Source: Naegleria gruberi (lineage: Eukaryota). From it: a stretch of DNA of 64,000 nucleotides. The DNA lies in the NCBI GenBank assembly GCA_000004985.1, contig GG738923.1; one strand, given 5' to 3'. Shown piece by piece: positions 1-64,000 of the stretch. Numbering within the stretch: position 1 is the first letter of the stretch; every line of letters begins with the position of its first letter. The position numbers were made by a program, and so were the translations under genes. The notes beneath the pieces are model-generated. The model was given only the letters and a program-made list of their open reading frames with translations, was not told the DNA's origin and did no database searches.

Positions 1-148
1 ATTTCCCATTTTTGGACTGTTAAGTAAGAATACTGAATGGGCATCAGATATTTTGAGTAGTTTCATCATTTCATAGTCCATGATTTCTCCACACAAAACA
101 TTAATATTATTTTTAAAGCTGGATTTTCTCAAACTCTCTTTTAGCAAG

Positions 149-1534
149 TCACAGAATTCTCTCTTCTTGAAGACCACTTGTTTTTTTGTAAATTCCACCA
201 ATTGAAATAGAATAATACTTACATATAATCTTGGTTACACTCTTATTCTTGTATTGGAAACATTCCTTAATGAAATCGACAACTTCATCCACTCTACAAA
301 CTCCCGTGACAATAGCATGATTTCTAAGCTTTGGATTTTTAGCTTGAAATATACTTCTTTCACTTGTCAAAATATCATAAATTCCAGAAATTTGAATTGG
401 AATGGTAGTGATACCAATCAAGAAGAAAATTACGACGGCAAATCTTGCTGGAACAGTTGTTGGTGACTGCACAAAATAAACAAATCAATACAATGTTCAA
501 ATACTTACAATATCACCATAACCAATTGTAGTCAAGGTGATGGCAATAAAATATAATGCATCATGGAAGTAAATCTTTCTGTTTCCGACTGTATTCTCCA
601 ACCACTGAAATATTCCTGAAAAGAGAATCAACAAACAAGCAATCAATAATCCTAATTCCAAAACTTTTCCCACAACTGTATCTCCTCTATTACCAATTTT
701 ACGAATGAGAGGAATCAATCTCAATAAACGAAGAACTCTAAATAATCCAATAATTGAGAACAATTTACCTTCATCGACATCGAGAGGTGAAAAAACAATA
801 ATCACAATAATAAAAGTCGGCAACACTGTAATGTAATCTAATAAGGATAATGGTTGGATAAAGTATTTGAATCTGATATTTCATTTTCCATCAATCAGAC
901 AACTCAAAGTGAATCTACTTACTTGTTCTTTGCAAAGAATAGTCCCACAAAGAATAAACCAATAAACAAGGCAGATAAAACTAAATCCAAAATCATTAAT
1001 GGTTGAAACACTTGATCAACATCTAATTGAATATAACTTGCAACGATATAATATACAACAGTCAATAAACAGAATACTGTCTGCATGCCTTCAGAGTTGA
1101 ACCTTGCTTCTTCATTGAATTCTTCCCATGACATATCGAATACATCTAGAAAATCCACTTTCTGAGAAATATTAGAAATCAACTATTCTAATATTACTTA
1201 CATCTTCCAATAATCTCTCTTTCAATGCGTCATCCATATTCTTCAAGAAACCAGCATTAGACTGATGATGATCCACATTAATAGTGTCACTTCTCTCCCT
1301 CGTTTTCTCAGCAAAAGTGACACCTTTGGAATGTTTATGAACATCATCCAATTCTACTTCAACTGCATCCACAGCCACCTCCATTTCATTATCATTCCTT
1401 ATTGTCATCTTGTTGGGTGAACTAGAATCATGTTGTTGTTGTATATGATGATTATTCATAGCACTCGACATTGTCTCCTCATCCAGCGACGAATTACTTG
1501 TAGTACTTCCATTATTTGGCTCCATTGGCAGCAA
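149..1534 (-). CDS. Voltage-gated K+ channel (Shaker/Kv-like), multi-exon
   Basis: The selectivity filter TTIGYGD lies in ORF 497..826. The S4 voltage sensor RVLRLLRLIPLIRK is upstream of the pore. S1-S3-like hydrophobic segments are in ORF 919..1182 and S6 is in ORF 149..472. The exons are separated by short introns, e.g. revcomp of 473-496 is GTAAGT...TGCAG. Confidence 0.8.
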
Positions 1535-2175
1535 CAGTGTTGTTGTTTGTTTTTTTCTTCTTGGTTTTCATGATCGCTCAATGATGATGATTGATAACAA
1601 ATTGGCACAAAATAGTTGTTCGTCCTTCCTAGTTGAGTTTTTTGAGGTTTTATCAGTGGGTTTCATTTTTTTATGAGGATGTAGAAAGAGCGGGAAAATT
1701 TGTTTGTTGCTTATTGGGGAGGATTAGTTGACCTATTAGAAGAATGTTCTGAAATGATGGTAATGGGATTGAGTTTTTTCATTGCACAACAAATTAATAG
1801 TATGAAGTTCACCCGTTTTGTGCTGCACAGCTTATCATTGGCTTTCTGAAAAATGTCAAATGATGTTAAGTCCACACCAGTATGCGATACTGGGGTCCGA
1901 GCCATACCAAATCATACCACTAGCTTGCTGTGCGTGGAATTACAATGCATCTATTGTAGTGGAATATTGTCGAAAAGTTGAAAATTTGTTTGAAAATGAA
2001 AAATGATTGAACAATTTTTTGTAAACCACTACAGAAATACCCAATTAATAGGCATTCGTAATAAAAATCTAGTATTTGTCATTGATTTTTACATGACACA
2101 ATAGTGTCAACGGAAGGGAATTATTAACTCCGAATTTTAAACATCCCTCCGATAAAGAAAAAAACTGTAAAAAAA

Positions 2176-3030
2176 ATGCATCAACACGGAAAGCTCAGAC
2201 GGGTGGTTATTTTGTTCACCTTCACTCTCATCATGATGTTGGTCATGGGACAAGAAACAGCCAAGACCAAACTCTTCAAGAATATGATTTCCCGAACTCA
2301 AAATAATCAAAATTATAAAGGAAGTACTAAAATCGGAAGTGTTCAAGATGGAGTTTGGACCAATGTTTTCCAATTATTTGGATTCCGTTCAGCAAATAAT
2401 CAAACAGATACTGATAATAATCCAAAATTTATTTCATTATTCTATGATGGAATTCATCAGAGAATGAGAATGGATGGAGCTGGTTTGGGAGGCCCTGCAG
2501 CTCAACTCTCTTCCACATCAGTTTTGTTTGAAATTTTGAGATATTATATGAATGTTGTGAGTGTTGATTTTTGTATCTTTGAACATTTGCATCCTAATTC
2601 TACTGCTTATGGAGCTAGAGTTTTCCCATTCAGTGGAAAGGGTACTGTGGCTGAAGGAGGATTCACTGTTGCCAAATATTCTGGAGCTAAATTGATTCAA
2701 AGTAATGCTATTCTTGAACCATCCAATTTGATTAATGGAATGCAAAAGAGAGTTTGTAATGTCTATAATTTGGATGGAAAGTCTGATCTTGCTATTGGTC
2801 TTGGATTTTACTTGTTCAATTATCAAGGACCTAGCTATGTTGACATGACTTATTATGAAGATGCCAAGACAGGACAACCAGTAAGATTTGAAATGAAAGA
2901 TTTGGGAGGTTTTAAGGGAATTACCTCTTGGGATGTATTGAATTTCCAATTCTTTAGTGATAAGGATGATTCTGCTAATGTATTTTCCAAAGATTTATTC
3001 TACTGGAATGCCAAACCAACTTGTCATTAA
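2176..3030 (+). CDS. Hypothetical secreted protein (N-terminal signal peptide), 284 aa
   Basis: Single long ORF. It has a hydrophobic N-terminal signal-like segment VVILFTFTLIMMLVMG. No family was recognised. Confidence 0.45.
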   Translation: MHQHGKLRRVVILFTFTLIMMLVMGQETAKTKLFKNMISRTQNNQNYKGSTKIGSVQDGVWTNVFQLFGFRSANNQTDTDNNPKFISLFYDGIHQRMRMDGAGLGGPAAQLSSTSVLFEILRYYMNVVSVDFCIFEHLHPNSTAYGARVFPFSGKGTVAEGGFTVAKYSGAKLIQSNAILEPSNLINGMQKRVCNVYNLDGKSDLAIGLGFYLFNYQGPSYVDMTYYEDAKTGQPVRFEMKDLGGFKGITSWDVLNFQFFSDKDDSANVFSKDLFYWNAKPTCH

Positions 3031-3267
3031 TAAAATATAACCTGAATTATTTCAGATATCTTACTCTTTTATTTAAGGACTACTTTCTGCTATTACACAT
3101 AATTGAAATGTTGCTCTACTAGAAGAGCTTTAGGATATTCAAGTGTAAAATTTTACTTGTATGGGGGTTTGTTTTTCATCAATTATCCAACTTGATTATC
3201 CGAAAGTTTGAATTTTCTTTAAATAGCTGAAGAATAGTAGAGATCCTCAACAATAACAACAAAAAGA

Positions 3268-4214
3268 ATGCAAGCCTTGGTTATTGAAGATTACTGTATC
3301 CAACCAAATTTTAAACTAGTTTCGGATTTTGAAAAACCATCCAAGTTGAAAGAAAATCAAGTTTTGGTCAAGTTGAAAGCAGCTTCGGTCAACCCAGTCG
3401 ATTACAAAATGAGAAACGGAGCCACAAGGAAAGCAACTCCAGTCAAATTTCCAACGACGCTATTGGTAAAATATTAGATCAAGAGGGTGAACATTCGTTT
3501 AACAATCAACCTTTGACTCCTCCATTCGAAACTTCCAAAAAGAAAGAGTTGAAAATTCTCATATTAGGTGCTTCTGGAGGAACTGGTTTGAGTGCTTGTT
3601 TGATAGCTAAACAATTCCTTTCCCTATATTTCCAAACAAAGGTTTATGCTGTTTGTTCTGAGAGAAATATTGACATTGTTACAAAAATGGGAGCAGATGT
3701 TGTCATTGACTATACAAAAACATCATCCAAACCTAGAATAGATGGTGAATCTGAAAATCTGAAGAGTATTTGTCAAACCATTAAGGAAGACCATGGAGAT
3801 TCTTATGTGGATATTGTATTGGATTGTGTTGGTGGAACTGAAATGTATTATCGTGATGTTTGCAATAATTTTGAGTGTAAGAAAGCAAGAGATGGTGTTG
3901 CATTCACAACCATTTCACCAAATGTTCCATTCGAACCAAATATGGGACTTTCTTCTTTGATGAAAATTGGATATTTTGTAGTTTCTAATAAGATTAGGTC
4001 ATTATCGAGTGCTTATCCATCCTTCCACTTTGTTTTCATGGATAAGAACGTAAAAGATATGAATTTACTGATGAATCATATTGTAATTTCGAATCAAGTT
4101 TACAATCAACTTCCACTGATGGAATTTGAATTTTCTGCTCAAGGATTAAACGATGCACATAAACAAATGGAATCTCAAAGAACAGTTGGTAAAATCGTTA
4201 TCAAAATTCAATAA
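3268..4214 (+). CDS. Zinc-type/MDR alcohol dehydrogenase or quinone oxidoreductase-like protein (2 exons, intron approx 3469-3512)
   Basis: The N-terminal GroES-like segment is MQALVIEDYCIQP...VLVKLKAASVNPVDYKMRNG. The Rossmann motif ILILGASGGTGLSACLIAKQ comes after a short intron. Confidence 0.7.
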
Positions 4215-4225
4215 ATAACATCTTT

Positions 4226-4265
4226 GTTCAAGTTGACTTTGTGTGTAATCTTCACAGTAACGGAA
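4226..4265 (+). repeat. Conserved 40-nt element gttcaagttgactttgtgtgtaatcttcacagtaacggaa, copy 1 (12 nt downstream of the stop at 4214)
   Basis: It is identical to the copy at 8058-8097 except for a single mismatch (c/g), in the same orientation. Confidence 0.8.
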
Positions 4266-4481
4266 TTGGATTATATTCCAAACAACTATTTCCAAATCAA
4301 GAAGGAATTGTTAAATTCGAATAATTTCATTGGCTTGAAAGTTAAAAATTGGTAATTCCAATCATTCGTTTGTAAGTAAGCGAAGGCAAGTTAATCTTTC
4401 AGTAGTTTCCCATTATTGTGAACACCAATGAACAAATTCACCTTTAATTTTAATGATGCTGAATAATTCTTACAAAAAAAA

Positions 4482-6649
4482 ATGGAAGCAACAAGTGCAC
4501 AATTAAATAATCCTTTTAGTGTTTTTGTTTCATCAAATAATGAAGTTTTTATTGCTGACTATAGCAATCAAAGCATTAGAAAAGTATTACAAAATGGAAA
4601 TATTGTAACAATAGCTGGAAATGGAGATAAAGGATTTAGTGGTGATAATTGTCTAGCAACAAGTGCACAATTAAATAATCCTATTGGTGTTTTTGTTTCA
4701 TCAATAATGAAGTTTATATTTCTGACTATTGTAATCATGTAATTAGAAAGATTTTACAAAATGGAACTATTGTAACAATTGCTGGAAATGGAAAACCTGG
4801 ATTCGGTGGTGATAATGGCCTAGCAACAAATGCACAGTTGAATTACCCTAGAAATGTATATGTTTCATCAAATAATGAAGTTTATATTGCTGACTTTTGT
4901 AATCAAAGAATTAGAAAAGTATTACAAAATGGAAATATTATAACAATAGCTGGAAATGGAACTAAAGGATTTAGTGGTGATAATGGTCCTGCAACAAATG
5001 CACAATTAAATGGTCCTGCAGGCGTTTTTGTTTCAAATAATGAAGTCTATATTGCTGACTATAGTAATCATGTAATTAGAAAGATTTCACAAAATGGAAC
5101 TATTGTAACTATAGCTGGAAATGGAAAACCTGGATTCAGTGGTGATAATGGACTTGCAACAAATGCACAATTATATAATCCTTCAGGCACTTTTGTTTCA
5201 TCGAACAATGAAGTTTATATTTCTGATTGTTTTAATCATGTAATTAGAAAGATTTTACAAAATGGAACTATTGTAACAATTGCTGGAAATGGGAAAGGAG
5301 GATTCAGTGGTGATAATGGCCTTGCAACAAATGCACAATTATATAGTCCTTTAGGTGTTTTTGTTTCATCAAATAATGAAGTTTATATATCTGACTGTTT
5401 TAATCATAGAATTAGAAAGGTATTACATAATGGAAATATTGTAACAATAGCTGGAAATGGAACACCTGGATTCAGTGGAGATTCTCCATTTGATATTTCA
5501 CTCTATCCTCATTTCGGAAATAGTAGCTCTTTAACTAGAAGAATAGAATTTCATAGTTTGAAAAAATATTCAAGAGATCAATTATTTGGATTGGAAATTT
5601 ATGGATTCATGCCACTAATTGAAAGAATATCAATTCAATTCAGTCAAATTCTGAAAAATGAAAAGATAATTTGGTCAATGAATGCTTCACAACGTGCAAT
5701 TATTCAAAAACTAATTAATTCTCTCATATATGATAATAATCAATTGAATTTTACAAAGAATGAACTATTAGATGTATTATTTATTTTAGGATTATTTAAA
5801 AATGGCGAATTTATTGAGCTTAAAAGATCATTGACAAGTGATTTTATTAATTCCATTACCTTGAAAGAATTTCCTGCTGAATGGGAAAAAATTGAATCGC
5901 TGATCATGACATGCAAAGATTTTGGAAATGAAAATTACATTCTTGAATGCTTGAACAATTTCTGTATTGAATTTGTTGCTGTCAAAATGAAGACCACAGA
6001 GGGAAGTGCTGTTTTGTCTTCCCTTCCAATAGTTTTGCGAAATGCTACTGCTTTTTTCCCAAAATTGGTACTTGGTCAACCAACCCCAATCAACATTGAA
6101 GAAAAAATTGAAGTTAATCCACAAACATTAGAATCATTATTTAACGATAAGAAAACAAGTGATATTCAAATCAAAATGGGAGAAGACAAGTATTTATATT
6201 GTCACAAAACTGTTTTGAGCACCACTAGTACCTTCTTTGCTGCCCTATTTGAAAGTGGATCATCCTTTAGTGATTTTAATAATGGAATTTTCACACCAGA
6301 TGAATCAGAAGATTTGGAATTATTGGAAATTATCATCAAATATTGTTATGGAATTTCATTCGACAATGAAAAAATTTCTGGATTGTTAGACATGGCAATG
6401 AAACATGAAATTAAATATTTAGTCGATTATTATTGTATTAATTTCACGCTCTCCATTCAAAATTACTTTTCCATTGTATCAACATGTGAACAGTATTTGG
6501 ATTTACCTGTATTTGAAGGATTTTTCAAAGAAATTATTAGATTTGGAGTTACCAACAAGAAGCAACTCTTTACTGATTTGAGTGTTCTTTCTAAATTACC
6601 TGAAAAAGTTTGGCAGGTGATGTTCTTGAATTGGGCTCAGGATAATTGA
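4482..6649 (+). CDS. NHL-repeat beta-propeller protein with C-terminal BTB/POZ domain (frameshift near 4700-4745)
   Basis: There are at least 8 tandem NHL-type repeats (NNEVYIADxxNHxIRKIxxNGTIxTIAGNGxxGFSGDNGxATNAQL). A BTB domain follows (DIQIKMGEDKYLYCHKTVLSTTSTFFAALFESG...IIKYCYG). ORF 4482..4742 and the frame continuing into 4838..6649 are the same repeat series in different frames, so one gene with an indel or a pseudogene. Confidence 0.7.
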
Positions 6650-7005
6650 GCTAATAACTTTAATGTTTATTTTTGTTCCTCTTTTTATAAATTGTGAACT
6701 ATGAGAATTTCAAATTGTAAACACTGGACGATTCGAATCCTGAATATTATTGTTTACAACACTTGCTGAATTGAGCAAAAAGTTATTTGATTTTTCAAGT
6801 TGAAGATTATGAAGTTTTCAATGAATGATGAATTTATTAGAAAGGAATTTATTTGTCATAAAGATAAACGACCTATCCTTTCCAGCTCACAAAAATCGTC
6901 AAAAGTCAACCCAATTTTCAACTCAAAAAAAAACCAGCACAACCAAACTGCAGCAAAATCTGTTGGACATATTTCTAATTACCCAAAAGCTGTAATTGAT
7001 AAAAG

Positions 7006-7587
7006 ATGAATCCACATCAACAAACACAAAATACTGAACAAAGTGAATCAGTAAATTACTATTACAATTCGAACAGTGATGCAAATACCACAAGTAATTC
7101 CATTGCTAGTAAGACAAATCTCTTTATGTATGGTGGAGGTACATTGCTATTACTCCTTTCATTGGCATTGTTTGGAATTGGTGCAGTTCTGTATGGAGTT
7201 GTAAATTCAATTTCTGTTTCGTATGTCCATCAAGGATGTTGTAATGTTACTGTTTCTAGTGGTTGCTCTAGTTATGATGATTGTAGCTATGGTGTTTCTT
7301 TTCCAATACTGGGAAGTGCAAAACTTCAACAAGATCCTAAAAAAGGATTTGGATTAACTTGTTCTGCTGCAGAAAACCAAATTATGACAACCACCTTAGT
7401 CAAGAAATACTCTAGCTCCAACACCTTGCCAACAACAACCACAAATATTGATTGTTACACTGATAAGAATGAAAAATTTGTATCCCTTGAACCGTACAGT
7501 GAATTGTATACATTGTACATAAGTGGTGGAATTATTTGTTTAGCCGCACCAATTCTATTTTTTGTAATTAAGGTTGGCTTTATGTAA
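7006..7587 (+). CDS. Hypothetical Cys-rich membrane protein (two predicted TM helices); may include upstream ORF 6800..7009
   Basis: The ORF has an N-proximal TM segment (LLLLLSLALFGIGAVLYGVV) and a C-terminal TM segment (IICLAAPILFFVIKVGF). Confidence 0.35.
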   Translation: MNPHQQTQNTEQSESVNYYYNSNSDANTTSNSIASKTNLFMYGGGTLLLLLSLALFGIGAVLYGVVNSISVSYVHQGCCNVTVSSGCSSYDDCSYGVSFPILGSAKLQQDPKKGFGLTCSAAENQIMTTTLVKKYSSSNTLPTTTTNIDCYTDKNEKFVSLEPYSELYTLYISGGIICLAAPILFFVIKVGFM

Positions 7588-8057
7588 AGTGGTAAATGAA
7601 TTTTTCACTTCAACACTTTTCAATCATCCACAATTTTCTGATTTTCAAATTGTTTGTTGTGTGTCATAATTATCGCACGATGAGCTGTTCCAATTTTATT
7701 CCTTTCCATAAAAGAAAACCATAAAACAGTAAAGACGGAAAAATCAAAATCTTCAGGGTTTCAACGAAATAATTGGCATGGTACTTCTACAATAATACTA
7801 ATAAAAGTTTATTAATGTTTCAAGATGATTGACGATACTTGATGATTTATTTGAAGAAACTGCAGTTTACAAAATTGTAAAAAGCTTTTATACTGGTAGT
7901 TTGGAATATTCTCTAGACGATGAAGCCCTCTCACTCTTGATTTTCTTCACAATAATACATGATTCAAGTCTCTATCTTCACATTTAAAACCTGAAATTCA
8001 AATATTTCATCTGATAATTGTTTTAAACTTTTTGGACAATGATATCCTGGAACACCT

Positions 8058-8097
8058 GTTCAAGTTGAGTTTGTGTGTAATCTTCACAGTAACGGAA
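8058..8097 (+). repeat. Conserved 40-nt element, copy 2 (gttcaagttgagtttgtgtgtaatcttcacagtaacggaa)
   Basis: It differs from copy 1 at 4226-4265 by one base. A weaker TG-rich relative lies at 7647-7683. Confidence 0.8.
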
Positions 8098-8145
8098 CGG
8101 TAGCTTTCAATATTACTATTAGAATTAAGGTAAACAGGCCTTACC

Positions 8146-9540
8146 TTAAAGTTTAGAAATTCTATCAGCATAAACCCCTAAATAATTCATTCTTATCAGG
8201 AAGAAATCATCTGAATAGACTTCTGAATATCCAACTTCCCGTACCAATTCCATCTTGAATTCAAAGTCATTCTTCAGCAAGTCTTGAATATTTGCAAATT
8301 CTAGTGCCTTGTCAGTTTGTTTCAGAGCTTCCAATACTATTTTCTTATCAACTTTCAACCTATCTGATGCATACTTGAGAGAAGAGCCATTCTGTTTTAC
8401 AGCCACCATTACCAATTCCTTATCATTCCTCACTTTAAAGGAACAGAATTTTACCATACTGCCATTCTTTTTGAGAGCTTCCAAAATAATTTCATTGTCT
8501 TGCTGAAGGGCTACAGATGCATATTTAAATGCCCATGGATTTTGTTTAACTGCCTCTAGTACAATCTCTTTGTCATTCTTCAATCTGTCAGAAGCAAACA
8601 TTAAGTAATGTCCTTCCTTTTTGACAGCTTGTAGAATTGTGAATCGATCATCCTTTTGTTCATCAGTGACTGAAGATAGAGAGATATCCATCATTAGTTC
8701 CATAAGTTCAATATCATTCTCGTTCATCTCGTCAAAAAATGATACTCTGAATTGATTGTCACTTGCCAAAGTATTGAAATTATTGAAGGTGATGAATATT
8801 TGGGAATGAAGAATTGTCGTTTTTGGTTGATCCCATATAACTATTGGTTGTATTGCTAAAGCTAAATCAATCAATTCACGATCGTGTCTTAGATCAAATG
8901 ATGCATATTCAAGAGATGAGGGTTTTTGTTTCACAGCCTCAGAAACAACCTCCTTGTCATTTCTCAATTTGAATGATGCAAATTGGAGTGCTATTCCATT
9001 TTGTTTGACAGATTCCAAAACTACCTCCCTGTCATTTTGCATTAAATTTGATAAATATCTGAGAACATAACCATCTTGCCGAACTGCATCCAACACGATT
9101 GACTTGTCATTTCTCAGCTCTTCATTTGTAAATGTAACAGCTCTTCCATAATATTTGACAGCTCTCTTAATGAAATCTCTATTGTTTTTCAATTCTTGTG
9201 AAACATGCGTCAGAATCCAACCATTTTCTTTAACACAATCCAATACAAATGCTTCATTTCTTTTAAGTTCTTCATCAATGTGATGAAAAACTTCGCCATT
9301 TCTCTTCACTGCTCGTAAAATAAACTCCGTATCCTTCTTAAACTCTGGGTTAGCCCATTCGAAAGCAGTTTCGTTTTGTGCCAATGCCTCCAAAACTACG
9401 TGAGGATCAGATTTTAGATTATCAGATGCAAACCTGAGGAAATTTCCTTTTCTAGAAACACATTCCAAAACCACTTGTTTATTGTTTGCAAATTCTATGG
9501 GAATGAATTGGGTGAAGTTTCGTGTAGGAGCTACCTGCAT
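8146..9540 (-). CDS. DUF4116-like tandem-repeat protein, 464 aa
   Basis: There are at least 10 tandem repeats of about 36 aa. Each carries the signature VLEAVKQNGxALKYASxxLKNDKEIVL. Confidence 0.7.
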   Translation of the reverse strand: MQVAPTRNFTQFIPIEFANNKQVVLECVSRKGNFLRFASDNLKSDPHVVLEALAQNETAFEWANPEFKKDTEFILRAVKRNGEVFHHIDEELKRNEAFVLDCVKENGWILTHVSQELKNNRDFIKRAVKYYGRAVTFTNEELRNDKSIVLDAVRQDGYVLRYLSNLMQNDREVVLESVKQNGIALQFASFKLRNDKEVVSEAVKQKPSSLEYASFDLRHDRELIDLALAIQPIVIWDQPKTTILHSQIFITFNNFNTLASDNQFRVSFFDEMNENDIELMELMMDISLSSVTDEQKDDRFTILQAVKKEGHYLMFASDRLKNDKEIVLEAVKQNPWAFKYASVALQQDNEIILEALKKNGSMVKFCSFKVRNDKELVMVAVKQNGSSLKYASDRLKVDKKIVLEALKQTDKALEFANIQDLLKNDFEFKMELVREVGYSEVYSDDFFLIRMNYLGVYADRISKL

Positions 9541-9757
9541 TTTTTTTGATTGAATCTCAACAAAGACAGAACTGTTGAGAACTCAGTTTGATTGGTTACA
9601 TAGATGTTACACAATGTTGCAATAATTACTTTATTTGACTGGTTTTCAATGTTAGAAAGTTTAGTTTGCTTTATTCTCGAATTTTGTCAGAGAGAGAAAG
9701 GATTCGATTTTTGACATTCTTGAGAAAGTTTCAGCATTTATTCATGTTTCATTTCAA

Positions 9758-12215
9758 TCAACAATTATTAGGAGTGTTTGTTGCAGCAGTACCACTCTTT
9801 CTAATGGAAAGTAGTGCTCTCACAACCAACCATACAGGTGGAATTGACACAACTACAGCGACTGGAATTGCCATAAACGCAAAGAAGGCATAATAATTAT
9901 TGTTACAATTATCACATATTAAGGCAGTTTTGCAATCATTACCAGTGTAAGAAGATGAACATGATGTACAATTAGCTCCTGTCCAATATCCATCGTTGGC
10001 ATTTGACTTGCATTCACATTTATCAAGTGAAACACATGTACCATGTCCTCCACAAACAGTTGTGCCATCTGGAGTACCAAAACATTTCAATTGATCCATT
10101 GTAATTGTACCATTATTGTTTGTATTTGTCAAATTCGTATTGGTTGTATTATTTTGAGAAATAGTGGAATTTAAAGTTGTTCCATTATTAACTAGAGTAG
10201 TATTATCAATTATGGTAGTGTTGTTTGAAACAACTATTGTAGTATTATTATTAACAGTAGTATTATTTGTAGCAGTACTATTATTTACAATAGTAGTATT
10301 ATCAGTAGTAGTGTTTGAAACAATTGTTGTAGTATTATTGTTGTCAATAATGGTAGAATTGTTAGTAGTAGTGGTATTGGAATAGATTGAACTATTAACA
10401 GTTGAAGAATTTGTTACTGAAATAATGATTTCAGAATTGTTGTAAAATAGGGAACAATTCAAACCACTCCAATTATTCTCACAAGTGCAATTATTGAAAG
10501 TAGAGCAAACTCCGTGGCCATTACAAACCATTGGATCGGTACTATTTGAAAGTACATCAAAACACATTGTGGTGGAACAATTTGAACCGAACCATCCACT
10601 GCTACATGAACAATTGTTCATTGATGAACATTGGCCATTACCAGAACACACCAAAGTCTCATTAAATGTAATACCATAACAGGTAATGACTGGTTCAGGT
10701 GCTGAATTTAAGGCTGTCTCACAAAATGTTCCATTATAATCAGAGGTACAATTACAAATGTTTGGTGCTTGACATACACCATGACCATTACAAGCTCTTG
10801 GATCACTTGCATTGACACCATTACATGCAACAGTCTCACATACTGAGCCAATATAACCTGATTCACAGGAGCAAACATCTGTAGAATTACATATTCCATG
10901 TCCACTGCAAACTAATGGATCACTAGCTAATATTCCATTGCATAGACGAGTTGTGGAAATTAGTCGTAAGTAATTATTTCCAGTATCTGAAATGAGCACC
11001 TCTCCAGTGGCAGAACGAACCGAAACAAAATAAGGACCATTAAGCTTGGCACTCGTTGCTTCCATGTTATCACCTCTATCACTTGTACCACCTGCAATCG
11101 TTATAATTGTGCCATTTGACAATATTTTACGAATTCGATGATTATTGGTATCAGCAAGATAAACTTCACCATTCGAATCAATTGCCATTCCATAAACAAC
11201 TGAAAATTTGGCATTCAAAGCATCACCATTATCCCCGCTATATCCACTCACTCCATTTCCAGCAATGCTTACAATAGTTCCATTTGATAACACCTTTCTA
11301 ATCCTATAATTAAGAGTATCACCAAAATACAGTTCAGATTCAGAACTCATAGCCATACTGTAAACGTTCCTTATTTTGGCATTTGTAGCATCAATTCCAT
11401 CTCCATTATAACCTGAAGAACCAGTTCCTACAGCTGTAACAATCGTTCCATTTGTTAAAATCTTTCTAATCCTATAATTATTACTATCAGCAATATAGAG
11501 CTCACCACTTTTAGAATCAACAACAATGGATTGTTTAATTTTGCACTTCTTGCATCGATACCATCTCCATTATAACCTGAGACACCAGTTCCTGCAATGA
11601 TAACCATGGTTCCATTATTAAGAATTTTACGAATGACATGGTTATACGAATCTGCCACAAGTAATTGACCATCGAGATCAGTTGCAATCGAATTAGGTAA
11701 TGCTAATTGAGTATCTGTTGCCAGCCGACCACCTCCATTATTACCATAATTTCCTGTACCTGCAATAGAGTCAATCATTCCATTCTTTGAAATTCTACTA
11801 ATTCTATTACCTTGTGTTTCGGCAACATAAATATCTCCATTCGAATTAAAAAGAGTTCCTCTAGGATTTGTCAATGGAGTGTTAGTTGCCGTAATACCTG
11901 CACAATAAGATGCACTTCCATCACCAGCTAGTGGTGTGATAGTTCCATTGGTTAATACTCTACGAATACTGTGTCTTCCTGAATCTGAAATAATCATTTC
12001 TCCATTAGGGGCAATCAAAATACCTGATGGAATATTCAAGTTGGCACTTGTTGCATCTTGATAATCACCATTGTAACCACTTATGCCAGTTCCAGCAATT
12101 GTAATAATTGTACCATTATTGAAAACGTTACGAATCTATCAGCAATATAAATTTCACCCAATGAATTAATGGCAGTGAATATTGGACCAAACAATGCAGC
12201 TGCTCGACCATCATG
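9758..12215 (-). CDS. Type I membrane protein: NHL-repeat propeller + EGF/tenascin-like Cys repeats + Thr/Asn-rich mucin-like region + TM (two frameshifts; possible pseudogene)
   Basis: The N-terminal part (higher coordinates) holds the NHL repeats. EGF-like CNGHGVC repeats lie at about 10470-10950. NxT-rich low complexity lies at about 10100-10450. A TM helix (AFFAFMAIPVAVVVSIPPVWLVV) is near 9830-9900. The reading frame breaks at about 11548 (1 nt) and about 12137 (13 nt missing relative to paralogous repeats). Confidence 0.65.
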
Positions 12216-12264
12216 TTTGGAAGAATTAAAATTGACTGTGAAATCAAAAGTTAACTGTTTTTAT

Positions 12265-13236
<972 letters not shown>

Positions 13237-13544
13237 TCAATGATGGGTACTTGTATTAATAGGTTATTGGACGTTAAAAATAGAATTAATGGCGGTTTGC
13301 TGTTACAACGTGAGTTCATCCTCGCTTCAGCACGTTTAGATTGAAGAGATTCAACTCCACATCCATATTCGCTTTCAATCCATTAATACACTATTGCCAT
13401 TTTACACAACCAATCAACTTTTAACATCATCAACCTCATTACTTCAATCGATTGGATGAGAGAGATATGGTAAGGTAATAATCCATTTTCCTTCCAATGC
13501 TGTTGTATTAGATATGATACCAATTAGTTACTAACTGAACAAGT

Positions 13545-15026
13545 TTAATCGCCACTCAAATTTAAAATCTTATTCTTGATGGCAGTATCGATAGCATTCA
13601 AATATTGAGACAAATCTACAGAGCCATTAATGTGATTAAGATAGAAAGCATGAGAAAGGAATGGAAGTTTTCTCAGAGATCTTCCACTCAAACCCTCACA
13701 ACTCTCTGCAATTTCTTTCAGCTTTAATGCATAGGAATTTTCTGGTGCCTCCTTATCTGTCCATTTTGGTATTATTACATTTGGTTTGATAACTGAAACT
13801 CTCATCAACTCTACAAGGCATGATCTCAAAATTGAATATCTTCCCTTAGCGGAAGGTGGTCCAATATATTGCTTAATATCTGCTCGATCAACAAATGCCA
13901 AATCAATTGCCTCTGTAATGTTTGATGTTGTTAAAATGAGGACATTCTTATACCTCTTCAATTGATCCAATTGTGTTAATAGAGCATTTACAACTCTGAT
14001 ACTATCTGAAGGCTCACTTCCTGAAAGAGCACTCTTTCTGGCAGCCGTCAGTGATTCAACTTCGTCCATCAAAACACATACAAATGATTCCTCATCTTCT
14101 ACAATTTCGAATATTTTCTTGAATAATTTCATTACTAGTTTTCCACTTTCACTAAACCATTTTGAGAATAAACTGTGTGAATTAATTTCTATTAATGTAC
14201 CTCCTGATGGATATCTGTGTGACATTCTAATTGCCAGTTTCTGGGCCAATCCTTTACATAAAGATGTCTTTTATACACGAGTTAATTTATCAATAAATCA
14301 TAAAACTAACCTTTCCTAATAATAATTGTCAAAACACATTTGAAAAATAATGTAAAACAAACCTGTTCCTAATTAATGTGTTAAAAATTCAATTAAATTC
14401 AAAATACAAACCTGGAGGTCCATAGAGTAACACAACTCTATTCCAACTAATTAAATTTTGGTCAACACCCAAATCAGAAAAACGCATTGTTGTTGCAGCA
14501 TATTCCAATAAATTATATTTTACATTTTCATCAAAAATCAAACTTTCCCACAATCCATCAAATGAATCATTAGGAAGTGTCGATTGTTTACAAGCAGTAA
14601 CCTCTTCAACATCACCTCCCTCATCTGTTGTTTCCTCTATTGGTTCTTCATCAGTAGATTTAAAAACATGAATTATAAAAGTTACGTCTTGGTTAAATAG
14701 AATTGGTCCATTGTAGGCTGGATGTTGTTCCAAATCCACAATTTTAATTTGTTTAACATGTTTTACAATTAATTCTTCCCTTTCCGAAAGTTGGTGTTGT
14801 TGATTATTCTCGGAAGATAATGAAGATAATTGTATTGGAATGATTCCGTCCTGTATAATTGGCCTCCTATTGATAATCATCTCATGTACAGCATCTTGAA
14901 TAAGTTTAGGTTTGACAGTACTTTGTTGTTTTAGACAAACTATATAATTGTTAGCCAGCCTTTAAAATGATGACAATTTTCACTTTACTCACCTTCAATA
15001 TGAACTGGTGGAAGACTTGCTTGCAT
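13545..15026 (-). CDS. TRIP13/Pch2 AAA+ ATPase (pachytene checkpoint protein 2 homologue), at least 5 exons
   Basis: Collinear similarity to TRIP13 runs from [25 protein letters not shown] through [11 protein letters not shown]...[19 protein letters not shown]...[13 protein letters not shown]...ILTTSN...[14 protein letters not shown]. The first exon is [11 protein letters not shown] (15026-14993). The P-loop is split by micro-exons; see findings. Confidence 0.85.
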
Positions 15027-15110
15027 TTTATTTAATTTTACAAAACAAGTTCAGCCTGGATTGAAATTTGAGGAAGACAGATATTGTGTGTGAATTGTAT
15101 AGAGACTGAT

Positions 15111-17640
15111 TTATTGACTTGTTTCTCCTTCATTCAGTATATCAAATAAATTAAAGTTGACCTTGTATCTTGAAGTGGGATTGGGTGTTTCTATTGATTT
15201 TTGATTCATCATTTCGCTCATTGTTATAGTAGATGGCAATGAAAGAGTATTCATGTCTAGTATTGAGTGGCTCAGACTCAATTTGGATTGATTGGTTTTC
15301 TTTTGTTGCTTTACGACTGGCTCTGGTTCCTTTCTAAAATTTTGTTCAATATACTGTTCTGCCTCTGAATTCAACTCATTGTAATTGGTTTTGACTCTCA
15401 GTATTTTACCGTCAATATCACCAGCAAATATTTCATCTTTTTCTTCATCAAACGAAACTGTAGAGAATTCTGCCTTCTTATCTTCAAATCTGAATAATAT
15501 ATCCTGAGAACCCTTTTCTGCATTAAATCTCCAAACTTCAACTCTTCCCTCTTTAAACCAACTCATAAGTCTTCCATTTCCAGCATAACACATTCCTAGA
15601 ACTGCACCTGTGTCACTCTCCAAAGAAGCTAATTTCTCCCTAGTATTTACATTCCACAAACCAATTGTCTGGTCTTCACTTGCAGTGAAGAGAAAGTTAC
15701 CATCAAGAACCATTGACACAACAGCACTCTTGTGACCACTTTCCTCATTGTTTTTCCTTTTAGCTTTGATTTCACCAACCAGAGGAATGTCGTCTTCAAT
15801 TGCCCAAAATCGAATCATACCATCATTTCCTCCCGTGATGACAGTCTTATCCATAGGATTGAAAACTAGGCATAGAATTTCTCTATTGTGAGCATTTTGT
15901 TTCACTTTGAAAACAGGATTCTGCTTTTCAAATAAAAACCTAGATAAATCGCAGACAGCAAATGACCCATCAAAACTTGCCGTCACTAATACTAGACATT
16001 CTTTCTTCTCACCTCCAAAGAACTTATTGTTTGTTAATCTTCTTGGAGAAAAAATTGTGGGTTTAGATCGGTCCAAAGAAACATTGGCCTTAATGATATT
16101 ATACACGGAGTTTTGATGTAGTTTAATATCTACGTACTCCCTTCCTCTTTCCAAATTCCATAGTGTGATGTGACCACTATCATGTCCAGTACATCCAATG
16201 CCATCATCCACATAAATGAAAGATGTAATTTCTGTTTTGTCACCTTTTGGAGTGTATTTGATATTATCGAGAGGTTTCATGTCAAACTTTGAAACTTCCC
16301 ATATAACAATTTTGTTATCAGAACCTGCAGTGATGAGACGAGCAGTTGCTGTCCTTTTAGTATTCAGCCCAATCCCAACAATTGCATCAGTGTGATATTT
16401 GTGTTCCTTATGAGGAATATTTCTTTCTATCGAAAATGTTTGAACTCCATTCCTTCCTGAAACAATTATCTTTTTAGTAAAGAAAGATAAACATGTTGGT
16501 TCCTTTCCAAAATAAAATGATAACGATGTTTCACCAGTTCTATACTGGTAAATATCTACCTTTCCAGATTCTGTAACTGTTATCAACTCCTCATGTTCGT
16601 CATCCCAATCCATTCCACAAATTCTTTCATCTCTCGTAAATTTGCTGAATACTGTTTTTCCACTGTAATCTGTAAATTTAACTACATTGTCAAAACCAGT
16701 TGACACCATCATATTGCTTCCTTGCAACATTAAGATGTTGGTTATACCCTTATCTCTCATTTTTAATTTGTACATTAACTTGACATCCACTATTGATTTT
16801 CTATCTCTTAATTCTCCAATTGTTTTATATACATAACAAGTTCCCTTCATCGTTCCTACTACTATTTCTCCTTGTTCTCCTGATAAGTCCTCGGGAGAAG
16901 CCCACAATGCACTAATCCATGCATCGCAATCTGTCAATGTTTTAAAACATGAAAACCAAGGTATTAAATTGAGTTTCTTCCTCTCTCTATCTGGTTTCCA
17001 AATTTTTACTAACATATCCGAACTTCCAGATATTATCAAATCGAAATGAAATGCCAGACTTGTTACAGGTTTTACATGAGAAAACATTGCTGTTAAGATT
17101 TCATACCGTTATTCAAATATTCAAGTTACTACCTACTCTGAAGGCATGAATTCTCTGCAAGATATTTTCCAAAAGGATCAAATACTAAGCAAGTTTTTTA
17201 ATTTAATTTGGTACAAAATCCTTACCTTTCATTGAATGGTCAACACAACCAGTTACTATTAACTCGAGAAATGGATGATACATTATACAAAGAACAGCTG
17301 CTGAGTGGGTTCCGAGCTTGACATGTTTTCCTACTACTTTTTCATCCCCCACTGGATTACTGTCATAGTTCCAATATACAACCTCTCCTCTTGCTGATGT
17401 TGTGAGAGTAATCATTAAATCATGCTATTCAACATATCTACATACCATTTCCTGCAAATATTATTAGTTTGCCATCCCTCTCAACACACGTATGACAAAG
17501 AAACCTAGGGAATTGTTGATTTGCTCTCTTTCCGAAATGTTGTGGTTGAGAATTGGGAAGAGTAAACTGTATTAATCCATAAAAACAATATAATAATCGT
17601 TAAATTTGTGATGATGCTTACATTCTTCCCCTGAGCAATA
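15111..17640 (-). CDS. WD40-repeat protein (main exon 15111..17087; upstream exons to about 17640, N-terminus uncertain)
   Basis: The 658-aa ORF has multiple WD-like repeats (...GHxSxVxS..., TGGNDGMIRFW, ASEDQTIGLW). An additional WD-like exon lies at 17203..17415 (LIVTGCVDHS). Confidence 0.7.
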
Positions 17641-17912
17641 TTCATTTTTTTCAAGTTGGAAAATCTTTTTTTAATCAGTAGTTGGAATTGGCGGCAAGAA
17701 TCTAGCAGCAATTTAATAAGGCAAAAATACCGCCAAGATCCAATCACCAAAAAAATCAAATCTTTATTCATAAAGGAAGTTCTCTATCGATACATGCTTG
17801 AATGGATTGCATGGCCAAAAGGGTTTAAAGAAATGTATTAGTGGTCCAAAAATTTTAAATCCCATGGCCATGCAAGCATGTACCTGCAAAATTACGACCA
17901 TGAGATGTTTTG

Positions 17913-19510
17913 TTAATTCTTTTTAGAATAGTCGTAGTATGACCAAACTAAACTTGGATTTAGAGCTTCTTTAGCTTTGAGGAGGTTCATCTTTTTCTGT
18001 TTTTCAATCTTTTTGAAATATTTCTGAGCTAGAAATATTGAATGTAAGTAAGCATGCATGCATGGAGTAGAATATATTGGGATGGTTTGGAAAGATGTAT
18101 TAAGTGGTCAGCATGAGTAAATGTTGAAATAAAATACTTACCATGAGAAGCTACTTGTGATCTCACTCTGCTTTTAATATACTTATTGGCAATGAGTTCC
18201 CAATTTCTTCCAGCCTCTTTCAAACCAAGTAAAAACATCTCATGTTCTTCCTTACTCCAAGTTCCGTGATTAATTTGCACATCTCCAGTTTCTGAGGTTG
18301 TAATTTTCTTATAGGGAGAGCATCTCATCATGGTTTCTTCTAATGTTACATCCTCAATTGATTCATCAGAATCCTCCTCATTGTGTAAAGGGCTAGATGA
18401 ATCCTCTTCATACAAATTTCCCTGTTGAGTTGGAGATGATTTCTTACCAGTTTCAGTATCCAATTTTTTCAATTGTTTTGTTGGCAGATGAAAATCTTGA
18501 GTAGTAGAATTTAAAGAATTACTAGATGCATGACCAACTCGTGAAGATGTAATGAATGTATCATTAATCTTTGGTTTTGCTATTCTACTACTAGTAGTAT
18601 TAACATTGGAGATTGGAAATTGAACCATTGAAGGTGATGGAACTACATGCAAAATTGGAGAATGCAATAATGGAGAGGTAGGGAGTACAGAAGCATGCAT
18701 TCTCGTATTTGCTCCATTTTGAAGATGACTGGCAATAGATGCATTCGGTGGATGATGAATGTGTGTAGATGATGAGGAAGAAGCCAAAGATGATGAGGAT
18801 GGAATTGAAGGAAATACAGTTGTGGGTTGGTGTACTCCAGAATCCACAACATTAATGGCTTCGTAATTGGTGGAAAGTGGATAGGATGGCTCAAAGATTT
18901 TCTTTGACTGGACAAAAGTGGACGTTCTTGGTTCGATGGCATCGTTCATAGGATGCTTGTGTGACAACATTTGGGAGGTCTTGTTATGATCAATGACAGC
19001 TAGCTTGCTGTTGGGTTTGAAAATTGTTGACATGCATACTAATGGATCTAGGGATGGTTCGTATAAAGTAAATTGTGGCTCAATACATGACAAGTATGCA
19101 TGTATTGGTGGTTTTTGTGATGGATACTCTGGTGCCATGTGAATGATGTCTTGATTATTGAAAGAGAATGGTGGTAGTGTTTGATGTTCTTCATGTACAT
19201 TGGATGAAAATTGTTTCTCACCATTTGAAGGTTCTTGTTCTTCTTGTTGTTGGGGAGGATAATCTTCAAGCTTAGGATTAATGGGATTATTATTATGCTG
19301 CAGTGGATAATTGGCACATGTGACGGCAGTTGTGCAACTATTACTTGATGTGTTGTTGGAGGTGATGATGGGTGTTTGAGCAATATCTTGTATCACAGAA
19401 CACTTCATGTTGTTGTTGTTCTTGTAATTGTTTAAAGTAGTTGGATGATGAGAAGTGGTTTGCTGCTCAGGTTTGTTATAGGATGGTGGTGATGCATTCA
19501 ACATGGTCAA
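17913..19510 (-). CDS. MYB-like transcription factor, SHAQKYF class (2 exons; intron 18029-18141)
   Basis: After a long S/P/H/N-rich low-complexity N-terminus, the C-terminal Myb repeat reads WSKEEHEMFLLGLKEAGRNWELIANKYIKSRVRSQVASH. An intron then interrupts the motif, leaving a G before a GTAAGT donor; this joins AQKYF, giving SHAQKYF. The stop TAA is revcomp 17913-17915. Confidence 0.75.
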
Positions 19511-20621
19511 TGATTCTATGGCTAGCTGCTATTGTTGTTGAGTATAATTATTGGTGGATATATAAAGAGATGATGAAGGCTTTCAGATTAAATCTTGGAC
19601 TAAATACTTGATGATGGTAGTATCTTAGCACACAAGTATTTGTAGTAAAATTTGATAAATAGTAAAATTTGTTGATGGATGGCAGAGAAGCTTTGTCTAT
19701 TTTGAAAATATTGGAGGGCGATATCACAAATGAAAAGAAATTATGCAAATACCAATACCAGAATCAGATGGTTGGAAGATTTGCTGGTAATATTAATGTA
19801 GTAGTGCCAAAGATTTCTTCCTTCTCTTCAAAGAAGAGGAGCATCAATAAAGCTAGAAGGTCCACTGTTGTTGATTTTTAATGATGAAAGACAAAAAGAA
19901 TCGGCACGAACATCCAACAATGCAGCCAACCAAAAAACAACAATGGCGACTCCTTAGAGAATGTGATTTTTTGCAATCATGAAACTGTTTCGCATCAATT
20001 TCGCACCACACGCCCAATAAGTATTCATGATCTTATTAATGTTATGAGAGAATCCACGATTTTTGTACCAAAAACAATTAATGGCTGAGGAAAGTTCAAT
20101 GAATGTGCCTTTTTCTTAGTGCCATTAGTTAGTGAAATGACGTACTGCATTTGTGTTGTTGGCCAATAATTACGCTGAAACCTCCGCTCTCTAATCACCA
20201 TAAAGGTAAGAGCTAGCATTGTTTCAAGGGGCACCCTTGTTGTTTGTATCCCAAATCTCAATATATAACTTATGGCGTTATCTGTGGATTGCTCCCAAAA
20301 CTCACATACAATGGATTATTGTTGCAAACAACGAACCAAACAACATCTATGAAAATAATGAGGATGTGCTTTTGTTGTGTCACCGGGCCATTCTCAAACA
20401 AGCTAATTTCTCGCATGCTCAAATATGTCAATCATGCAACAATTTCGTAATTGTGCAACTGTAAATGCTGATCAGCACAAACTTTTGCTAAGTACTTTGA
20501 ATGCCAAATAAAGACATGGTCTCCTTATGTCCTCAATAATTTCAATTTCCCTTACCGTTTTGCATATATAATCGAGTTCAAATTTATCAACATCAGGTAT
20601 TTATTTTCATTATGAATGTAA

Positions 20622-20695
20622 GCCGTCATAGCTCAGTTGGATAGAGCACAGGACTTCTAATCCTGGGGTCGTGGGTTCGAGCCCCATTGTCGGTA
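20622..20695 (+). tRNA. tRNA-Arg (anticodon UCU)
   Basis: The cloverleaf reads GCCGTCA-TA-GCTC-AGTTGGATA-GAGC-A-CAGGA-CTTCTAA-TCCTG-GGGTC-GTGGG-TTCGAGC-CCCAT-TGTCGGT-A. It has the GTTCGAG T-loop and anticodon loop CT-TCT-AA. The acceptor stem has one U-U mismatch (positions 5-68) and one G-U pair. Confidence 0.8.
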
Positions 20696-20699
20696 AATC

Positions 20700-20712
20700 T
20701 TTTTGTTTTTTT
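20700..20712 (+). terminator. Pol III oligo-T terminator after tRNA
   Basis: The run tttttgttttttt lies immediately 3' of the tRNA. Confidence 0.7.
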
Positions 20713-20775
20713 CACAATTTTAATAATTATTATTTTAGTTTTTGTTTAAATAGTATTAGTCAAAATTAAATGTTA

Positions 20776-22353
20776 TTAAATGTGATTATTAATGTCTATT
20801 GAAAACAGATCAATCATTGCATTAAACAGTTGACCATCCTTCAAATTCTTCATTGTAAAATATCCTTTCATAAAGCCAATCTCCTCCTCAGTTTCTGTAC
20901 ATGAATTGTAAGTAAACACTGATCCTGGTGTAACTGTTGGATACAATCCAACAACACCTGGTCCATCCACAACTTCAGGAGTCTCATTTTGCACATCAGA
21001 AGTTAAATAAATCTCCCAATGTCTACTCACTAATTTACACGAATTCTGAGTGCTTTCATTCTTGTCCATTGTAATCTTAATTCTATAGGAAAAGTAATAG
21101 TGTACTTCTTCAGGTGAGTATCGAGAAAGTTCTGGAACGAGTAGAGACTGACAGTAAATCTTAACTCCATTCGTTGTAGTTTCTGAACCAAAATTCTTGG
21201 TTGGGAATCTATTAATGCTTCCATCAGGCTCAAAATCAAACAAATTGAGTATTGTCAAATTATTGACATAGGTTTCGAACCAATTGGAGAATGAATCTGA
21301 GAAAATCATTGGGTAATTGTTACCACTCATTTGATAGATAGTACCCTTCTTAATTGAAACTTCCAAAACATCATCTGTAATATCTTGAGAGGCACACAAC
21401 ACTGCACAGTAAGAGTTCAATATGATTGGATATGAACTTGCAAGGCAAATATTGTTTGATTTTTTCAACATTTCTGAATAGTGCATCAAATTGTCAAATC
21501 CCAATAATGGTAAACGAGCTTGATAATCATAAAATCCATATCCTCCAAAGAAGGCATAATTCTTATTTTTCAAATCTAATTGACCATCTGTTAACAAGTA
21601 AAGTTGAGTGTATTCGAAACATGTTCCAATTTCACAAAGCTTAATCTTCTTTGCCTCGATAGAATCCAATAAATTATGACCCTCCGAGAATGAAATACTA
21701 TTAGCAATGAGTGGAGAATGAACAGAAAGATAAACCTCCATTTGATTCAACAATTTTCTCATTTTACAATGCTTCTTGCATCCATCCTCAATATCAATAT
21801 TCAATTCGCCAATATACATTTCATAATAATATCTGAATAACAATTTAAATACATCTTCTTGTTCCAATCCTCCTCCAATTTTAGTAAATAATAATTCAAT
21901 TGTTTCCGACCATCTTTTCAAAATATTATTAATTCCATAATGTTTGTATTTGGACACAACAATGCACCGATCATTTTGTCTAATAATTTTCTCTTCATCT
22001 TCTTGTTCAAAGGCTTTGAAACAATCATTCGGAATGTTTTCAAATAATTGTTCAAGTTTCAAGCCAGATCCGATTACAATCTTATTTGCATCTTGAATCA
22101 CAATATTAGGAAGTGAAAAGTAGGATTGGCACTTGCTCTTCCAAACTATTTGGCTCCTCTCAATTTGATGCAATACGGAATGAACAGAGGAAATTTGTGT
22201 CAAATCCCTCACGTTCATATATTCGAAACAGTGAGTTAGAATTTCCGATGGTAATTGTAGCAGTGGAGCAAGATTAGTACTTGTTAAGTCATCACTCATT
22301 TCAACTTTTTGTTTTTTAGCAGAGGGAAGTAAATCAATCTTATCTGGCACCAT
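20776..22353 (-). CDS. F-box protein with C-terminal ApaG/DUF525 domain (FBXO3/SKIP16-like), 525 aa, single exon
   Basis: The F-box is LQLPSEILTHCFEYMNVRDLTQISSV. The C-terminal ApaG-like segment is GVVGLYPTVTPGSVFTYNSCT...GFMKGYFTM. Confidence 0.75.
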   Translation of the reverse strand: MVPDKIDLLPSAKKQKVEMSDDLTSTNLAPLLQLPSEILTHCFEYMNVRDLTQISSVHSVLHQIERSQIVWKSKCQSYFSLPNIVIQDANKIVIGSGLKLEQLFENIPNDCFKAFEQEDEEKIIRQNDRCIVVSKYKHYGINNILKRWSETIELLFTKIGGGLEQEDVFKLLFRYYYEMYIGELNIDIEDGCKKHCKMRKLLNQMEVYLSVHSPLIANSISFSEGHNLLDSIEAKKIKLCEIGTCFEYTQLYLLTDGQLDLKNKNYAFFGGYGFYDYQARLPLLGFDNLMHYSEMLKKSNNICLASSYPIILNSYCAVLCASQDITDDVLEVSIKKGTIYQMSGNNYPMIFSDSFSNWFETYVNNLTILNLFDFEPDGSINRFPTKNFGSETTTNGVKIYCQSLLVPELSRYSPEEVHYYFSYRIKITMDKNESTQNSCKLVSRHWEIYLTSDVQNETPEVVDGPGVVGLYPTVTPGSVFTYNSCTETEEEIGFMKGYFTMKNLKDGQLFNAMIDLFSIDINNHI

Positions 22354-22781
22354 TTTTTTCTGTTTGAGAATCTTGAGGATTCTTTTGTTCTTTTTAAATA
22401 AATTGAATGCGTTATAAATATCAATAATAATAATTGAAAATTAGAAAGGAAAATGGCTTTATTTTATCAATTAAAAGATTTTTTTTATTGAGGGTTTGAT
22501 TTTGTAAAGAATTTTGTAAAGTAGGTTTTTGTTCCCTTTTACTATCAATCCCAATATGCCAAGTTGCATCTACGTGAACATTAAGCATGAATTTCAAATT
22601 GATAACTACGAACGTGCATGAAATACTAAGGAGATAATACTAATTGGTAAGTACGAAGATTTTTCCAATATTGGATTATTGGACAGTTCATGACAGTTTT
22701 CAAAAAAGTGGCGTATTACAAGTATGTCAACTAAATAGACAAAATAGTGCAACTATAGCTCTCCTCCTTATATATTTTCTC

Positions 22782-23966
22782 TTACTCTATTTCTTCTTTA
22801 GAGCTCTTTGATTCGGATATTTCCAACTCTTGTTCACTTGCTGTTTGTGGAGGTGATTGTGATATTTGCTGTTCATTAATGACAATGTTATCAGATATTT
22901 GAGATTGTTGTACTGATGGCTGATTTTCCATCTTGTTGTTGTTGTTAAATTGTTCAAAGAATGGAGAACATAATTTCATGCTCAATTCCCATAATTTTTC
23001 TCGTTCTTCCTTAATATATGCTATTGGATGATCCATATCTTCCTTATCTTCTGAAAAATAGACACCAGAGCAGGTAATGGCTGGATCAACTGCCAATCTC
23101 AGTTCATTAAAGGCTCCTTTAGCAATTGGAATCCCTTGGAATGCATGAACCATTTTATAAGCACCGTATTTAAGCCATCCAAGTAGTGAATCTCTTTCAT
23201 TATCGAGTGCCTTCTCTGGAAGATTGGTCATCATCGTGCCAGGATGAAGCATATTCACTGCCAATTTCTTATTTTCCTCAATGACCCATTTCTGATGCAA
23301 ATTCAATCCATGCATGGTGCAGAATAGTTTGTTGTAGGCATAGGTAGGTGTTGTGGTCTTATAGGATTGTTCCTTTTGAATCATGTCCATCCACTTGATA
23401 TCTTCCAAGTGTTTCAACGATTTTGGAAACATCATCTTGGCCACATTTGATGAAACAATAATAATTCTGGCGTTTTCATTCAAATAATCTTTCAGCAAGT
23501 GATTCATGAGAAAGTGTCCCAAGTGACACACTGAAAATGTTGTTGAAACTTGTTGTGCTTGAGTTTTTTCCTTTGAAACTACCAATCCAGCATTATTAAT
23601 AATCACATCAATCTTTTCCGAATTAAATTCATTCGGAAGAATTTCCCTAACCAATTTCACACAACCCTCAACAACCAATTCCAAATTTGATAAATCCATT
23701 CCCAATCCAACAATTTTTCCAATCTTGCTTTCATTCACTTGTTTGTATTGTTCCAAAGTTTTACTAATAATTGTCTTGATGGCACTGTCGGCTCTTTCCT
23801 GTGTCGAACTGGTAATTATCACATTAAATCCCAAAGATAACAATTGCTTGGAGAGGTCGTATCCGATACCTGTTGTACCTCCCGTCAAGAGAATAGTTTT
23901 TTGAGAGGAAAAATCCTGATGATTTCTTAATTGGATGAGAAGGGTTGCTGCATCGAATGCTTTCAT
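22782..23966 (-). CDS. Short-chain dehydrogenase/reductase (SDR) with Q/E/S-rich C-terminal tail
   Basis: The motifs are TGGTTGIGYDL (TGxxxGxG), IDVIINNAGL (NNAG) and YAYNK (YxxxK). Confidence 0.8.
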   Translation of the reverse strand: MKAFDAATLLIQLRNHQDFSSQKTILLTGGTTGIGYDLSKQLLSLGFNVIITSSTQERADSAIKTIISKTLEQYKQVNESKIGKIVGLGMDLSNLELVVEGCVKLVREILPNEFNSEKIDVIINNAGLVVSKEKTQAQQVSTTFSVCHLGHFLMNHLLKDYLNENARIIIVSSNVAKMMFPKSLKHLEDIKWMDMIQKEQSYKTTTPTYAYNKLFCTMHGLNLHQKWVIEENKKLAVNMLHPGTMMTNLPEKALDNERDSLLGWLKYGAYKMVHAFQGIPIAKGAFNELRLAVDPAITCSGVYFSEDKEDMDHPIAYIKEEREKLWELSMKLCSPFFEQFNNNNKMENQPSVQQSQISDNIVINEQQISQSPPQTASEQELEISESKSSKEEIE

Positions 23967-24040
23967 TTTTTTGTGTTTGGATTTTACAATAAAGATTTTA
24001 AGAGTTTTGGATTTGAAAGGAAATGGTTGACAAGAGATGT

Positions 24041-26602
24041 TTATTCATCCTTTTGGGATTGGTAATCATCGTCCTCAATTGATTTCCTCTCAACGACTTC
24101 ATTCGAGTCGATATTAAGAGAGGTTTTTGTTGTGGTTGCAAGATCGTGTATATCAACAATTGCGATACCATCTGATGAAGGAGTAGATGGCTTGGAGTCG
24201 TGACTATGTCCATGATGAAGCCATTTGACCAAGTCCTTCTTTGTAATGATACCGACAAGCTTACTATTGTGCAAAACAAGGCAATATCTAACTCCCATAG
24301 CTCTAAACATATTGTAAAGTCTATCACCTGGCATTTGTGTTGGGACTTGGATTGGAATTTCATCTAAAAAGCTTGAAAGGTCAATCTTGTTAATAAGTGA
24401 AATTTGTCTTTCTGATTTGTGAAGATCTGAAAAGACAATTTCAGTCTGGTCATTGATTCTTCTATCATTTGTTAAAAGGGCGTCTTGAAGAGCTGCTTGG
24501 GTAATAAATCCAAGAACACGTCTATCATCAGAATTATCCACAATTGGGAATCCATATAACTTAAGTCCTTCTCTCAAAAGAGATTGTCTCACCTCACCAA
24601 CTGTTGCTCCCTCAACAAAAATAACTTTAAGCTTGTGAGTTGTCATGATATGTTTTGCTGTATCATCTGTATCCACTTCATCATTGTGTAAGAATGGATA
24701 TTGATTCATTTCAATATTTAGTTCATAAATGGATTCCCTATTGAAAGCATCACCAACCCATTTGGCGAACATTACAGAAAGCATAATAGGAACAAGGTAT
24801 TCCAAACCACCAGTCAATTCAAACATAATAACTGCAAGGGATACCGTAATTCTACAAACACCTCCCAACATGGTTGCAGCTCCAATAACAGCATACATAC
24901 CAGGCACAACACAACTACCTTCACCACCAGCATAACATTCTTGGAAGAATGGAGAATCAGGGAAAGTCAATTGCACATATTTCATAATACTACCAACTAG
25001 TGTACCATAACAAGCACCTATAGCCAATGAAGGGACAAGAACACCTGATGGAATCTTGATACCAACAGTCAAGGATAAAAGAATAAATCTCAATACAAAT
25101 GAAATCATCAATTTGCCCATAGCCCAGAAATTTGTTGGATCACACAACTCGACAAAGATGGAATCGGCTGAAGAATTTTCAGTACAAGTATTTTCAAATA
25201 ATCTGGCAATAAGATCAGACATTGGCATTCTTGAGTATTCGTTCCAATAGCAAAGCACTGAGGTGAGGATTGTCAATCCAATTGTTTCCAGGATTGGCCA
25301 TTTTCCAAAATACTTTTTACGAACATTCTTAATAAATGAAATATTGAGCTTGGTAAAGAGAGCTCCAAGCAATCCACCAACAATACCCAAGAAAATGAAG
25401 GCAACTGAACTATCATTAGAATGAAATTGATTCAAGAAACTTACTCAATTCGAACCATTTCCAATTTACGTGGTATGAAATGCTGTACAAGACAATTTTA
25501 CCAGATGGTCTTGGATTAATAATTTGCAAGGTCAAAGCTCCAATAACACAGGCAAAGAAAGTTCTAAAGAGCGTCTTTGGAGGGAAATAGGATGACAATT
25601 CCTCAAGTGAAAACAAAGTACCACCAGCTGGAGTACCGAAAGCACACGCCACGCCTGCAGCACAACTTGCACTAATCATTTCTCTCTTTTTGGCTTCATT
25701 ATTTCTGTATTTTGAGAAAATTCTTGAAAAGACGTTACCAACACATCCACCAACCTAAACAAAAAATCAATTCGAAAGTTCAACAAATATATACTTACAT
25801 GAACCATTGGACCTTCTTTACCCAAAGTTAATCCAGAACCAACAGCAAGGACCAACCCAATAATTTTAACAATTAAAGTCATAATACCTAAACAACCCTT
25901 GATGACAAATCCACCCAAAATTGTTTTCACTTCTGGAATTCCCGAACCTGCAGCCCAAGGAGCCAGACTCTTCACAAACCATGCACTCAAAGTGGCCATG
26001 CACACTGCAATGAATATATAGGCAAAATAGTCAAAAGCATAGGCGCCATTAGTTTCATAAATACCAAATATTTCACTCCAAGTTTTCCAGTCTTCACACT
26101 TGATACCAACTTGTTGATGTGAGATAATCGCATGTCATCTGTGTACTTACCTGGCACTTCCACGCAACATCTTGTCTGTGTGGCCAAGAAATAATTCACA
26201 CAAACTCCTTCTTTAAATCCGGCCAACCATTCCATACCCTTATCCACAATACTAGCAAATATACCAATCCAAGCACCTATCAGGAATGTCATAATCCACC
26301 CCTGTGATGCATAGTATCCTTTATGAAGAGTTGCCCAAATTCCTGTCTAAATAAATAAATAATAATAATATTTGAATTTAAATTTTCAGCAAATATATTT
26401 TCAAGTGAATATCACATACTTTTGAATAGAGTTTTGCTCTGTTTTTTCGTTCCTTTTTAATATCGGCTCTCCAATCTATAGTACTGATATTTTCATTATC
26501 GTGATAGGGATTTTTAGGAGGTTCTGGATTTGTGGTGGTTAACAATGACATCCGAATTTGATCCTTCTCCTCATCAGTGGAGAATGATCCAATAAATGAC
26601 AT
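24041..26602 (-). CDS. CLC chloride channel/transporter with C-terminal CBS domains (about 5 exons)
   Basis: The motifs GSGIPE and GKEGP lie in ORF 25676..26005. The N-terminal TIDW..KKER motif lies in ORF 26378..26602. Two CBS-like segments lie in 24041..24700. The introns are GTAAGT-type, e.g. revcomp of 25744-25798. Confidence 0.85.
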
Positions 26603-26938
26603 ATTTAATTATATTGATGATAATAAATTATCTTCCTAAATGATGATATTCAATGTTGCTTCCTATGATTTTTATAATCAAAATTTCTTTAAATCAACAA
26701 CAATCCAAAGCGCGGGAACCTGAGAGAAAGATTTATTGTGATTTTTTTTGCTGATGGAACGAATTGGAAAATTAGCGAGCAAATCAGAGAATCTTTCAGA
26801 GGCAACTTCTTGGTTTTTCACTGTAGTGAGGAAGCTGGGAGTCAATTCAAAGGAGTTGCCCTCAGGAGTTGAACGATTTGGTCGTGTGGACAAATTGGAG
26901 AGGATGCACTTTTATGGAGTTTATTAAGACTGAAATTG

Positions 26939-27798
26939 TTAGTAGAAATCTTCATTTTCCAATTGTTTAAGCTTTTTACAGAAGGCATCTCGTTTTTGAA
27001 TTTGAGTATTGGTCTCTGAGGTGAGTGTTTGTAATTCATCTTGCATTTGTGAGATGGCTAATTCGAGTTCTTCTCTTTCTTGCAACTTCTCTGCCATTGA
27101 GGTTTGGTGGTAATCGATTTGAGAACGAATTTGCTTCTCCTTTTGTTCCTTTTGTTGCTGTTGTTTGAAATGATCTTGCTTCTTCTTTTCCTCTTTCTTA
27201 ATGTTATTGGAAACTGTCTGAATCTCTGAATGGATCAATTGGTGTTTCTTTGCTTCTTTTTGAATGTGGGAATCTTGTTCTTGAATTTTAGCCCTTAGAT
27301 CATTGATTTGTTTCTCAATTGTTTTGATTTGTTTTCCTTCCGAAGTTTCACTTGTAAAGAAATCATTTACCTCTTGAATATGTTTCTGATATTGCTTGAT
27401 TTCCTCCTCCTTTAAAGATTCAAATAATTTACATTGATCATGAAGGAAATCAGCCCTCTTTTGAACTGAGAGTGCAACACTTGTTTCGGCATTAATTTGT
27501 TGATTTAGATTGGAGATTTCATCCTCCAATTTATCGATCATATTTTGGAGAGTTAGATTATCGAAAGATAACATTCGTTTCTTTCTTGTTAATTCATCCA
27601 AATCTTCCTCATCTTGAAAATTTAATTAATTATCCAAATAATGCGATTTAAATGTTGTTAAAAAGAAAAACCTACATTCCTTTACAAGTGATAATAAATC
27701 ATCATTTTCTCGTACCAAGCCTAATAATTGTTGATGTTCTTCCTCTTGAAGCCTTGTCAATTCTTCAATTTGTATGGTGAGAACAGTTTCCATGATTT
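26939..27798 (-). CDS. Coiled-coil protein (K/E/Q-rich), 2 exons
   Basis: Exon 1 is METVLTIQIEELTRLQEEEHQQLL... Intron: approx 27604-27661. Exon 2 (26939..27601) carries the heptad-rich sequence. Confidence 0.5.
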
Positions 27799-27965
27799 GA
27801 ATTGAGTTGTTTTTTTTATTAAATAAAATAAAGCCTTAATTGACTTCACGCATGCCTGCCATTGACTACTATAATGAAAGCGAGAATCCTTACATGAGAA
27901 AATTAGGCTAATGATAAATCAATTTAATTTTTTTAAAATTTTATTACTTAATAATTTAGTGATGA

Positions 27966-29971
27966 TTATTGATCCAAATCTTCATATTGAGCCTTTTGCT
28001 TATCCTTCAATTGAACAATGTAATAGACAAGACAACAGATTAAAATGATGGAAACGACAACAGTGGCAGCTTCAACACCAATGAACAAGTACAAACTGAC
28101 AACCTTTTCAACTTCTGGAGCTTCATAAGCATCTTCATAGATATCAGAAACACCCATGACAAGTTCATTGACAACACCGTTACCAGAAAAGTTAACTTGC
28201 AATTTTTCAGTACAAGTAGCATCAACAGTAGCAACATCTGGATTGGCCATCTTTAAAAAGTTGATCAAAATTTGCATACCACATGGAATGGTTTGATTGG
28301 AAGCTGAACCATCAAAGAAAGTCATGTGACCAGTCTTTGGAACAGTAATCAAAGCACGTGGACCTTGAATAGCCTTGAGTTGGTTTTGGGCTGACCACAA
28401 TGGTGTTTCAGCATCGAATTCACCATTAATCAAGAGAGTTGGAACAGTGGTAGTAATGGTCTTATTGTAAAAGTTAGCATTAACAGTGTATGGGGTCCAT
28501 GAGGTAATTTCCTTGAGATTAGCCCAATAAACAGAATCTCCCAAACCAATGCTAGTGAAATTATTGTATTGAACCTTCAATTCTTCAAGAGAAATTTCGG
28601 AATTGTACAATTCGCCGAAAATAAGATTGGCAGTAGCAAGAGGGGAGGCCAATGGAATGGAGGTCAAATTGGAGAAGGCAGCCTTTTGAGCAACATAATA
28701 ATCTCTAATGTGGAGAATGGTTGCAACATCCAAATCTTCATCACATCTATTCATACGATAGAGGAGAGCTGGAATGAAAACTTTGGTATCTGAGCCGAGC
28801 AACAAGAAGGCCAAAATTGCCTTGAATTGATCAGCTGGAATACCTTCCTTAATAGCCTTACAGGTATTATTGTGATAAACCTTTTCAATGGTATCATGGA
28901 AGTATTTGATTGGATCAACGTTACCAATCTTTTGAGCACAGAGATTATCAGTACCATTACAGAGCTTTAAGAATTCAATACCAACTTGATTGGTAATTTC
29001 ATCAGCATAAGACAAGGCCAACAATCCACCATAGCTATTTTGACCAGTTGTGTCAATAATACTATCCAAAATTGATCCCTTAAGAATGTTCAATCCATTT
29101 TGTTCAACAAGCTTCAACAAACGAGAAACGACAAGACTTCCGTAACCAAGACCATAAACATAGGTTTCTTGTTGAGTATTCATCTTTTGAATCAAAGCAG
29201 CAATATCGTAGGCAACATTGACTGATGAATAGAATTGCTTTTGAGCACCATATTCAGCATCGAAGGCACTGTAACAATTCTTCCATTCACTTGATGAAAT
29301 TGAAATACCACCAGAACTTCCTGGAGTTTCAGCTTGAGAAGCATCACATCCGAGTCTAGAACTTCTTCCATTACCTCTAGTATCGAGAGTATAAATATCA
29401 AAATCAGAACCCAACAATTTAGAAACGAGTTCAATAGAGACTTCAACATTTGATGCATCGGATTCAATTGGACCGACCATCCATAGAGCTCTCTTGGCAT
29501 CCTTGTTTTCAGTGGATCTCACTCGTTTAACAAAAACGTCAATGGCACTTCCTTGTGGTTGATCTGGATTCAATGGGAGACTAACAACTGAACATTCAGC
29601 AGTAGTTCTAACAAGGAGATTGTTTTTAGTATCTAAATTATTATTAGTGATGATGAATTATTGATTATTATTATTGATTTTGTTATTGTTGTCGTTGTTA
29701 AAAAAAGATTTTTTGTGAATTTTAACACTCATCACACACTTGAGAGAAACTTACTGTATTGATTGATAGCATTAATGACGTCTCTAGCACGTGGTGAAAA
29801 GGTAGAAGCTTTCAAAGTTGTTGTATTTGAAGAAACTTGAATATTAGTAAAAAGTGGGCAAGGATAAAATTGTTGAGCATTGATAAAATTTAAGAGGGTA
29901 GCAACAATAACCATCATCAACACGACCGACACACGGATCGATGATGAAGATCTATTCAATAACAAAGACAT
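27966..29971 (-). CDS. Alpha/beta-hydrolase serine peptidase (TAP-like S33 / S28-like), signal peptide, C-terminal TM anchor; intron approx 29640-29755
   Basis: The nucleophile motif is GQNSYGGLLAL (GxSYGG). N-terminal signal: MSLLLNRSSSSIRVSVVLMMVIVATLL. The C-terminal TM segment is VVSLYLFIGVEAATVVVSIILICCLV. Confidence 0.6.
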
Positions 29972-30410
29972 CCCAATGTTGTTGTTTTTTGTTATGTTGA
30001 AAAGAAGTTTGATATTTTGATATTTTTTCTCTTTCGTTCCTCGCTTTTTAAAAATCAAACAGAAGAACCTTCGGCCGAGGTGGATGAGCATCTTGAACAA
30101 ATGCGTCCAACTCCGGTTTCAATAATTACGCATTATTAAAATTTCAAAATGATGGAGTAACAGCAAGAACATTCATTGCTTTATGACTAACTGTTCTTGT
30201 AGAATGTTGAGAAAGCGAAAGGGTTTCAGAATAATTTGATTGGGCAATTAATTGGATCATTTTTACAATATGTTGAAAGAAACCCAAAGGCTTATCTTGT
30301 CGAAATTGTCTTATTTGTAAGTGAGGATGGAATCATTAAAAATCAATAAATATTTAAAGACATAAATTGATTTTATTTTAAAATCTATTGTCAATCCAAA
30401 CTAACTGCTA

Positions 30411-31795
30411 TTATTCACCAATAAGAATATATTTAAATTCAGGTGCAATTACCTTGTCCAAATGTTTCTCCAAATAATTTTCCTTAAATTCCCTTGTAAT
30501 AAATCTGAAGTTTACCCCTGTCGTTGAATCCGAGGTGCTTTTATCGGAATTCAAATTGACTGATTCTTCTTCAATTTGTTGTGGTGGAGGCATTGGAATG
30601 ATTTGTTGATCTGTCTTCCAGGAAAATAGACAAGCTCCTGTTGACTCTTCGTAGGGATTTAATTCAATGAGTTTGATATAATCACCAGTTGGAATCAAAT
30701 CTTCATTCCATTGATTGGTTTTCTCAATATCTGAGAAGAATCTTGGATAAATTACAAAATCTGCAACCATATGTTTAAAAATCATGTGCTTGTCTAGATT
30801 TTCCTTCAGATATTTTACACTCTTTTCAATCAATTGTTGAATCTGGTTATGGTATTGTTCAATTTCTTCCACGTGGACGAAATGATTGTACTGACTAATT
30901 GCAGCCAATTTTCCATTTACAATAAATGTTCTAAATTCCAATCTAATATCAATGGTTGTATCCCACCTTCTCAATGCAATCTTATTGAGTGGACTCTTCT
31001 CATTCCAAAATTCAACATATGTTTCAATTAGGTCCATATTCACTCTTGAGGATCTTAATAATAATTCTAAAACTTCATCTGATGATGAAATTTTCAAGAA
31101 TTCAGTTGCAGCCCTTGTAAAAGAAACAACTCTATTGGAATTATCGAGTTGAGCTTCCTCAGATGGATAGTGTTCCTTCAAATCTTTATGGAATAATTCC
31201 ATTACATATTTTCCATTCAATTTTGTAACATCTGCACGAACCAGTTAATTATATTTTCCCCAATTGTTTAATTTGTTGACTTACCCTTTGGAGATCTTGA
31301 TGATAGCTTGAAAAAGAGAGGTTCTCTTCTCTCCTCATCCTTCCACAAAGAACACTCATCAATTTCATGCATCAATTTTTGAATGTTTTCATCCAATTTC
31401 AATTCAATTTTCAAAGATTCAACAATTTCTCTTTCCTTTTTCTCAATTTCATCATTTGACATTTTCATCAATTGTAATTGCTTAGTTTTTGCAGAGAATT
31501 CCTCATGAATTTTAATCAATTTTAAAGCACACTCCCTCTGAATATCAATAAACACAGTGTCATAGGTAATTTCTCTCGGAATGAAAGGAACCCACTGATC
31601 CAATTGTGCCAAGATTTGATTTTCACGATAATTGTCGAGAATTGCTTTTTGTTCAGAGAACCAACTTGAAGAAAGGGATTGTTTGAAGGAGAGTGAACTT
31701 TTCTCGATAGGTTTTTGAACTCGGTTCAGTTTGAAGTTTTGGAGGTCTTGTGGGTTGATCATTTTTTTGTTTGTTTTGGATGAACATAATTTCAA
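30411..31795 (-). CDS. CDC123/D123 family protein (cell division cycle 123 homologue), 2 exons, intron approx 31221-31267
   Basis: The C-terminal region FIVNGKLAAISQ...VIYPRFF...IELNPYEESTGACLFSWK is collinear with the CDC123 ATP-grasp-like core (FVKENKLIGISQ ... IDFNPFGEVTDSLLFTWE). Confidence 0.7.
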
Positions 31796-32376
31796 TTTGA
31801 CATAAATTTAAGTGTTGCTTGTTTCAATGAACAGAGAACTTGCATAATGTTTGAATTTCAGTTTGACCAGTTCATATCAAAGTATGTTAAATAAAACTTG
31901 TAAAAAGTTAATAAGTGAGTATTAACACAATTTAACTTGTTCATTTACAGTTCTATTAGACATTTAAAAATCACACCGTTACATCTGACATTTGTCACTT
32001 GCGCGCCAATATTTTTCGTTACACAAAACACTTTGCAAAATAATCCAAACAAAAAAAAAGCGACAAATCTCCTGAACTCAAAGTCAAAGTACACACAATT
32101 TGATTTTGATCATCTCCAACACTCAAGGTAGGTTAATCAACATTCTCCGAGATGCTAAATCATTGAATCAATATCGTTCATCACGACAATTTTCCAATCA
32201 ATTTTAAAAAACTCCAAAATCTTGGAAACTTTCTATGAAAAGAAGGAAAAAACGTTTCAAAAAAATCAACGAAGAAAACAAACTCTAGATTCTCATCACC
32301 ACGAAATCTTTGTAGTTGAAGAAGAAGGAATTTTTAAACACACATCTCTGATTTAATAATTATTCAAACTTAAACA

Positions 32377-33204
32377 ATGTCTGATATTGCCACTATCGAA
32401 CCTAGTGCTACACCATCCACTCCTAAAAAGTCATCACCAAAGGCTTCATGTTCTTCTACTCCTTCAAATAGTAGTAAACCAAATGGTGAAGCTATCAATG
32501 TTTCCACTCCAAATTCAGCACTCCACTTGTCTAATCAATATGGTTTTCCATTGAATTATAATGGTCAAATTCAACTCATCTTTGGTAATATGTTTGCTGG
32601 TAAAACCTCGGAATTGTTGAGAAGATTACGTAGATATCAATATGCTCAAAAGGAAACCGTATTGGTAAAGTACATCAATGATGACCGTTACAGTAAGGAA
32701 AATGTGTCAACACACGACTTGGTTCAACAAAAAGCTATTCCGACAGATCGTCTCGAAAAGATTGCTTCACAATTGCTTGGTTATCATGTTATTGGTATTG
32801 ATGAAGGTCAATTCTTCCCTGATTTGGTTGAATTCTGTGAAGCTGCTGCTAATGGAGGTAAAATTGTAATTGTTAGTGCTTTGGATGGTACTTTCCAAAG
32901 AAAACAATTTGGAAATGTTCTTTCATTGGTTCCAATGGCTGAAAGTGTTGTGAAACTTAAGGCTGTTTGTATGGTTTGTGGTAAAGATGCTGCCTTCTCT
33001 AAACGTATCACTGATGAACAACAAACTGAAGTTATTGGTGGATCTGATAAGTATATTGCCACTTGTAGAAAGTGTTATATGACTAGAAATACTCCATATT
33101 CAAAGAAGAGTAAGAGCGTTTTCCAAGATTCCATGTTAGAAGAACATGAAGAATGCTCTGATTATTCTGAACATTGTGAAATTTTCTCTCCTCAAAAACA
33201 CTAA
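32377..33204 (+). CDS. Thymidine kinase, TK1 type, with about 60-aa Ser/Pro-rich N-terminal extension
   Basis: The P-loop is IFGNMFAGKTSELLRR. The Walker B/active-site motif is VIGIDEGQFFPD. The Zn ribbon spans CMVCGKDAAFSKR...ATCRKC. Confidence 0.9.
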   Translation: MSDIATIEPSATPSTPKKSSPKASCSSTPSNSSKPNGEAINVSTPNSALHLSNQYGFPLNYNGQIQLIFGNMFAGKTSELLRRLRRYQYAQKETVLVKYINDDRYSKENVSTHDLVQQKAIPTDRLEKIASQLLGYHVIGIDEGQFFPDLVEFCEAAANGGKIVIVSALDGTFQRKQFGNVLSLVPMAESVVKLKAVCMVCGKDAAFSKRITDEQQTEVIGGSDKYIATCRKCYMTRNTPYSKKSKSVFQDSMLEEHEECSDYSEHCEIFSPQKH

Positions 33205-33698
33205 GCATTCTGTTACAAAAATTGTTGAGCTAGTTCTCAATCTAGGTAGTTACAACCAGTAACGCTCTCTAATGGTAATGCACAAGTTGTATGTGTGCTC
33301 AATCCAACCTAACAACCCACAATATTAAAACATTATTTATTTTAAATCAATTCGGTTTTATTTAATTTCGCCTCTTTGCTAAAATTATATTATTTGCGAT
33401 ATTTAAATGTGCAAAACAAAATCATTCAATTATACTAACAAAAACAAATGAATCAACAACCAAACAATCAAGATAGAGAAATTGCCAAGACTGAAACATG
33501 TCCATGCCCTGAGCAAGATAAAAAACCATTTGACATCTCACAGAAGAAACAGTGTGAGGGAACAAAGAAAGTTTGTGATGAGAATGGATGCAGAGATGTT
33601 CCTTGTTTGTATTTTGCTAGTTAAACTCGCGTTTTATAAGGTTTAAGGCCACTCCCAATAACATTGTAAATAAAATGTACTATTATATTTCAAAAATA

Positions 33699-34799
33699 TT
33701 ACAACCTTGAAGGTCTATAGCTTGTCAATTTCTCTCGCATTTTCAATAACGTTCCAATAGAAGGAATAAAATACAGCGAGCCTAAAATATTAGTGGAAAA
33801 TCTCATAATATGATCATTGTGACCTTGTGGAGTGGCATATTCGCCCTTTCCAACCATGCTCTCCAATTGATGAATGAAGGTTTTTCCAGAGTTTGCATAC
33901 GAAATGAAGAATAATCCATGTTGTGATGAATTTCCAAAGCTCATTGATTGCCTCACAACCTCAATTTCATCTCCGTCCTTTTCTAAAGTGACACGAGCCA
34001 CATGGGAAGTTTCTGGCTTATTTTCCAACTCGATGCTATCCTCTTTCGTTCTTCCAATATCATTCTCTTGTTCTTTCAATGAAAGTGAATTGAAAAATTT
34101 GAGATTGTGAACCCATTTCTGAGCCAAGAGGAAACTATCCTTTTCATTGGTGAGGGTTGCCTCAATTTTCTCTTCCATTTCTTTTGGATTTTCAGTTCCA
34201 TCCTCGAATCCACTCAAATCTCTTCCAAGACCAGATTTCTTATTTCTTCTATGGAGGAATGCATAGGTTTCATCCTGAATTTTCTTTATCAATGGAGAAA
34301 TAAATTCATGATTTGCAAAATCCTGAGTAGCTCTAAAACAATTGTCCATATTTACAGATTTAATGTGAAGAAATAAATCTCCACCAGTATTTGGAAAACC
34401 ACCAAATTTACCCTTCAAATCTTTAGGATATTGTGGAAATATTTCTGCCTGCATATATTCTCTTACATAATCCAGTGAATTATCTTGTATATTTCCTAAA
34501 ATTGAATTGGTCAACTCATATCCAAATCCAACAGCAAACTGTGTGCATTTTTCTTTATTCCACCTCTCCATAATCTGCAAACAAGCTTCCACTAATTTAA
34601 AATAAATTTTCATAGCCTTCCCATTTGATGAACTCTTCAGCTCATCCTTCAATTCAATCGTAACAAAACAAGCATGATCCGAGATTGGAGTTAATATCGT
34701 CGATTGGCAATGTTTCTCACCATGCCGATGATGGTGATGATTCTCATGGTGTGCGTGATGATGATGGTGATGATTATGCAAGTGATGCAGTGAGGACAT
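33699..34799 (-). CDS. DyP-type (dye-decolorizing) haem peroxidase with His-rich N-terminal tract
   Basis: The GxxDG motif is SGFEDGTENP. DyP-like C-terminal ferredoxin-fold segments are present. The N-terminus is MSSLHHLHNHHHHHHAHHENHHHHRHGEKH. Confidence 0.75.
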   Translation of the reverse strand: MSSLHHLHNHHHHHHAHHENHHHHRHGEKHCQSTILTPISDHACFVTIELKDELKSSSNGKAMKIYFKLVEACLQIMERWNKEKCTQFAVGFGYELTNSILGNIQDNSLDYVREYMQAEIFPQYPKDLKGKFGGFPNTGGDLFLHIKSVNMDNCFRATQDFANHEFISPLIKKIQDETYAFLHRRNKKSGLGRDLSGFEDGTENPKEMEEKIEATLTNEKDSFLLAQKWVHNLKFFNSLSLKEQENDIGRTKEDSIELENKPETSHVARVTLEKDGDEIEVVRQSMSFGNSSQHGLFFISYANSGKTFIHQLESMVGKGEYATPQGHNDHIMRFSTNILGSLYFIPSIGTLLKMREKLTSYRPSRL

Positions 34800-34967
34800 T
34801 TTTTTTCTACTTGATTTTTATGTTTGAGGAAAACTTCAAAATTTCCCGCCTCTGTAATCCTCTTCAATATTCAATTATAACTTTATGTTAATCTTAATAA
34901 ATATTATTAAATCAATTCATCAAACCTTTGATATTTATTGTAAACTTGCAAGTTCATCTTTAAAAAA

Positions 34968-36020
34968 ATGTCTCAATACAACAACACTAACACATTCCAT
35001 CCACAACCAACAAATACAACAATAACTTCAGCACCACTCACGAGAGGAATTCGCTCCATTTCTAATTGTCCAGACGTGATAGAGGCTCTTGTTCAAGTGT
35101 TGGCTCATCTCGATCCTGTGGTAGAACAATATTTATTCAAACAACAACATGATGATCATCAGATCAAATCGGATGAAAGATCGGAACTTGGGGTAGCCTT
35201 TGATAGGGTATGTAGGAGTGTGTGGAGTCTTGATCAAGGTAGTAGTGAACCTGTTGATGGTTCAGCTTTGGGTGGGTTATTTCCTATGGAAAGTGGTATC
35301 TCCCTTGATTTTGTGGAGGCTTTGAATATTGTGGTCGATGCTTGTCGTGGGAATTTTAATTTTTGTAAAGGAATGACATCTAATTGGATAAGAAGTGATG
35401 ATTGTCCAATATGTGGTTGTAAATCTGCAAGCGAAAGAAAGGAAGAGTTTTGTTCAATCAAGGTGCCAAGTAATCAGTGGAAAGAGTTTGAAAAAAGTGG
35501 AGTGTTGAATCTGAAGGAGGTAGAAACAATTGAAGGATATCATTGTGATGTGTGTTCATTTAGTAAGCCTGCTGAAATTTCTCGTTCCATCAGTCAAGCT
35601 CCACAAATATTGATTTTACAAATGGATCGTTTCTGTTTCGATTATGAAACATTTAATGTTGTTAAAAAGAATGATTTTTACAAGGTTTATCTTAATCAAC
35701 AATTGAAACTATTGATGGAAAATAATTCTTTGGAATCCTATGAATTGGTTGCTGTAGTGAATCATTATGGATTGCAGACATCAGGTTCTTATGGAGGATT
35801 CTTTTTAAATCCAACCAATAGAAGATGGTACAAAGTAGCTTGCCCAAATCAGGTTCCAACTCTTGTTGAAGACTTTAGTACAATCAACAATGTCTCAAAT
35901 TATGTTTATTTCTTTAAGAAGGCAGCTGAAAAGAAATCATGGCAATCTACTGCCTTGTCCAGCCAGTCTGTATCAGATATTTCATTTTCCTTCACGAATG
36001 AAGAAGACTGTGAAATGTAA
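34968..36020 (+). CDS. Divergent ubiquitin-specific protease (peptidase C19)-like protein
   Basis: The Cys-box-like motif is GIRSISNCPDVIEALVQVL. The central CxxC pairs are CPICGC and YHCDVCS. The LILQMDRF motif matches LxLHLKRF. The His-box-like motif is YELVAVVNHYG. Confidence 0.55.
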   Translation: MSQYNNTNTFHPQPTNTTITSAPLTRGIRSISNCPDVIEALVQVLAHLDPVVEQYLFKQQHDDHQIKSDERSELGVAFDRVCRSVWSLDQGSSEPVDGSALGGLFPMESGISLDFVEALNIVVDACRGNFNFCKGMTSNWIRSDDCPICGCKSASERKEEFCSIKVPSNQWKEFEKSGVLNLKEVETIEGYHCDVCSFSKPAEISRSISQAPQILILQMDRFCFDYETFNVVKKNDFYKVYLNQQLKLLMENNSLESYELVAVVNHYGLQTSGSYGGFFLNPTNRRWYKVACPNQVPTLVEDFSTINNVSNYVYFFKKAAEKKSWQSTALSSQSVSDISFSFTNEEDCEM

Positions 36021-36289
36021 ATTCTTCTTGAACTGTTGTCGACCATTATAAGCTGTGAAAATCTTGAATTCTCCCTTTCCATCATCGTTTGGAAACCAAA
36101 CTAATCTGGATTGTTCTGGATTTTCAACATCCCCAATAAATTCTCTTGTCCAATTCAGAGTTTACGAATTTATCCATCATTCCAACCATATTCCAAATGC
36201 CAAATGTGAAATTATTAATGATATGGTGAATAATACACAACAGGAGAAAATGAATTTCCAATTTTTATTAGAATTTTAATTTAAAAAAA

Positions 36290-37159
36290 ATGAAGCGGTC
36301 AGTAACTAATGAAGGCCATCAAAAGAACAAGAAAAAGAAAAGCACTTATTCCAATTCTTCATCATTTAAATTTGTTGATTTGCCTTCCGAAATGATTGGT
36401 AACATTCTTGATTATTCACTCATAAGTGATGGATTATCACTCGTCACTACATGTAAACAATTCCACAACGATCACTACAACGAACATTTATTGTTCTCTC
36501 CATGCAAGTATATGAAATTAATGGCAAATATGACACCTTATCAATTGAAACTGCACCATAAAGCAGCAACTCATATGAAAGATCAAATGAGAGCCAAAGA
36601 GATTTATGAGAATGAAAAGAAGAAATTCAAATGCATGTTGAAATTAATTAAAAAAGAAATTGGAAAGAAAACAGCACGTGAATTGAAAAAAAAACTTTTC
36701 AAGAAAGTGATTTATAACAAAATAGATGCACAAGACACCAGAAGAGAAATAACAATTGGAGAATGTTCTATCATTCATGAATCAAGTTTTGAGTCAAATA
36801 TTCAAAGTTATGAAAGTATTGATGCACAGGTTTGGTATTCATGTAAAATTGTTAAGGATAATGAGGTTTATGAAATAGTTGACAACTGTTCATGGTTATG
36901 TGACAGTCAAGGAACGTGCACTACTGATGATCTAAATGAGCTATTAACTATTGATCATAATATAGATTCTAAATTAGTGTTAGCTTGCTTGCTCATGACA
37001 GCTCCTCTACTGAGCTGGTCAGTTGTGAAGAATGAATATCCAACTTCATTTTCTTCGAATAAGCCACCTGAAATATATTTTAGTGGTTCGATTACTTTAA
37101 CCAAGCAATCAGCTTCTATTAATGATATCGTGCAACAAGTGTTCAATTGGGCCATATAA
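36290..37159 (+). CDS. F-box-like domain protein, 289 aa
   Basis: The N-terminal LPSEMIGNILDYSLISDGLSLVTTCKQFH matches the F-box pattern. The rest is unrecognised. Confidence 0.4.
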   Translation: MKRSVTNEGHQKNKKKKSTYSNSSSFKFVDLPSEMIGNILDYSLISDGLSLVTTCKQFHNDHYNEHLLFSPCKYMKLMANMTPYQLKLHHKAATHMKDQMRAKEIYENEKKKFKCMLKLIKKEIGKKTARELKKKLFKKVIYNKIDAQDTRREITIGECSIIHESSFESNIQSYESIDAQVWYSCKIVKDNEVYEIVDNCSWLCDSQGTCTTDDLNELLTIDHNIDSKLVLACLLMTAPLLSWSVVKNEYPTSFSSNKPPEIYFSGSITLTKQSASINDIVQQVFNWAI

Positions 37160-38184
37160 ATAGTAAATGCTTATTCATTGTTGGGTGTTGAAAACTTATT
37201 CACTGTTGTGATGGTTGTATATTATTGACAATTTCTTCTTTTGAGTGAAAGGATTGTACGGGCATAAATTTTTGCACTACTATTGAATAGTTGCGTATTG
37301 ATTAGTGATTCTATTGAGTTATCAACACATTGATGCCAAACATTGGAGTAAACTTCCTAAGATAATCAACATATTCATCATGCACACAAATTCCAAAATC
37401 CAATTCTCAATATTCGACACTTCATTAAATTCATCCCATTCCGTTTCTTCCGTTTTAAAAGCAAAATCCCTAAATAAATGTCTCGTACTCGCCACTCGAT
37501 ACCAGGAAATTAAAAAGCAATTGGAAATAATTTGTCTTAATTTTCTTGTAATATTGCAACATTTTACAATGAGTATTTTAAAGATCTTCATATTGTAAAG
37601 ATTCATCACAACCAGCATTTTGTGTTATTTTTAAATCAAAAAAAAGATAAAAAGTATTTAAGATCGGAATTGATTACATTTAACAATTTTCATAAAGAGA
37701 TATTTATTCTCAATTAATATCAAATCATATCCACCTTTAGATTAATATTTCAATGATCAACACCATTATTAACAACTCTCATCAAAAAACAACATTAAAT
37801 TCCTTAATCTCCATCATCAAACATACTTCTCTCCCTTAGAAATATGATCATCCACTCACCAAACATGGTCCCTATCTTCTCCAAACATGTCCACCTCCAT
37901 TACTCTTCCCATATGTTAATACGTTAATATTAACGAGTTTGCAAGTTCTTGAAAGTGCTTCACAAGATTGAATCTTGTGATCCGCAAACCTTTTTGCTTT
38001 CAACACGTTCCATTTCCAGACCATCATCAAAAAAAAAACTTTCCACATCAAGTTGCTAATTTTCTATATTTTGCCTTTAAAGAAATCTGAGCAGGAAATT
38101 AAGTGATTGGTTTAATTTTAGAGGTCTTCCCGTTGGTTGTGTCACTTCCGAAAGTTTTTATTGTTATTAATCATCATCATCATC

Positions 38185-39191
38185 ATGATGACAAGAAATT
38201 CTAGTCCGCTAGAAGGAAGAGAGGAGAATGGTGGACAACAAGATGATTTGAATGTTGTGTCATCAGCATCATCATTAACAAACTCATCATCATTTAATGG
38301 AAAGGATGCACAGCAATATGTGGGAGGAGTTTATAATAATAGACCCTCACCTATTAGGTATACATCACATTTAGGAATGCCAAAACATCAAAGTCCAAAT
38401 ACTGTGGCGAATGCAAATAGCTCTTCTTCAAATAGTGGTGGAGATGTGAAGGAAGAGGTGAATCCACTAAAGAGAAGATATTGTGATAATGATGATATGT
38501 TATTCGAGGTGCAAGAGAAACAATTACAAACACAGAAATATTTAACAATAGTACCATATGAAATCACCAATCATGATAGCGGTCAATTATTGACCTGTGT
38601 GAGAGGAAATAGACTTCCCATGTTGGTGAACAAGTTGGTTGATGAGGTGAATGAATATTTGAAAACTAATTCAGAAGAGGATGAGGAGGAAAAGGTTGTG
38701 GATGTGTATGCAATCCAAACAATGTTTTTGAATACAATTATGAGAATTGATTTATTTAATAACGAAGTGGGTGTTTATGATAGTGTTAAAAATAGAGTAT
38801 TTAAAGATTTGAAAATGGTAATGAGCCCTCCTGATTACTATCCGTTCAGTAAGTTTATTTTGAGTATGGACCTATTCACAATTTATCAGATTATCCAACA
38901 TTTTATGGAAAGGAAACTGATGAAGAATCTATTACAAATTATAACAAATTAATGGAATCTGATGAGATGTTTGATTTGAGGAAAAGTTATCAAACAAAAT
39001 ATACCAAAGCTTGGACTAAGGAGGAAAGAAAGAAATTCCAAGAAGGTTTAAAATTATTTGGTTATGGACATGATAGTAATAAGAAGATTGCTGAACATAT
39101 GGGCTCTTCAATTCACCCTAATCAAGTAGCTCACGAAAAACAAAAATTACAGCAACGTCACCAAAAGAAGAGAAAGAGAGCAAAGAAATAA
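38185..39191 (+). CDS. Hypothetical protein followed by a Myb/SANT-like ORF, in two frames overlapping at TAATG 38950-38954; possibly one gene
   Basis: ORF 38137..38952, with a probable start at ATGATG 38185, has no recognised domain. ORF 38952..39191 carries the SANT/Myb-like segment WTKEERKKFQEGLKLFGYG...KIAEHMG and a basic tail. Confidence 0.4.
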
Positions 39192-39205
39192 CTGTGGAAT
39201 CAATT

Positions 39206-42004
39206 TTATGGTCTTTCGGCTAACATTTGATTAATGTTGAGAATAATGGAAGAGTAGACTGTGACTGATTCTAAATAGTTTTGAATGAGGATTCTTTCAT
39301 TGTGACCGTGAATTCTTTGGAGATCTTCAGTCTTCTTTACGAGTCTCATTGGCAAATAGCCATATGCAAAATCACTCAACTTTCTATAATACTTGCTATC
39401 ACTACCAGCAATAAATAAATAAGGTGAAACAATCACATCTGGTTGAATATGATTAATTGCTCTCTTTACAACTTCAAACTCTACACAATCAACACAAGAT
39501 ACAGAGGAAGCTTCTTGACAATCGATCATTAAAGGTGTGACGGTAATGTTTGGATGATTGACAACCTTTTCCAAGTGGCTCTTGACACTTTGCAAATTAT
39601 CATACGGAGAGAATCTAGTATTGAGAATAAAGTTTGCCTTAGATGGCATTACATTACTTTGGACACCAGCAGCCACAATGGTTGGAGCAAAGCTAGTTCT
39701 AGCCAAAGCATTTGGTGGACCACCAATATAAGACAATGCAATACTCAAAGGATAGGCCAAAATATCAAGATTTGCAACAATGGCCTTCATGATATAACCT
39801 TCAGAGTGTGGAGCCAAACTGAGGAGAACATTATGAATGATTGGTTTAAGTAAATGGGCAGGCATTGGATTATTTTCAATTTCAAGGATGGCCTTTGACA
39901 ATGTTCCAATACAGCTAGTTCTTCCTGGCATGGAAGCATGACCTGGATTACAATTGGCTTGAATGTCGAAATTACAATAGCCCTTTTCTGCAATGGCAAC
40001 AAAGGCAATTGGAGAGGCAACACCTGGAAATTGTTGGTCAGCAATTTGACCTCCTTCATCCAAAACAAATGCAAATCTGACATTCTTCTTCAAAAAGTAT
40101 GAAGTAACTTTGGCAGCTCCATGAACTCCTCCAATTTCTTCATCCATACCAATAACAACATAGGTATCTCTTTGAGGTTTAACCAATAAATTTTCTCTTC
40201 TCAATTGATTAAGAGCTTCCAAAATTTCATAAACTCCATTCTTATCATCCAATGTGCCTCTTCCATGCAAGAAACCATTCACTTGTTTACCACTAAATGG
40301 TGGATATTCCCATTTAGATTCATCATTGATTGGCACAACATCCACATGTCCAGTCAATAGAACTGGTTTCTTTTCCTTATCACTTCCTCTCCATACCCAA
40401 ACTCTCGAAGCAAGAAAATCATCCTCTCCCTTAACTTCACTTTGAATAATATCTTGAGTAATTTCCTCCAAAACTCCCTCACTTTCAGAGAATAAAAGTG
40501 GGAAATCCTTCACCATTTGATCAAACAATTCATGGAAAAGTTGTTTATCCTTCTGATAATCAATAGTTGGTTTCTGAATAGCCCTAGCCAATCTCAACAC
40601 TGCATCAGCCTGTTCCTCCTTGCTCCAATTTAATTTACTAAATTGTTCGGAAGCCTTTGATTGTTCAATTCTCTTTGAAAATTCCAAATCTCTTTCTTTA
40701 ATAATTTTCATATTAAATGTATAGGTTCGGAATGCCATCAATCCAATCAACCCGATCGCAGCCAAGAATAATAATTTTAAAATCGATTTGATGAGTGAGC
40801 ACGCAAGATTTGAAATGGCCATTTTTTTAAGATGAAAACGGAGTGAATGTTCGGACAATTGTGCAGATGGACATTTTATGCATGGTGAGATGAAAGTTGT
40901 TTTTTGAGTTTCTCCAAAGATTATATCAGAAACAGATTTGATATCATCTTCTGAGGTAGCATTAACAATATGATAGGAATCAAGTGTATTTCTATCTATT
41001 TTCTTGAAATATTGTGTAATGATCGAGTTGATAACTAGTTTAAGATAATGATTAGCAATTTCTGATCTTTCTAATTCTGGTAAAATATTCGAAACGAGTT
41101 CTCTATCATATTTCACTCCATTTTCCAATTTTTTACAAAGAATATCTGGTTTTACAAAGAGAATGATCTTACGAGAAGGAATAAACCATCTCGTATTCAT
41201 AACCTCACCAATTAGGGATAGAGATTCGTCCATTCTTTGAACACTGTCATCTTCCATTATAGTTTGATTAAATTCTGAAAGAGAAACCATGTAAACTAAT
41301 GTATGAACATCCTCAAAGAAATGAATCCAAATCTTTCTTGAATTTCTCCTTCCCACAACATCAATCACTTGAATTTCAGTGTTTCGTCTCGTAATAGTTT
41401 CGTATATTGAAATTCCTTTAGATGTGGAAGAAATCAATGAATAGGGAGAAAATATTTTCCCACGTTCAATTCTCAAAACTAATTCCTTAACATTTTCGTA
41501 CATTGAAATTCCACCTCTACTCCACACCAATTCATAAAACTCTCTAAAAAAGGAAATTTTCCACAGATTGACCAATATTTCAACGCAATCTATTTTTTGC
41601 AATTCCATTTCTAAACAGTTGCTAGCATTATCTGTTGCACTTTCGAATAATAATCTCATCTCAGGTCGAATAATTTCTTTCAACAAGTAATTTCTCTCTT
41701 GCTCTCCCATCTCTTCCCAAATTCTCTCAACAACCAGCGAGCAGACAATTTGCAAATTATTTGCAAAGTTTGCTTCCATGTCGTCACGAAAAGTTGTTTC
41801 TATTCTTGTTTCGGTTTTTGCTGTTCTTGTTTCGGTTGTTGATACGAGTTGTAACATGTGAAATAATGTTGATTTGCCAGAATCGGAGGGACCTAGTAGG
41901 AGAACTTTTGAACATGGGCGATTTTTAATAATATTATAATTGGATTGTGTTAATGTGACATTTGGATTGGCGTTTGACTTGGTGTGTGATGGTTTTGTGC
42001 CCAT
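39206..42004 (-). CDS. Fusion protein: G-protein alpha-subunit-like domain + TM helix + peptidase M20 (carboxypeptidase S/Cps1-like) domain, 932 aa, single ORF
   Basis: The N-terminus begins MG. The G-alpha P-loop is KVLLLGPSDSGKSTLFHML. The switch II-like segment is VIDVVGRRNSRKIWIHFFEDVHTLVYMVSLSEF, where GGQ is replaced by VGR. A degenerate NKxD motif (ILFVKPD) and a TCATDT-like motif (HIVNATSEDD) follow. The TM helix LACSLIKSILKLLFLAAIGLIGLMAF comes next. M20 motifs HVDVVP, GRGTLDDKNG and DEEIGG follow. Confidence 0.75.
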   Translation of the reverse strand: MGTKPSHTKSNANPNVTLTQSNYNIIKNRPCSKVLLLGPSDSGKSTLFHMLQLVSTTETRTAKTETRIETTFRDDMEANFANNLQIVCSLVVERIWEEMGEQERNYLLKEIIRPEMRLLFESATDNASNCLEMELQKIDCVEILVNLWKISFFREFYELVWSRGGISMYENVKELVLRIERGKIFSPYSLISSTSKGISIYETITRRNTEIQVIDVVGRRNSRKIWIHFFEDVHTLVYMVSLSEFNQTIMEDDSVQRMDESLSLIGEVMNTRWFIPSRKIILFVKPDILCKKLENGVKYDRELVSNILPELERSEIANHYLKLVINSIITQYFKKIDRNTLDSYHIVNATSEDDIKSVSDIIFGETQKTTFISPCIKCPSAQLSEHSLRFHLKKMAISNLACSLIKSILKLLFLAAIGLIGLMAFRTYTFNMKIIKERDLEFSKRIEQSKASEQFSKLNWSKEEQADAVLRLARAIQKPTIDYQKDKQLFHELFDQMVKDFPLLFSESEGVLEEITQDIIQSEVKGEDDFLASRVWVWRGSDKEKKPVLLTGHVDVVPINDESKWEYPPFSGKQVNGFLHGRGTLDDKNGVYEILEALNQLRRENLLVKPQRDTYVVIGMDEEIGGVHGAAKVTSYFLKKNVRFAFVLDEGGQIADQQFPGVASPIAFVAIAEKGYCNFDIQANCNPGHASMPGRTSCIGTLSKAILEIENNPMPAHLLKPIIHNVLLSLAPHSEGYIMKAIVANLDILAYPLSIALSYIGGPPNALARTSFAPTIVAAGVQSNVMPSKANFILNTRFSPYDNLQSVKSHLEKVVNHPNITVTPLMIDCQEASSVSCVDCVEFEVVKRAINHIQPDVIVSPYLFIAGSDSKYYRKLSDFAYGYLPMRLVKKTEDLQRIHGHNERILIQNYLESVTVYSSIILNINQMLAERP

Positions 42005-42229
42005 TTTTTTAAAGTTGAATTGCTTTCAGATACCTACAAAGAATTGAATGAAAATTTATTGTAAAGGAGTAACAGAACTTTCGAATAAAAAATTGCCAAT
42101 TACAATGTAATGTTTTTTCAAAGTTTCCAACAAGATTAATATAATCAAGGTCACTTCATGGACTTTGAGTTTCCAAATATCTTCCAGATTCGTCTCCTTT
42201 CGTTTCACAAACATCAAACCACAAAAAAA

Positions 42230-42433
42230 ATGTCTGACTCACTTGCGATTGGCATTGGAGCTGGAGTTGGAGGATTCGCAGGTGTTAGCATTCTTCTCAT
42301 TATCATCATTATTGCCATTGTACTATATCGGAGGAAAAGGAGACACCAGAGGAGAGGTTATATCGAGCAAGAAGGAGATTATTCGCATTATTATGCTGCC
42401 TCTGGTGAGACACTGCCAGGACATTTGCATTAA
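42230..42433 (+). CDS. Small single-pass membrane protein (about 67 aa)
   Basis: The ORF is MSDSLAIGIGAGVGGFAGVSILLIIIIIAIVLYRRKRRHQRR..., with a Gly-rich segment, a TM helix and a basic stop-transfer. Confidence 0.35.
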   Translation: MSDSLAIGIGAGVGGFAGVSILLIIIIIAIVLYRRKRRHQRRGYIEQEGDYSHYYAASGETLPGHLH

Positions 42434-42832
42434 TGTGGTTTTTCTGGAGAGTTGATGAATGTAATGATTTGAAATAATTCGAAAATGTGAAAAATATTAC
42501 ATTGTAAATGAAATAGAATTTGATTTTTTTTTAAATTTTGAATTGTTGTTTTTCGAATTGACAAGGTTACTATTTAAGGAAACTGTAAAAAAGGTCTGTA
42601 TAAGTATTATTAAAATTGAAATCTATGATAGAACATACTTATCATTAAATCAATTGATGTAAAGCACTCTTAACTGAACACTAGGAAATTGGTCAAATTT
42701 CCAAATTGATTTGAAATCGAACAGTAATATGCAGAGCGCACAATAAGGAACACTAAGGGAAAGCAAAATCCCGTAGATGAGATTATGAAATAATAACATG
42801 TTGAAGATTTTGAATGAAAAAAAATAGGCGAT

Positions 42833-44356
42833 ATGAATGCATCGAAAATTCTACGACTTTGCTTTGTGATAAGTGTGTGGATGCTACTGCTTAATAATCA
42901 GCTTGTTAAGGGTTGTTTGTTCGGCCAAGTCATTAAAGAAACACTCGATGGTTCTTGTCAATATACCTATCAACACTATGGTTCTAATATTGGTTTTGTC
43001 GTGTCCTCCGATTTTGGCAAATATCAATACAAGTTAGAGCATATTGATAAGTGTGATGATTATTGCAAAAAGCTATATGCAAAGACTCAATTATTTATAA
43101 TGGATGCACTTGTCTTTTCTTTGGTTGATTTTGATCCAAACTCAGCTCATAGAGATGAAGGTTGGACACTAACCTTCTCCTATTATAATCTGGGTCCCAT
43201 GTGGGATATTGATCCAACCAAATTGACAATCAATATTACTACAAAGGATGGACTTGAAAAAATCCCTGAAATTAATATACCTGCTCAAGGAAATCAGTGG
43301 TATTCTCTGGTTAAGTTTAATGATTTTTTGAGAGATGGTATTCAAGAATTTAGAATTTCTCTAATTTCTCTGACTGGTCTTATTCCATTGAATGCAAATC
43401 TAGATCAAGAATATGATCTTGATTACCCTAGGTCTGTTAACTTTGTTGGAGACAAAAACAAAGTTCAAATGAATATTCTGGAATTATCTGGATTGCCTAC
43501 TAGAATTACTCTTTATAACGAGCAGCCTAACCAACTATTGAATTTTGCATGTTTCAAAAATAATGTCTATAACACAATGGGGAATTATAGATGGGAATCT
43601 AGTGGATCAATTTCAGATGTTTTAACTACCGTAACTCTTTCAAATATGACAACAGATGTCTTTGGAAATTTGGTGAGTGTGAATGCGACAACTCTTGAAT
43701 TGAATCTTGAAAATCCAAATTCTCTTTATGATAGCCTAACATCAACTCATTCTAAATATCTTGGCGGTTCTTCAGTTGCTAGCACTCTTACATTACAAGA
43801 TGGTAATATATTGAGAATTATGGCAGTTGACAAGGCATTCAGACAGCACTGCATTACTCCAAATCAACAAGTGATTGGATCAATGAAATTTGGACAAGTA
43901 ATCTCTTACCGAGTCCAAATATATCCTCAGCCATTTAGCAGTATTGGACAAGTCAACCTCAACATCTCTACATACACAAGTGTTCTATTCCTTCAAACCA
44001 CTCACTATGATGCAGACAGTTCTCAATTATGTTCATTAGCAGATCATGTGGATTTTGAAACTGAAGTCACCATCAAAGGAATGGATGTACATCAACCACT
44101 TTCGATTTCCAATGCAAAAAGAAACCACTTGATCGCCATGAATTTATTCTTTATTTGTAAGGCAGAGGAAGGTTGCAATTTTGATTTTACTCTTTCTGGA
44201 GGAACATCTCACAACCCAATTGATGAGACAACCATTATTATTGTGTCAAGCATTGCAGGAATTGCCTTGATTTTAAACATTATTGCCTTACTCGTAATGG
44301 TAGTAGTAGTTTATTTGACTATTAAACGAAGAAAGGTCTATGTCAGTATTCAATAA
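42833..44356 (+). CDS. Hypothetical type I membrane glycoprotein, 507 aa
   Basis: It has a signal-like N-terminus (ILRLCFVISVWMLLLNN) and a large ectodomain with many NxS/T sites. The C-terminal TM segment IAGIALILNIIALLVMVVVVYL is followed by a basic tail. Confidence 0.5.
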   Translation: MNASKILRLCFVISVWMLLLNNQLVKGCLFGQVIKETLDGSCQYTYQHYGSNIGFVVSSDFGKYQYKLEHIDKCDDYCKKLYAKTQLFIMDALVFSLVDFDPNSAHRDEGWTLTFSYYNLGPMWDIDPTKLTINITTKDGLEKIPEINIPAQGNQWYSLVKFNDFLRDGIQEFRISLISLTGLIPLNANLDQEYDLDYPRSVNFVGDKNKVQMNILELSGLPTRITLYNEQPNQLLNFACFKNNVYNTMGNYRWESSGSISDVLTTVTLSNMTTDVFGNLVSVNATTLELNLENPNSLYDSLTSTHSKYLGGSSVASTLTLQDGNILRIMAVDKAFRQHCITPNQQVIGSMKFGQVISYRVQIYPQPFSSIGQVNLNISTYTSVLFLQTTHYDADSSQLCSLADHVDFETEVTIKGMDVHQPLSISNAKRNHLIAMNLFFICKAEEGCNFDFTLSGGTSHNPIDETTIIIVSSIAGIALILNIIALLVMVVVVYLTIKRRKVYVSIQ

Positions 44357-44665
44357 ACAGTATTTCTTCTAACAAGCTTCAACCAACATGAAACTCTTCA
44401 CATTTAATCCATGTAAATCAGGAAAAGAATCTTTCTCAAAATGAGAAGAACCTCGTTTCAGAAATTCTCAGTATCCACTGTTTAGTGGAAATTGGATGAA
44501 CTTGGCGCCAATAAAAAACGCTGGATAAAAAAATTTGACAAAAATCAGAAAAAAAAATTTGGTAAACACAGTTTAAATAATAATAATGGTAGGTTGATAA
44601 TGGTAATTTTCAAGGTAGATAATGATGGATAATTTGATGATTTGTGTTTATTATTATTTTTGTAG

Positions 44666-47600
44666 GCATCTAGATCCTCTTCATCTTCATCAAAGGATAA
44701 TTCGGGTAGATTCTCTGAATTTGTTGCCCTCTGTAAAGACATTGAAGAGGTATCGGCTCACACTGAAAAGAGTCAAGTGATGAAGGAGTTTCTATCCGAT
44801 TTCAAGGGAGATGTTTATTTGTTGTATAAATTATTATTTGCAAAGGAAAATCAGAGAAAGTTTAATTTAAAAGATAAGAAACTTGTTGATGTTTGTGCAA
44901 GTGCATTCGGAGAAGATCTTGATGAAATGATTGATCACATGGATTCTAAAGGAGATGTTTCTGAAACTTTAAAGAAATATTTAGTGAGAAGTGATCATGC
45001 AAGAGATAAAGGAATTGTTACTTTGAAACAGGTTGATGATTTCCTTGAAGAATTAACACAATTATCAAAGAAAGAAGATCAAATTCGTGCTTTTAAGAAA
45101 TTTGTAAATGATAAGTTAACTGGAGATGAATTGAAATTTATATGTAGAATAATTTGTAAAGATTTAAAGATTAGAGCTGGACCAAAATATTTATTAGCAG
45201 CACTTCATTCTGATGCTTATCAATCCTATATTTTAACACATGATTTGAAACAAATTGTAAATGTTATAACTAGTGGAAGTGATTTAAAAAATTTATCAAT
45301 GACAGCTCAATCACTTTTAGATATTGATGCATTGATTAAAGATGCAGATAGTGATGATGAAGGTACAAATTTTGATATGATGAATATATCAGATGATGAA
45401 GATGATAAAAAGAAGAAATCATCCAAAGCAACTTCTTCCAATGATAAAAAGAAGACAATTGATAAAAAGAAGAGTAGTAAATCATCAGATAATTCTGATA
45501 AGGATGATGATTCTGGAGATGAAACAGATATTGGTGAAAATGTGGATGATATTGAGGAAAAACCTGAAGAACTTGTAGATGAAGAATCAGAGGATGATTC
45601 TAAAAAGAAAAAGAAGAATAAGAAGGCTCCTAAGAAGATTAAAATATCAACCAAGATGAAACTTTTCCATCCTGTCAAACCAATGCTTGCTCGTCCAAGT
45701 AAGACTTATGATGATGTTATTGCTCGTTGTCCAAATGGTTTTTATTCTGAACTTAAATATGATGGTGAAAGAATTCAAATTCACTATGATAGAAAAAATG
45801 ATGAAATCAAATATTTTAGTAGAAATTTGAAAGATGTTCAAGAGTATAAGATCAAATCTGTAAAAAAGTATATTTCTAAAGCTATTAAGGAAAAGGTTGA
45901 ATCTGTAATTTTAGATGGTGAAATTTTAATGATGGATACAAAGACAAATAAGATTCTTCCATTTGGTACACTTGGTAAAAATGTTAGACAAGATCACAAA
46001 GATGCTGTAACAACTATATTTTTATTTGATATATTGTATTATAATGGTAAATCACTCCTTTCAGTTCCTTTATATAAGAGAAAGGCATTAATGACTAAAA
46101 TTGTAAATCCAATCAAACATAGAGTAATGTTAGGTGAATATTTGGTTGTAAAGGGTTCAAAACAAACAAGAGAAGCTATTGTTTCTGCTGAAATGAGTGC
46201 AATGATTAAGAAGGGTGAAGAAGGTTTAGTGGTATGTATTATTTTCAAATTTATTATTAATTTTTTTATTAACAATTTTACATATTAGTTAAAAGATTTA
46301 TGTTCTCCATATGAACCTAATGCTAGACATTGGCTTAAAATGAAAAAAGATTACTTGAAAGGTATGGCAGATAGTGTAGATCTTGTTGTTCTAGGAGCTT
46401 ATCTTGGTACAGGTAGTAAAGGTGGTTTAATGTCTGTATTCATGATGGGTTCTTTTGACAAGAAATTAGGAAAGTGGAGAATTATTTGTAAATGTGGTAA
46501 CGGACACGATGATCAAACTATTGAAACATTGAATGAAGAATTGAAATCAAATATGAAAAGAATCAGTAAGGATCCTTCATTGGTTCCAGATGATATTGAT
46601 ATTCATACTAATGCTCTTGTACCTGATTTTATTGTTAAAGATCCAAAAAAGAGTGTTGTTTGGGAAATTCAAGGAGCTGAATTTTCAGTTTCCTCAAGAA
46701 AAGACAGACCAATTTCTGTCAGATTCCCTAGAGTTACAAAAATTAGAGATGATAAGGATGTTTTAGATCATACCAATTATCAAGAAATTATCAAATTGAA
46801 AAATGAAAGTAATAGAAAAGGTTTAGTGCCTATTTTTGGAGATGCTGATGCAGGAGATGATTCTGATGAAAGTGTAGATGTAAAAGATAAAAAGAAACGT
46901 TCCAGAGCTAAAAAATCAAAATCTGATGATGAAGAAGATGAATCAGATTCAAGCTCAAAGAAAAAGAAAAATTCAAGAAAGAAGAAGATAAATTCCTCAG
47001 ATGATGAAGATGATGAGGATGATAAAAAGTCAGCTAAAAAGGCTAATGATAAGAAAAAATCAAAATCCTCAGATAATTCTGATGGTGAAGATGATGATCC
47101 AAAAGCAAAGAAAGCTAAAAAGTCAACTATTGGTATCAAATTATCTGATATTGATACTATTAATGACTCTTCTACTCCAGAACAAATCTATTACATTTAT
47201 GGTGATTTTATGAAAATGCCAATGAATAAGGAAGAAAAACTAATTTCACATTGTGTAGATGACTCTAGTAGATGGTCAGATAAAGGATCAATGGGAAATA
47301 TTGAACTCTTGTATGGTGAAGATATTAAGAAGGCTTACACTGATGATATGAACATAATTGGTGATGCTCAAATTGTTGTAGCATTACCAAATCATTTATG
47401 TAATATGGTATGTCTTCAATTTGTCAAGAAAGGATCTGCACCAAAAGTTGACTATCATGCTTTGGATGAATGTTTAAAGAAATGTGCTACCTACATGAAT
47501 CAAAAAAAGATTGGTACATTCCATTTATATAGATTGCATCACGCCATTTCTGGTTTGGATTGGAATAGAGTTGAACAACTTTTGAAGGAAAATCTTTCAA

Positions 47601-47677
47601 ACAAGGGATTTGCTGTTTTCATCTATACAAAGGATAGAGATGATAAGGATAGAGTTAATGAATCAAAAAATAAGTTG
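44666..47677 (+). CDS. ATP-dependent DNA ligase I-like, with C-terminal macro (TARG1/OARD1-like) domain; truncated by assembly gap; 5' exon(s) uncertain
   Basis: The DNA-binding-domain similarity is RFSEFVALCKDIEEVSA... The adenylation motif I is ELKYDGERIQIHY and motif VI is FPRVTKIRDDKD. Intron: 46232-46288 (GTATGT...TAG). An upstream acceptor at 44665/44666 implies a further 5' exon. K/D/E/S low complexity lies at about 45340-45660 and about 46810-47110. The macro-like segment runs from about 47180 to the gap. Confidence 0.8.
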
Positions 47678-47727
47678 NNNNNNNNNNNNNNNNNNNNNNN
47701 NNNNNNNNNNNNNNNNNNNNNNNNNNN
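47678..47727. other. Assembly gap (50 N)
   Basis: It is a run of N. Confidence 1.
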
Positions 47728-48170
47728 CTGAAAAGAATGGTTAAATTGGTTGACTTTGGGTTGAGTTGTCAACCAACAGATTCACTAAGAAGGAACATAC
47801 ATTATTTTGTGGAAATAGTAATTATGCATGTCCTGAACTGTTACTAAAGAAGGCATATGGATCTGAAGTTGATGTCTATGCACTAGGAGTCCTTCTCTAT
47901 AAGATACTGTTTGGTTGTTTCCCATTTCGTGGAGCTCAACAGAAATTGCTCATGCACTTTACAGTCCCACTGAAGGATGATGTAAATGGAGATGATGCAA
48001 TGGGAAGTGATGATTGTGGTCAGAATATTTCGAAATGTTGTAAAGATTTGTTGCATAATATTTTGGAAGTCAATTGTGAAAAGAGATTTTCCATACAAGA
48101 TATCAAGAATCATCAATGGTACAAGATTGGAAAAACTCAGAAGGTGGATTTACTAGAAAGTCACGAATAA
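47728..48170 (+). CDS. Ser/Thr protein kinase C-terminal fragment (subdomains VII-XI), CAMK-like; frameshift near 47755-47845
   Basis: The frame from 47728 holds VKLVDFGLS (DFG). A second frame (ORF 47766..48170) holds FCGNSNYACPELL (APE) and DVYALGVLLYKILFGCFPF, ending HQWYK. The 5' part is lost in the gap. Confidence 0.65.
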
Positions 48171-48541
48171 ATATATAGCCAATGTTCAAGATTTCCAATC
48201 AATCTGTTAAATTCTTTCTTTCATTATATTTTACACACTTTATATTGTGAATCATTTCCACACATATATATGAGAATTGGAGAGATAACAGTTTGGATTG
48301 AAGAAGAGCTAATGATGCACATTTATTTTGATTCGAATTTTCAAAAAAGTTGCCTCAAATCATCACCATAATGGTCGTAGAAATTGTTTATTTCAAAGCT
48401 CACGAAGAGGTAATTATATTCCGCACATAATGATGGTTTACAATATTTATCACAAAATTGAAAAATAGGAATTATTGAATTATTGAAATTAATTGCACAA
48501 GTTGAATTGAATACCAATTAACTGGACTCGAAGGAGAATCG

Positions 48542-49024
48542 TGGAAAAATCATAAACCATTTACAAGATATGGTCAACTTCCCTACTTGAAAGTTTCAGA
48601 TGATTTTCATGTTTATCAAACATTGGCAATTGCCAGATATCTTGCTCAGGAAGGTAATTTATATCCTCTCAATGAAAGAAGGGATGCAACTCTCACTGAA
48701 GAAGTAGTTGCTTCCTTAAATGAAGTTTTGCTTGAATTCTTTAGAGTTTTCTATGAAATTTGCAATGAAACAGAGAAGGAAGAAGAATTGAAGAAATTTA
48801 AGGAAGGAACTTTGCAAAGAGTATTTAGTGGATTGAATAATTTATTGAATGGAACTAAGTGCGGATATTTCATTGAAGGAATGTTGACATGGGCTGATCT
48901 TTTTCTTTTGGAAATTGTATTAAATTTAGAAAGTGTTGGAATTGCAAATGAATATCAAAGATTGAAACAAATTTTGATGGAAAATGAGCAAGTTAAGATT
49001 CATTTGGAAACGAGAAGAAAATAA
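48542..49024 (+). CDS. Glutathione S-transferase, sigma/prostaglandin-D-synthase-like (3' exon; N-terminal exon(s) upstream, unresolved)
   Basis: The segment is WKNHKPFTRYGQLPYLKVSDDFHVYQTLAIARYLAQEGNLYP, followed by the GST C-terminal helical domain. An in-frame stop at 48503 shows the N-terminus must be spliced in. Confidence 0.6.
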   Translation, partial: WKNHKPFTRYGQLPYLKVSDDFHVYQTLAIARYLAQEGNLYPLNERRDATLTEEVVASLNEVLLEFFRVFYEICNETEKEEELKKFKEGTLQRVFSGLNNLLNGTKCGYFIEGMLTWADLFLLEIVLNLESVGIANEYQRLKQILMENEQVKIHLETRRK

Positions 49025-49121
49025 ACAATTTCATTAATCAAAATCTTTGATGTTGATATCATTCGAATGTTAAATAAGAATTGTAATCTCCAAGATATTC
49101 TCATAAAAAAACATAATTATA

Positions 49122-52100
49122 NNNNNNNNNNNNNNNNNNNNNNNNNNNNNNNNNNNNNNNNNNNNNNNNNNNNNNNNNNNNNNNNNNNNNNNNNNNNNNN
49201 NNNNNNNNNNNNNNNNNNNNNNNNNNNNNNNNNNNNNNNNNNNNNNNNNNNNNNNNNNNNNNNNNNNNNNNNNNNNNNNNNNNNNNNNNNNNNNNNNNNN
49301 NNNNNNNNNNNNNNNNNNNNNNNNNNNNNNNNNNNNNNNNNNNNNNNNNNNNNNNNNNNNNNNNNNNNNNNNNNNNNNNNNNNNNNNNNNNNNNNNNNNN
49401 NNNNNNNNNNNNNNNNNNNNNNNNNNNNNNNNNNNNNNNNNNNNNNNNNNNNNNNNNNNNNNNNNNNNNNNNNNNNNNNNNNNNNNNNNNNNNNNNNNNN
49501 NNNNNNNNNNNNNNNNNNNNNNNNNNNNNNNNNNNNNNNNNNNNNNNNNNNNNNNNNNNNNNNNNNNNNNNNNNNNNNNNNNNNNNNNNNNNNNNNNNNN
49601 NNNNNNNNNNNNNNNNNNNNNNNNNNNNNNNNNNNNNNNNNNNNNNNNNNNNNNNNNNNNNNNNNNNNNNNNNNNNNNNNNNNNNNNNNNNNNNNNNNNN
49701 NNNNNNNNNNNNNNNNNNNNNNNNNNNNNNNNNNNNNNNNNNNNNNNNNNNNNNNNNNNNNNNNNNNNNNNNNNNNNNNNNNNNNNNNNNNNNNNNNNNN
49801 NNNNNNNNNNNNNNNNNNNNNNNNNNNNNNNNNNNNNNNNNNNNNNNNNNNNNNNNNNNNNNNNNNNNNNNNNNNNNNNNNNNNNNNNNNNNNNNNNNNN
49901 NNNNNNNNNNNNNNNNNNNNNNNNNNNNNNNNNNNNNNNNNNNNNNNNNNNNNNNNNNNNNNNNNNNNNNNNNNNNNNNNNNNNNNNNNNNNNNNNNNNN
50001 NNNNNNNNNNNNNNNNNNNNNNNNNNNNNNNNNNNNNNNNNNNNNNNNNNNNNNNNNNNNNNNNNNNNNNNNNNNNNNNNNNNNNNNNNNNNNNNNNNNN
50101 NNNNNNNNNNNNNNNNNNNNNNNNNNNNNNNNNNNNNNNNNNNNNNNNNNNNNNNNNNNNNNNNNNNNNNNNNNNNNNNNNNNNNNNNNNNNNNNNNNNN
50201 NNNNNNNNNNNNNNNNNNNNNNNNNNNNNNNNNNNNNNNNNNNNNNNNNNNNNNNNNNNNNNNNNNNNNNNNNNNNNNNNNNNNNNNNNNNNNNNNNNNN
50301 NNNNNNNNNNNNNNNNNNNNNNNNNNNNNNNNNNNNNNNNNNNNNNNNNNNNNNNNNNNNNNNNNNNNNNNNNNNNNNNNNNNNNNNNNNNNNNNNNNNN
50401 NNNNNNNNNNNNNNNNNNNNNNNNNNNNNNNNNNNNNNNNNNNNNNNNNNNNNNNNNNNNNNNNNNNNNNNNNNNNNNNNNNNNNNNNNNNNNNNNNNNN
50501 NNNNNNNNNNNNNNNNNNNNNNNNNNNNNNNNNNNNNNNNNNNNNNNNNNNNNNNNNNNNNNNNNNNNNNNNNNNNNNNNNNNNNNNNNNNNNNNNNNNN
50601 NNNNNNNNNNNNNNNNNNNNNNNNNNNNNNNNNNNNNNNNNNNNNNNNNNNNNNNNNNNNNNNNNNNNNNNNNNNNNNNNNNNNNNNNNNNNNNNNNNNN
50701 NNNNNNNNNNNNNNNNNNNNNNNNNNNNNNNNNNNNNNNNNNNNNNNNNNNNNNNNNNNNNNNNNNNNNNNNNNNNNNNNNNNNNNNNNNNNNNNNNNNN
50801 NNNNNNNNNNNNNNNNNNNNNNNNNNNNNNNNNNNNNNNNNNNNNNNNNNNNNNNNNNNNNNNNNNNNNNNNNNNNNNNNNNNNNNNNNNNNNNNNNNNN
50901 NNNNNNNNNNNNNNNNNNNNNNNNNNNNNNNNNNNNNNNNNNNNNNNNNNNNNNNNNNNNNNNNNNNNNNNNNNNNNNNNNNNNNNNNNNNNNNNNNNNN
51001 NNNNNNNNNNNNNNNNNNNNNNNNNNNNNNNNNNNNNNNNNNNNNNNNNNNNNNNNNNNNNNNNNNNNNNNNNNNNNNNNNNNNNNNNNNNNNNNNNNNN
51101 NNNNNNNNNNNNNNNNNNNNNNNNNNNNNNNNNNNNNNNNNNNNNNNNNNNNNNNNNNNNNNNNNNNNNNNNNNNNNNNNNNNNNNNNNNNNNNNNNNNN
51201 NNNNNNNNNNNNNNNNNNNNNNNNNNNNNNNNNNNNNNNNNNNNNNNNNNNNNNNNNNNNNNNNNNNNNNNNNNNNNNNNNNNNNNNNNNNNNNNNNNNN
51301 NNNNNNNNNNNNNNNNNNNNNNNNNNNNNNNNNNNNNNNNNNNNNNNNNNNNNNNNNNNNNNNNNNNNNNNNNNNNNNNNNNNNNNNNNNNNNNNNNNNN
51401 NNNNNNNNNNNNNNNNNNNNNNNNNNNNNNNNNNNNNNNNNNNNNNNNNNNNNNNNNNNNNNNNNNNNNNNNNNNNNNNNNNNNNNNNNNNNNNNNNNNN
51501 NNNNNNNNNNNNNNNNNNNNNNNNNNNNNNNNNNNNNNNNNNNNNNNNNNNNNNNNNNNNNNNNNNNNNNNNNNNNNNNNNNNNNNNNNNNNNNNNNNNN
51601 NNNNNNNNNNNNNNNNNNNNNNNNNNNNNNNNNNNNNNNNNNNNNNNNNNNNNNNNNNNNNNNNNNNNNNNNNNNNNNNNNNNNNNNNNNNNNNNNNNNN
51701 NNNNNNNNNNNNNNNNNNNNNNNNNNNNNNNNNNNNNNNNNNNNNNNNNNNNNNNNNNNNNNNNNNNNNNNNNNNNNNNNNNNNNNNNNNNNNNNNNNNN
51801 NNNNNNNNNNNNNNNNNNNNNNNNNNNNNNNNNNNNNNNNNNNNNNNNNNNNNNNNNNNNNNNNNNNNNNNNNNNNNNNNNNNNNNNNNNNNNNNNNNNN
51901 NNNNNNNNNNNNNNNNNNNNNNNNNNNNNNNNNNNNNNNNNNNNNNNNNNNNNNNNNNNNNNNNNNNNNNNNNNNNNNNNNNNNNNNNNNNNNNNNNNNN
52001 NNNNNNNNNNNNNNNNNNNNNNNNNNNNNNNNNNNNNNNNNNNNNNNNNNNNNNNNNNNNNNNNNNNNNNNNNNNNNNNNNNNNNNNNNNNNNNNNNNNN

Positions 52101-55100
52101 NNNNNNNNNNNNNNNNNNNNNNNNNNNNNNNNNNNNNNNNNNNNNNNNNNNNNNNNNNNNNNNNNNNNNNNNNNNNNNNNNNNNNNNNNNNNNNNNNNNN
52201 NNNNNNNNNNNNNNNNNNNNNNNNNNNNNNNNNNNNNNNNNNNNNNNNNNNNNNNNNNNNNNNNNNNNNNNNNNNNNNNNNNNNNNNNNNNNNNNNNNNN
52301 NNNNNNNNNNNNNNNNNNNNNNNNNNNNNNNNNNNNNNNNNNNNNNNNNNNNNNNNNNNNNNNNNNNNNNNNNNNNNNNNNNNNNNNNNNNNNNNNNNNN
52401 NNNNNNNNNNNNNNNNNNNNNNNNNNNNNNNNNNNNNNNNNNNNNNNNNNNNNNNNNNNNNNNNNNNNNNNNNNNNNNNNNNNNNNNNNNNNNNNNNNNN
52501 NNNNNNNNNNNNNNNNNNNNNNNNNNNNNNNNNNNNNNNNNNNNNNNNNNNNNNNNNNNNNNNNNNNNNNNNNNNNNNNNNNNNNNNNNNNNNNNNNNNN
52601 NNNNNNNNNNNNNNNNNNNNNNNNNNNNNNNNNNNNNNNNNNNNNNNNNNNNNNNNNNNNNNNNNNNNNNNNNNNNNNNNNNNNNNNNNNNNNNNNNNNN
52701 NNNNNNNNNNNNNNNNNNNNNNNNNNNNNNNNNNNNNNNNNNNNNNNNNNNNNNNNNNNNNNNNNNNNNNNNNNNNNNNNNNNNNNNNNNNNNNNNNNNN
52801 NNNNNNNNNNNNNNNNNNNNNNNNNNNNNNNNNNNNNNNNNNNNNNNNNNNNNNNNNNNNNNNNNNNNNNNNNNNNNNNNNNNNNNNNNNNNNNNNNNNN
52901 NNNNNNNNNNNNNNNNNNNNNNNNNNNNNNNNNNNNNNNNNNNNNNNNNNNNNNNNNNNNNNNNNNNNNNNNNNNNNNNNNNNNNNNNNNNNNNNNNNNN
53001 NNNNNNNNNNNNNNNNNNNNNNNNNNNNNNNNNNNNNNNNNNNNNNNNNNNNNNNNNNNNNNNNNNNNNNNNNNNNNNNNNNNNNNNNNNNNNNNNNNNN
53101 NNNNNNNNNNNNNNNNNNNNNNNNNNNNNNNNNNNNNNNNNNNNNNNNNNNNNNNNNNNNNNNNNNNNNNNNNNNNNNNNNNNNNNNNNNNNNNNNNNNN
53201 NNNNNNNNNNNNNNNNNNNNNNNNNNNNNNNNNNNNNNNNNNNNNNNNNNNNNNNNNNNNNNNNNNNNNNNNNNNNNNNNNNNNNNNNNNNNNNNNNNNN
53301 NNNNNNNNNNNNNNNNNNNNNNNNNNNNNNNNNNNNNNNNNNNNNNNNNNNNNNNNNNNNNNNNNNNNNNNNNNNNNNNNNNNNNNNNNNNNNNNNNNNN
53401 NNNNNNNNNNNNNNNNNNNNNNNNNNNNNNNNNNNNNNNNNNNNNNNNNNNNNNNNNNNNNNNNNNNNNNNNNNNNNNNNNNNNNNNNNNNNNNNNNNNN
53501 NNNNNNNNNNNNNNNNNNNNNNNNNNNNNNNNNNNNNNNNNNNNNNNNNNNNNNNNNNNNNNNNNNNNNNNNNNNNNNNNNNNNNNNNNNNNNNNNNNNN
53601 NNNNNNNNNNNNNNNNNNNNNNNNNNNNNNNNNNNNNNNNNNNNNNNNNNNNNNNNNNNNNNNNNNNNNNNNNNNNNNNNNNNNNNNNNNNNNNNNNNNN
53701 NNNNNNNNNNNNNNNNNNNNNNNNNNNNNNNNNNNNNNNNNNNNNNNNNNNNNNNNNNNNNNNNNNNNNNNNNNNNNNNNNNNNNNNNNNNNNNNNNNNN
53801 NNNNNNNNNNNNNNNNNNNNNNNNNNNNNNNNNNNNNNNNNNNNNNNNNNNNNNNNNNNNNNNNNNNNNNNNNNNNNNNNNNNNNNNNNNNNNNNNNNNN
53901 NNNNNNNNNNNNNNNNNNNNNNNNNNNNNNNNNNNNNNNNNNNNNNNNNNNNNNNNNNNNNNNNNNNNNNNNNNNNNNNNNNNNNNNNNNNNNNNNNNNN
54001 NNNNNNNNNNNNNNNNNNNNNNNNNNNNNNNNNNNNNNNNNNNNNNNNNNNNNNNNNNNNNNNNNNNNNNNNNNNNNNNNNNNNNNNNNNNNNNNNNNNN
54101 NNNNNNNNNNNNNNNNNNNNNNNNNNNNNNNNNNNNNNNNNNNNNNNNNNNNNNNNNNNNNNNNNNNNNNNNNNNNNNNNNNNNNNNNNNNNNNNNNNNN
54201 NNNNNNNNNNNNNNNNNNNNNNNNNNNNNNNNNNNNNNNNNNNNNNNNNNNNNNNNNNNNNNNNNNNNNNNNNNNNNNNNNNNNNNNNNNNNNNNNNNNN
54301 NNNNNNNNNNNNNNNNNNNNNNNNNNNNNNNNNNNNNNNNNNNNNNNNNNNNNNNNNNNNNNNNNNNNNNNNNNNNNNNNNNNNNNNNNNNNNNNNNNNN
54401 NNNNNNNNNNNNNNNNNNNNNNNNNNNNNNNNNNNNNNNNNNNNNNNNNNNNNNNNNNNNNNNNNNNNNNNNNNNNNNNNNNNNNNNNNNNNNNNNNNNN
54501 NNNNNNNNNNNNNNNNNNNNNNNNNNNNNNNNNNNNNNNNNNNNNNNNNNNNNNNNNNNNNNNNNNNNNNNNNNNNNNNNNNNNNNNNNNNNNNNNNNNN
54601 NNNNNNNNNNNNNNNNNNNNNNNNNNNNNNNNNNNNNNNNNNNNNNNNNNNNNNNNNNNNNNNNNNNNNNNNNNNNNNNNNNNNNNNNNNNNNNNNNNNN
54701 NNNNNNNNNNNNNNNNNNNNNNNNNNNNNNNNNNNNNNNNNNNNNNNNNNNNNNNNNNNNNNNNNNNNNNNNNNNNNNNNNNNNNNNNNNNNNNNNNNNN
54801 NNNNNNNNNNNNNNNNNNNNNNNNNNNNNNNNNNNNNNNNNNNNNNNNNNNNNNNNNNNNNNNNNNNNNNNNNNNNNNNNNNNNNNNNNNNNNNNNNNNN
54901 NNNNNNNNNNNNNNNNNNNNNNNNNNNNNNNNNNNNNNNNNNNNNNNNNNNNNNNNNNNNNNNNNNNNNNNNNNNNNNNNNNNNNNNNNNNNNNNNNNNN
55001 NNNNNNNNNNNNNNNNNNNNNNNNNNNNNNNNNNNNNNNNNNNNNNNNNNNNNNNNNNNNNNNNNNNNNNNNNNNNNNNNNNNNNNNNNNNNNNNNNNNN

Positions 55101-58100
55101 NNNNNNNNNNNNNNNNNNNNNNNNNNNNNNNNNNNNNNNNNNNNNNNNNNNNNNNNNNNNNNNNNNNNNNNNNNNNNNNNNNNNNNNNNNNNNNNNNNNN
55201 NNNNNNNNNNNNNNNNNNNNNNNNNNNNNNNNNNNNNNNNNNNNNNNNNNNNNNNNNNNNNNNNNNNNNNNNNNNNNNNNNNNNNNNNNNNNNNNNNNNN
55301 NNNNNNNNNNNNNNNNNNNNNNNNNNNNNNNNNNNNNNNNNNNNNNNNNNNNNNNNNNNNNNNNNNNNNNNNNNNNNNNNNNNNNNNNNNNNNNNNNNNN
55401 NNNNNNNNNNNNNNNNNNNNNNNNNNNNNNNNNNNNNNNNNNNNNNNNNNNNNNNNNNNNNNNNNNNNNNNNNNNNNNNNNNNNNNNNNNNNNNNNNNNN
55501 NNNNNNNNNNNNNNNNNNNNNNNNNNNNNNNNNNNNNNNNNNNNNNNNNNNNNNNNNNNNNNNNNNNNNNNNNNNNNNNNNNNNNNNNNNNNNNNNNNNN
55601 NNNNNNNNNNNNNNNNNNNNNNNNNNNNNNNNNNNNNNNNNNNNNNNNNNNNNNNNNNNNNNNNNNNNNNNNNNNNNNNNNNNNNNNNNNNNNNNNNNNN
55701 NNNNNNNNNNNNNNNNNNNNNNNNNNNNNNNNNNNNNNNNNNNNNNNNNNNNNNNNNNNNNNNNNNNNNNNNNNNNNNNNNNNNNNNNNNNNNNNNNNNN
55801 NNNNNNNNNNNNNNNNNNNNNNNNNNNNNNNNNNNNNNNNNNNNNNNNNNNNNNNNNNNNNNNNNNNNNNNNNNNNNNNNNNNNNNNNNNNNNNNNNNNN
55901 NNNNNNNNNNNNNNNNNNNNNNNNNNNNNNNNNNNNNNNNNNNNNNNNNNNNNNNNNNNNNNNNNNNNNNNNNNNNNNNNNNNNNNNNNNNNNNNNNNNN
56001 NNNNNNNNNNNNNNNNNNNNNNNNNNNNNNNNNNNNNNNNNNNNNNNNNNNNNNNNNNNNNNNNNNNNNNNNNNNNNNNNNNNNNNNNNNNNNNNNNNNN
56101 NNNNNNNNNNNNNNNNNNNNNNNNNNNNNNNNNNNNNNNNNNNNNNNNNNNNNNNNNNNNNNNNNNNNNNNNNNNNNNNNNNNNNNNNNNNNNNNNNNNN
56201 NNNNNNNNNNNNNNNNNNNNNNNNNNNNNNNNNNNNNNNNNNNNNNNNNNNNNNNNNNNNNNNNNNNNNNNNNNNNNNNNNNNNNNNNNNNNNNNNNNNN
56301 NNNNNNNNNNNNNNNNNNNNNNNNNNNNNNNNNNNNNNNNNNNNNNNNNNNNNNNNNNNNNNNNNNNNNNNNNNNNNNNNNNNNNNNNNNNNNNNNNNNN
56401 NNNNNNNNNNNNNNNNNNNNNNNNNNNNNNNNNNNNNNNNNNNNNNNNNNNNNNNNNNNNNNNNNNNNNNNNNNNNNNNNNNNNNNNNNNNNNNNNNNNN
56501 NNNNNNNNNNNNNNNNNNNNNNNNNNNNNNNNNNNNNNNNNNNNNNNNNNNNNNNNNNNNNNNNNNNNNNNNNNNNNNNNNNNNNNNNNNNNNNNNNNNN
56601 NNNNNNNNNNNNNNNNNNNNNNNNNNNNNNNNNNNNNNNNNNNNNNNNNNNNNNNNNNNNNNNNNNNNNNNNNNNNNNNNNNNNNNNNNNNNNNNNNNNN
56701 NNNNNNNNNNNNNNNNNNNNNNNNNNNNNNNNNNNNNNNNNNNNNNNNNNNNNNNNNNNNNNNNNNNNNNNNNNNNNNNNNNNNNNNNNNNNNNNNNNNN
56801 NNNNNNNNNNNNNNNNNNNNNNNNNNNNNNNNNNNNNNNNNNNNNNNNNNNNNNNNNNNNNNNNNNNNNNNNNNNNNNNNNNNNNNNNNNNNNNNNNNNN
56901 NNNNNNNNNNNNNNNNNNNNNNNNNNNNNNNNNNNNNNNNNNNNNNNNNNNNNNNNNNNNNNNNNNNNNNNNNNNNNNNNNNNNNNNNNNNNNNNNNNNN
57001 NNNNNNNNNNNNNNNNNNNNNNNNNNNNNNNNNNNNNNNNNNNNNNNNNNNNNNNNNNNNNNNNNNNNNNNNNNNNNNNNNNNNNNNNNNNNNNNNNNNN
57101 NNNNNNNNNNNNNNNNNNNNNNNNNNNNNNNNNNNNNNNNNNNNNNNNNNNNNNNNNNNNNNNNNNNNNNNNNNNNNNNNNNNNNNNNNNNNNNNNNNNN
57201 NNNNNNNNNNNNNNNNNNNNNNNNNNNNNNNNNNNNNNNNNNNNNNNNNNNNNNNNNNNNNNNNNNNNNNNNNNNNNNNNNNNNNNNNNNNNNNNNNNNN
57301 NNNNNNNNNNNNNNNNNNNNNNNNNNNNNNNNNNNNNNNNNNNNNNNNNNNNNNNNNNNNNNNNNNNNNNNNNNNNNNNNNNNNNNNNNNNNNNNNNNNN
57401 NNNNNNNNNNNNNNNNNNNNNNNNNNNNNNNNNNNNNNNNNNNNNNNNNNNNNNNNNNNNNNNNNNNNNNNNNNNNNNNNNNNNNNNNNNNNNNNNNNNN
57501 NNNNNNNNNNNNNNNNNNNNNNNNNNNNNNNNNNNNNNNNNNNNNNNNNNNNNNNNNNNNNNNNNNNNNNNNNNNNNNNNNNNNNNNNNNNNNNNNNNNN
57601 NNNNNNNNNNNNNNNNNNNNNNNNNNNNNNNNNNNNNNNNNNNNNNNNNNNNNNNNNNNNNNNNNNNNNNNNNNNNNNNNNNNNNNNNNNNNNNNNNNNN
57701 NNNNNNNNNNNNNNNNNNNNNNNNNNNNNNNNNNNNNNNNNNNNNNNNNNNNNNNNNNNNNNNNNNNNNNNNNNNNNNNNNNNNNNNNNNNNNNNNNNNN
57801 NNNNNNNNNNNNNNNNNNNNNNNNNNNNNNNNNNNNNNNNNNNNNNNNNNNNNNNNNNNNNNNNNNNNNNNNNNNNNNNNNNNNNNNNNNNNNNNNNNNN
57901 NNNNNNNNNNNNNNNNNNNNNNNNNNNNNNNNNNNNNNNNNNNNNNNNNNNNNNNNNNNNNNNNNNNNNNNNNNNNNNNNNNNNNNNNNNNNNNNNNNNN
58001 NNNNNNNNNNNNNNNNNNNNNNNNNNNNNNNNNNNNNNNNNNNNNNNNNNNNNNNNNNNNNNNNNNNNNNNNNNNNNNNNNNNNNNNNNNNNNNNNNNNN

Positions 58101-61100
58101 NNNNNNNNNNNNNNNNNNNNNNNNNNNNNNNNNNNNNNNNNNNNNNNNNNNNNNNNNNNNNNNNNNNNNNNNNNNNNNNNNNNNNNNNNNNNNNNNNNNN
58201 NNNNNNNNNNNNNNNNNNNNNNNNNNNNNNNNNNNNNNNNNNNNNNNNNNNNNNNNNNNNNNNNNNNNNNNNNNNNNNNNNNNNNNNNNNNNNNNNNNNN
58301 NNNNNNNNNNNNNNNNNNNNNNNNNNNNNNNNNNNNNNNNNNNNNNNNNNNNNNNNNNNNNNNNNNNNNNNNNNNNNNNNNNNNNNNNNNNNNNNNNNNN
58401 NNNNNNNNNNNNNNNNNNNNNNNNNNNNNNNNNNNNNNNNNNNNNNNNNNNNNNNNNNNNNNNNNNNNNNNNNNNNNNNNNNNNNNNNNNNNNNNNNNNN
58501 NNNNNNNNNNNNNNNNNNNNNNNNNNNNNNNNNNNNNNNNNNNNNNNNNNNNNNNNNNNNNNNNNNNNNNNNNNNNNNNNNNNNNNNNNNNNNNNNNNNN
58601 NNNNNNNNNNNNNNNNNNNNNNNNNNNNNNNNNNNNNNNNNNNNNNNNNNNNNNNNNNNNNNNNNNNNNNNNNNNNNNNNNNNNNNNNNNNNNNNNNNNN
58701 NNNNNNNNNNNNNNNNNNNNNNNNNNNNNNNNNNNNNNNNNNNNNNNNNNNNNNNNNNNNNNNNNNNNNNNNNNNNNNNNNNNNNNNNNNNNNNNNNNNN
58801 NNNNNNNNNNNNNNNNNNNNNNNNNNNNNNNNNNNNNNNNNNNNNNNNNNNNNNNNNNNNNNNNNNNNNNNNNNNNNNNNNNNNNNNNNNNNNNNNNNNN
58901 NNNNNNNNNNNNNNNNNNNNNNNNNNNNNNNNNNNNNNNNNNNNNNNNNNNNNNNNNNNNNNNNNNNNNNNNNNNNNNNNNNNNNNNNNNNNNNNNNNNN
59001 NNNNNNNNNNNNNNNNNNNNNNNNNNNNNNNNNNNNNNNNNNNNNNNNNNNNNNNNNNNNNNNNNNNNNNNNNNNNNNNNNNNNNNNNNNNNNNNNNNNN
59101 NNNNNNNNNNNNNNNNNNNNNNNNNNNNNNNNNNNNNNNNNNNNNNNNNNNNNNNNNNNNNNNNNNNNNNNNNNNNNNNNNNNNNNNNNNNNNNNNNNNN
59201 NNNNNNNNNNNNNNNNNNNNNNNNNNNNNNNNNNNNNNNNNNNNNNNNNNNNNNNNNNNNNNNNNNNNNNNNNNNNNNNNNNNNNNNNNNNNNNNNNNNN
59301 NNNNNNNNNNNNNNNNNNNNNNNNNNNNNNNNNNNNNNNNNNNNNNNNNNNNNNNNNNNNNNNNNNNNNNNNNNNNNNNNNNNNNNNNNNNNNNNNNNNN
59401 NNNNNNNNNNNNNNNNNNNNNNNNNNNNNNNNNNNNNNNNNNNNNNNNNNNNNNNNNNNNNNNNNNNNNNNNNNNNNNNNNNNNNNNNNNNNNNNNNNNN
59501 NNNNNNNNNNNNNNNNNNNNNNNNNNNNNNNNNNNNNNNNNNNNNNNNNNNNNNNNNNNNNNNNNNNNNNNNNNNNNNNNNNNNNNNNNNNNNNNNNNNN
59601 NNNNNNNNNNNNNNNNNNNNNNNNNNNNNNNNNNNNNNNNNNNNNNNNNNNNNNNNNNNNNNNNNNNNNNNNNNNNNNNNNNNNNNNNNNNNNNNNNNNN
59701 NNNNNNNNNNNNNNNNNNNNNNNNNNNNNNNNNNNNNNNNNNNNNNNNNNNNNNNNNNNNNNNNNNNNNNNNNNNNNNNNNNNNNNNNNNNNNNNNNNNN
59801 NNNNNNNNNNNNNNNNNNNNNNNNNNNNNNNNNNNNNNNNNNNNNNNNNNNNNNNNNNNNNNNNNNNNNNNNNNNNNNNNNNNNNNNNNNNNNNNNNNNN
59901 NNNNNNNNNNNNNNNNNNNNNNNNNNNNNNNNNNNNNNNNNNNNNNNNNNNNNNNNNNNNNNNNNNNNNNNNNNNNNNNNNNNNNNNNNNNNNNNNNNNN
60001 NNNNNNNNNNNNNNNNNNNNNNNNNNNNNNNNNNNNNNNNNNNNNNNNNNNNNNNNNNNNNNNNNNNNNNNNNNNNNNNNNNNNNNNNNNNNNNNNNNNN
60101 NNNNNNNNNNNNNNNNNNNNNNNNNNNNNNNNNNNNNNNNNNNNNNNNNNNNNNNNNNNNNNNNNNNNNNNNNNNNNNNNNNNNNNNNNNNNNNNNNNNN
60201 NNNNNNNNNNNNNNNNNNNNNNNNNNNNNNNNNNNNNNNNNNNNNNNNNNNNNNNNNNNNNNNNNNNNNNNNNNNNNNNNNNNNNNNNNNNNNNNNNNNN
60301 NNNNNNNNNNNNNNNNNNNNNNNNNNNNNNNNNNNNNNNNNNNNNNNNNNNNNNNNNNNNNNNNNNNNNNNNNNNNNNNNNNNNNNNNNNNNNNNNNNNN
60401 NNNNNNNNNNNNNNNNNNNNNNNNNNNNNNNNNNNNNNNNNNNNNNNNNNNNNNNNNNNNNNNNNNNNNNNNNNNNNNNNNNNNNNNNNNNNNNNNNNNN
60501 NNNNNNNNNNNNNNNNNNNNNNNNNNNNNNNNNNNNNNNNNNNNNNNNNNNNNNNNNNNNNNNNNNNNNNNNNNNNNNNNNNNNNNNNNNNNNNNNNNNN
60601 NNNNNNNNNNNNNNNNNNNNNNNNNNNNNNNNNNNNNNNNNNNNNNNNNNNNNNNNNNNNNNNNNNNNNNNNNNNNNNNNNNNNNNNNNNNNNNNNNNNN
60701 NNNNNNNNNNNNNNNNNNNNNNNNNNNNNNNNNNNNNNNNNNNNNNNNNNNNNNNNNNNNNNNNNNNNNNNNNNNNNNNNNNNNNNNNNNNNNNNNNNNN
60801 NNNNNNNNNNNNNNNNNNNNNNNNNNNNNNNNNNNNNNNNNNNNNNNNNNNNNNNNNNNNNNNNNNNNNNNNNNNNNNNNNNNNNNNNNNNNNNNNNNNN
60901 NNNNNNNNNNNNNNNNNNNNNNNNNNNNNNNNNNNNNNNNNNNNNNNNNNNNNNNNNNNNNNNNNNNNNNNNNNNNNNNNNNNNNNNNNNNNNNNNNNNN
61001 NNNNNNNNNNNNNNNNNNNNNNNNNNNNNNNNNNNNNNNNNNNNNNNNNNNNNNNNNNNNNNNNNNNNNNNNNNNNNNNNNNNNNNNNNNNNNNNNNNNN

Positions 61101-64000
61101 NNNNNNNNNNNNNNNNNNNNNNNNNNNNNNNNNNNNNNNNNNNNNNNNNNNNNNNNNNNNNNNNNNNNNNNNNNNNNNNNNNNNNNNNNNNNNNNNNNNN
61201 NNNNNNNNNNNNNNNNNNNNNNNNNNNNNNNNNNNNNNNNNNNNNNNNNNNNNNNNNNNNNNNNNNNNNNNNNNNNNNNNNNNNNNNNNNNNNNNNNNNN
61301 NNNNNNNNNNNNNNNNNNNNNNNNNNNNNNNNNNNNNNNNNNNNNNNNNNNNNNNNNNNNNNNNNNNNNNNNNNNNNNNNNNNNNNNNNNNNNNNNNNNN
61401 NNNNNNNNNNNNNNNNNNNNNNNNNNNNNNNNNNNNNNNNNNNNNNNNNNNNNNNNNNNNNNNNNNNNNNNNNNNNNNNNNNNNNNNNNNNNNNNNNNNN
61501 NNNNNNNNNNNNNNNNNNNNNNNNNNNNNNNNNNNNNNNNNNNNNNNNNNNNNNNNNNNNNNNNNNNNNNNNNNNNNNNNNNNNNNNNNNNNNNNNNNNN
61601 NNNNNNNNNNNNNNNNNNNNNNNNNNNNNNNNNNNNNNNNNNNNNNNNNNNNNNNNNNNNNNNNNNNNNNNNNNNNNNNNNNNNNNNNNNNNNNNNNNNN
61701 NNNNNNNNNNNNNNNNNNNNNNNNNNNNNNNNNNNNNNNNNNNNNNNNNNNNNNNNNNNNNNNNNNNNNNNNNNNNNNNNNNNNNNNNNNNNNNNNNNNN
61801 NNNNNNNNNNNNNNNNNNNNNNNNNNNNNNNNNNNNNNNNNNNNNNNNNNNNNNNNNNNNNNNNNNNNNNNNNNNNNNNNNNNNNNNNNNNNNNNNNNNN
61901 NNNNNNNNNNNNNNNNNNNNNNNNNNNNNNNNNNNNNNNNNNNNNNNNNNNNNNNNNNNNNNNNNNNNNNNNNNNNNNNNNNNNNNNNNNNNNNNNNNNN
62001 NNNNNNNNNNNNNNNNNNNNNNNNNNNNNNNNNNNNNNNNNNNNNNNNNNNNNNNNNNNNNNNNNNNNNNNNNNNNNNNNNNNNNNNNNNNNNNNNNNNN
62101 NNNNNNNNNNNNNNNNNNNNNNNNNNNNNNNNNNNNNNNNNNNNNNNNNNNNNNNNNNNNNNNNNNNNNNNNNNNNNNNNNNNNNNNNNNNNNNNNNNNN
62201 NNNNNNNNNNNNNNNNNNNNNNNNNNNNNNNNNNNNNNNNNNNNNNNNNNNNNNNNNNNNNNNNNNNNNNNNNNNNNNNNNNNNNNNNNNNNNNNNNNNN
62301 NNNNNNNNNNNNNNNNNNNNNNNNNNNNNNNNNNNNNNNNNNNNNNNNNNNNNNNNNNNNNNNNNNNNNNNNNNNNNNNNNNNNNNNNNNNNNNNNNNNN
62401 NNNNNNNNNNNNNNNNNNNNNNNNNNNNNNNNNNNNNNNNNNNNNNNNNNNNNNNNNNNNNNNNNNNNNNNNNNNNNNNNNNNNNNNNNNNNNNNNNNNN
62501 NNNNNNNNNNNNNNNNNNNNNNNNNNNNNNNNNNNNNNNNNNNNNNNNNNNNNNNNNNNNNNNNNNNNNNNNNNNNNNNNNNNNNNNNNNNNNNNNNNNN
62601 NNNNNNNNNNNNNNNNNNNNNNNNNNNNNNNNNNNNNNNNNNNNNNNNNNNNNNNNNNNNNNNNNNNNNNNNNNNNNNNNNNNNNNNNNNNNNNNNNNNN
62701 NNNNNNNNNNNNNNNNNNNNNNNNNNNNNNNNNNNNNNNNNNNNNNNNNNNNNNNNNNNNNNNNNNNNNNNNNNNNNNNNNNNNNNNNNNNNNNNNNNNN
62801 NNNNNNNNNNNNNNNNNNNNNNNNNNNNNNNNNNNNNNNNNNNNNNNNNNNNNNNNNNNNNNNNNNNNNNNNNNNNNNNNNNNNNNNNNNNNNNNNNNNN
62901 NNNNNNNNNNNNNNNNNNNNNNNNNNNNNNNNNNNNNNNNNNNNNNNNNNNNNNNNNNNNNNNNNNNNNNNNNNNNNNNNNNNNNNNNNNNNNNNNNNNN
63001 NNNNNNNNNNNNNNNNNNNNNNNNNNNNNNNNNNNNNNNNNNNNNNNNNNNNNNNNNNNNNNNNNNNNNNNNNNNNNNNNNNNNNNNNNNNNNNNNNNNN
63101 NNNNNNNNNNNNNNNNNNNNNNNNNNNNNNNNNNNNNNNNNNNNNNNNNNNNNNNNNNNNNNNNNNNNNNNNNNNNNNNNNNNNNNNNNNNNNNNNNNNN
63201 NNNNNNNNNNNNNNNNNNNNNNNNNNNNNNNNNNNNNNNNNNNNNNNNNNNNNNNNNNNNNNNNNNNNNNNNNNNNNNNNNNNNNNNNNNNNNNNNNNNN
63301 NNNNNNNNNNNNNNNNNNNNNNNNNNNNNNNNNNNNNNNNNNNNNNNNNNNNNNNNNNNNNNNNNNNNNNNNNNNNNNNNNNNNNNNNNNNNNNNNNNNN
63401 NNNNNNNNNNNNNNNNNNNNNNNNNNNNNNNNNNNNNNNNNNNNNNNNNNNNNNNNNNNNNNNNNNNNNNNNNNNNNNNNNNNNNNNNNNNNNNNNNNNN
63501 NNNNNNNNNNNNNNNNNNNNNNNNNNNNNNNNNNNNNNNNNNNNNNNNNNNNNNNNNNNNNNNNNNNNNNNNNNNNNNNNNNNNNNNNNNNNNNNNNNNN
63601 NNNNNNNNNNNNNNNNNNNNNNNNNNNNNNNNNNNNNNNNNNNNNNNNNNNNNNNNNNNNNNNNNNNNNNNNNNNNNNNNNNNNNNNNNNNNNNNNNNNN
63701 NNNNNNNNNNNNNNNNNNNNNNNNNNNNNNNNNNNNNNNNNNNNNNNNNNNNNNNNNNNNNNNNNNNNNNNNNNNNNNNNNNNNNNNNNNNNNNNNNNNN
63801 NNNNNNNNNNNNNNNNNNNNNNNNNNNNNNNNNNNNNNNNNNNNNNNNNNNNNNNNNNNNNNNNNNNNNNNNNNNNNNNNNNNNNNNNNNNNNNNNNNNN
63901 NNNNNNNNNNNNNNNNNNNNNNNNNNNNNNNNNNNNNNNNNNNNNNNNNNNNNNNNNNNNNNNNNNNNNNNNNNNNNNNNNNNNNNNNNNNNNNNNNNNN
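49122..64000. other. Assembly gap (14,879 N)
   Basis: It is a run of N to the end of the window. Confidence 1.

What the first reader, a model, noticed from the sequence alone, without database searches (positions are those of the whole stretch)
4482..12215. Cluster of NHL-repeat genes with unusual architectures (NHL-BTB; NHL-EGF-mucin-TM) and three frameshifts
Two large NHL beta-propeller genes lie within 8 kb, and their repeat units are highly similar to each other. The + strand gene places an N-terminal NHL propeller ahead of a C-terminal BTB/POZ domain. This is the reverse of the usual TRIM-NHL order, and BTB usually pairs with Kelch rather than NHL. The - strand gene is a type I membrane protein. 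Its NHL propeller, tenascin/teneurin-like EGF Cys repeats and a Thr/Asn-rich N-glycosylation stalk are all extracellular. Three frame disruptions fall inside the repeats: about 4700-4745 (1 nt), about 11548 (1 nt) and about 12137 (13 nt missing relative to sister repeats). These may be repeat-collapse errors or ongoing pseudogenisation of a recently expanded family.
Basis: partly seen in the sequence, partly recalled or inferred. Interest (0 to 1): 0.5.

Follow-up and report, generated by a model that had tools for sequence, protein, structure and literature searches.

The report
Two damaged NHL-repeat genes in Naegleria
The region holds two unrelated NHL-propeller genes of the amoeba Naegleria gruberi, one NHL-BTB and one NHL-EGF-membrane; their domain layouts are real but are features of whole gene families, and both copies here look like ordinary young pseudogenes in a stretch with several damaged genes.

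Summary
The window is the Naegleria gruberi NEG-M reference (Sanger draft).

**+ gene (4482-6649, NAEGRDRAFT_75358).** It has six 165-168-nt NHL units, a helical domain, a BTB domain and BACK-like helices. Unit 2 is 167 nt because one A is missing at 4703-4704. The reference annotation hides this with a 35-nt pseudo-intron (4712-4746). A second copy about 98-99% identical, on other scaffolds, is disrupted in the same blade, so the lesion is probably real.

**NHL-BTB family.** This layout is shared by at least 13 N. gruberi loci and by N. lovaniensis genes. The best fold matches are SPOP, KBTBD2 and A55, which are Cul3 adaptors. SPOP also has its substrate domain ahead of the BTB domain.

**- gene (9758-12215).**
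- It is an unannotated relic of a family built as signal peptide, NHL, EGF, stalk, transmembrane segment.
- It has no 5' end or signal peptide, because a polyubiquitin stop codon lies about 45 nt upstream.
- It carries a 13-nt deletion (12137/12136) and a -1 shift (about 11528).

**Neighbours.** A dehydrogenase gene has a 286-nt deletion, and polyubiquitin unit 2 has -1 and +1 indels.

**Similarity.** Repeat similarity is high only within the + gene (78-89% nt). Between the two genes it is 54-68%.

**Verdict.** Ordinary gene decay. The undescribed NHL-BTB family is mildly interesting.

The parts
4482..6649 (+). NHL-BTB gene NAEGRDRAFT_75358 (EFC36971). It would encode 722 aa if one A were restored. 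As it stands, the ATG ORF stops at 4740-4742 after 86 aa.
   Evidence: The start MEATSAQL matches the MSSLATSAQL start of intact paralogues.
4488..5491 (+). Six NHL repeat units forming the blades of a six-bladed propeller, 165-168 nt each and 78-89% nt identical to one another.
   Evidence: An AF2 model of intact paralogue P0006 shows 24 strands arranged as 6 x 4, with pLDDT about 85-97.
4703..4704 (+). Frameshift site. The A-run is one base short: 'TCATCAATAATG' where sister units have 'TCATCAAATAATG'. Unit 2 is therefore 167 nt.
   Evidence: Inserting one A gives an open 722-codon frame.
4712..4746 (+). 35-nt GT..AG 'intron' of the reference gene model. It is an annotation device that bridges the frameshift. 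It removes the conserved NNEVYISDYCNHVIR core of blade 2.
   Evidence: The window translation with 4712-4746 removed is identical to P0247/EFC36971. The removed segment is homologous to coding sequence in the sister units. A genuine intron in the related contig L001 is 46 nt.
5600..6070 (+). Family-specific all-helical domain between the propeller and the BTB domain. It has no Pfam match.
   Evidence: AF2 model residues 64-220, pLDDT about 72-95 apart from one 10-residue block at 67. No Pfam hit. Conserved in paralogues.
6128..6430 (+). BTB/POZ domain.
6464..6646 (+). C-terminal helices after the BTB domain, resembling a 3-box/BACK region.
9758..12215 (-). Unannotated relic of an NHL-EGF-stalk-TM surface-protein gene. 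It has eight NHL blades, a 5' truncation and two frame disruptions. Its longest intact ORF is 9758-11356 (532 aa).
   Evidence: No identical protein in the collections.
12136..12137 (-). 13-nt deletion in blade 1. The codons for x-N-(H/Y)-R before IRN are missing.
   Evidence: Alignment A2 against five sister blades shows one clean 13-column gap.
11521..11535 (-). Net -1 frameshift in the loop between AKLNNP and IVVDSKSGELY. The unit is 164 nt where others are 165 or 168.
10454..10942 (-). Teneurin-like EGF repeats, with 24 Cys.
   Evidence: Pfam EGF_Teneurin E=1e-23 and EGF_2 E=1.4e-21, each reported as 5 stretches for the whole 532-aa ORF, so the count may include the membrane-proximal module. 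Cys positions.
10085..10453 (-). Thr/Asn-rich stalk with dense N-x-S/T sequons.
   Evidence: 39 T and 33 N in 140 aa, with 26 sequons.
9905..10084 (-). Cys-rich, EGF-like module next to the membrane.
   Evidence: Cys at aa 425-484. Sequence.
9821..9877 (-). Single C-terminal transmembrane segment, followed by a 20-aa tail.
   Evidence: Best 19-residue Kyte-Doolittle window scores 2.32, FMAIPVAVVVSIPPVWLVV.
12265..13182 (-). Four-unit polyubiquitin gene lying directly upstream of the - gene. Its stop codon is about 45 nt from the first NHL homology. Unit 2 carries a -1 indel (about 12946) and a +1 indel (12820).
   Evidence: Intact 305-aa polyubiquitin with the same protein sequence is annotated in N. 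gruberi under two accessions, EFC43848 and EFC47569.

Best explanation
The window is Naegleria gruberi NEG-M. The interval holds one member of each of two different NHL-repeat gene families, and both copies are decaying.

**(1) + gene, 4482-6649.**
- It belongs to a family known by name only from Naegleria. The layout is a six-bladed NHL propeller, a disordered linker, a helical domain, a BTB domain and BACK/3-box-like helices.
- By analogy with SPOP, which also has its substrate domain first and BTB-3-box last, intact family members most likely dimerise through the BTB domain, dock on Cul3, and use the NHL propeller to present substrates for ubiquitination. This step is inferred.
- This copy has a real 1-nt deletion in blade 2, which ends translation after 86 codons.
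- The reference annotation masks the deletion with a 35-nt pseudo-intron.
- At best the locus could yield an NHL-less C-terminal product starting at Met258 of the downstream ORF.

**(2) - gene, 9758-12215.**
- It is the remnant of a secreted, type I surface protein. Intact relatives run signal peptide, NHL blades, EGF repeats, glycosylated stalk, transmembrane segment.
- It has lost its 5' end and signal peptide, and it has a 13-nt deletion and a -1 shift. It is a pseudogene.

**Shown:** the domain content, the lesions, family membership, and the disruption in the second copy.

**Inferred:** the Cul3 adaptor role, the extracellular topology, and non-functionality.
For: **Organism and locus**
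- Exact matches to EFC36969, EFC36972, EFC36974 and EFC36976, all on a 326,815-bp N. gruberi scaffold.
- NEG-M was Sanger-sequenced and Naegleria is described as a heterozygous diploid (PMC9928731).

**Domains and structure**
- Pfam hits for NHL, BTB and EGF domains.
- AF2 model of paralogue P0006 shows 6 x 4 strands, a helical domain, BTB and C-terminal helices.
- AF2 model of the window's C-terminal part.
- Best fold matches are SPOP, A55-Cul3, KBTBD2, KEAP1 and KLHL11.

**Family**
- Full-length NHL-BTB paralogues P0002, P0004, P0005, P0006, P0008, P0009 and P0020, plus N. lovaniensis P0092 and P0116.
- Further members P0283, P0381, P0284 and P0380.

**+ gene lesion**
- Unit 2 is 167 nt.
- The reference model equals the window translation minus 4712-4746.
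- Second copy P0246 reads 'VFVSSMKKILQ' in the same blade and differs at 4 other residues, so it comes from independent sequence.

**- gene**
- 13-nt gap and a 164-nt unit.
- Intact relatives P0180, P0122, P0141, P0190, P0215 and P0221 all start with a hydrophobic signal sequence.
- The polyubiquitin stop lies about 45 nt upstream.
- No identical annotated protein.

**Neighbourhood decay**
- The dehydrogenase gene lacks 286 nt relative to a 97.5%-identical environmental contig.
Against: - The DNA of the second copy could not be read. Its lesion is inferred from the protein model alone.
- After each lesion the frames stay open for 603 and 532 codons without a stop. That would also fit base-calling errors in intact genes.
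- Polyubiquitin unit 2 has compensating -1 and +1 indels, and all its other differences from its sister units are synonymous. This looks like low-quality consensus and weakens trust in the nearby 1-nt shift at about 11528.
- No read or transcript data were available.
- Cul3 binding was not tested.
Confidence: 0.7

Rival explanations
1. The 1-nt lesions are sequencing or consensus errors in a poorly covered part of the Sanger draft, and the genes are intact in the organism.
For: - Polyubiquitin unit 2 shows a -1 and a +1 indel 126 nt apart, and its other differences from sister units are only synonymous.
- Long open frames persist after both 1-nt shifts.
- The scaffold is a draft and contains a gap.
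Against: - A separate scaffold copy that differs at other residues is disrupted in the same blade of the + gene.
- The 13-nt and 286-nt deletions are not base-calling errors.
- The - gene would still lack a start codon and signal peptide.
- Two intact polyubiquitin entries are annotated in N. gruberi (EFC43848, EFC47569), so a decaying extra copy is plausible.
Confidence: 0.2
2. The + gene is functional as annotated. On this view 4712-4746 is a genuine 35-nt intron, or the shift is bypassed by programmed frameshifting.
For: The segment has GT..AG ends and its removal restores the frame. The reference annotation uses it.
Against: - The 'intron' aligns with coding sequence in the five sister units and encodes the most conserved blade core. 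No paralogue has an intron there.
- It is shorter than the 46-nt intron seen nearby in L001.
- Its removal deletes strands of blade 2.
Confidence: 0.04
3. The lesions are repeat-collapse assembly artefacts.
For: The + gene units are 78-89% identical, which is similar enough to confuse an assembler.
Against: - A collapse removes or fuses whole 165/168-nt units, not 1 or 13 nt.
- The + gene keeps six units, like its intact paralogues.
- The - gene units are only 53-70% identical, too divergent to collapse.
Confidence: 0.03

Closest known systems
SPOP / MATH-BTB Cul3 substrate adaptors
   Same: The order is substrate-binding domain first, then BTB, then 3-box/BACK helices at the C-terminus. SPOP is the best Foldseek match for the BTB region.
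   Different: The substrate domain is a six-bladed NHL propeller rather than MATH. A family-specific helical domain of about 160 aa is inserted before the BTB domain. Sequence identity is only 16-18%.
BTB-BACK-Kelch proteins (KLHL/KBTBD, for example KBTBD2, KEAP1, KLHL11, vaccinia A55)
   Different: The propeller is of the NHL type, not Kelch. It lies N-terminal rather than C-terminal to the BTB domain.
TRIM-NHL proteins
   Same: They carry a six-bladed NHL propeller as the target-binding module of a ubiquitin-ligase-related protein.
   Different: There is no RING, B-box or coiled coil. The protein begins directly with blade 1 and the NHL region is N-terminal. The repeats are the 56-aa type that matches Pfam's Teneurin NHL model, and its closest hits outside Naegleria are bacterial or metagenomic.
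Teneurins
   Same: The - gene matches the Pfam models TEN_NHL and EGF_Teneurin. Both pair extracellular NHL and EGF modules on a single-pass membrane protein.
   Different: The order and topology are opposite. The - gene family has NHL before EGF with a C-terminal transmembrane segment (type I). Teneurins have an N-terminal transmembrane segment with EGF before NHL (type II). No YD shell or toxin domain was detected.
Intact Naegleria paralogues: NHL-BTB (EFC entries P0005, P0006, P0009) and NHL-EGF/stalk-TM (P0180, P0190, P0141)
   Same: They have the same architectures. The NHL-BTB paralogues are 65-69% identical to the + gene. The surface-protein paralogues are 34-41% identical to the - gene.
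   Different: They have intact frames, and the surface proteins have signal peptides. The window copies are frame-disrupted, and the - gene is also truncated at its 5' end.

Membership tests
NHL-repeat beta-propeller (Pfam PF01436 / PF25021) | Repeat matches above the curated threshold | tested here: met
   NHL scores 75.1 bits against a cut-off of 20 in the + ORF, and 50.6 and 31 bits in the - ORFs. TEN_NHL scores 75.7, 43.4 and 40.2 bits.
NHL-repeat beta-propeller (Pfam PF01436 / PF25021) | Six four-stranded blades closing into a propeller | tested here: met
   The AF2 model of intact paralogue P0006 has 24 strands in six groups, with pLDDT about 85-97. The window copy has six units, but blade 2 is frame-broken.
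BTB/POZ domain proteins | BTB domain by sequence and by fold | tested here: met
Cul3 (CRL3) substrate adaptors | 3-box/BACK helices directly after the BTB domain | tested here: met
   Model helices 352-411. Alignments of 165-175 residues to the BTB-BACK regions of A55, KBTBD2 and SPOP. This rests on a model with pLDDT 74.
Cul3 (CRL3) substrate adaptors | Cul3-contacting phi-x-E motif, and physical binding to Cul3 | not tested
   By eye, a conserved F-S-D sits at the expected position (LFxSGSxFSD). No alignment to solved Cul3 interfaces was made, and binding cannot be tested here.
BTB-BACK-Kelch (KLHL/KBTBD) | N-terminal BTB domain followed by C-terminal Kelch repeats | tested here: not met
   No Kelch Pfam match. 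The propeller is NHL and lies N-terminal to the BTB domain.
TRIM-NHL | N-terminal RING, B-box and coiled coil | tested here: not met
   No such Pfam hits. The protein and its paralogues start directly with blade 1.
Teneurin | Type II topology, EGF repeats N-terminal to NHL, YD shell and toxin domain | tested here: not met
   Only the NHL and EGF sub-models match. The order is NHL then EGF then transmembrane segment, with the transmembrane segment at the C-terminus.
Naegleria signal peptide-NHL-EGF/stalk-TM surface proteins | N-terminal signal peptide | tested here: not met
   All six intact relatives have a signal peptide. Here the NHL homology starts about 45 nt after the polyubiquitin stop codon, and no upstream exon was found.
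Pseudogene | Frame disruption relative to intact paralogues, seen in independent sequence | tested here: inconclusive
   + gene: the lesion is seen in the window and inferred in second copy EFC35872 from its protein model only. - gene: the lesions are seen in one assembly only. No reads or transcripts were available.

The most novel reading that the evidence does not exclude
The intact members of the Naegleria NHL-(helical)-BTB family form a class of Cul3 substrate adaptors that, as far as I could find, has not been described. They would recognise substrates with an NHL propeller of the 56-aa type whose closest non-Naegleria hits here are bacterial or metagenomic, placed N-terminally as in SPOP, and they have expanded to more than a dozen copies in one protist lineage. 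The frameshifted copy in this window would then be a by-product of birth-and-death turnover in that family.
Probability: 0.45. Interest if true: 0.4.

Novelty: new variant of a known kind. Interest (0 to 1): 0.22.

Why it matters
**For annotation.** NAEGRDRAFT_75358 in the reference proteome is a frameshift patched with a fake intron. A 2.5-kb NHL-EGF-TM pseudogene and a damaged polyubiquitin copy appear to be unannotated: no identical protein is in the collections searched. At least four genes within 10 kb are damaged. Users of this proteome should know this.

**For biology.** The only wider point is that Naegleria pairs an NHL propeller with a SPOP-like BTB/3-box module in a multi-gene family. 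That would extend the known range of substrate-recognition domains among Cul3 adaptors. The proteins are already in public databases, but three full-text searches found no paper mentioning Naegleria together with NHL repeats or BTB.

Tried and rejected
**Reading the DNA of the second copy or any other N. gruberi sequence.**
- The look-up of encoding contigs does not hold this genome.
- The one related contig recovered, L001 from an ENA metagenome, is 97.5% identical but ends about 240 nt before the + gene.
- A scan of JGI metagenomes with the C-terminal module found no relative.

**Other dead ends.**
- The word-indexed protein search with the C-terminal module returned only 4 hits. The exhaustive HMMER search was used in its place.
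- The odd C-terminal tail of P0246 matches nothing in the window, so the structure of that scaffold remains unknown.
- Literature searches for Naegleria with 'NHL repeat', or with both NHL and BTB, gave no papers. One intron and heterozygosity search was uninformative.

**Ideas rejected.**
- My first guess was a dictyostelid genome, with introns explaining the frame breaks. The breaks lie inside repeat-homologous coding sequence, and the organism is Naegleria.
- A missing 5' exon of the - gene beyond the polyubiquitin gene. I saw no signal-peptide ORF on reading the - strand of 13183-13544.
- Other NHL or BTB copies in the window. There are none.

Full report
**Source of the window**

Only 49,121 bases are real. 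The rest is N padding, and there is a 50-N gap at 47678-47727. Four ORFs are identical to Naegleria gruberi proteins EFC36969, EFC36972, EFC36974 and EFC36976, all on one 326,815-bp scaffold. The window is therefore the NEG-M reference assembly. That strain was Sanger-sequenced, and the genus is described as a heterozygous diploid (PMC9928731).

**The + gene (4482-6649)**

Pfam finds NHL and TEN_NHL repeats, and a BTB domain at residues 431-531 of the 603-aa ORF. The repeat region consists of six units of 168, 167, 168, 165, 168 and 168 nt.

The 167-nt unit reads TCATCAATAATG where its sister units read TCATCAAATAATG. One A is missing at 4703-4704, and translation from the ATG at 4482 stops at 4740. 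Restoring that base gives an uninterrupted 722-codon frame.

The ATG at 4482 is the authentic start. Intact paralogues of 699-733 aa begin MSSLATSAQL at the same repeat position.

The reference model EFC36971 (NAEGRDRAFT_75358, 710 aa) is exactly the window translation with 4712-4746 removed. That 35-nt GT..AG 'intron' is homologous to coding sequence in every sister unit. It removes the conserved NNEVYISDYCNHVIR core of blade 2. It is also shorter than a real 46-nt intron seen in a related contig. I read it as an annotation patch over a frameshift.

**Is the + frameshift real?**

The same 90% protein cluster contains EFC35872 (348 aa, on a 12,976-bp scaffold) and EFC35386 (409 aa, partial, on a 2,086-bp scaffold). 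EFC35872 differs from the window protein at four other residues, so it comes from independent sequence. In blade 2 it reads VFVSSMKKILQ, which means it too needed a bridge at the same place.

A neighbouring gene also has a near-identical twin, differing at three sites, on yet another scaffold. This fits separately assembled haplotypes or a recent segmental duplicate. The lesion is therefore probably real and older than the split between the two copies. I could not read the DNA of the second copy to prove it.

**What the + gene family is**

Full-length relatives with the same NHL-then-BTB layout include P0002, P0004, P0005, P0006, P0008, P0009 and P0020 in N. gruberi, at 46-69% identity. N. lovaniensis has P0092 and P0116.

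An exhaustive HMMER search with the non-NHL C-terminal 389 aa found 100 representatives at E<=1e-3 and 27 at E<=1e-10. Every named one is from N. gruberi or N. lovaniensis, and the rest are environmental contigs. Some representatives carry NHL, one carries ankyrin repeats, and some show no recognisable N-terminal domain.

The AF2 model of intact paralogue P0006 shows these parts:
- 24 strands in six four-stranded blades, with pLDDT about 85-97
- a disordered linker
- an all-helical domain
- a BTB domain
- further helices at the C-terminus

I infer that intact members act as Cul3 substrate adaptors that use an NHL propeller. The order, substrate domain first and BTB last, is that of SPOP. It is unusual relative to BTB-Kelch and TRIM-NHL proteins, but it has a precedent. 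The proteins are not members of KLHL, TRIM-NHL or MATH-BTB, because a defining domain is absent in each case.

**The - gene (9758-12215)**

The conserved I-R-K/R-I/V anchors of the NHL units are spaced 168, 165, 168, 164, 168, 168 and 165 nt apart across both ORF blocks. The two blocks therefore belonged to one gene with eight blades.

The 164-nt unit holds the frame shift. It lies between AKLNNP and IVVDSK, at about 11528. Blade 1 has one clean 13-nt gap relative to five sister blades, at 12137/12136.

Downstream of the blades come these parts:
- teneurin-like EGF repeats (Pfam reports five stretches of EGF_Teneurin, E=1e-23, for the whole ORF)
- a Thr/Asn-rich stalk with 26 N-x-S/T sequons
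- a further Cys-rich module
- one transmembrane segment 20 residues from the C-terminus

Intact relatives in N. gruberi (P0180, P0122, P0141, P0190) and on metagenome contigs (P0215, P0221) all begin with a hydrophobic signal sequence. Most of them end in a transmembrane segment.

This copy has no 5' end. NHL homology begins about 45 nt after the stop codon of a same-strand polyubiquitin gene. No signal-peptide exon lies further upstream. No identical protein exists in the collections for either ORF block. The closest paralogue is only 39% identical. I conclude it is an unannotated, truncated pseudogene.

**Similarity between the two genes**

Units within the + gene are 78-89% identical at the nucleotide level. 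Units within the - gene are 53-70% identical. Between the two genes the figure is 54-68%, against about 49% for shuffled sequence. The two genes are not recent duplicates of each other. The window holds no other NHL or BTB copy.

**The neighbourhood**

The polyubiquitin gene (12265-13182) has four 228-nt units. Unit 2 has a -1 indel at about 12946 and a +1 indel at 12820. All its other differences from the sister units are synonymous. An intact 305-aa polyubiquitin with this protein sequence is annotated in N. gruberi under two accessions, EFC43848 and EFC47569.

The zinc-dehydrogenase gene at 3268-4214 lacks 286 nt relative to a 97.5%-identical environmental Naegleria contig. The missing stretch is a 46-nt intron plus the exon that encodes most of the ADH_N domain.

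At least four genes in 3.2-13.2 kb are therefore damaged. The compensating indels in ubiquitin look like consensus errors. They keep alive the rival view that some of the 1-nt shifts are artefacts. The 13-nt and 286-nt deletions, the 5' truncation and the shared + gene lesion cannot be explained that way.

**Verdict**

- Pseudogenisation is favoured.
- Repeat collapse is rejected, because the lesions are not unit-sized and the + gene keeps its six blades.
- The 'unusual architectures' are family-wide features of Naegleria that are already in public annotation.

Three full-text searches found no paper mentioning Naegleria together with NHL repeats or BTB. I rate the NHL-BTB layout as an undescribed variant of the BTB-adaptor theme. 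The finding as a whole is of low interest.

Noticed in passing
window 12265-13182 (-): This is a four-unit polyubiquitin gene. Unit 2 has a -1 indel (about 12946) and a +1 indel (12820) 126 nt apart, with an in-frame TGA between them. All other differences between the units are synonymous. It is either low-quality consensus or a very young lesion in a redundant copy. Intact 305-aa polyubiquitin is annotated in N. gruberi under two accessions, EFC43848 and EFC47569.
   Followed up: partly
window 3268-4214 (+), break at 3453/3459; L001 5633-5918: The zinc-dehydrogenase gene lacks 286 nt relative to a 97.5%-identical environmental Naegleria contig. The missing stretch is a 46-nt intron plus the exon for ADH_N profile positions 39-103. 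It leaves two ORFs in different frames, so this is another damaged gene beside the NHL genes.
   Followed up: partly
window 4712-4746 (+): The reference model NAEGRDRAFT_75358 uses a 35-nt GT..AG 'intron' that only serves to bridge a frameshift. The deposited 710-aa protein therefore lacks the core of blade 2.
   Followed up: yes
L001 (ENA ERZ929261, contig k127_96018) versus window 1-3955: A metagenome assembly holds a Naegleria strain about 2.5% diverged from NEG-M. ENA-sourced near-identical (same 90% cluster) copies of other N. gruberi NHL-BTB paralogues (P0379, P0288) also exist on short contigs. Their source samples were not checked.
   Followed up: partly
window 8146-9540 (-): A 464-aa ORF is made of 12 DUF4116 repeats (Pfam E=4.9e-148). 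It lies between the two NHL genes. The exact ORF product is not in the protein collections, so the reference model, if there is one, must differ.
   Followed up: no
proteins P0003, P0007, P0040 and others: The 56-aa NHL units of the + gene are 50-59% identical to hits that are mostly unnamed metagenome proteins; the named ones include Spirosoma, Latescibacteria and Bryobacterales. That is about as close as they are to the other NHL gene in the same window. It could reflect a bacterial origin of this propeller type or simply a slowly evolving repeat consensus. No phylogeny was made.
   Followed up: no
proteins P0001 (928 aa) and P0011 (819 aa), on other N. gruberi scaffolds: These models contain the NHL block twice, with a partial C-terminal module in between. 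They look like two adjacent family members fused by the annotation, which suggests tandem arrays of NHL-BTB genes elsewhere in the genome.
   Followed up: no
proteins P0248, P0280 (390-392 aa) and P0291 (535 aa): The helical-BTB-BACK-like module also occurs without NHL repeats in N. gruberi models and with ankyrin repeats in N. lovaniensis. The short models could be further cases where a broken NHL region was left out of the annotation.
   Followed up: no
window 47678-47727 and 49122-64000: There is a 50-N scaffold gap. From 49122 onward the window is N padding, so only 49,121 bases of real sequence are present.
   Followed up: yes

Follow-up and report, generated by a model that had tools for sequence, protein, structure and literature searches.

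The window analyzed here, a 64,000-nucleotide stretch of Naegleria gruberi contig GG738923.1, contains on its minus strand a gene whose predicted product is a TRIP13/PCH2 AAA+ ATPase. The gene is modelled with the following parts, in the order of transcription (a slash within a sequence marks an intron position, and loci labelled L belong to the comparisons described below):

Exon 1 (34 nt), 15026-14993, minus strand: ATG at 15026, 11 residues and the first base of a Val codon.
Intron 1 (53 nt), 14992-14940, minus strand: GTGAGT...CTAAC...TAG, phase 1; position kept in Willaertia and L089.
Exon 2 (528 nt), 14939-14412, minus strand: ends with ...LLYGPP and the first base of Gly188 (CTC TAT GGA CCT CCA G).
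Intron A (43 nt), 14411-14369, minus strand: GTTTGT...TTAAC...TAG, phase 1 in Gly188; same position and phase in L004, L007 and L076.
Micro-exon 1, GAACAG (6 nt), 14368-14363, minus strand: finishes Gly188, gives Thr189 and opens Gly190.
Intron B (47 nt), 14362-14316, minus strand: GTTTGT...TTGAC...TAG, phase 1 in Gly190; same position and phase in L003, L042 and L048.
Micro-exon 2, GAAAG (5 nt), 14315-14311, minus strand: finishes Gly190 and gives the Walker A lysine, Lys191.
Intron C (43 nt), 14310-14268, minus strand: GTTAGT...TTAAC...AAG, phase 0 between Lys191 and Thr192; same position in L089 and L090.
Last exon (723 nt with its TAA stop), 14267-13545, minus strand: opens ACA TCT TTA TGT AAA GGA and reads from TSLCKGLAQ to NLSGD and the stop, the open reading frame ending at 13545.

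The spliced model is 431 amino acids long and contains LLYGPPGTGKTSLCKG, with GPPGTGKTSLCKG as the in-frame product across the P-loop. Its mRNA is modelled to read CTCTATGGACCTCCAG/GAACAG/GAAAG/ACATCTTTATGTA over the junctions, and the models predict distinct k-mers for the fully spliced transcript (CTCTATGGACCTCCAGGAACAGGAAAGACATCTTTATGTA), for a transcript that skips the 6-nt exon (CCTCCAGGAAAGACATC), and for one that skips both exons (CCTCCAGACATCTTT).

The assignment to TRIP13, which the initial annotation had already made from the letters of the sequence, is borne out by domain and structure searches. The protein matches the Pfam families PF23563 (TRIP13_N, 47.3 bits), PF00004 (AAA, 88.1 bits) and PF23242 (AAA_lid_TRIP13_C, 86.2 bits), all above the curated cut-offs, and residues 66-422 match the human TRIP13 structure 6lk0 with an E value of 2.5e-111. 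In a 12-sequence alignment of the N. gruberi protein with eleven homologues, GPPGTGKTSLC and the Walker B residues Asp259 and Glu260 (in VLMDEVES) are invariant. The Walker A motif itself (GPPGTGKT) exists only once both micro-exons are joined. TRIP13 is a checkpoint ATPase, and the activity that defines its class is the ATP-dependent remodelling of HORMA-domain proteins. With an ATP-binding loop that is predicted to be intact, Naegleria TRIP13 would apparently be a normal, functional member of the class. A recent study reports that N. gruberi TRIP13 is expressed and down-regulated in mitosis, and that a p31comet homolog is present in Naegleria; earlier gene models of kinetochore homologs were checked there against RNA-seq, and the TRIP13 locus was not singled out (bioRxiv 10.64898/2026.08.18.745565).

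The public counterpart of this gene is a 400-residue 'predicted protein' (NAEGRDRAFT_82071; EFC37017.1, XP_002669761.1, UniProt D2W1S8) that starts with MIINRRP and is not called TRIP13 in the databases. It was used as N. gruberi TRIP13 by van Hooff et al. (2017), whose orthologue file lists it as NGRU015420 (PMC5579357, Dataset EV1) and whose sequence led to EFC37017.1 by exact look-up. The protein is identical to our spliced model from Met32 to the stop and includes both LLYGPPGTGKTSLCKG and GPPGTGKTSLCKG; because one canonical splice pattern alone yields that peptide from the DNA of the locus, the public protein carries both micro-exons. Its start is the internal Met at 14880, so that exon 1 and the first 31 residues are missing. 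The 31 N-terminal residues added here (15026-14881, minus strand) align with Willaertia and L089 and lie within the TRIP13_N match, which begins at residue 5 and thereby backs exon 1. Exon 1 also has a counterpart in Willaertia (L001) and L089, where a PVHVE exon ends in an intron at the matching position. From these alignments, the public model appears to be truncated at its 5′ end, and the restoration of the first exon and 31 residues is an annotation fix gained from the analysis. The sequence cluster that contains EFC37017.1 has a representative of 234 aa that is about 99% identical.

The splice pattern has been part of the public gene model since 2010, which makes it a curiosity rather than a discovery. 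The micro-exon structure was already annotated, yet apparently never remarked upon. Within the literature collection searched, we found no paper citing the accessions of the TRIP13 locus, and the co-mentions of microexons and Naegleria that were retrieved were off-topic by their titles and abstracts.

The feature that sets the gene apart is the division of the P-loop. The initial annotation had proposed that the Walker A codons missing from the two flanking long exons are supplied by GAACAG and GAAAG, set between three introns. When the minus strand was re-read, the coordinates and sequences of all three introns and of both micro-exons proved exact to the base. The TAG acceptor ahead of each micro-exon and the GTTTGT or GTTAGT donor after it are likewise as described, intron C itself ending in AAG, and in silico removal of the introns of 43, 47 and 43 nt restores the P-loop in frame. 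Both exons are internal, no longer than 15 nt, flanked by introns, and essential to the frame or the motif, as is characteristic of coding micro-exons.

The three introns also carry the signals expected of ordinary ones. Each has a branch-like motif of the YTRAY type (TTAAC, TTGAC and TTAAC for A, B and C, respectively), the branch A lying 12, 13 and 14 nt from the acceptor; in intron 1, the equivalent CTAAC lies at 11 nt. Their lengths fit the window, in which 12 other candidate introns link one open reading frame to the next; ten of these are 40-63 nt long and the remaining two measure 73 and 122 nt. Donor, acceptor, branch-like motif, typical length, and a restored frame and homology are thus all found for introns A, B and C, as for U2-type GT-AG introns.

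In order to establish whether this splice model is forced, we listed all the ways in which up to three GT/GC-AG introns, each no shorter than 20 nt, can be placed between the WNRV and SLCK codons. Among the 556 combinations, 51 keep the downstream frame open, and exactly one, the three-intron model, gives a Walker A motif (G..G.GK[ST]). The claim that no single intron restores either the frame or the motif therefore stands for the motif, which two-intron solutions do not restore either, and fails for the frame: single introns with the donors GTTGTG at 14436 and GTGTTA at 14433, both ending at 14268, restore the frame while deleting the P-loop altogether. Models with one or two introns were rejected; none restores the motif, and the in-frame single introns have poor donors and delete 11-12 invariant residues.

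We then shuffled the 144 nt and asked for one or two mini-exons, flanked by AG and followed by GT, that supply GN-ACN-GGN-AAR (encoding G-T-G-K). No micro-exon solution arose in 200,000 mononucleotide shuffles or in 100,000 dinucleotide-preserving shuffles of this region. The split P-loop pattern is far beyond chance.

These results bear directly on the concern that the micro-exons are an artefact of a model forced by homology, and that the region is really one long intron or a disabling insertion in a pseudogene without Thr-Gly-Lys. Short matching strings can indeed be found by homology-guided predictors, and by human readers, when they are sought. Against this, the split 11 nt with flanking AG and GT appeared in 0 of 300,000 shuffles, removal of the 144 nt as one intron causes a frameshift and an early stop, and the single introns that do keep the frame have the poor donors and the loss of 11-12 conserved residues already mentioned. 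The gene is otherwise intact, with high conservation over its 431 aa, it is expressed (bioRxiv 10.64898/2026.08.18.745565), and each of the intron positions is used independently in other species (see below). We regard such an artefact as highly improbable.

An error in the assembly was considered as well. An environmental contig (L084/L085, from ERR1078381) agrees with the window at 99.1% of 1996 nt and has the 144 nt unchanged. The absence of a single difference in 14268-14411 from this independent contig rules out an assembly artefact, which was rejected. The contig is too similar to be informative on selection or conservation, and it probably comes from another N. gruberi strain. Its TRIP13 differs from that of the window at two residues (S to W and L to F), and just upstream of the ATG (15064-15101) it has lost 12 nt and 2 nt in separate deletions and carries a cluster of substitutions.

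The signals, the reading frame and the homology together require the splice pattern. We hold it to be very probable that the 11 nt completing Walker A in TRIP13 (G-GA ACA G-GA AAG, for Gly-Thr-Gly-Lys) are cut by three ordinary U2-type GT-AG introns into exons of 6 and 5 nt. The observation of the initial annotation is correct, and its reading of three introns and two micro-exons is supported as a model of the gene.

For comparison, 83 TRIP13 loci (L001-L083) were examined, three of which were obtained by exact protein look-up and 80 from a metagenome scan. The P-loop is uninterrupted in 76 loci, including Willaertia magna (L001), the best match in a protein similarity search (65%), and Acrasis kona (L002); in six loci a single intron interrupts it, and the one remaining contig lacks the region. 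Position A (CCA G/GA, phase 1) has an intron in L004, L007 and L076, and position B (ACA G/GN, phase 1) in L003, L042 and L048. In a small panel, the best match of L003, L004 and L007 was Acrasis, and that of L076, L042 and L048 was an oomycete; by sequence, the former three are probably heterolobosean. The intron at position A in L007 also opens with GTTTGT. In Basidiobolus, Marchantia and Lingula, the 11 nt are unbroken, and introns occur at other positions nearby.

Position C (AAG/ACG, phase 0) is occupied in two further contigs, L089 and L090, the latter from TARA. L089 is a 3.7-kb environmental contig found in a second protein search with the N-terminal half as query; it has intron 1 and a 37-nt intron at C, and none at A or B. 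Its spliced TRIP13 is 77.6% identical to that of N. gruberi versus 62% to that of Willaertia, and the former value makes it the closest relative found.

In the orthologue comparison that had been suggested for the micro-exon structure, each single intron position is found elsewhere. Beyond the near-identical contig L084/L085, the micro-exon pair is absent from every genome reached: L089 has intron C alone, and Willaertia and Acrasis have none of the three. The matches of the two protein searches included no other Naegleria species (N. fowleri, N. lovaniensis). Each of the three positions is a genuine site of introns in TRIP13 genes of other organisms, and among the genomes reached, N. gruberi alone combines them. 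The micro-exons follow from the coexistence of introns A, B and C in one gene.

How the cluster arose may be considered in light of the sites themselves, which resemble proto-splice sites (CAG/G, CAG/G and AAG/A for A, B and C). Three intron positions at AG/G or AG/A, each of them used elsewhere, would have come together in one lineage. The cluster could stem from retention in N. gruberi with loss elsewhere, or from repeated gain. If the cluster is ancestral and was lost differentially, the loss of A and B in L089 and that of B and C in L004 and L007 each take one event, and L003 takes two. Alternatively, introns could have been gained repeatedly and independently at favorable sites, with several protist lineages hitting the P-loop codons GGN-ACN-GGN-AAR/ACN. 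Were such independent hits confirmed, TRIP13 would offer a natural test case for recurrent gain at proto-splice sites versus differential loss from an ancestor with micro-exons.

A third origin would trace A, B and C to recent copying of a mobile element of the 'introner' type or to tandem duplication of one intron. It would account for a local burst, as is hinted at by three introns inside 11 coding nt, two of which have a GTTTGT donor and an ATTAG end in common. Pairwise alignments of A, B and C, however, give z values of 0.23, 1.05 and -0.74 against composition-matched shuffles, and other introns of the window score alike. In this comparison, which covered the introns of the window (about 49 kb of sequence), the three introns have no likeness beyond composition and hence no sign of a recent duplication or an introner family. 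The position of intron C is moreover common to L089, a relative only 77.6% identical, and is hence not recent. We therefore rejected an introner or a tandem duplication as very improbable.

The architecture of the locus also constrains how these introns could be removed. Exons of 5-6 nt are too short for exon definition. An acceptor and the next donor only 5-6 nt apart would leave no room for two adjacent spliceosomes, and each short intron, with its own branch-like motif 12-14 nt before the acceptor, would be recognized by intron definition. The three introns would presumably be removed successively rather than simultaneously, the order of events being inferred. The shortness of the exons, together with the proximity of the splice sites, thus points to intron definition and hence to one-by-one removal; most likely, introns A, B and C are constitutive and are removed in this successive manner. 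A structure in the RNA that brings the splice sites together was considered and rejected, as the fold of the 181-nt region is no more stable than that of shuffles (z = +1.1) and no unusual RNA structure is indicated.

An active ATPase would need the removal of all three introns. According to the sequence, a transcript that retains intron A would run into a stop after 7 extra codons, one that retains B after 14 and one that retains C after 6, and skipping of the 5-nt exon or of both exons results in a frameshift and an early stop. If only the 6-nt exon is left out, the frame is preserved but the product reads GPPGKT, which does not fit the consensus G-x4-G-K-[ST].

The donors of the three introns differ from those elsewhere in the window. 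All three have T at position +3 (GTTTGT, GTTTGT and GTTAGT), in contrast to the GTA or GTG donors of 13 other candidate introns (intron 1 included), a contrast that is tentative since the candidates are unvalidated. A T at +3 versus A or G elsewhere in the window suggests that the donors of A, B and C are weaker than typical. The candidates compared for their donors include 46232-46288, 31232-31284, 25755-25798 and 467-508.

Such a cluster of weak donors raises the possibility that splicing is regulated and gates the production of active TRIP13 through detained introns or micro-exon skipping. Consistent with this idea, skipping of the 6-nt exon preserves the frame and abolishes Walker A, every other mis-splicing event leads to an early stop, and the GTT donors of all three introns stand against the GTA and GTG donors of the other candidate introns in the window. 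Plant micro-exons have been reported with more detained flanking introns (PMC8831610), and the level of Naegleria TRIP13 mRNA varies with the cell cycle (bioRxiv 10.64898/2026.08.18.745565). On the other hand, the locus yielded neither a conserved intronic element nor an RNA structure (fold z = +1.1; introns alike only in composition), and relatives do without introns A, B and C. We consider regulated splicing unlikely. A more specific form, in which the GTT-donor introns act as a splicing checkpoint and active TRIP13 is made only when all of them are removed, for example in a still-unobserved sexual or meiotic stage, with detained transcripts, early-stop ones or ones for a GPPGKT protein unable to bind ATP at other times, strikes us as quite unlikely. 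If splicing were regulated, this would constitute a new way to gate an AAA+ ATPase. Constitutive, successive removal of the three introns remains the reading that we prefer.

Exons of this kind are known from other systems. In plants, coding micro-exons that measure 1-15 nt and are spliced constitutively are well documented (Yu et al., 2022; PMC8831610), among them two neighbors in the rice gene for a Peptidase M1 (5 and 12 nt, validated by RT-PCR) and a 1-nt exon in APC11 (PMC8831610). Like those of TRIP13, they are tiny internal coding exons that often are not multiples of three, lie inside conserved domains and are essential to the frame; they are sometimes adjacent and have been lost in some lineages by loss of the flanking introns (PMC8831610). 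The plant micro-exons are reported to be conserved across land plants (PMC8831610), whereas the TRIP13 pair is seen in one species. The TRIP13 case further differs from the plant ones in that both exons are at most 6 nt long, the introns measure merely 43-47 nt, and the window is gene-dense with long open reading frames.

By way of comparison, the neuronal micro-exons of animals (3-27 nt, dependent on SRRM4 or PRP-40) are likewise too short for exon definition and in need of special handling by the splicing machinery. They are spliced alternatively and regulated by tissue, mostly have lengths divisible by three, and sit between long introns that carry enhancers, whereas no regulation is indicated at TRIP13. 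As far as can be told, the TRIP13 micro-exons are mechanistically unrelated to neuronal ones of the SRRM4 type.

Nearer to hand, the TRIP13 genes of Heterolobosea (Willaertia magna, Acrasis kona, L089, L003, L004 and L007) are orthologous and 56-78% identical, and N. gruberi, Willaertia and L089 have in common an intron that follows the PVH(I/V)E exon. None of these relatives has more than one P-loop intron, and hence none has a micro-exon. The kind of feature, a coding micro-exon, is thus known, and the TRIP13 instance is more extreme than most, with two successive exons of at most 6 nt in an invariant catalytic motif.

For TRIP13 biology, the arrangement is of little consequence, the public protein set already having an intact ATP-binding loop. 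It does provide an extreme test example for gene finders and RNA-seq aligners, with consecutive exons of at most 6 nt, set apart by introns of some 45 nt, which standard mapping of spliced reads would probably miss. For intron evolution, it adds a data point in which three positions, occupied singly in related lineages, fall within 11 coding nt of one species with a gene-dense genome.

Elsewhere in the window, a polyubiquitin gene at about 12285-13182 (minus strand) consists of four 228-nt ubiquitin repeats. In the second repeat (12727-12954), one nucleotide is missing after ATGCAAATT, and an extra one (ATCTTTCGCTGG) some 125 nt further on compensates for it; in the assembly the repeat reads MQILSRL followed by a stop, and polyubiquitin would be truncated after the first unit. 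The damage could be a sequencing error in the 2010 assembly or genuine. Runs of N occupy 47678-47727 and 49122-64000, leaving about 49 kb of real sequence; the longer of the two resembles padding or a gap in the scaffold. Five single-exon open reading frames in the window match N. gruberi proteins exactly (EFC37020.1, EFC37025.1 and EFC36974.1-EFC36976.1).

What the first reader, a model, noticed from the sequence alone, without database searches (positions are those of the whole stretch)
39206..42004. G-alpha-like domain fused through a TM helix to an M20 metallopeptidase
One uninterrupted 932-codon ORF encodes three parts in order. First comes a myristoylation-type MG N-terminus and a G-alpha fold with recognisable G1 (GPSDSGKST), switch I/II, G4 and G5 segments. 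Next comes a single hydrophobic helix. Last comes a complete Cps1-type M20 peptidase core (HVDVVP, GRGTLDDKNG, DEEIGG). The catalytic Gln of switch II (DVGGQ) is replaced by Arg (DVVGRR), and NKxD has degenerated to VKPD. This suggests a GTPase-impaired or nucleotide-specificity-altered pseudo-G-alpha. Yeast Cps1 is a type II membrane protein with a short cytosolic tail. Here that tail is replaced by an entire G-alpha-like module. This would put a heterotrimeric-G-protein-like switch on the cytosolic face of a luminal or extracellular peptidase, an architecture I do not recognise from described families.
Basis: partly seen in the sequence, partly recalled or inferred. Interest (0 to 1): 0.75.

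Follow-up and report, generated by a model that had tools for sequence, protein, structure and literature searches.

The report
G-alpha domain fused to membrane peptidase
In the amoeba Naegleria gruberi, a copy of an unusual G-protein alpha subunit has been joined in frame to the front of a membrane-anchored M20 metallopeptidase gene, giving a domain combination found in no relative; it looks real in the DNA, but whether it is made as a single protein was not tested.

Summary
Window 39206-42004 (minus strand) is one 932-codon ORF. It encodes MGTKPS, a complete G-alpha domain (Pfam E 5.5e-42), one hydrophobic helix (about aa 404-425), and an M20 peptidase with dimerisation domain and all metal and catalytic residues intact.

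The window is from Naegleria gruberi NEG-M. The fusion appears specific to this species. The M20 orthologues in N. fowleri, N. lovaniensis, Willaertia magna and a metagenome relative are stand-alone proteins. Each has a 2-25 aa tail before the same anchor helix and no G-alpha nearby. The closest G-alpha relatives are stand-alone N. gruberi paralogues.

The join is precise. Homology to the paralogues stops at Ile376. Eighteen linker codons follow. Then comes Met395 with the A-run start context of Naegleria genes, which is the old M20 start.

Q-to-R in switch II and VKPD for NKxD are also found in the stand-alone paralogues, so they need not result from the fusion. The fused copy is the most divergent, but it remains under constraint (pairwise dN/dS 0.45; conserved core positions kept).

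No transcript or independent assembly across the junction could be examined. The likely product is a type II membrane protein with a hydrolysis-impaired G-alpha-like cytosolic head and a luminal peptidase. The role of the head is unknown.

The parts
39206..42004 (-). Whole 932-codon ORF including the stop codon: G-alpha-like domain, linker, TM helix, M20 peptidase
   Evidence: ORF list; domains
41987..42004 (-). MGTKPS N-terminus, fitting the N-myristoylation consensus MGxxxS. The start codon is preceded by TTTAAAAAA.
   Evidence: The same MGTKPS is found in paralogue P0003. Myristoylation itself is inferred from the consensus, not tested.
40919..41920 (-). G-alpha domain (aa 29-362), comprising the Ras-like and helical domains
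   Evidence: Pfam PF00503 at E 5.5e-42, profile positions 20-329 of 333. Best PDB match is 6ne6, N. fowleri Galpha7, at E 2.7e-24. The AlphaFold secondary-structure order is b1-a1-helical domain-b2-b3-a2-b4-a3-b5-aG-a4-b6-a5.
41867..41893 (-). G1 P-loop GPSDSGKST (aa 38-46), intact GxxxxGK[ST]
   Evidence: alignments
41792..41836 (-). Insertion specific to this copy (aa 57-71, TETRTAK/TETRIET), made by a tandem duplication of about 21 nt in the linker after helix a1
   Evidence: absent from the paralogues; DNA repeat ACCGAAACAAGAA twice
41396..41440 (-). Switch I region SLISSTSKGISIYET (aa 189-203). The catalytic Arg (Gai1 R178) is absent. The Mg-binding Thr is Ser or Gly, depending on the alignment.
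   Evidence: HMMER alignments to 6ne6 and Gt/Gi; pairwise; family-aware alignment
41306..41362 (-). Switch II DVVGRRNSRKIWIHFFEDV (aa 215-233). DxxG is kept. The catalytic Gln is replaced by Arg. G202V, E207S, K210I and C214F (Gai1 numbering) are unique to this copy.
41144..41155 (-). G4 VKPD (aa 284-287) in place of NKxD. The same V/TKPD occurs in all subfamily members.
40955..40966 (-). G5 VNAT (aa 347-350) in place of TCAT
40823..40876 (-). Junction linker KCPSAQLSEHSLRFHLKK (aa 377-394). It matches neither the G-alpha paralogues nor the M20 orthologues. It is probably the former 5' leader of the M20 gene, and it ends in an A-run.
   Evidence: DNA homology to the L001 paralogue ends at window 40878..
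40820..40822 (-). Met395, the ancestral start codon of the M20 gene. Its context is CTTAAAAAA ATG G.
   Evidence: only M1 and M395 of the 23 Met codons carry the A-run, which is also seen at several verified N. gruberi gene starts and at the M20 start in four relatives; the orthologue N-termini align here.
40730..40795 (-). Single hydrophobic transmembrane or signal-anchor helix (about aa 404-425)
   Evidence: Kyte-Doolittle 2.3; conserved with the N-terminal anchor of the orthologues; helix 392-455
39239..40360 (-). M20 peptidase catalytic domain (aa 549-922). Residues present: H553, D555, D586, E622, E623, D649/E650, H899.
   Evidence: Pfam. (nearly invariant columns). (alignment to DapE H67, D100, E134/E135). 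(pLDDT above 90). (Foldseek to DapE, carnosinase and CPG2, E about 1e-22).
39548..39994 (-). M20 dimerisation (lid) domain inserted in the catalytic domain (aa 671-819)
   Evidence: PF07687, E 2.9e-10

Best explanation
This is a real gene fusion specific to Naegleria gruberi.

Origin. A duplicated copy of a gene from a divergent Naegleria G-alpha subfamily landed 54 nt upstream of the start codon of a Cps1/PM20D1-type M20 peptidase gene. The copy carried its own start codon and probably its short upstream region. It had lost the last ~35 codons and its stop codon. It now reads in frame through the old 5' leader into the complete M20 gene.

Product (inferred). A single-pass type II membrane protein. 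The N-myristoylated G-alpha-like head stays in the cytosol. The former N-terminal signal-anchor of the peptidase now acts as an internal anchor. The M20 domain faces the lumen of the secretory or lysosomal pathway, or the outside of the cell.

Activities (inferred from sequence, not measured). The peptidase is most probably active, because all metal ligands and catalytic residues are kept. The G-alpha head probably still binds nucleotide, because the P-loop, DxxG, and the K and D of G4 are kept. It probably cannot hydrolyse GTP in the canonical way, because it has no switch II Gln and no switch I Arg. It would therefore be a permanently 'on', or nucleotide-independent, membrane-pinned interaction or sorting module rather than a cycling switch.

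What is shown and what is not. The DNA-level fusion, its single-species distribution and the continuing constraint on both halves are shown. Topology, expression as one chain and any role of the head are inferred.
For: ORF and domains.

Organism: five window ORFs are exact N. gruberi NEG-M proteins.

Orthologues are unfused:
- P0001/L002: 532 aa, 61% identity.
- N. lovaniensis: 614 aa.
- N. fowleri: 616 aa.
- W. magna: 526 aa.
- All carry M20 domains only. All have tails of 2-25 aa before the same helix. None has a G-alpha within the fetched flanks: up to 8 kb in the three genomes, and 1.6 kb upstream on the L002 contig.

No second example: no protein with both domains appeared among the best 150 hits of a full HMMER scan of 1.84 billion representatives.

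Stand-alone G-alpha paralogues in the same species:
- P0151 (N. gruberi, 69% identity).
- P0003 on contig L001. Its neighbouring CoA-transferase is 524/527 identical to an N. gruberi NEG-M protein.

Breakpoint and retained M20 start.

Constraint:
- G-alpha versus paralogue: dN/dS 0.45 (bootstrap 95% interval 0.33-0.63), dS 0.43.
- Of 81 positions shared with human Gai1, the fused copy lost 10, against 7 and 6 in the paralogues.
- Neutral drift would have closed the frame.
- M20: dN/dS 0.20, catalytic residues invariant.
- No other N. gruberi M20 of this type turned up at E below 1e-40, so this gene may be the species' only copy.

Fold.
Against: - No transcript, proteomic or independent-assembly evidence spans the junction. 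The only independent contig from the same species, L003 (99.5% identical), covers just 38888-39921.
- The exact 932-aa product is not in the protein collection, so I could not see how the published annotation models this locus.
- Met395 keeps a full start context, so a separate M20-only product remains possible.
- The fused G-alpha is the most divergent of its subfamily: 62 unique residues against 34 and 22, and a Pfam score of 147.5 against 172.5 and 185.3 bits. Its unique losses cluster in switch II. It has also lost the conserved C-terminal extension of its paralogues. All of this is compatible with relaxed constraint.
- Pairwise dN/dS cannot separate the two lineages.
- The fusion could be much younger than the duplication. 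In that case, most of the constraint seen would predate the fusion.
Confidence: 0.55

Rival explanations
1. The fusion is real and translated, but the G-alpha head has no function of its own. When the copy displaced the M20 promoter, M20 expression came to depend on the G-alpha start. Selection therefore keeps only the frame open and the head foldable and harmless. The protein is functionally just the peptidase, with a bulky cytosolic tail.
For: - The fused copy is the fastest-evolving member of its subfamily and has the lowest Pfam score.
- It lost the conserved C-terminal extension and gained a low-complexity duplication.
- It is found in a single species.
- Eleven AUG codons precede Met395, so scanning from the 5' end could not reach the M20 start. 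A stop in the head would therefore silence the peptidase.
Against: - Losses at deeply conserved G-alpha positions are no more frequent than in the stand-alone paralogues (10 against 7 and 6 of 81), and most are conservative.
- The P-loop, DxxG, the myristoylation motif and the core motifs are intact.
- Pairwise dN/dS is 0.45, below 1.
- Frame maintenance alone would not protect these residues.
Confidence: 0.22
2. Two products come from one locus. An internal promoter within the 3' part of the G-alpha coding region gives an M20-only mRNA translated from Met395, as in all relatives. The upstream G-alpha reading frame merely lacks its own stop, and the read-through fusion is a minor or non-functional by-product.
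For: - Met395 aligns with the orthologues' start and keeps the A-run start context. Only M1 and M395 have this context among the 23 Met codons.
- Naegleria genes are closely spaced: intergenic gaps here are 150-250 bp.
Against: - Only 54 nt of non-G-alpha sequence lie upstream of Met395. A promoter would therefore have to sit inside coding sequence that is 80% identical to a paralogue with no such role.
- A G-alpha mRNA without a stop codon before the M20 part would in any case encode the fusion.
- Not testable with the tools at hand.
Confidence: 0.15
3. It is a sequence or assembly artefact. A missed stop, a one-base error in the A-run at 40823-40829, or a chimeric join has merged two separate neighbouring genes.
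For: - An A7 run sits exactly at the junction.
- No second assembly covering the junction could be found.
- The exact product is absent from the protein collection.
Against: - Even with a frameshift in the A-run, the two coding regions would abut with no intergenic space, unlike every other gene pair in the window.
- The G-alpha copy truly lacks the ~35-codon tail and stop of its paralogues in all three frames.
- The paralogues are only 80% identical at DNA level, too divergent to cause a misjoin.
- From my own knowledge, not checked here: the NEG-M genome was Sanger-sequenced, so homopolymer errors are unlikely.
- Gaps in accession numbering (D2W1T8 to D2W1U1, EFC36974 to EFC36976, EFC37025) leave room for only one minus-strand model here (weak inference).
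Confidence: 0.07

Closest known systems
Stand-alone G-alpha paralogues of the same Naegleria subfamily: P0151 ('predicted protein [Naegleria gruberi]', 376 aa), P0003 (372 aa, on an N. gruberi-strain contig) and P0152 (263 aa)
   Same: - 65-69% identity to P0003 and P0151 and about 46% to P0152.
- The same V/TKPD in place of NKxD.
- Gly-Arg-Arg in switch II in P0151 and P0152.
- The same missing switch I Arg.
- A short N-terminus.
- MGTKPS shared with P0003.

   Different: - The paralogues end in a conserved extension of about 35-45 aa (IPxNNRMI...LTDIQIIT) followed by a stop. The fused copy is cut at Ile376 and continues into the TM helix and M20.
- The fused copy has extra changes in switch II (G202V, E207S, K210I, C214F in Gai1 numbering).
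- It has a 15-aa duplication insert.
- It has about twice as many unique substitutions.

Heterolobosean M20 orthologues: N. fowleri FDP41_006260, N. lovaniensis C9374_008412, Willaertia magna ABK040_006710, and metagenome protein P0001
   Same: - 49-61% identity over the whole M20 part, including the anchor helix.
- All catalytic and metal residues are identical.
- The gene downstream is the same as in L002.

   Different: They start 2-25 residues before the helix and have no G-alpha domain, either fused or within the fetched flanks (up to 8 kb in the three genomes, 1.6 kb upstream on L002).
Yeast carboxypeptidase S (Cps1) and mammalian PM20D1, M20A subfamily (comparison from established knowledge; JGI names for related hits are 'carboxypeptidase PM20D1')
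   Same: - An M20 catalytic domain plus a dimerisation domain.
- An N-terminal hydrophobic anchor or signal that places the enzyme in the lumen or outside the cell.
- Cps1 is a type II membrane precursor with a short cytosolic tail that carries its sorting signal.
   Different: - Identity is only about 30-38% to the PM20D1-named relatives.
- No member is known to me with a folded signalling domain on the cytosolic side.
- I did not align Cps1 or PM20D1 themselves.
Plant extra-large G proteins (XLGs) and other G-alpha proteins with deviant catalytic motifs (review PMC8584482)
   Same: A G-alpha-like domain with degenerate catalytic residues, joined to another module. Such domains are thought to act with reduced or no dependence on the nucleotide cycle. 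The review notes such deviations for Naegleria.
   Different: XLGs carry a soluble N-terminal extension and are not membrane-spanning. Here the partner is a C-terminal TM helix plus an enzyme on the far side of the membrane.
Seven-transmembrane RGS proteins (AtRGS1; 28 in N. fowleri, PMC9283941)
   Same: A precedent, in the same genus, for a soluble component of the G-protein cycle being covalently tied to a membrane-spanning module.
   Different: In those proteins the fused part is the GAP (RGS box) on a 7TM receptor-like body. Here it is the G-alpha itself on a single-pass ecto-enzyme.
N. fowleri Galpha7 (PDB 6ne6)
   Same: It is the best solved-structure match (E 2.7e-24). The Ras-like core and helical domain align.
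   Different: Galpha7 has the canonical DVGGQR and RxxTTG motifs and is a self-activating, RGS-sensitive GTPase (PMC9283941). It has no TM helix or peptidase.

Membership tests
Heterotrimeric G protein alpha subunit (Pfam PF00503) | Significant full-length match to the G-alpha profile, including the helical domain inserted between a1 and b2 | tested here: met
   E 5.5e-42, 144.5 bits against a cut-off of 48.8, profile positions 20-329 of 333. The secondary-structure order in the model matches G-alpha.
Heterotrimeric G protein alpha subunit (Pfam PF00503) | G1 P-loop GxxxxGK[ST] | tested here: met
   GPSDSGKST at aa 38-46
Heterotrimeric G protein alpha subunit (Pfam PF00503) | Switch II DxxGQ with the catalytic glutamine | tested here: not met
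   DVVGRR: Asp and the second Gly are kept, and Gln is replaced by Arg. Paralogues P0151 and P0152 also have Arg; P0003 has Gln.
Heterotrimeric G protein alpha subunit (Pfam PF00503) | Switch I catalytic arginine and Mg-binding threonine (RxxTxGI) | tested here: not met
   There is no Arg at the R178 position in any alignment (Thr, Ser). T181 aligns with Gly or with Ser (family-aware alignment). This segment of the model has pLDDT below 50.
Heterotrimeric G protein alpha subunit (Pfam PF00503) | G4 NKxD guanine-specificity motif | tested here: not met
   VKPD: Lys and Asp are kept, Asn is lost. This holds across the whole subfamily.
Heterotrimeric G protein alpha subunit (Pfam PF00503) | N-terminal lipid-modification site | tested here: met
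   MGTKPS fits MGxxxS/T. The modification itself was not tested.
Heterotrimeric G protein alpha subunit (Pfam PF00503) | Free C-terminal a5 tail for receptor coupling; G-beta/gamma binding; GTP binding and hydrolysis | not testable with these tools
   The a5 helix (aa 352-363) is followed by a linker and a TM helix, so there is no free C-terminus. The N-terminal helix is not predicted (pLDDT about 30). Biochemistry is needed.
Peptidase family M20 (Cps1/PM20D1-like, M20A) | Peptidase_M20 catalytic domain with an inserted M20_dimer domain | tested here: met
   PF01546 at E 1.5e-24 and PF07687 at E 2.9e-10. NCBIfam PRK08262 at E 1.5e-83, below that equivalog's own cut-off. Foldseek matches DapE, carnosinase and CPG2 at E about 1e-22.
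Peptidase family M20 (Cps1/PM20D1-like, M20A) | Two-metal site ligands (His, Asp, Glu, Glu/Asp, His) and the catalytic Asp and Glu | tested here: met
   H553, D555, D586, E622, E623, D649/E650 and H899 are nearly invariant across 48 M20 homologues. H553, D586 and E622/E623 align with DapE H67, D100 and E134/E135. The last two ligands are assigned by motif (LDEGG, HGHNER).
Peptidase family M20 (Cps1/PM20D1-like, M20A) | N-terminal signal-anchor giving a luminal or extracellular enzyme | tested here: inconclusive
   The same hydrophobic helix is present as in the orthologues, but here it is internal, at aa 404-425. Topology is inferred, not measured.
Peptidase family M20 (Cps1/PM20D1-like, M20A) | Hydrolase activity and substrate | not testable with these tools
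   No close solved or characterised relative was found. The best PDB sequence match is E 3.6e-10, to DapE.

The most novel reading that the evidence does not exclude
The protein is a working one-chain transmembrane signalling device. The dimeric ecto-peptidase domain senses or processes an extracellular or luminal substrate. Through the single helix it changes the partner binding of a membrane-pinned, GTP-locked G-alpha-like head. Alternatively, the head's state controls the trafficking and exposure of the peptidase. Either way, this would be a G-alpha wired directly to an ecto-enzyme without any GPCR.
Probability: 0.1. Interest if true: 0.8.

Novelty: new variant of a known kind. Interest (0 to 1): 0.45.

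Why it matters
G-alpha subunits are almost always free-standing peripheral membrane proteins. I found no described case of a G-alpha domain forming part of an integral membrane protein, tied to an enzyme on the other side of the bilayer.

If the chain is made and the head still binds partners, it would be a natural experiment in three things:
- what a G-alpha fold can do when it is permanently tethered where a receptor would normally sit;
- how new signalling architectures arise in a lineage with dozens of G-alpha genes (44 are reported for N. gruberi; PMC8584482);
- how a biosynthetic membrane peptidase tolerates a 390-residue cytosolic head.

It is also a clean, datable example of gene fusion by capture of a 5' leader. 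Both parents are still recognisable, and unfused versions exist in sister species.

Its weight is limited. It occurs in one species, the head is evolving fast, and no expression evidence could be checked.

Tried and rejected
**Searches that gave nothing useful**
- the homologue search with the full ORF reference returned nothing.
- exact look-ups of the 932-aa product found it neither in the protein collection nor in the contig index.
- the N. gruberi loci of paralogue P0151 and of the CoA-transferase EFC47160 are not in the contig index. I therefore could not check whether NEG-M keeps a P0003-type gene there, and could not get paralogue DNA for a lineage-specific dN/dS.
- two scans of JGI metagenome contigs (junction peptide; G-alpha subfamily alignment) found no relatives.
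- the AlphaFold-database fold search, which might have shown the annotated N. gruberi model, is not installed.
- literature searches found no description of this architecture.
- the key comparative paper on G-protein systems (Anantharaman et al. 2011, Gene 475:63) is not held, so I cannot exclude that it mentions this protein.

**Ideas rejected**
- P0004 (1003 aa) as a second fusion: it is a tandem M20 duplication.
- L001/P0003 as an orthologue from another species: its neighbouring gene is 99.4% identical to NEG-M, so it is a same-species paralogue.
- The 15-aa insert as an unspliced intron: it is a tandem duplication with no plausible splice sites.
- Q-to-R and VKPD as decay after the fusion: the stand-alone paralogues share them.
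- The G-alpha part as a dead pseudogene relic: see the constraint tests.


Full report
**1. What is in the sequence**

Window 39206-42004 on the minus strand is a single ATG-initiated ORF of 932 codons. In-frame stops lie upstream of the start. The surrounding DNA is about 34% G+C, and real sequence ends near 47677; the rest of the window is N.

Pfam finds three domains:
- G-alpha, aa 29-362, covering profile positions 20-329 of 333 (E 5.5e-42).
- Peptidase_M20, aa 549-922 (E 1.5e-24).
- M20_dimer, aa 671-819 (E 2.9e-10).

NCBIfam places the C-terminal half in the PRK08262 group of M20 peptidases (E 1.5e-83, below that equivalog's own cut-off).

There is one strongly hydrophobic stretch, aa 407-425 (mean Kyte-Doolittle 2.3).

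An AlphaFold model built on 52 aligned sequences gives the following:
- The M20 half has pLDDT above 90.
- The G-alpha half has pLDDT 50-80, reflecting a shallow alignment.
- The secondary-structure order is the canonical G-alpha order.
- One long helix spans aa 392-455.

Foldseek matches the model to DapE, carnosinases and carboxypeptidase G2 (E about 1e-22). The best solved-structure sequence match for the N-terminal half is Naegleria fowleri Galpha7, PDB 6ne6 (E 2.7e-24).

**2. Whose genome it is**

Five other ORFs of the window are exact matches to annotated proteins of Naegleria gruberi strain NEG-M on one 326,815-bp scaffold. They include thymidine kinase D2W1T6, D2W1T7 (a Dyp-type peroxidase by Pfam), ubiquitin hydrolase D2W1T8 and D2W1U1.

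The 932-aa product itself is not in the collection as an exact sequence, so I could not see how the published annotation models the locus. The accession series leaves room for only one minus-strand model between D2W1T8 and D2W1U1. This is a weak inference from numbering.

**3. The fusion is confined to this species**

A full HMMER scan of 1.84 billion representative proteins gave no protein with both domains among its best 150 hits. The one long multi-stretch hit, P0004, is a tandem M20 duplication.

The M20 half has clear orthologues, all carrying M20 domains only:

| Source | Protein | Length | Identity |
|---|---|---|---|
| Metagenome contig L002 | P0001 | 532 aa | 61% |
| N. lovaniensis | P0153 | 614 aa | 54% |
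| N. fowleri | P0154 | 616 aa | 52% |
| Willaertia magna | P0155 | 526 aa | 49% |

- In the alignment, each orthologue begins 2-25 residues before the same hydrophobic helix.
- Their genomic loci show no G-alpha gene upstream or anywhere in the fetched flanks: up to 8 kb in the three genomes, and 1.6 kb upstream on L002.
- L002 shares the downstream neighbour and a nearby thymidine kinase gene with the window. The region is therefore syntenic on the 3' side, but synteny stops at the M20 start.

**4. Where the G-alpha half came from**

Its closest relatives are stand-alone proteins:
- P0151, 'predicted protein [Naegleria gruberi]', 376 aa, 69% identity.
- P0003, 372 aa, 65-66% identity.
- P0152, 263 aa, 46% identity.

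P0003 lies on contig L001 and is followed by a convergent CoA-transferase gene. That gene's product is 524/527 identical to N. gruberi EFC47160. Contig L003 from the same sample is 99.5% identical to window 38888-39921. P0003 is therefore a paralogue in the same species, not an orthologue elsewhere.

DNA identity between the fused copy and L001 is 80% over 900 nt and stops at window 40878, which is codon 376. Some similarity extends about 60 nt upstream of the two start codons. This suggests the duplicated segment carried its own leader.

**5. The junction**

- The paralogues continue after ...TTFISPCI with a conserved extension of about 35-45 residues (IPxNNRMI...LTDIQIIT) and then a stop.
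- The fused copy instead reads KCPSAQLSEHSLRFHLKK (aa 377-394) and then Met395-AISNLACSLIK..., which aligns with the N-termini of the M20 orthologues.
- Of the 23 Met codons in the ORF, only Met1 (TTTAAAAAA ATG G) and Met395 (CTTAAAAAA ATG G) are preceded by an A-run.
- The same context is seen at several verified N. gruberi starts in the window and at the M20 start in L002, N. fowleri, N. lovaniensis and Willaertia.

Met395 is therefore the ancestral M20 start. The 18 linker codons are most simply its former 5' leader, captured in frame. None of the three frames around the junction contains the lost tail.

**6. State of the two halves**

M20:
- H553, D555, D586, E622, E623, D649/E650 and H899 are nearly invariant across the homologues.
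- H553, D586 and E622/E623 align with DapE H67, D100 and E134/E135.
- dN/dS against L002 is 0.20, with saturated dS.

G-alpha motifs:
- The P-loop GPSDSGKST and DxxG are intact.
- Switch II reads DVVGRR, so the catalytic Gln is replaced by Arg.
- G4 is VKPD and G5 is VNAT.
- No alignment places an Arg at the switch I catalytic position.
- The Mg-binding Thr aligns with Gly in pairwise alignments and with Ser in the family-aware alignment.

The Arg in switch II (P0151, P0152), V/TKPD (all paralogues) and the missing switch I Arg (all) are subfamily traits also seen in the stand-alone paralogues. P0003 still has DVGGQR.

Features unique to the fused copy:
- A 15-residue insert made by a 21-nt tandem duplication.
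- 62 unique residues, against 34 and 22 in the two closest paralogues.
- A Pfam score of 147.5 bits, against 172.5 and 185.3.

Evidence of continuing constraint:
- At 81 positions shared with human Gai1, the fused copy has lost 10, against 7 and 6 in the paralogues, and most changes are conservative.
- Pairwise dN/dS against L001 is 0.45 (bootstrap 95% interval 0.33-0.63), with dS 0.43.
- In simulations, neutral change of 0.1 substitutions per site or more left the frame open in fewer than 0.1% of replicates.

The head is divergent but not decaying. One caveat applies: the fusion may be younger than the duplication.

**7. How it most likely works**

Shown:
- A DNA-level in-frame fusion of a truncated G-alpha paralogue to an intact signal-anchor M20 gene.
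- The fusion is specific to this species.
- Both halves are under constraint.

Inferred:
- One mRNA runs from the G-alpha start.
- The head folds in the cytosol and is N-myristoylated (MGTKPS fits MGxxxS).
- The former N-terminal signal-anchor inserts as an internal type II anchor.
- The M20 dimer faces the lumen or the exterior, as in its orthologues and, from established knowledge, in yeast Cps1.

Geometrically, both the lipidated N-terminus and the a5 end of a G-alpha point at the membrane. A helix placed about 40 residues after a5 is compatible with the normal membrane orientation of the fold.

Because the head lacks both hydrolytic residues, it would be GTP-locked or nucleotide-independent. 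In this respect it is comparable to the atypical G-alpha proteins reviewed in PMC8584482. It probably acts, if it acts at all, as a constitutive binding or sorting module.

No other N. gruberi M20 of this type was found at E below 1e-40. The species may therefore depend on this gene for that enzyme. That dependence alone would select for an open frame, which is the basis of the 'passenger head' rival.

**8. What could not be settled**

- No transcript or peptide data, and no second assembly, cover the junction.
- An A7 run sits at the junction.
- A separate M20-only transcript starting from Met395 cannot be excluded.
- The comparative paper most likely to have catalogued Naegleria G-alpha architectures is not held. 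Searches of the held literature found no mention of this architecture.
- N. fowleri work describes 13 G-alpha subunits and 7TM-RGS fusions but no G-alpha-peptidase fusion (PMC9283941).

**9. Verdict**

The locus is a real and unusual domain combination in a published genome. It is best read as a recent, single-species gene fusion. It is a new variant built from two known families, not a new kind of system. Interest is moderate. The architecture would surprise a G-protein specialist, but its restriction to one species, its fast-evolving head and the lack of expression evidence all limit the claim.

Noticed in passing
L003:1-108 against window 39922-40029: Metagenome contig L003 is 99.5% identical to the window from 39921 downstream, but its first 108 nt do not match the window at all. 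This is either a chimeric contig end or a structural difference inside the M20 gene in that strain.
   Followed up: partly
window 41792-41836 (minus strand): A tandem duplication of about 21 nt (ACCGAAACAAGAA... twice) adds TETRTAK/TETRIET to the linker between helix a1 and the helical domain. It is absent from all paralogues.
   Followed up: yes
P0151, P0003 and P0152 C-termini; L001:1155-1245: The stand-alone G-alpha proteins of this Naegleria subfamily share a conserved extension of about 35-45 residues after helix a5 (IPxNNRMI.CLFN..L.EKLTDIQIIT). It has no Pfam match and no known role, and it is exactly the part lost in the fused copy.
   Followed up: partly
L001:127-1245: P0003 sits beside a CoA-transferase that is 99.4% identical to N. 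gruberi NEG-M EFC47160, yet no NEG-M protein more than 90% identical to P0003 appeared. It may be an unannotated G-alpha gene in NEG-M, or a presence/absence difference between strains.
   Followed up: partly
L001:1-55: The sequence upstream of the paralogue's start looks like the 3' part of a tRNA gene (GGTTCGAGCCCACC T-arm), cut by the contig end. ARAGORN did not call it.
   Followed up: partly
window 44777-46285 and 46340-47728 (plus strand): An ATP-dependent DNA ligase is split over two adjacent ORFs (N-terminal and adenylation domains, then the C-terminal domain). The gap of about 50 nt is presumably a short intron. The window's real sequence ends soon after, at about 47677.
   Followed up: partly
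window 32377-37159 against L002:3239-5270: In the related contig L002, thymidine kinase lies about 450 bp beyond the M20 gene's downstream neighbour. In N. gruberi, three genes sit between them: a Dyp-type peroxidase, a ubiquitin hydrolase and a 289-aa ORF with no Pfam match. This locus has been rearranged on both sides.
   Followed up: partly
L004:4671-7414 and L005:4531-7434: In N. fowleri (and at the same position in N. lovaniensis), the gene lying divergently upstream of the M20 orthologue encodes a BRO1/ALIX-type protein of the multivesicular-body pathway. That is the route taken by yeast Cps1. This is probably coincidence.
   Followed up: no
P0153 and P0154 (L005, L004): The N. fowleri and N. 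lovaniensis M20 orthologues carry long low-complexity inserts (poly-Ser/Asn/His/Gly/Thr) inside the catalytic domain. N. gruberi, Willaertia and L002 lack them.
   Followed up: no
window 20622-20695 (plus strand): A tRNA-Arg(TCT) gene, the only tRNA in the window.
   Followed up: no
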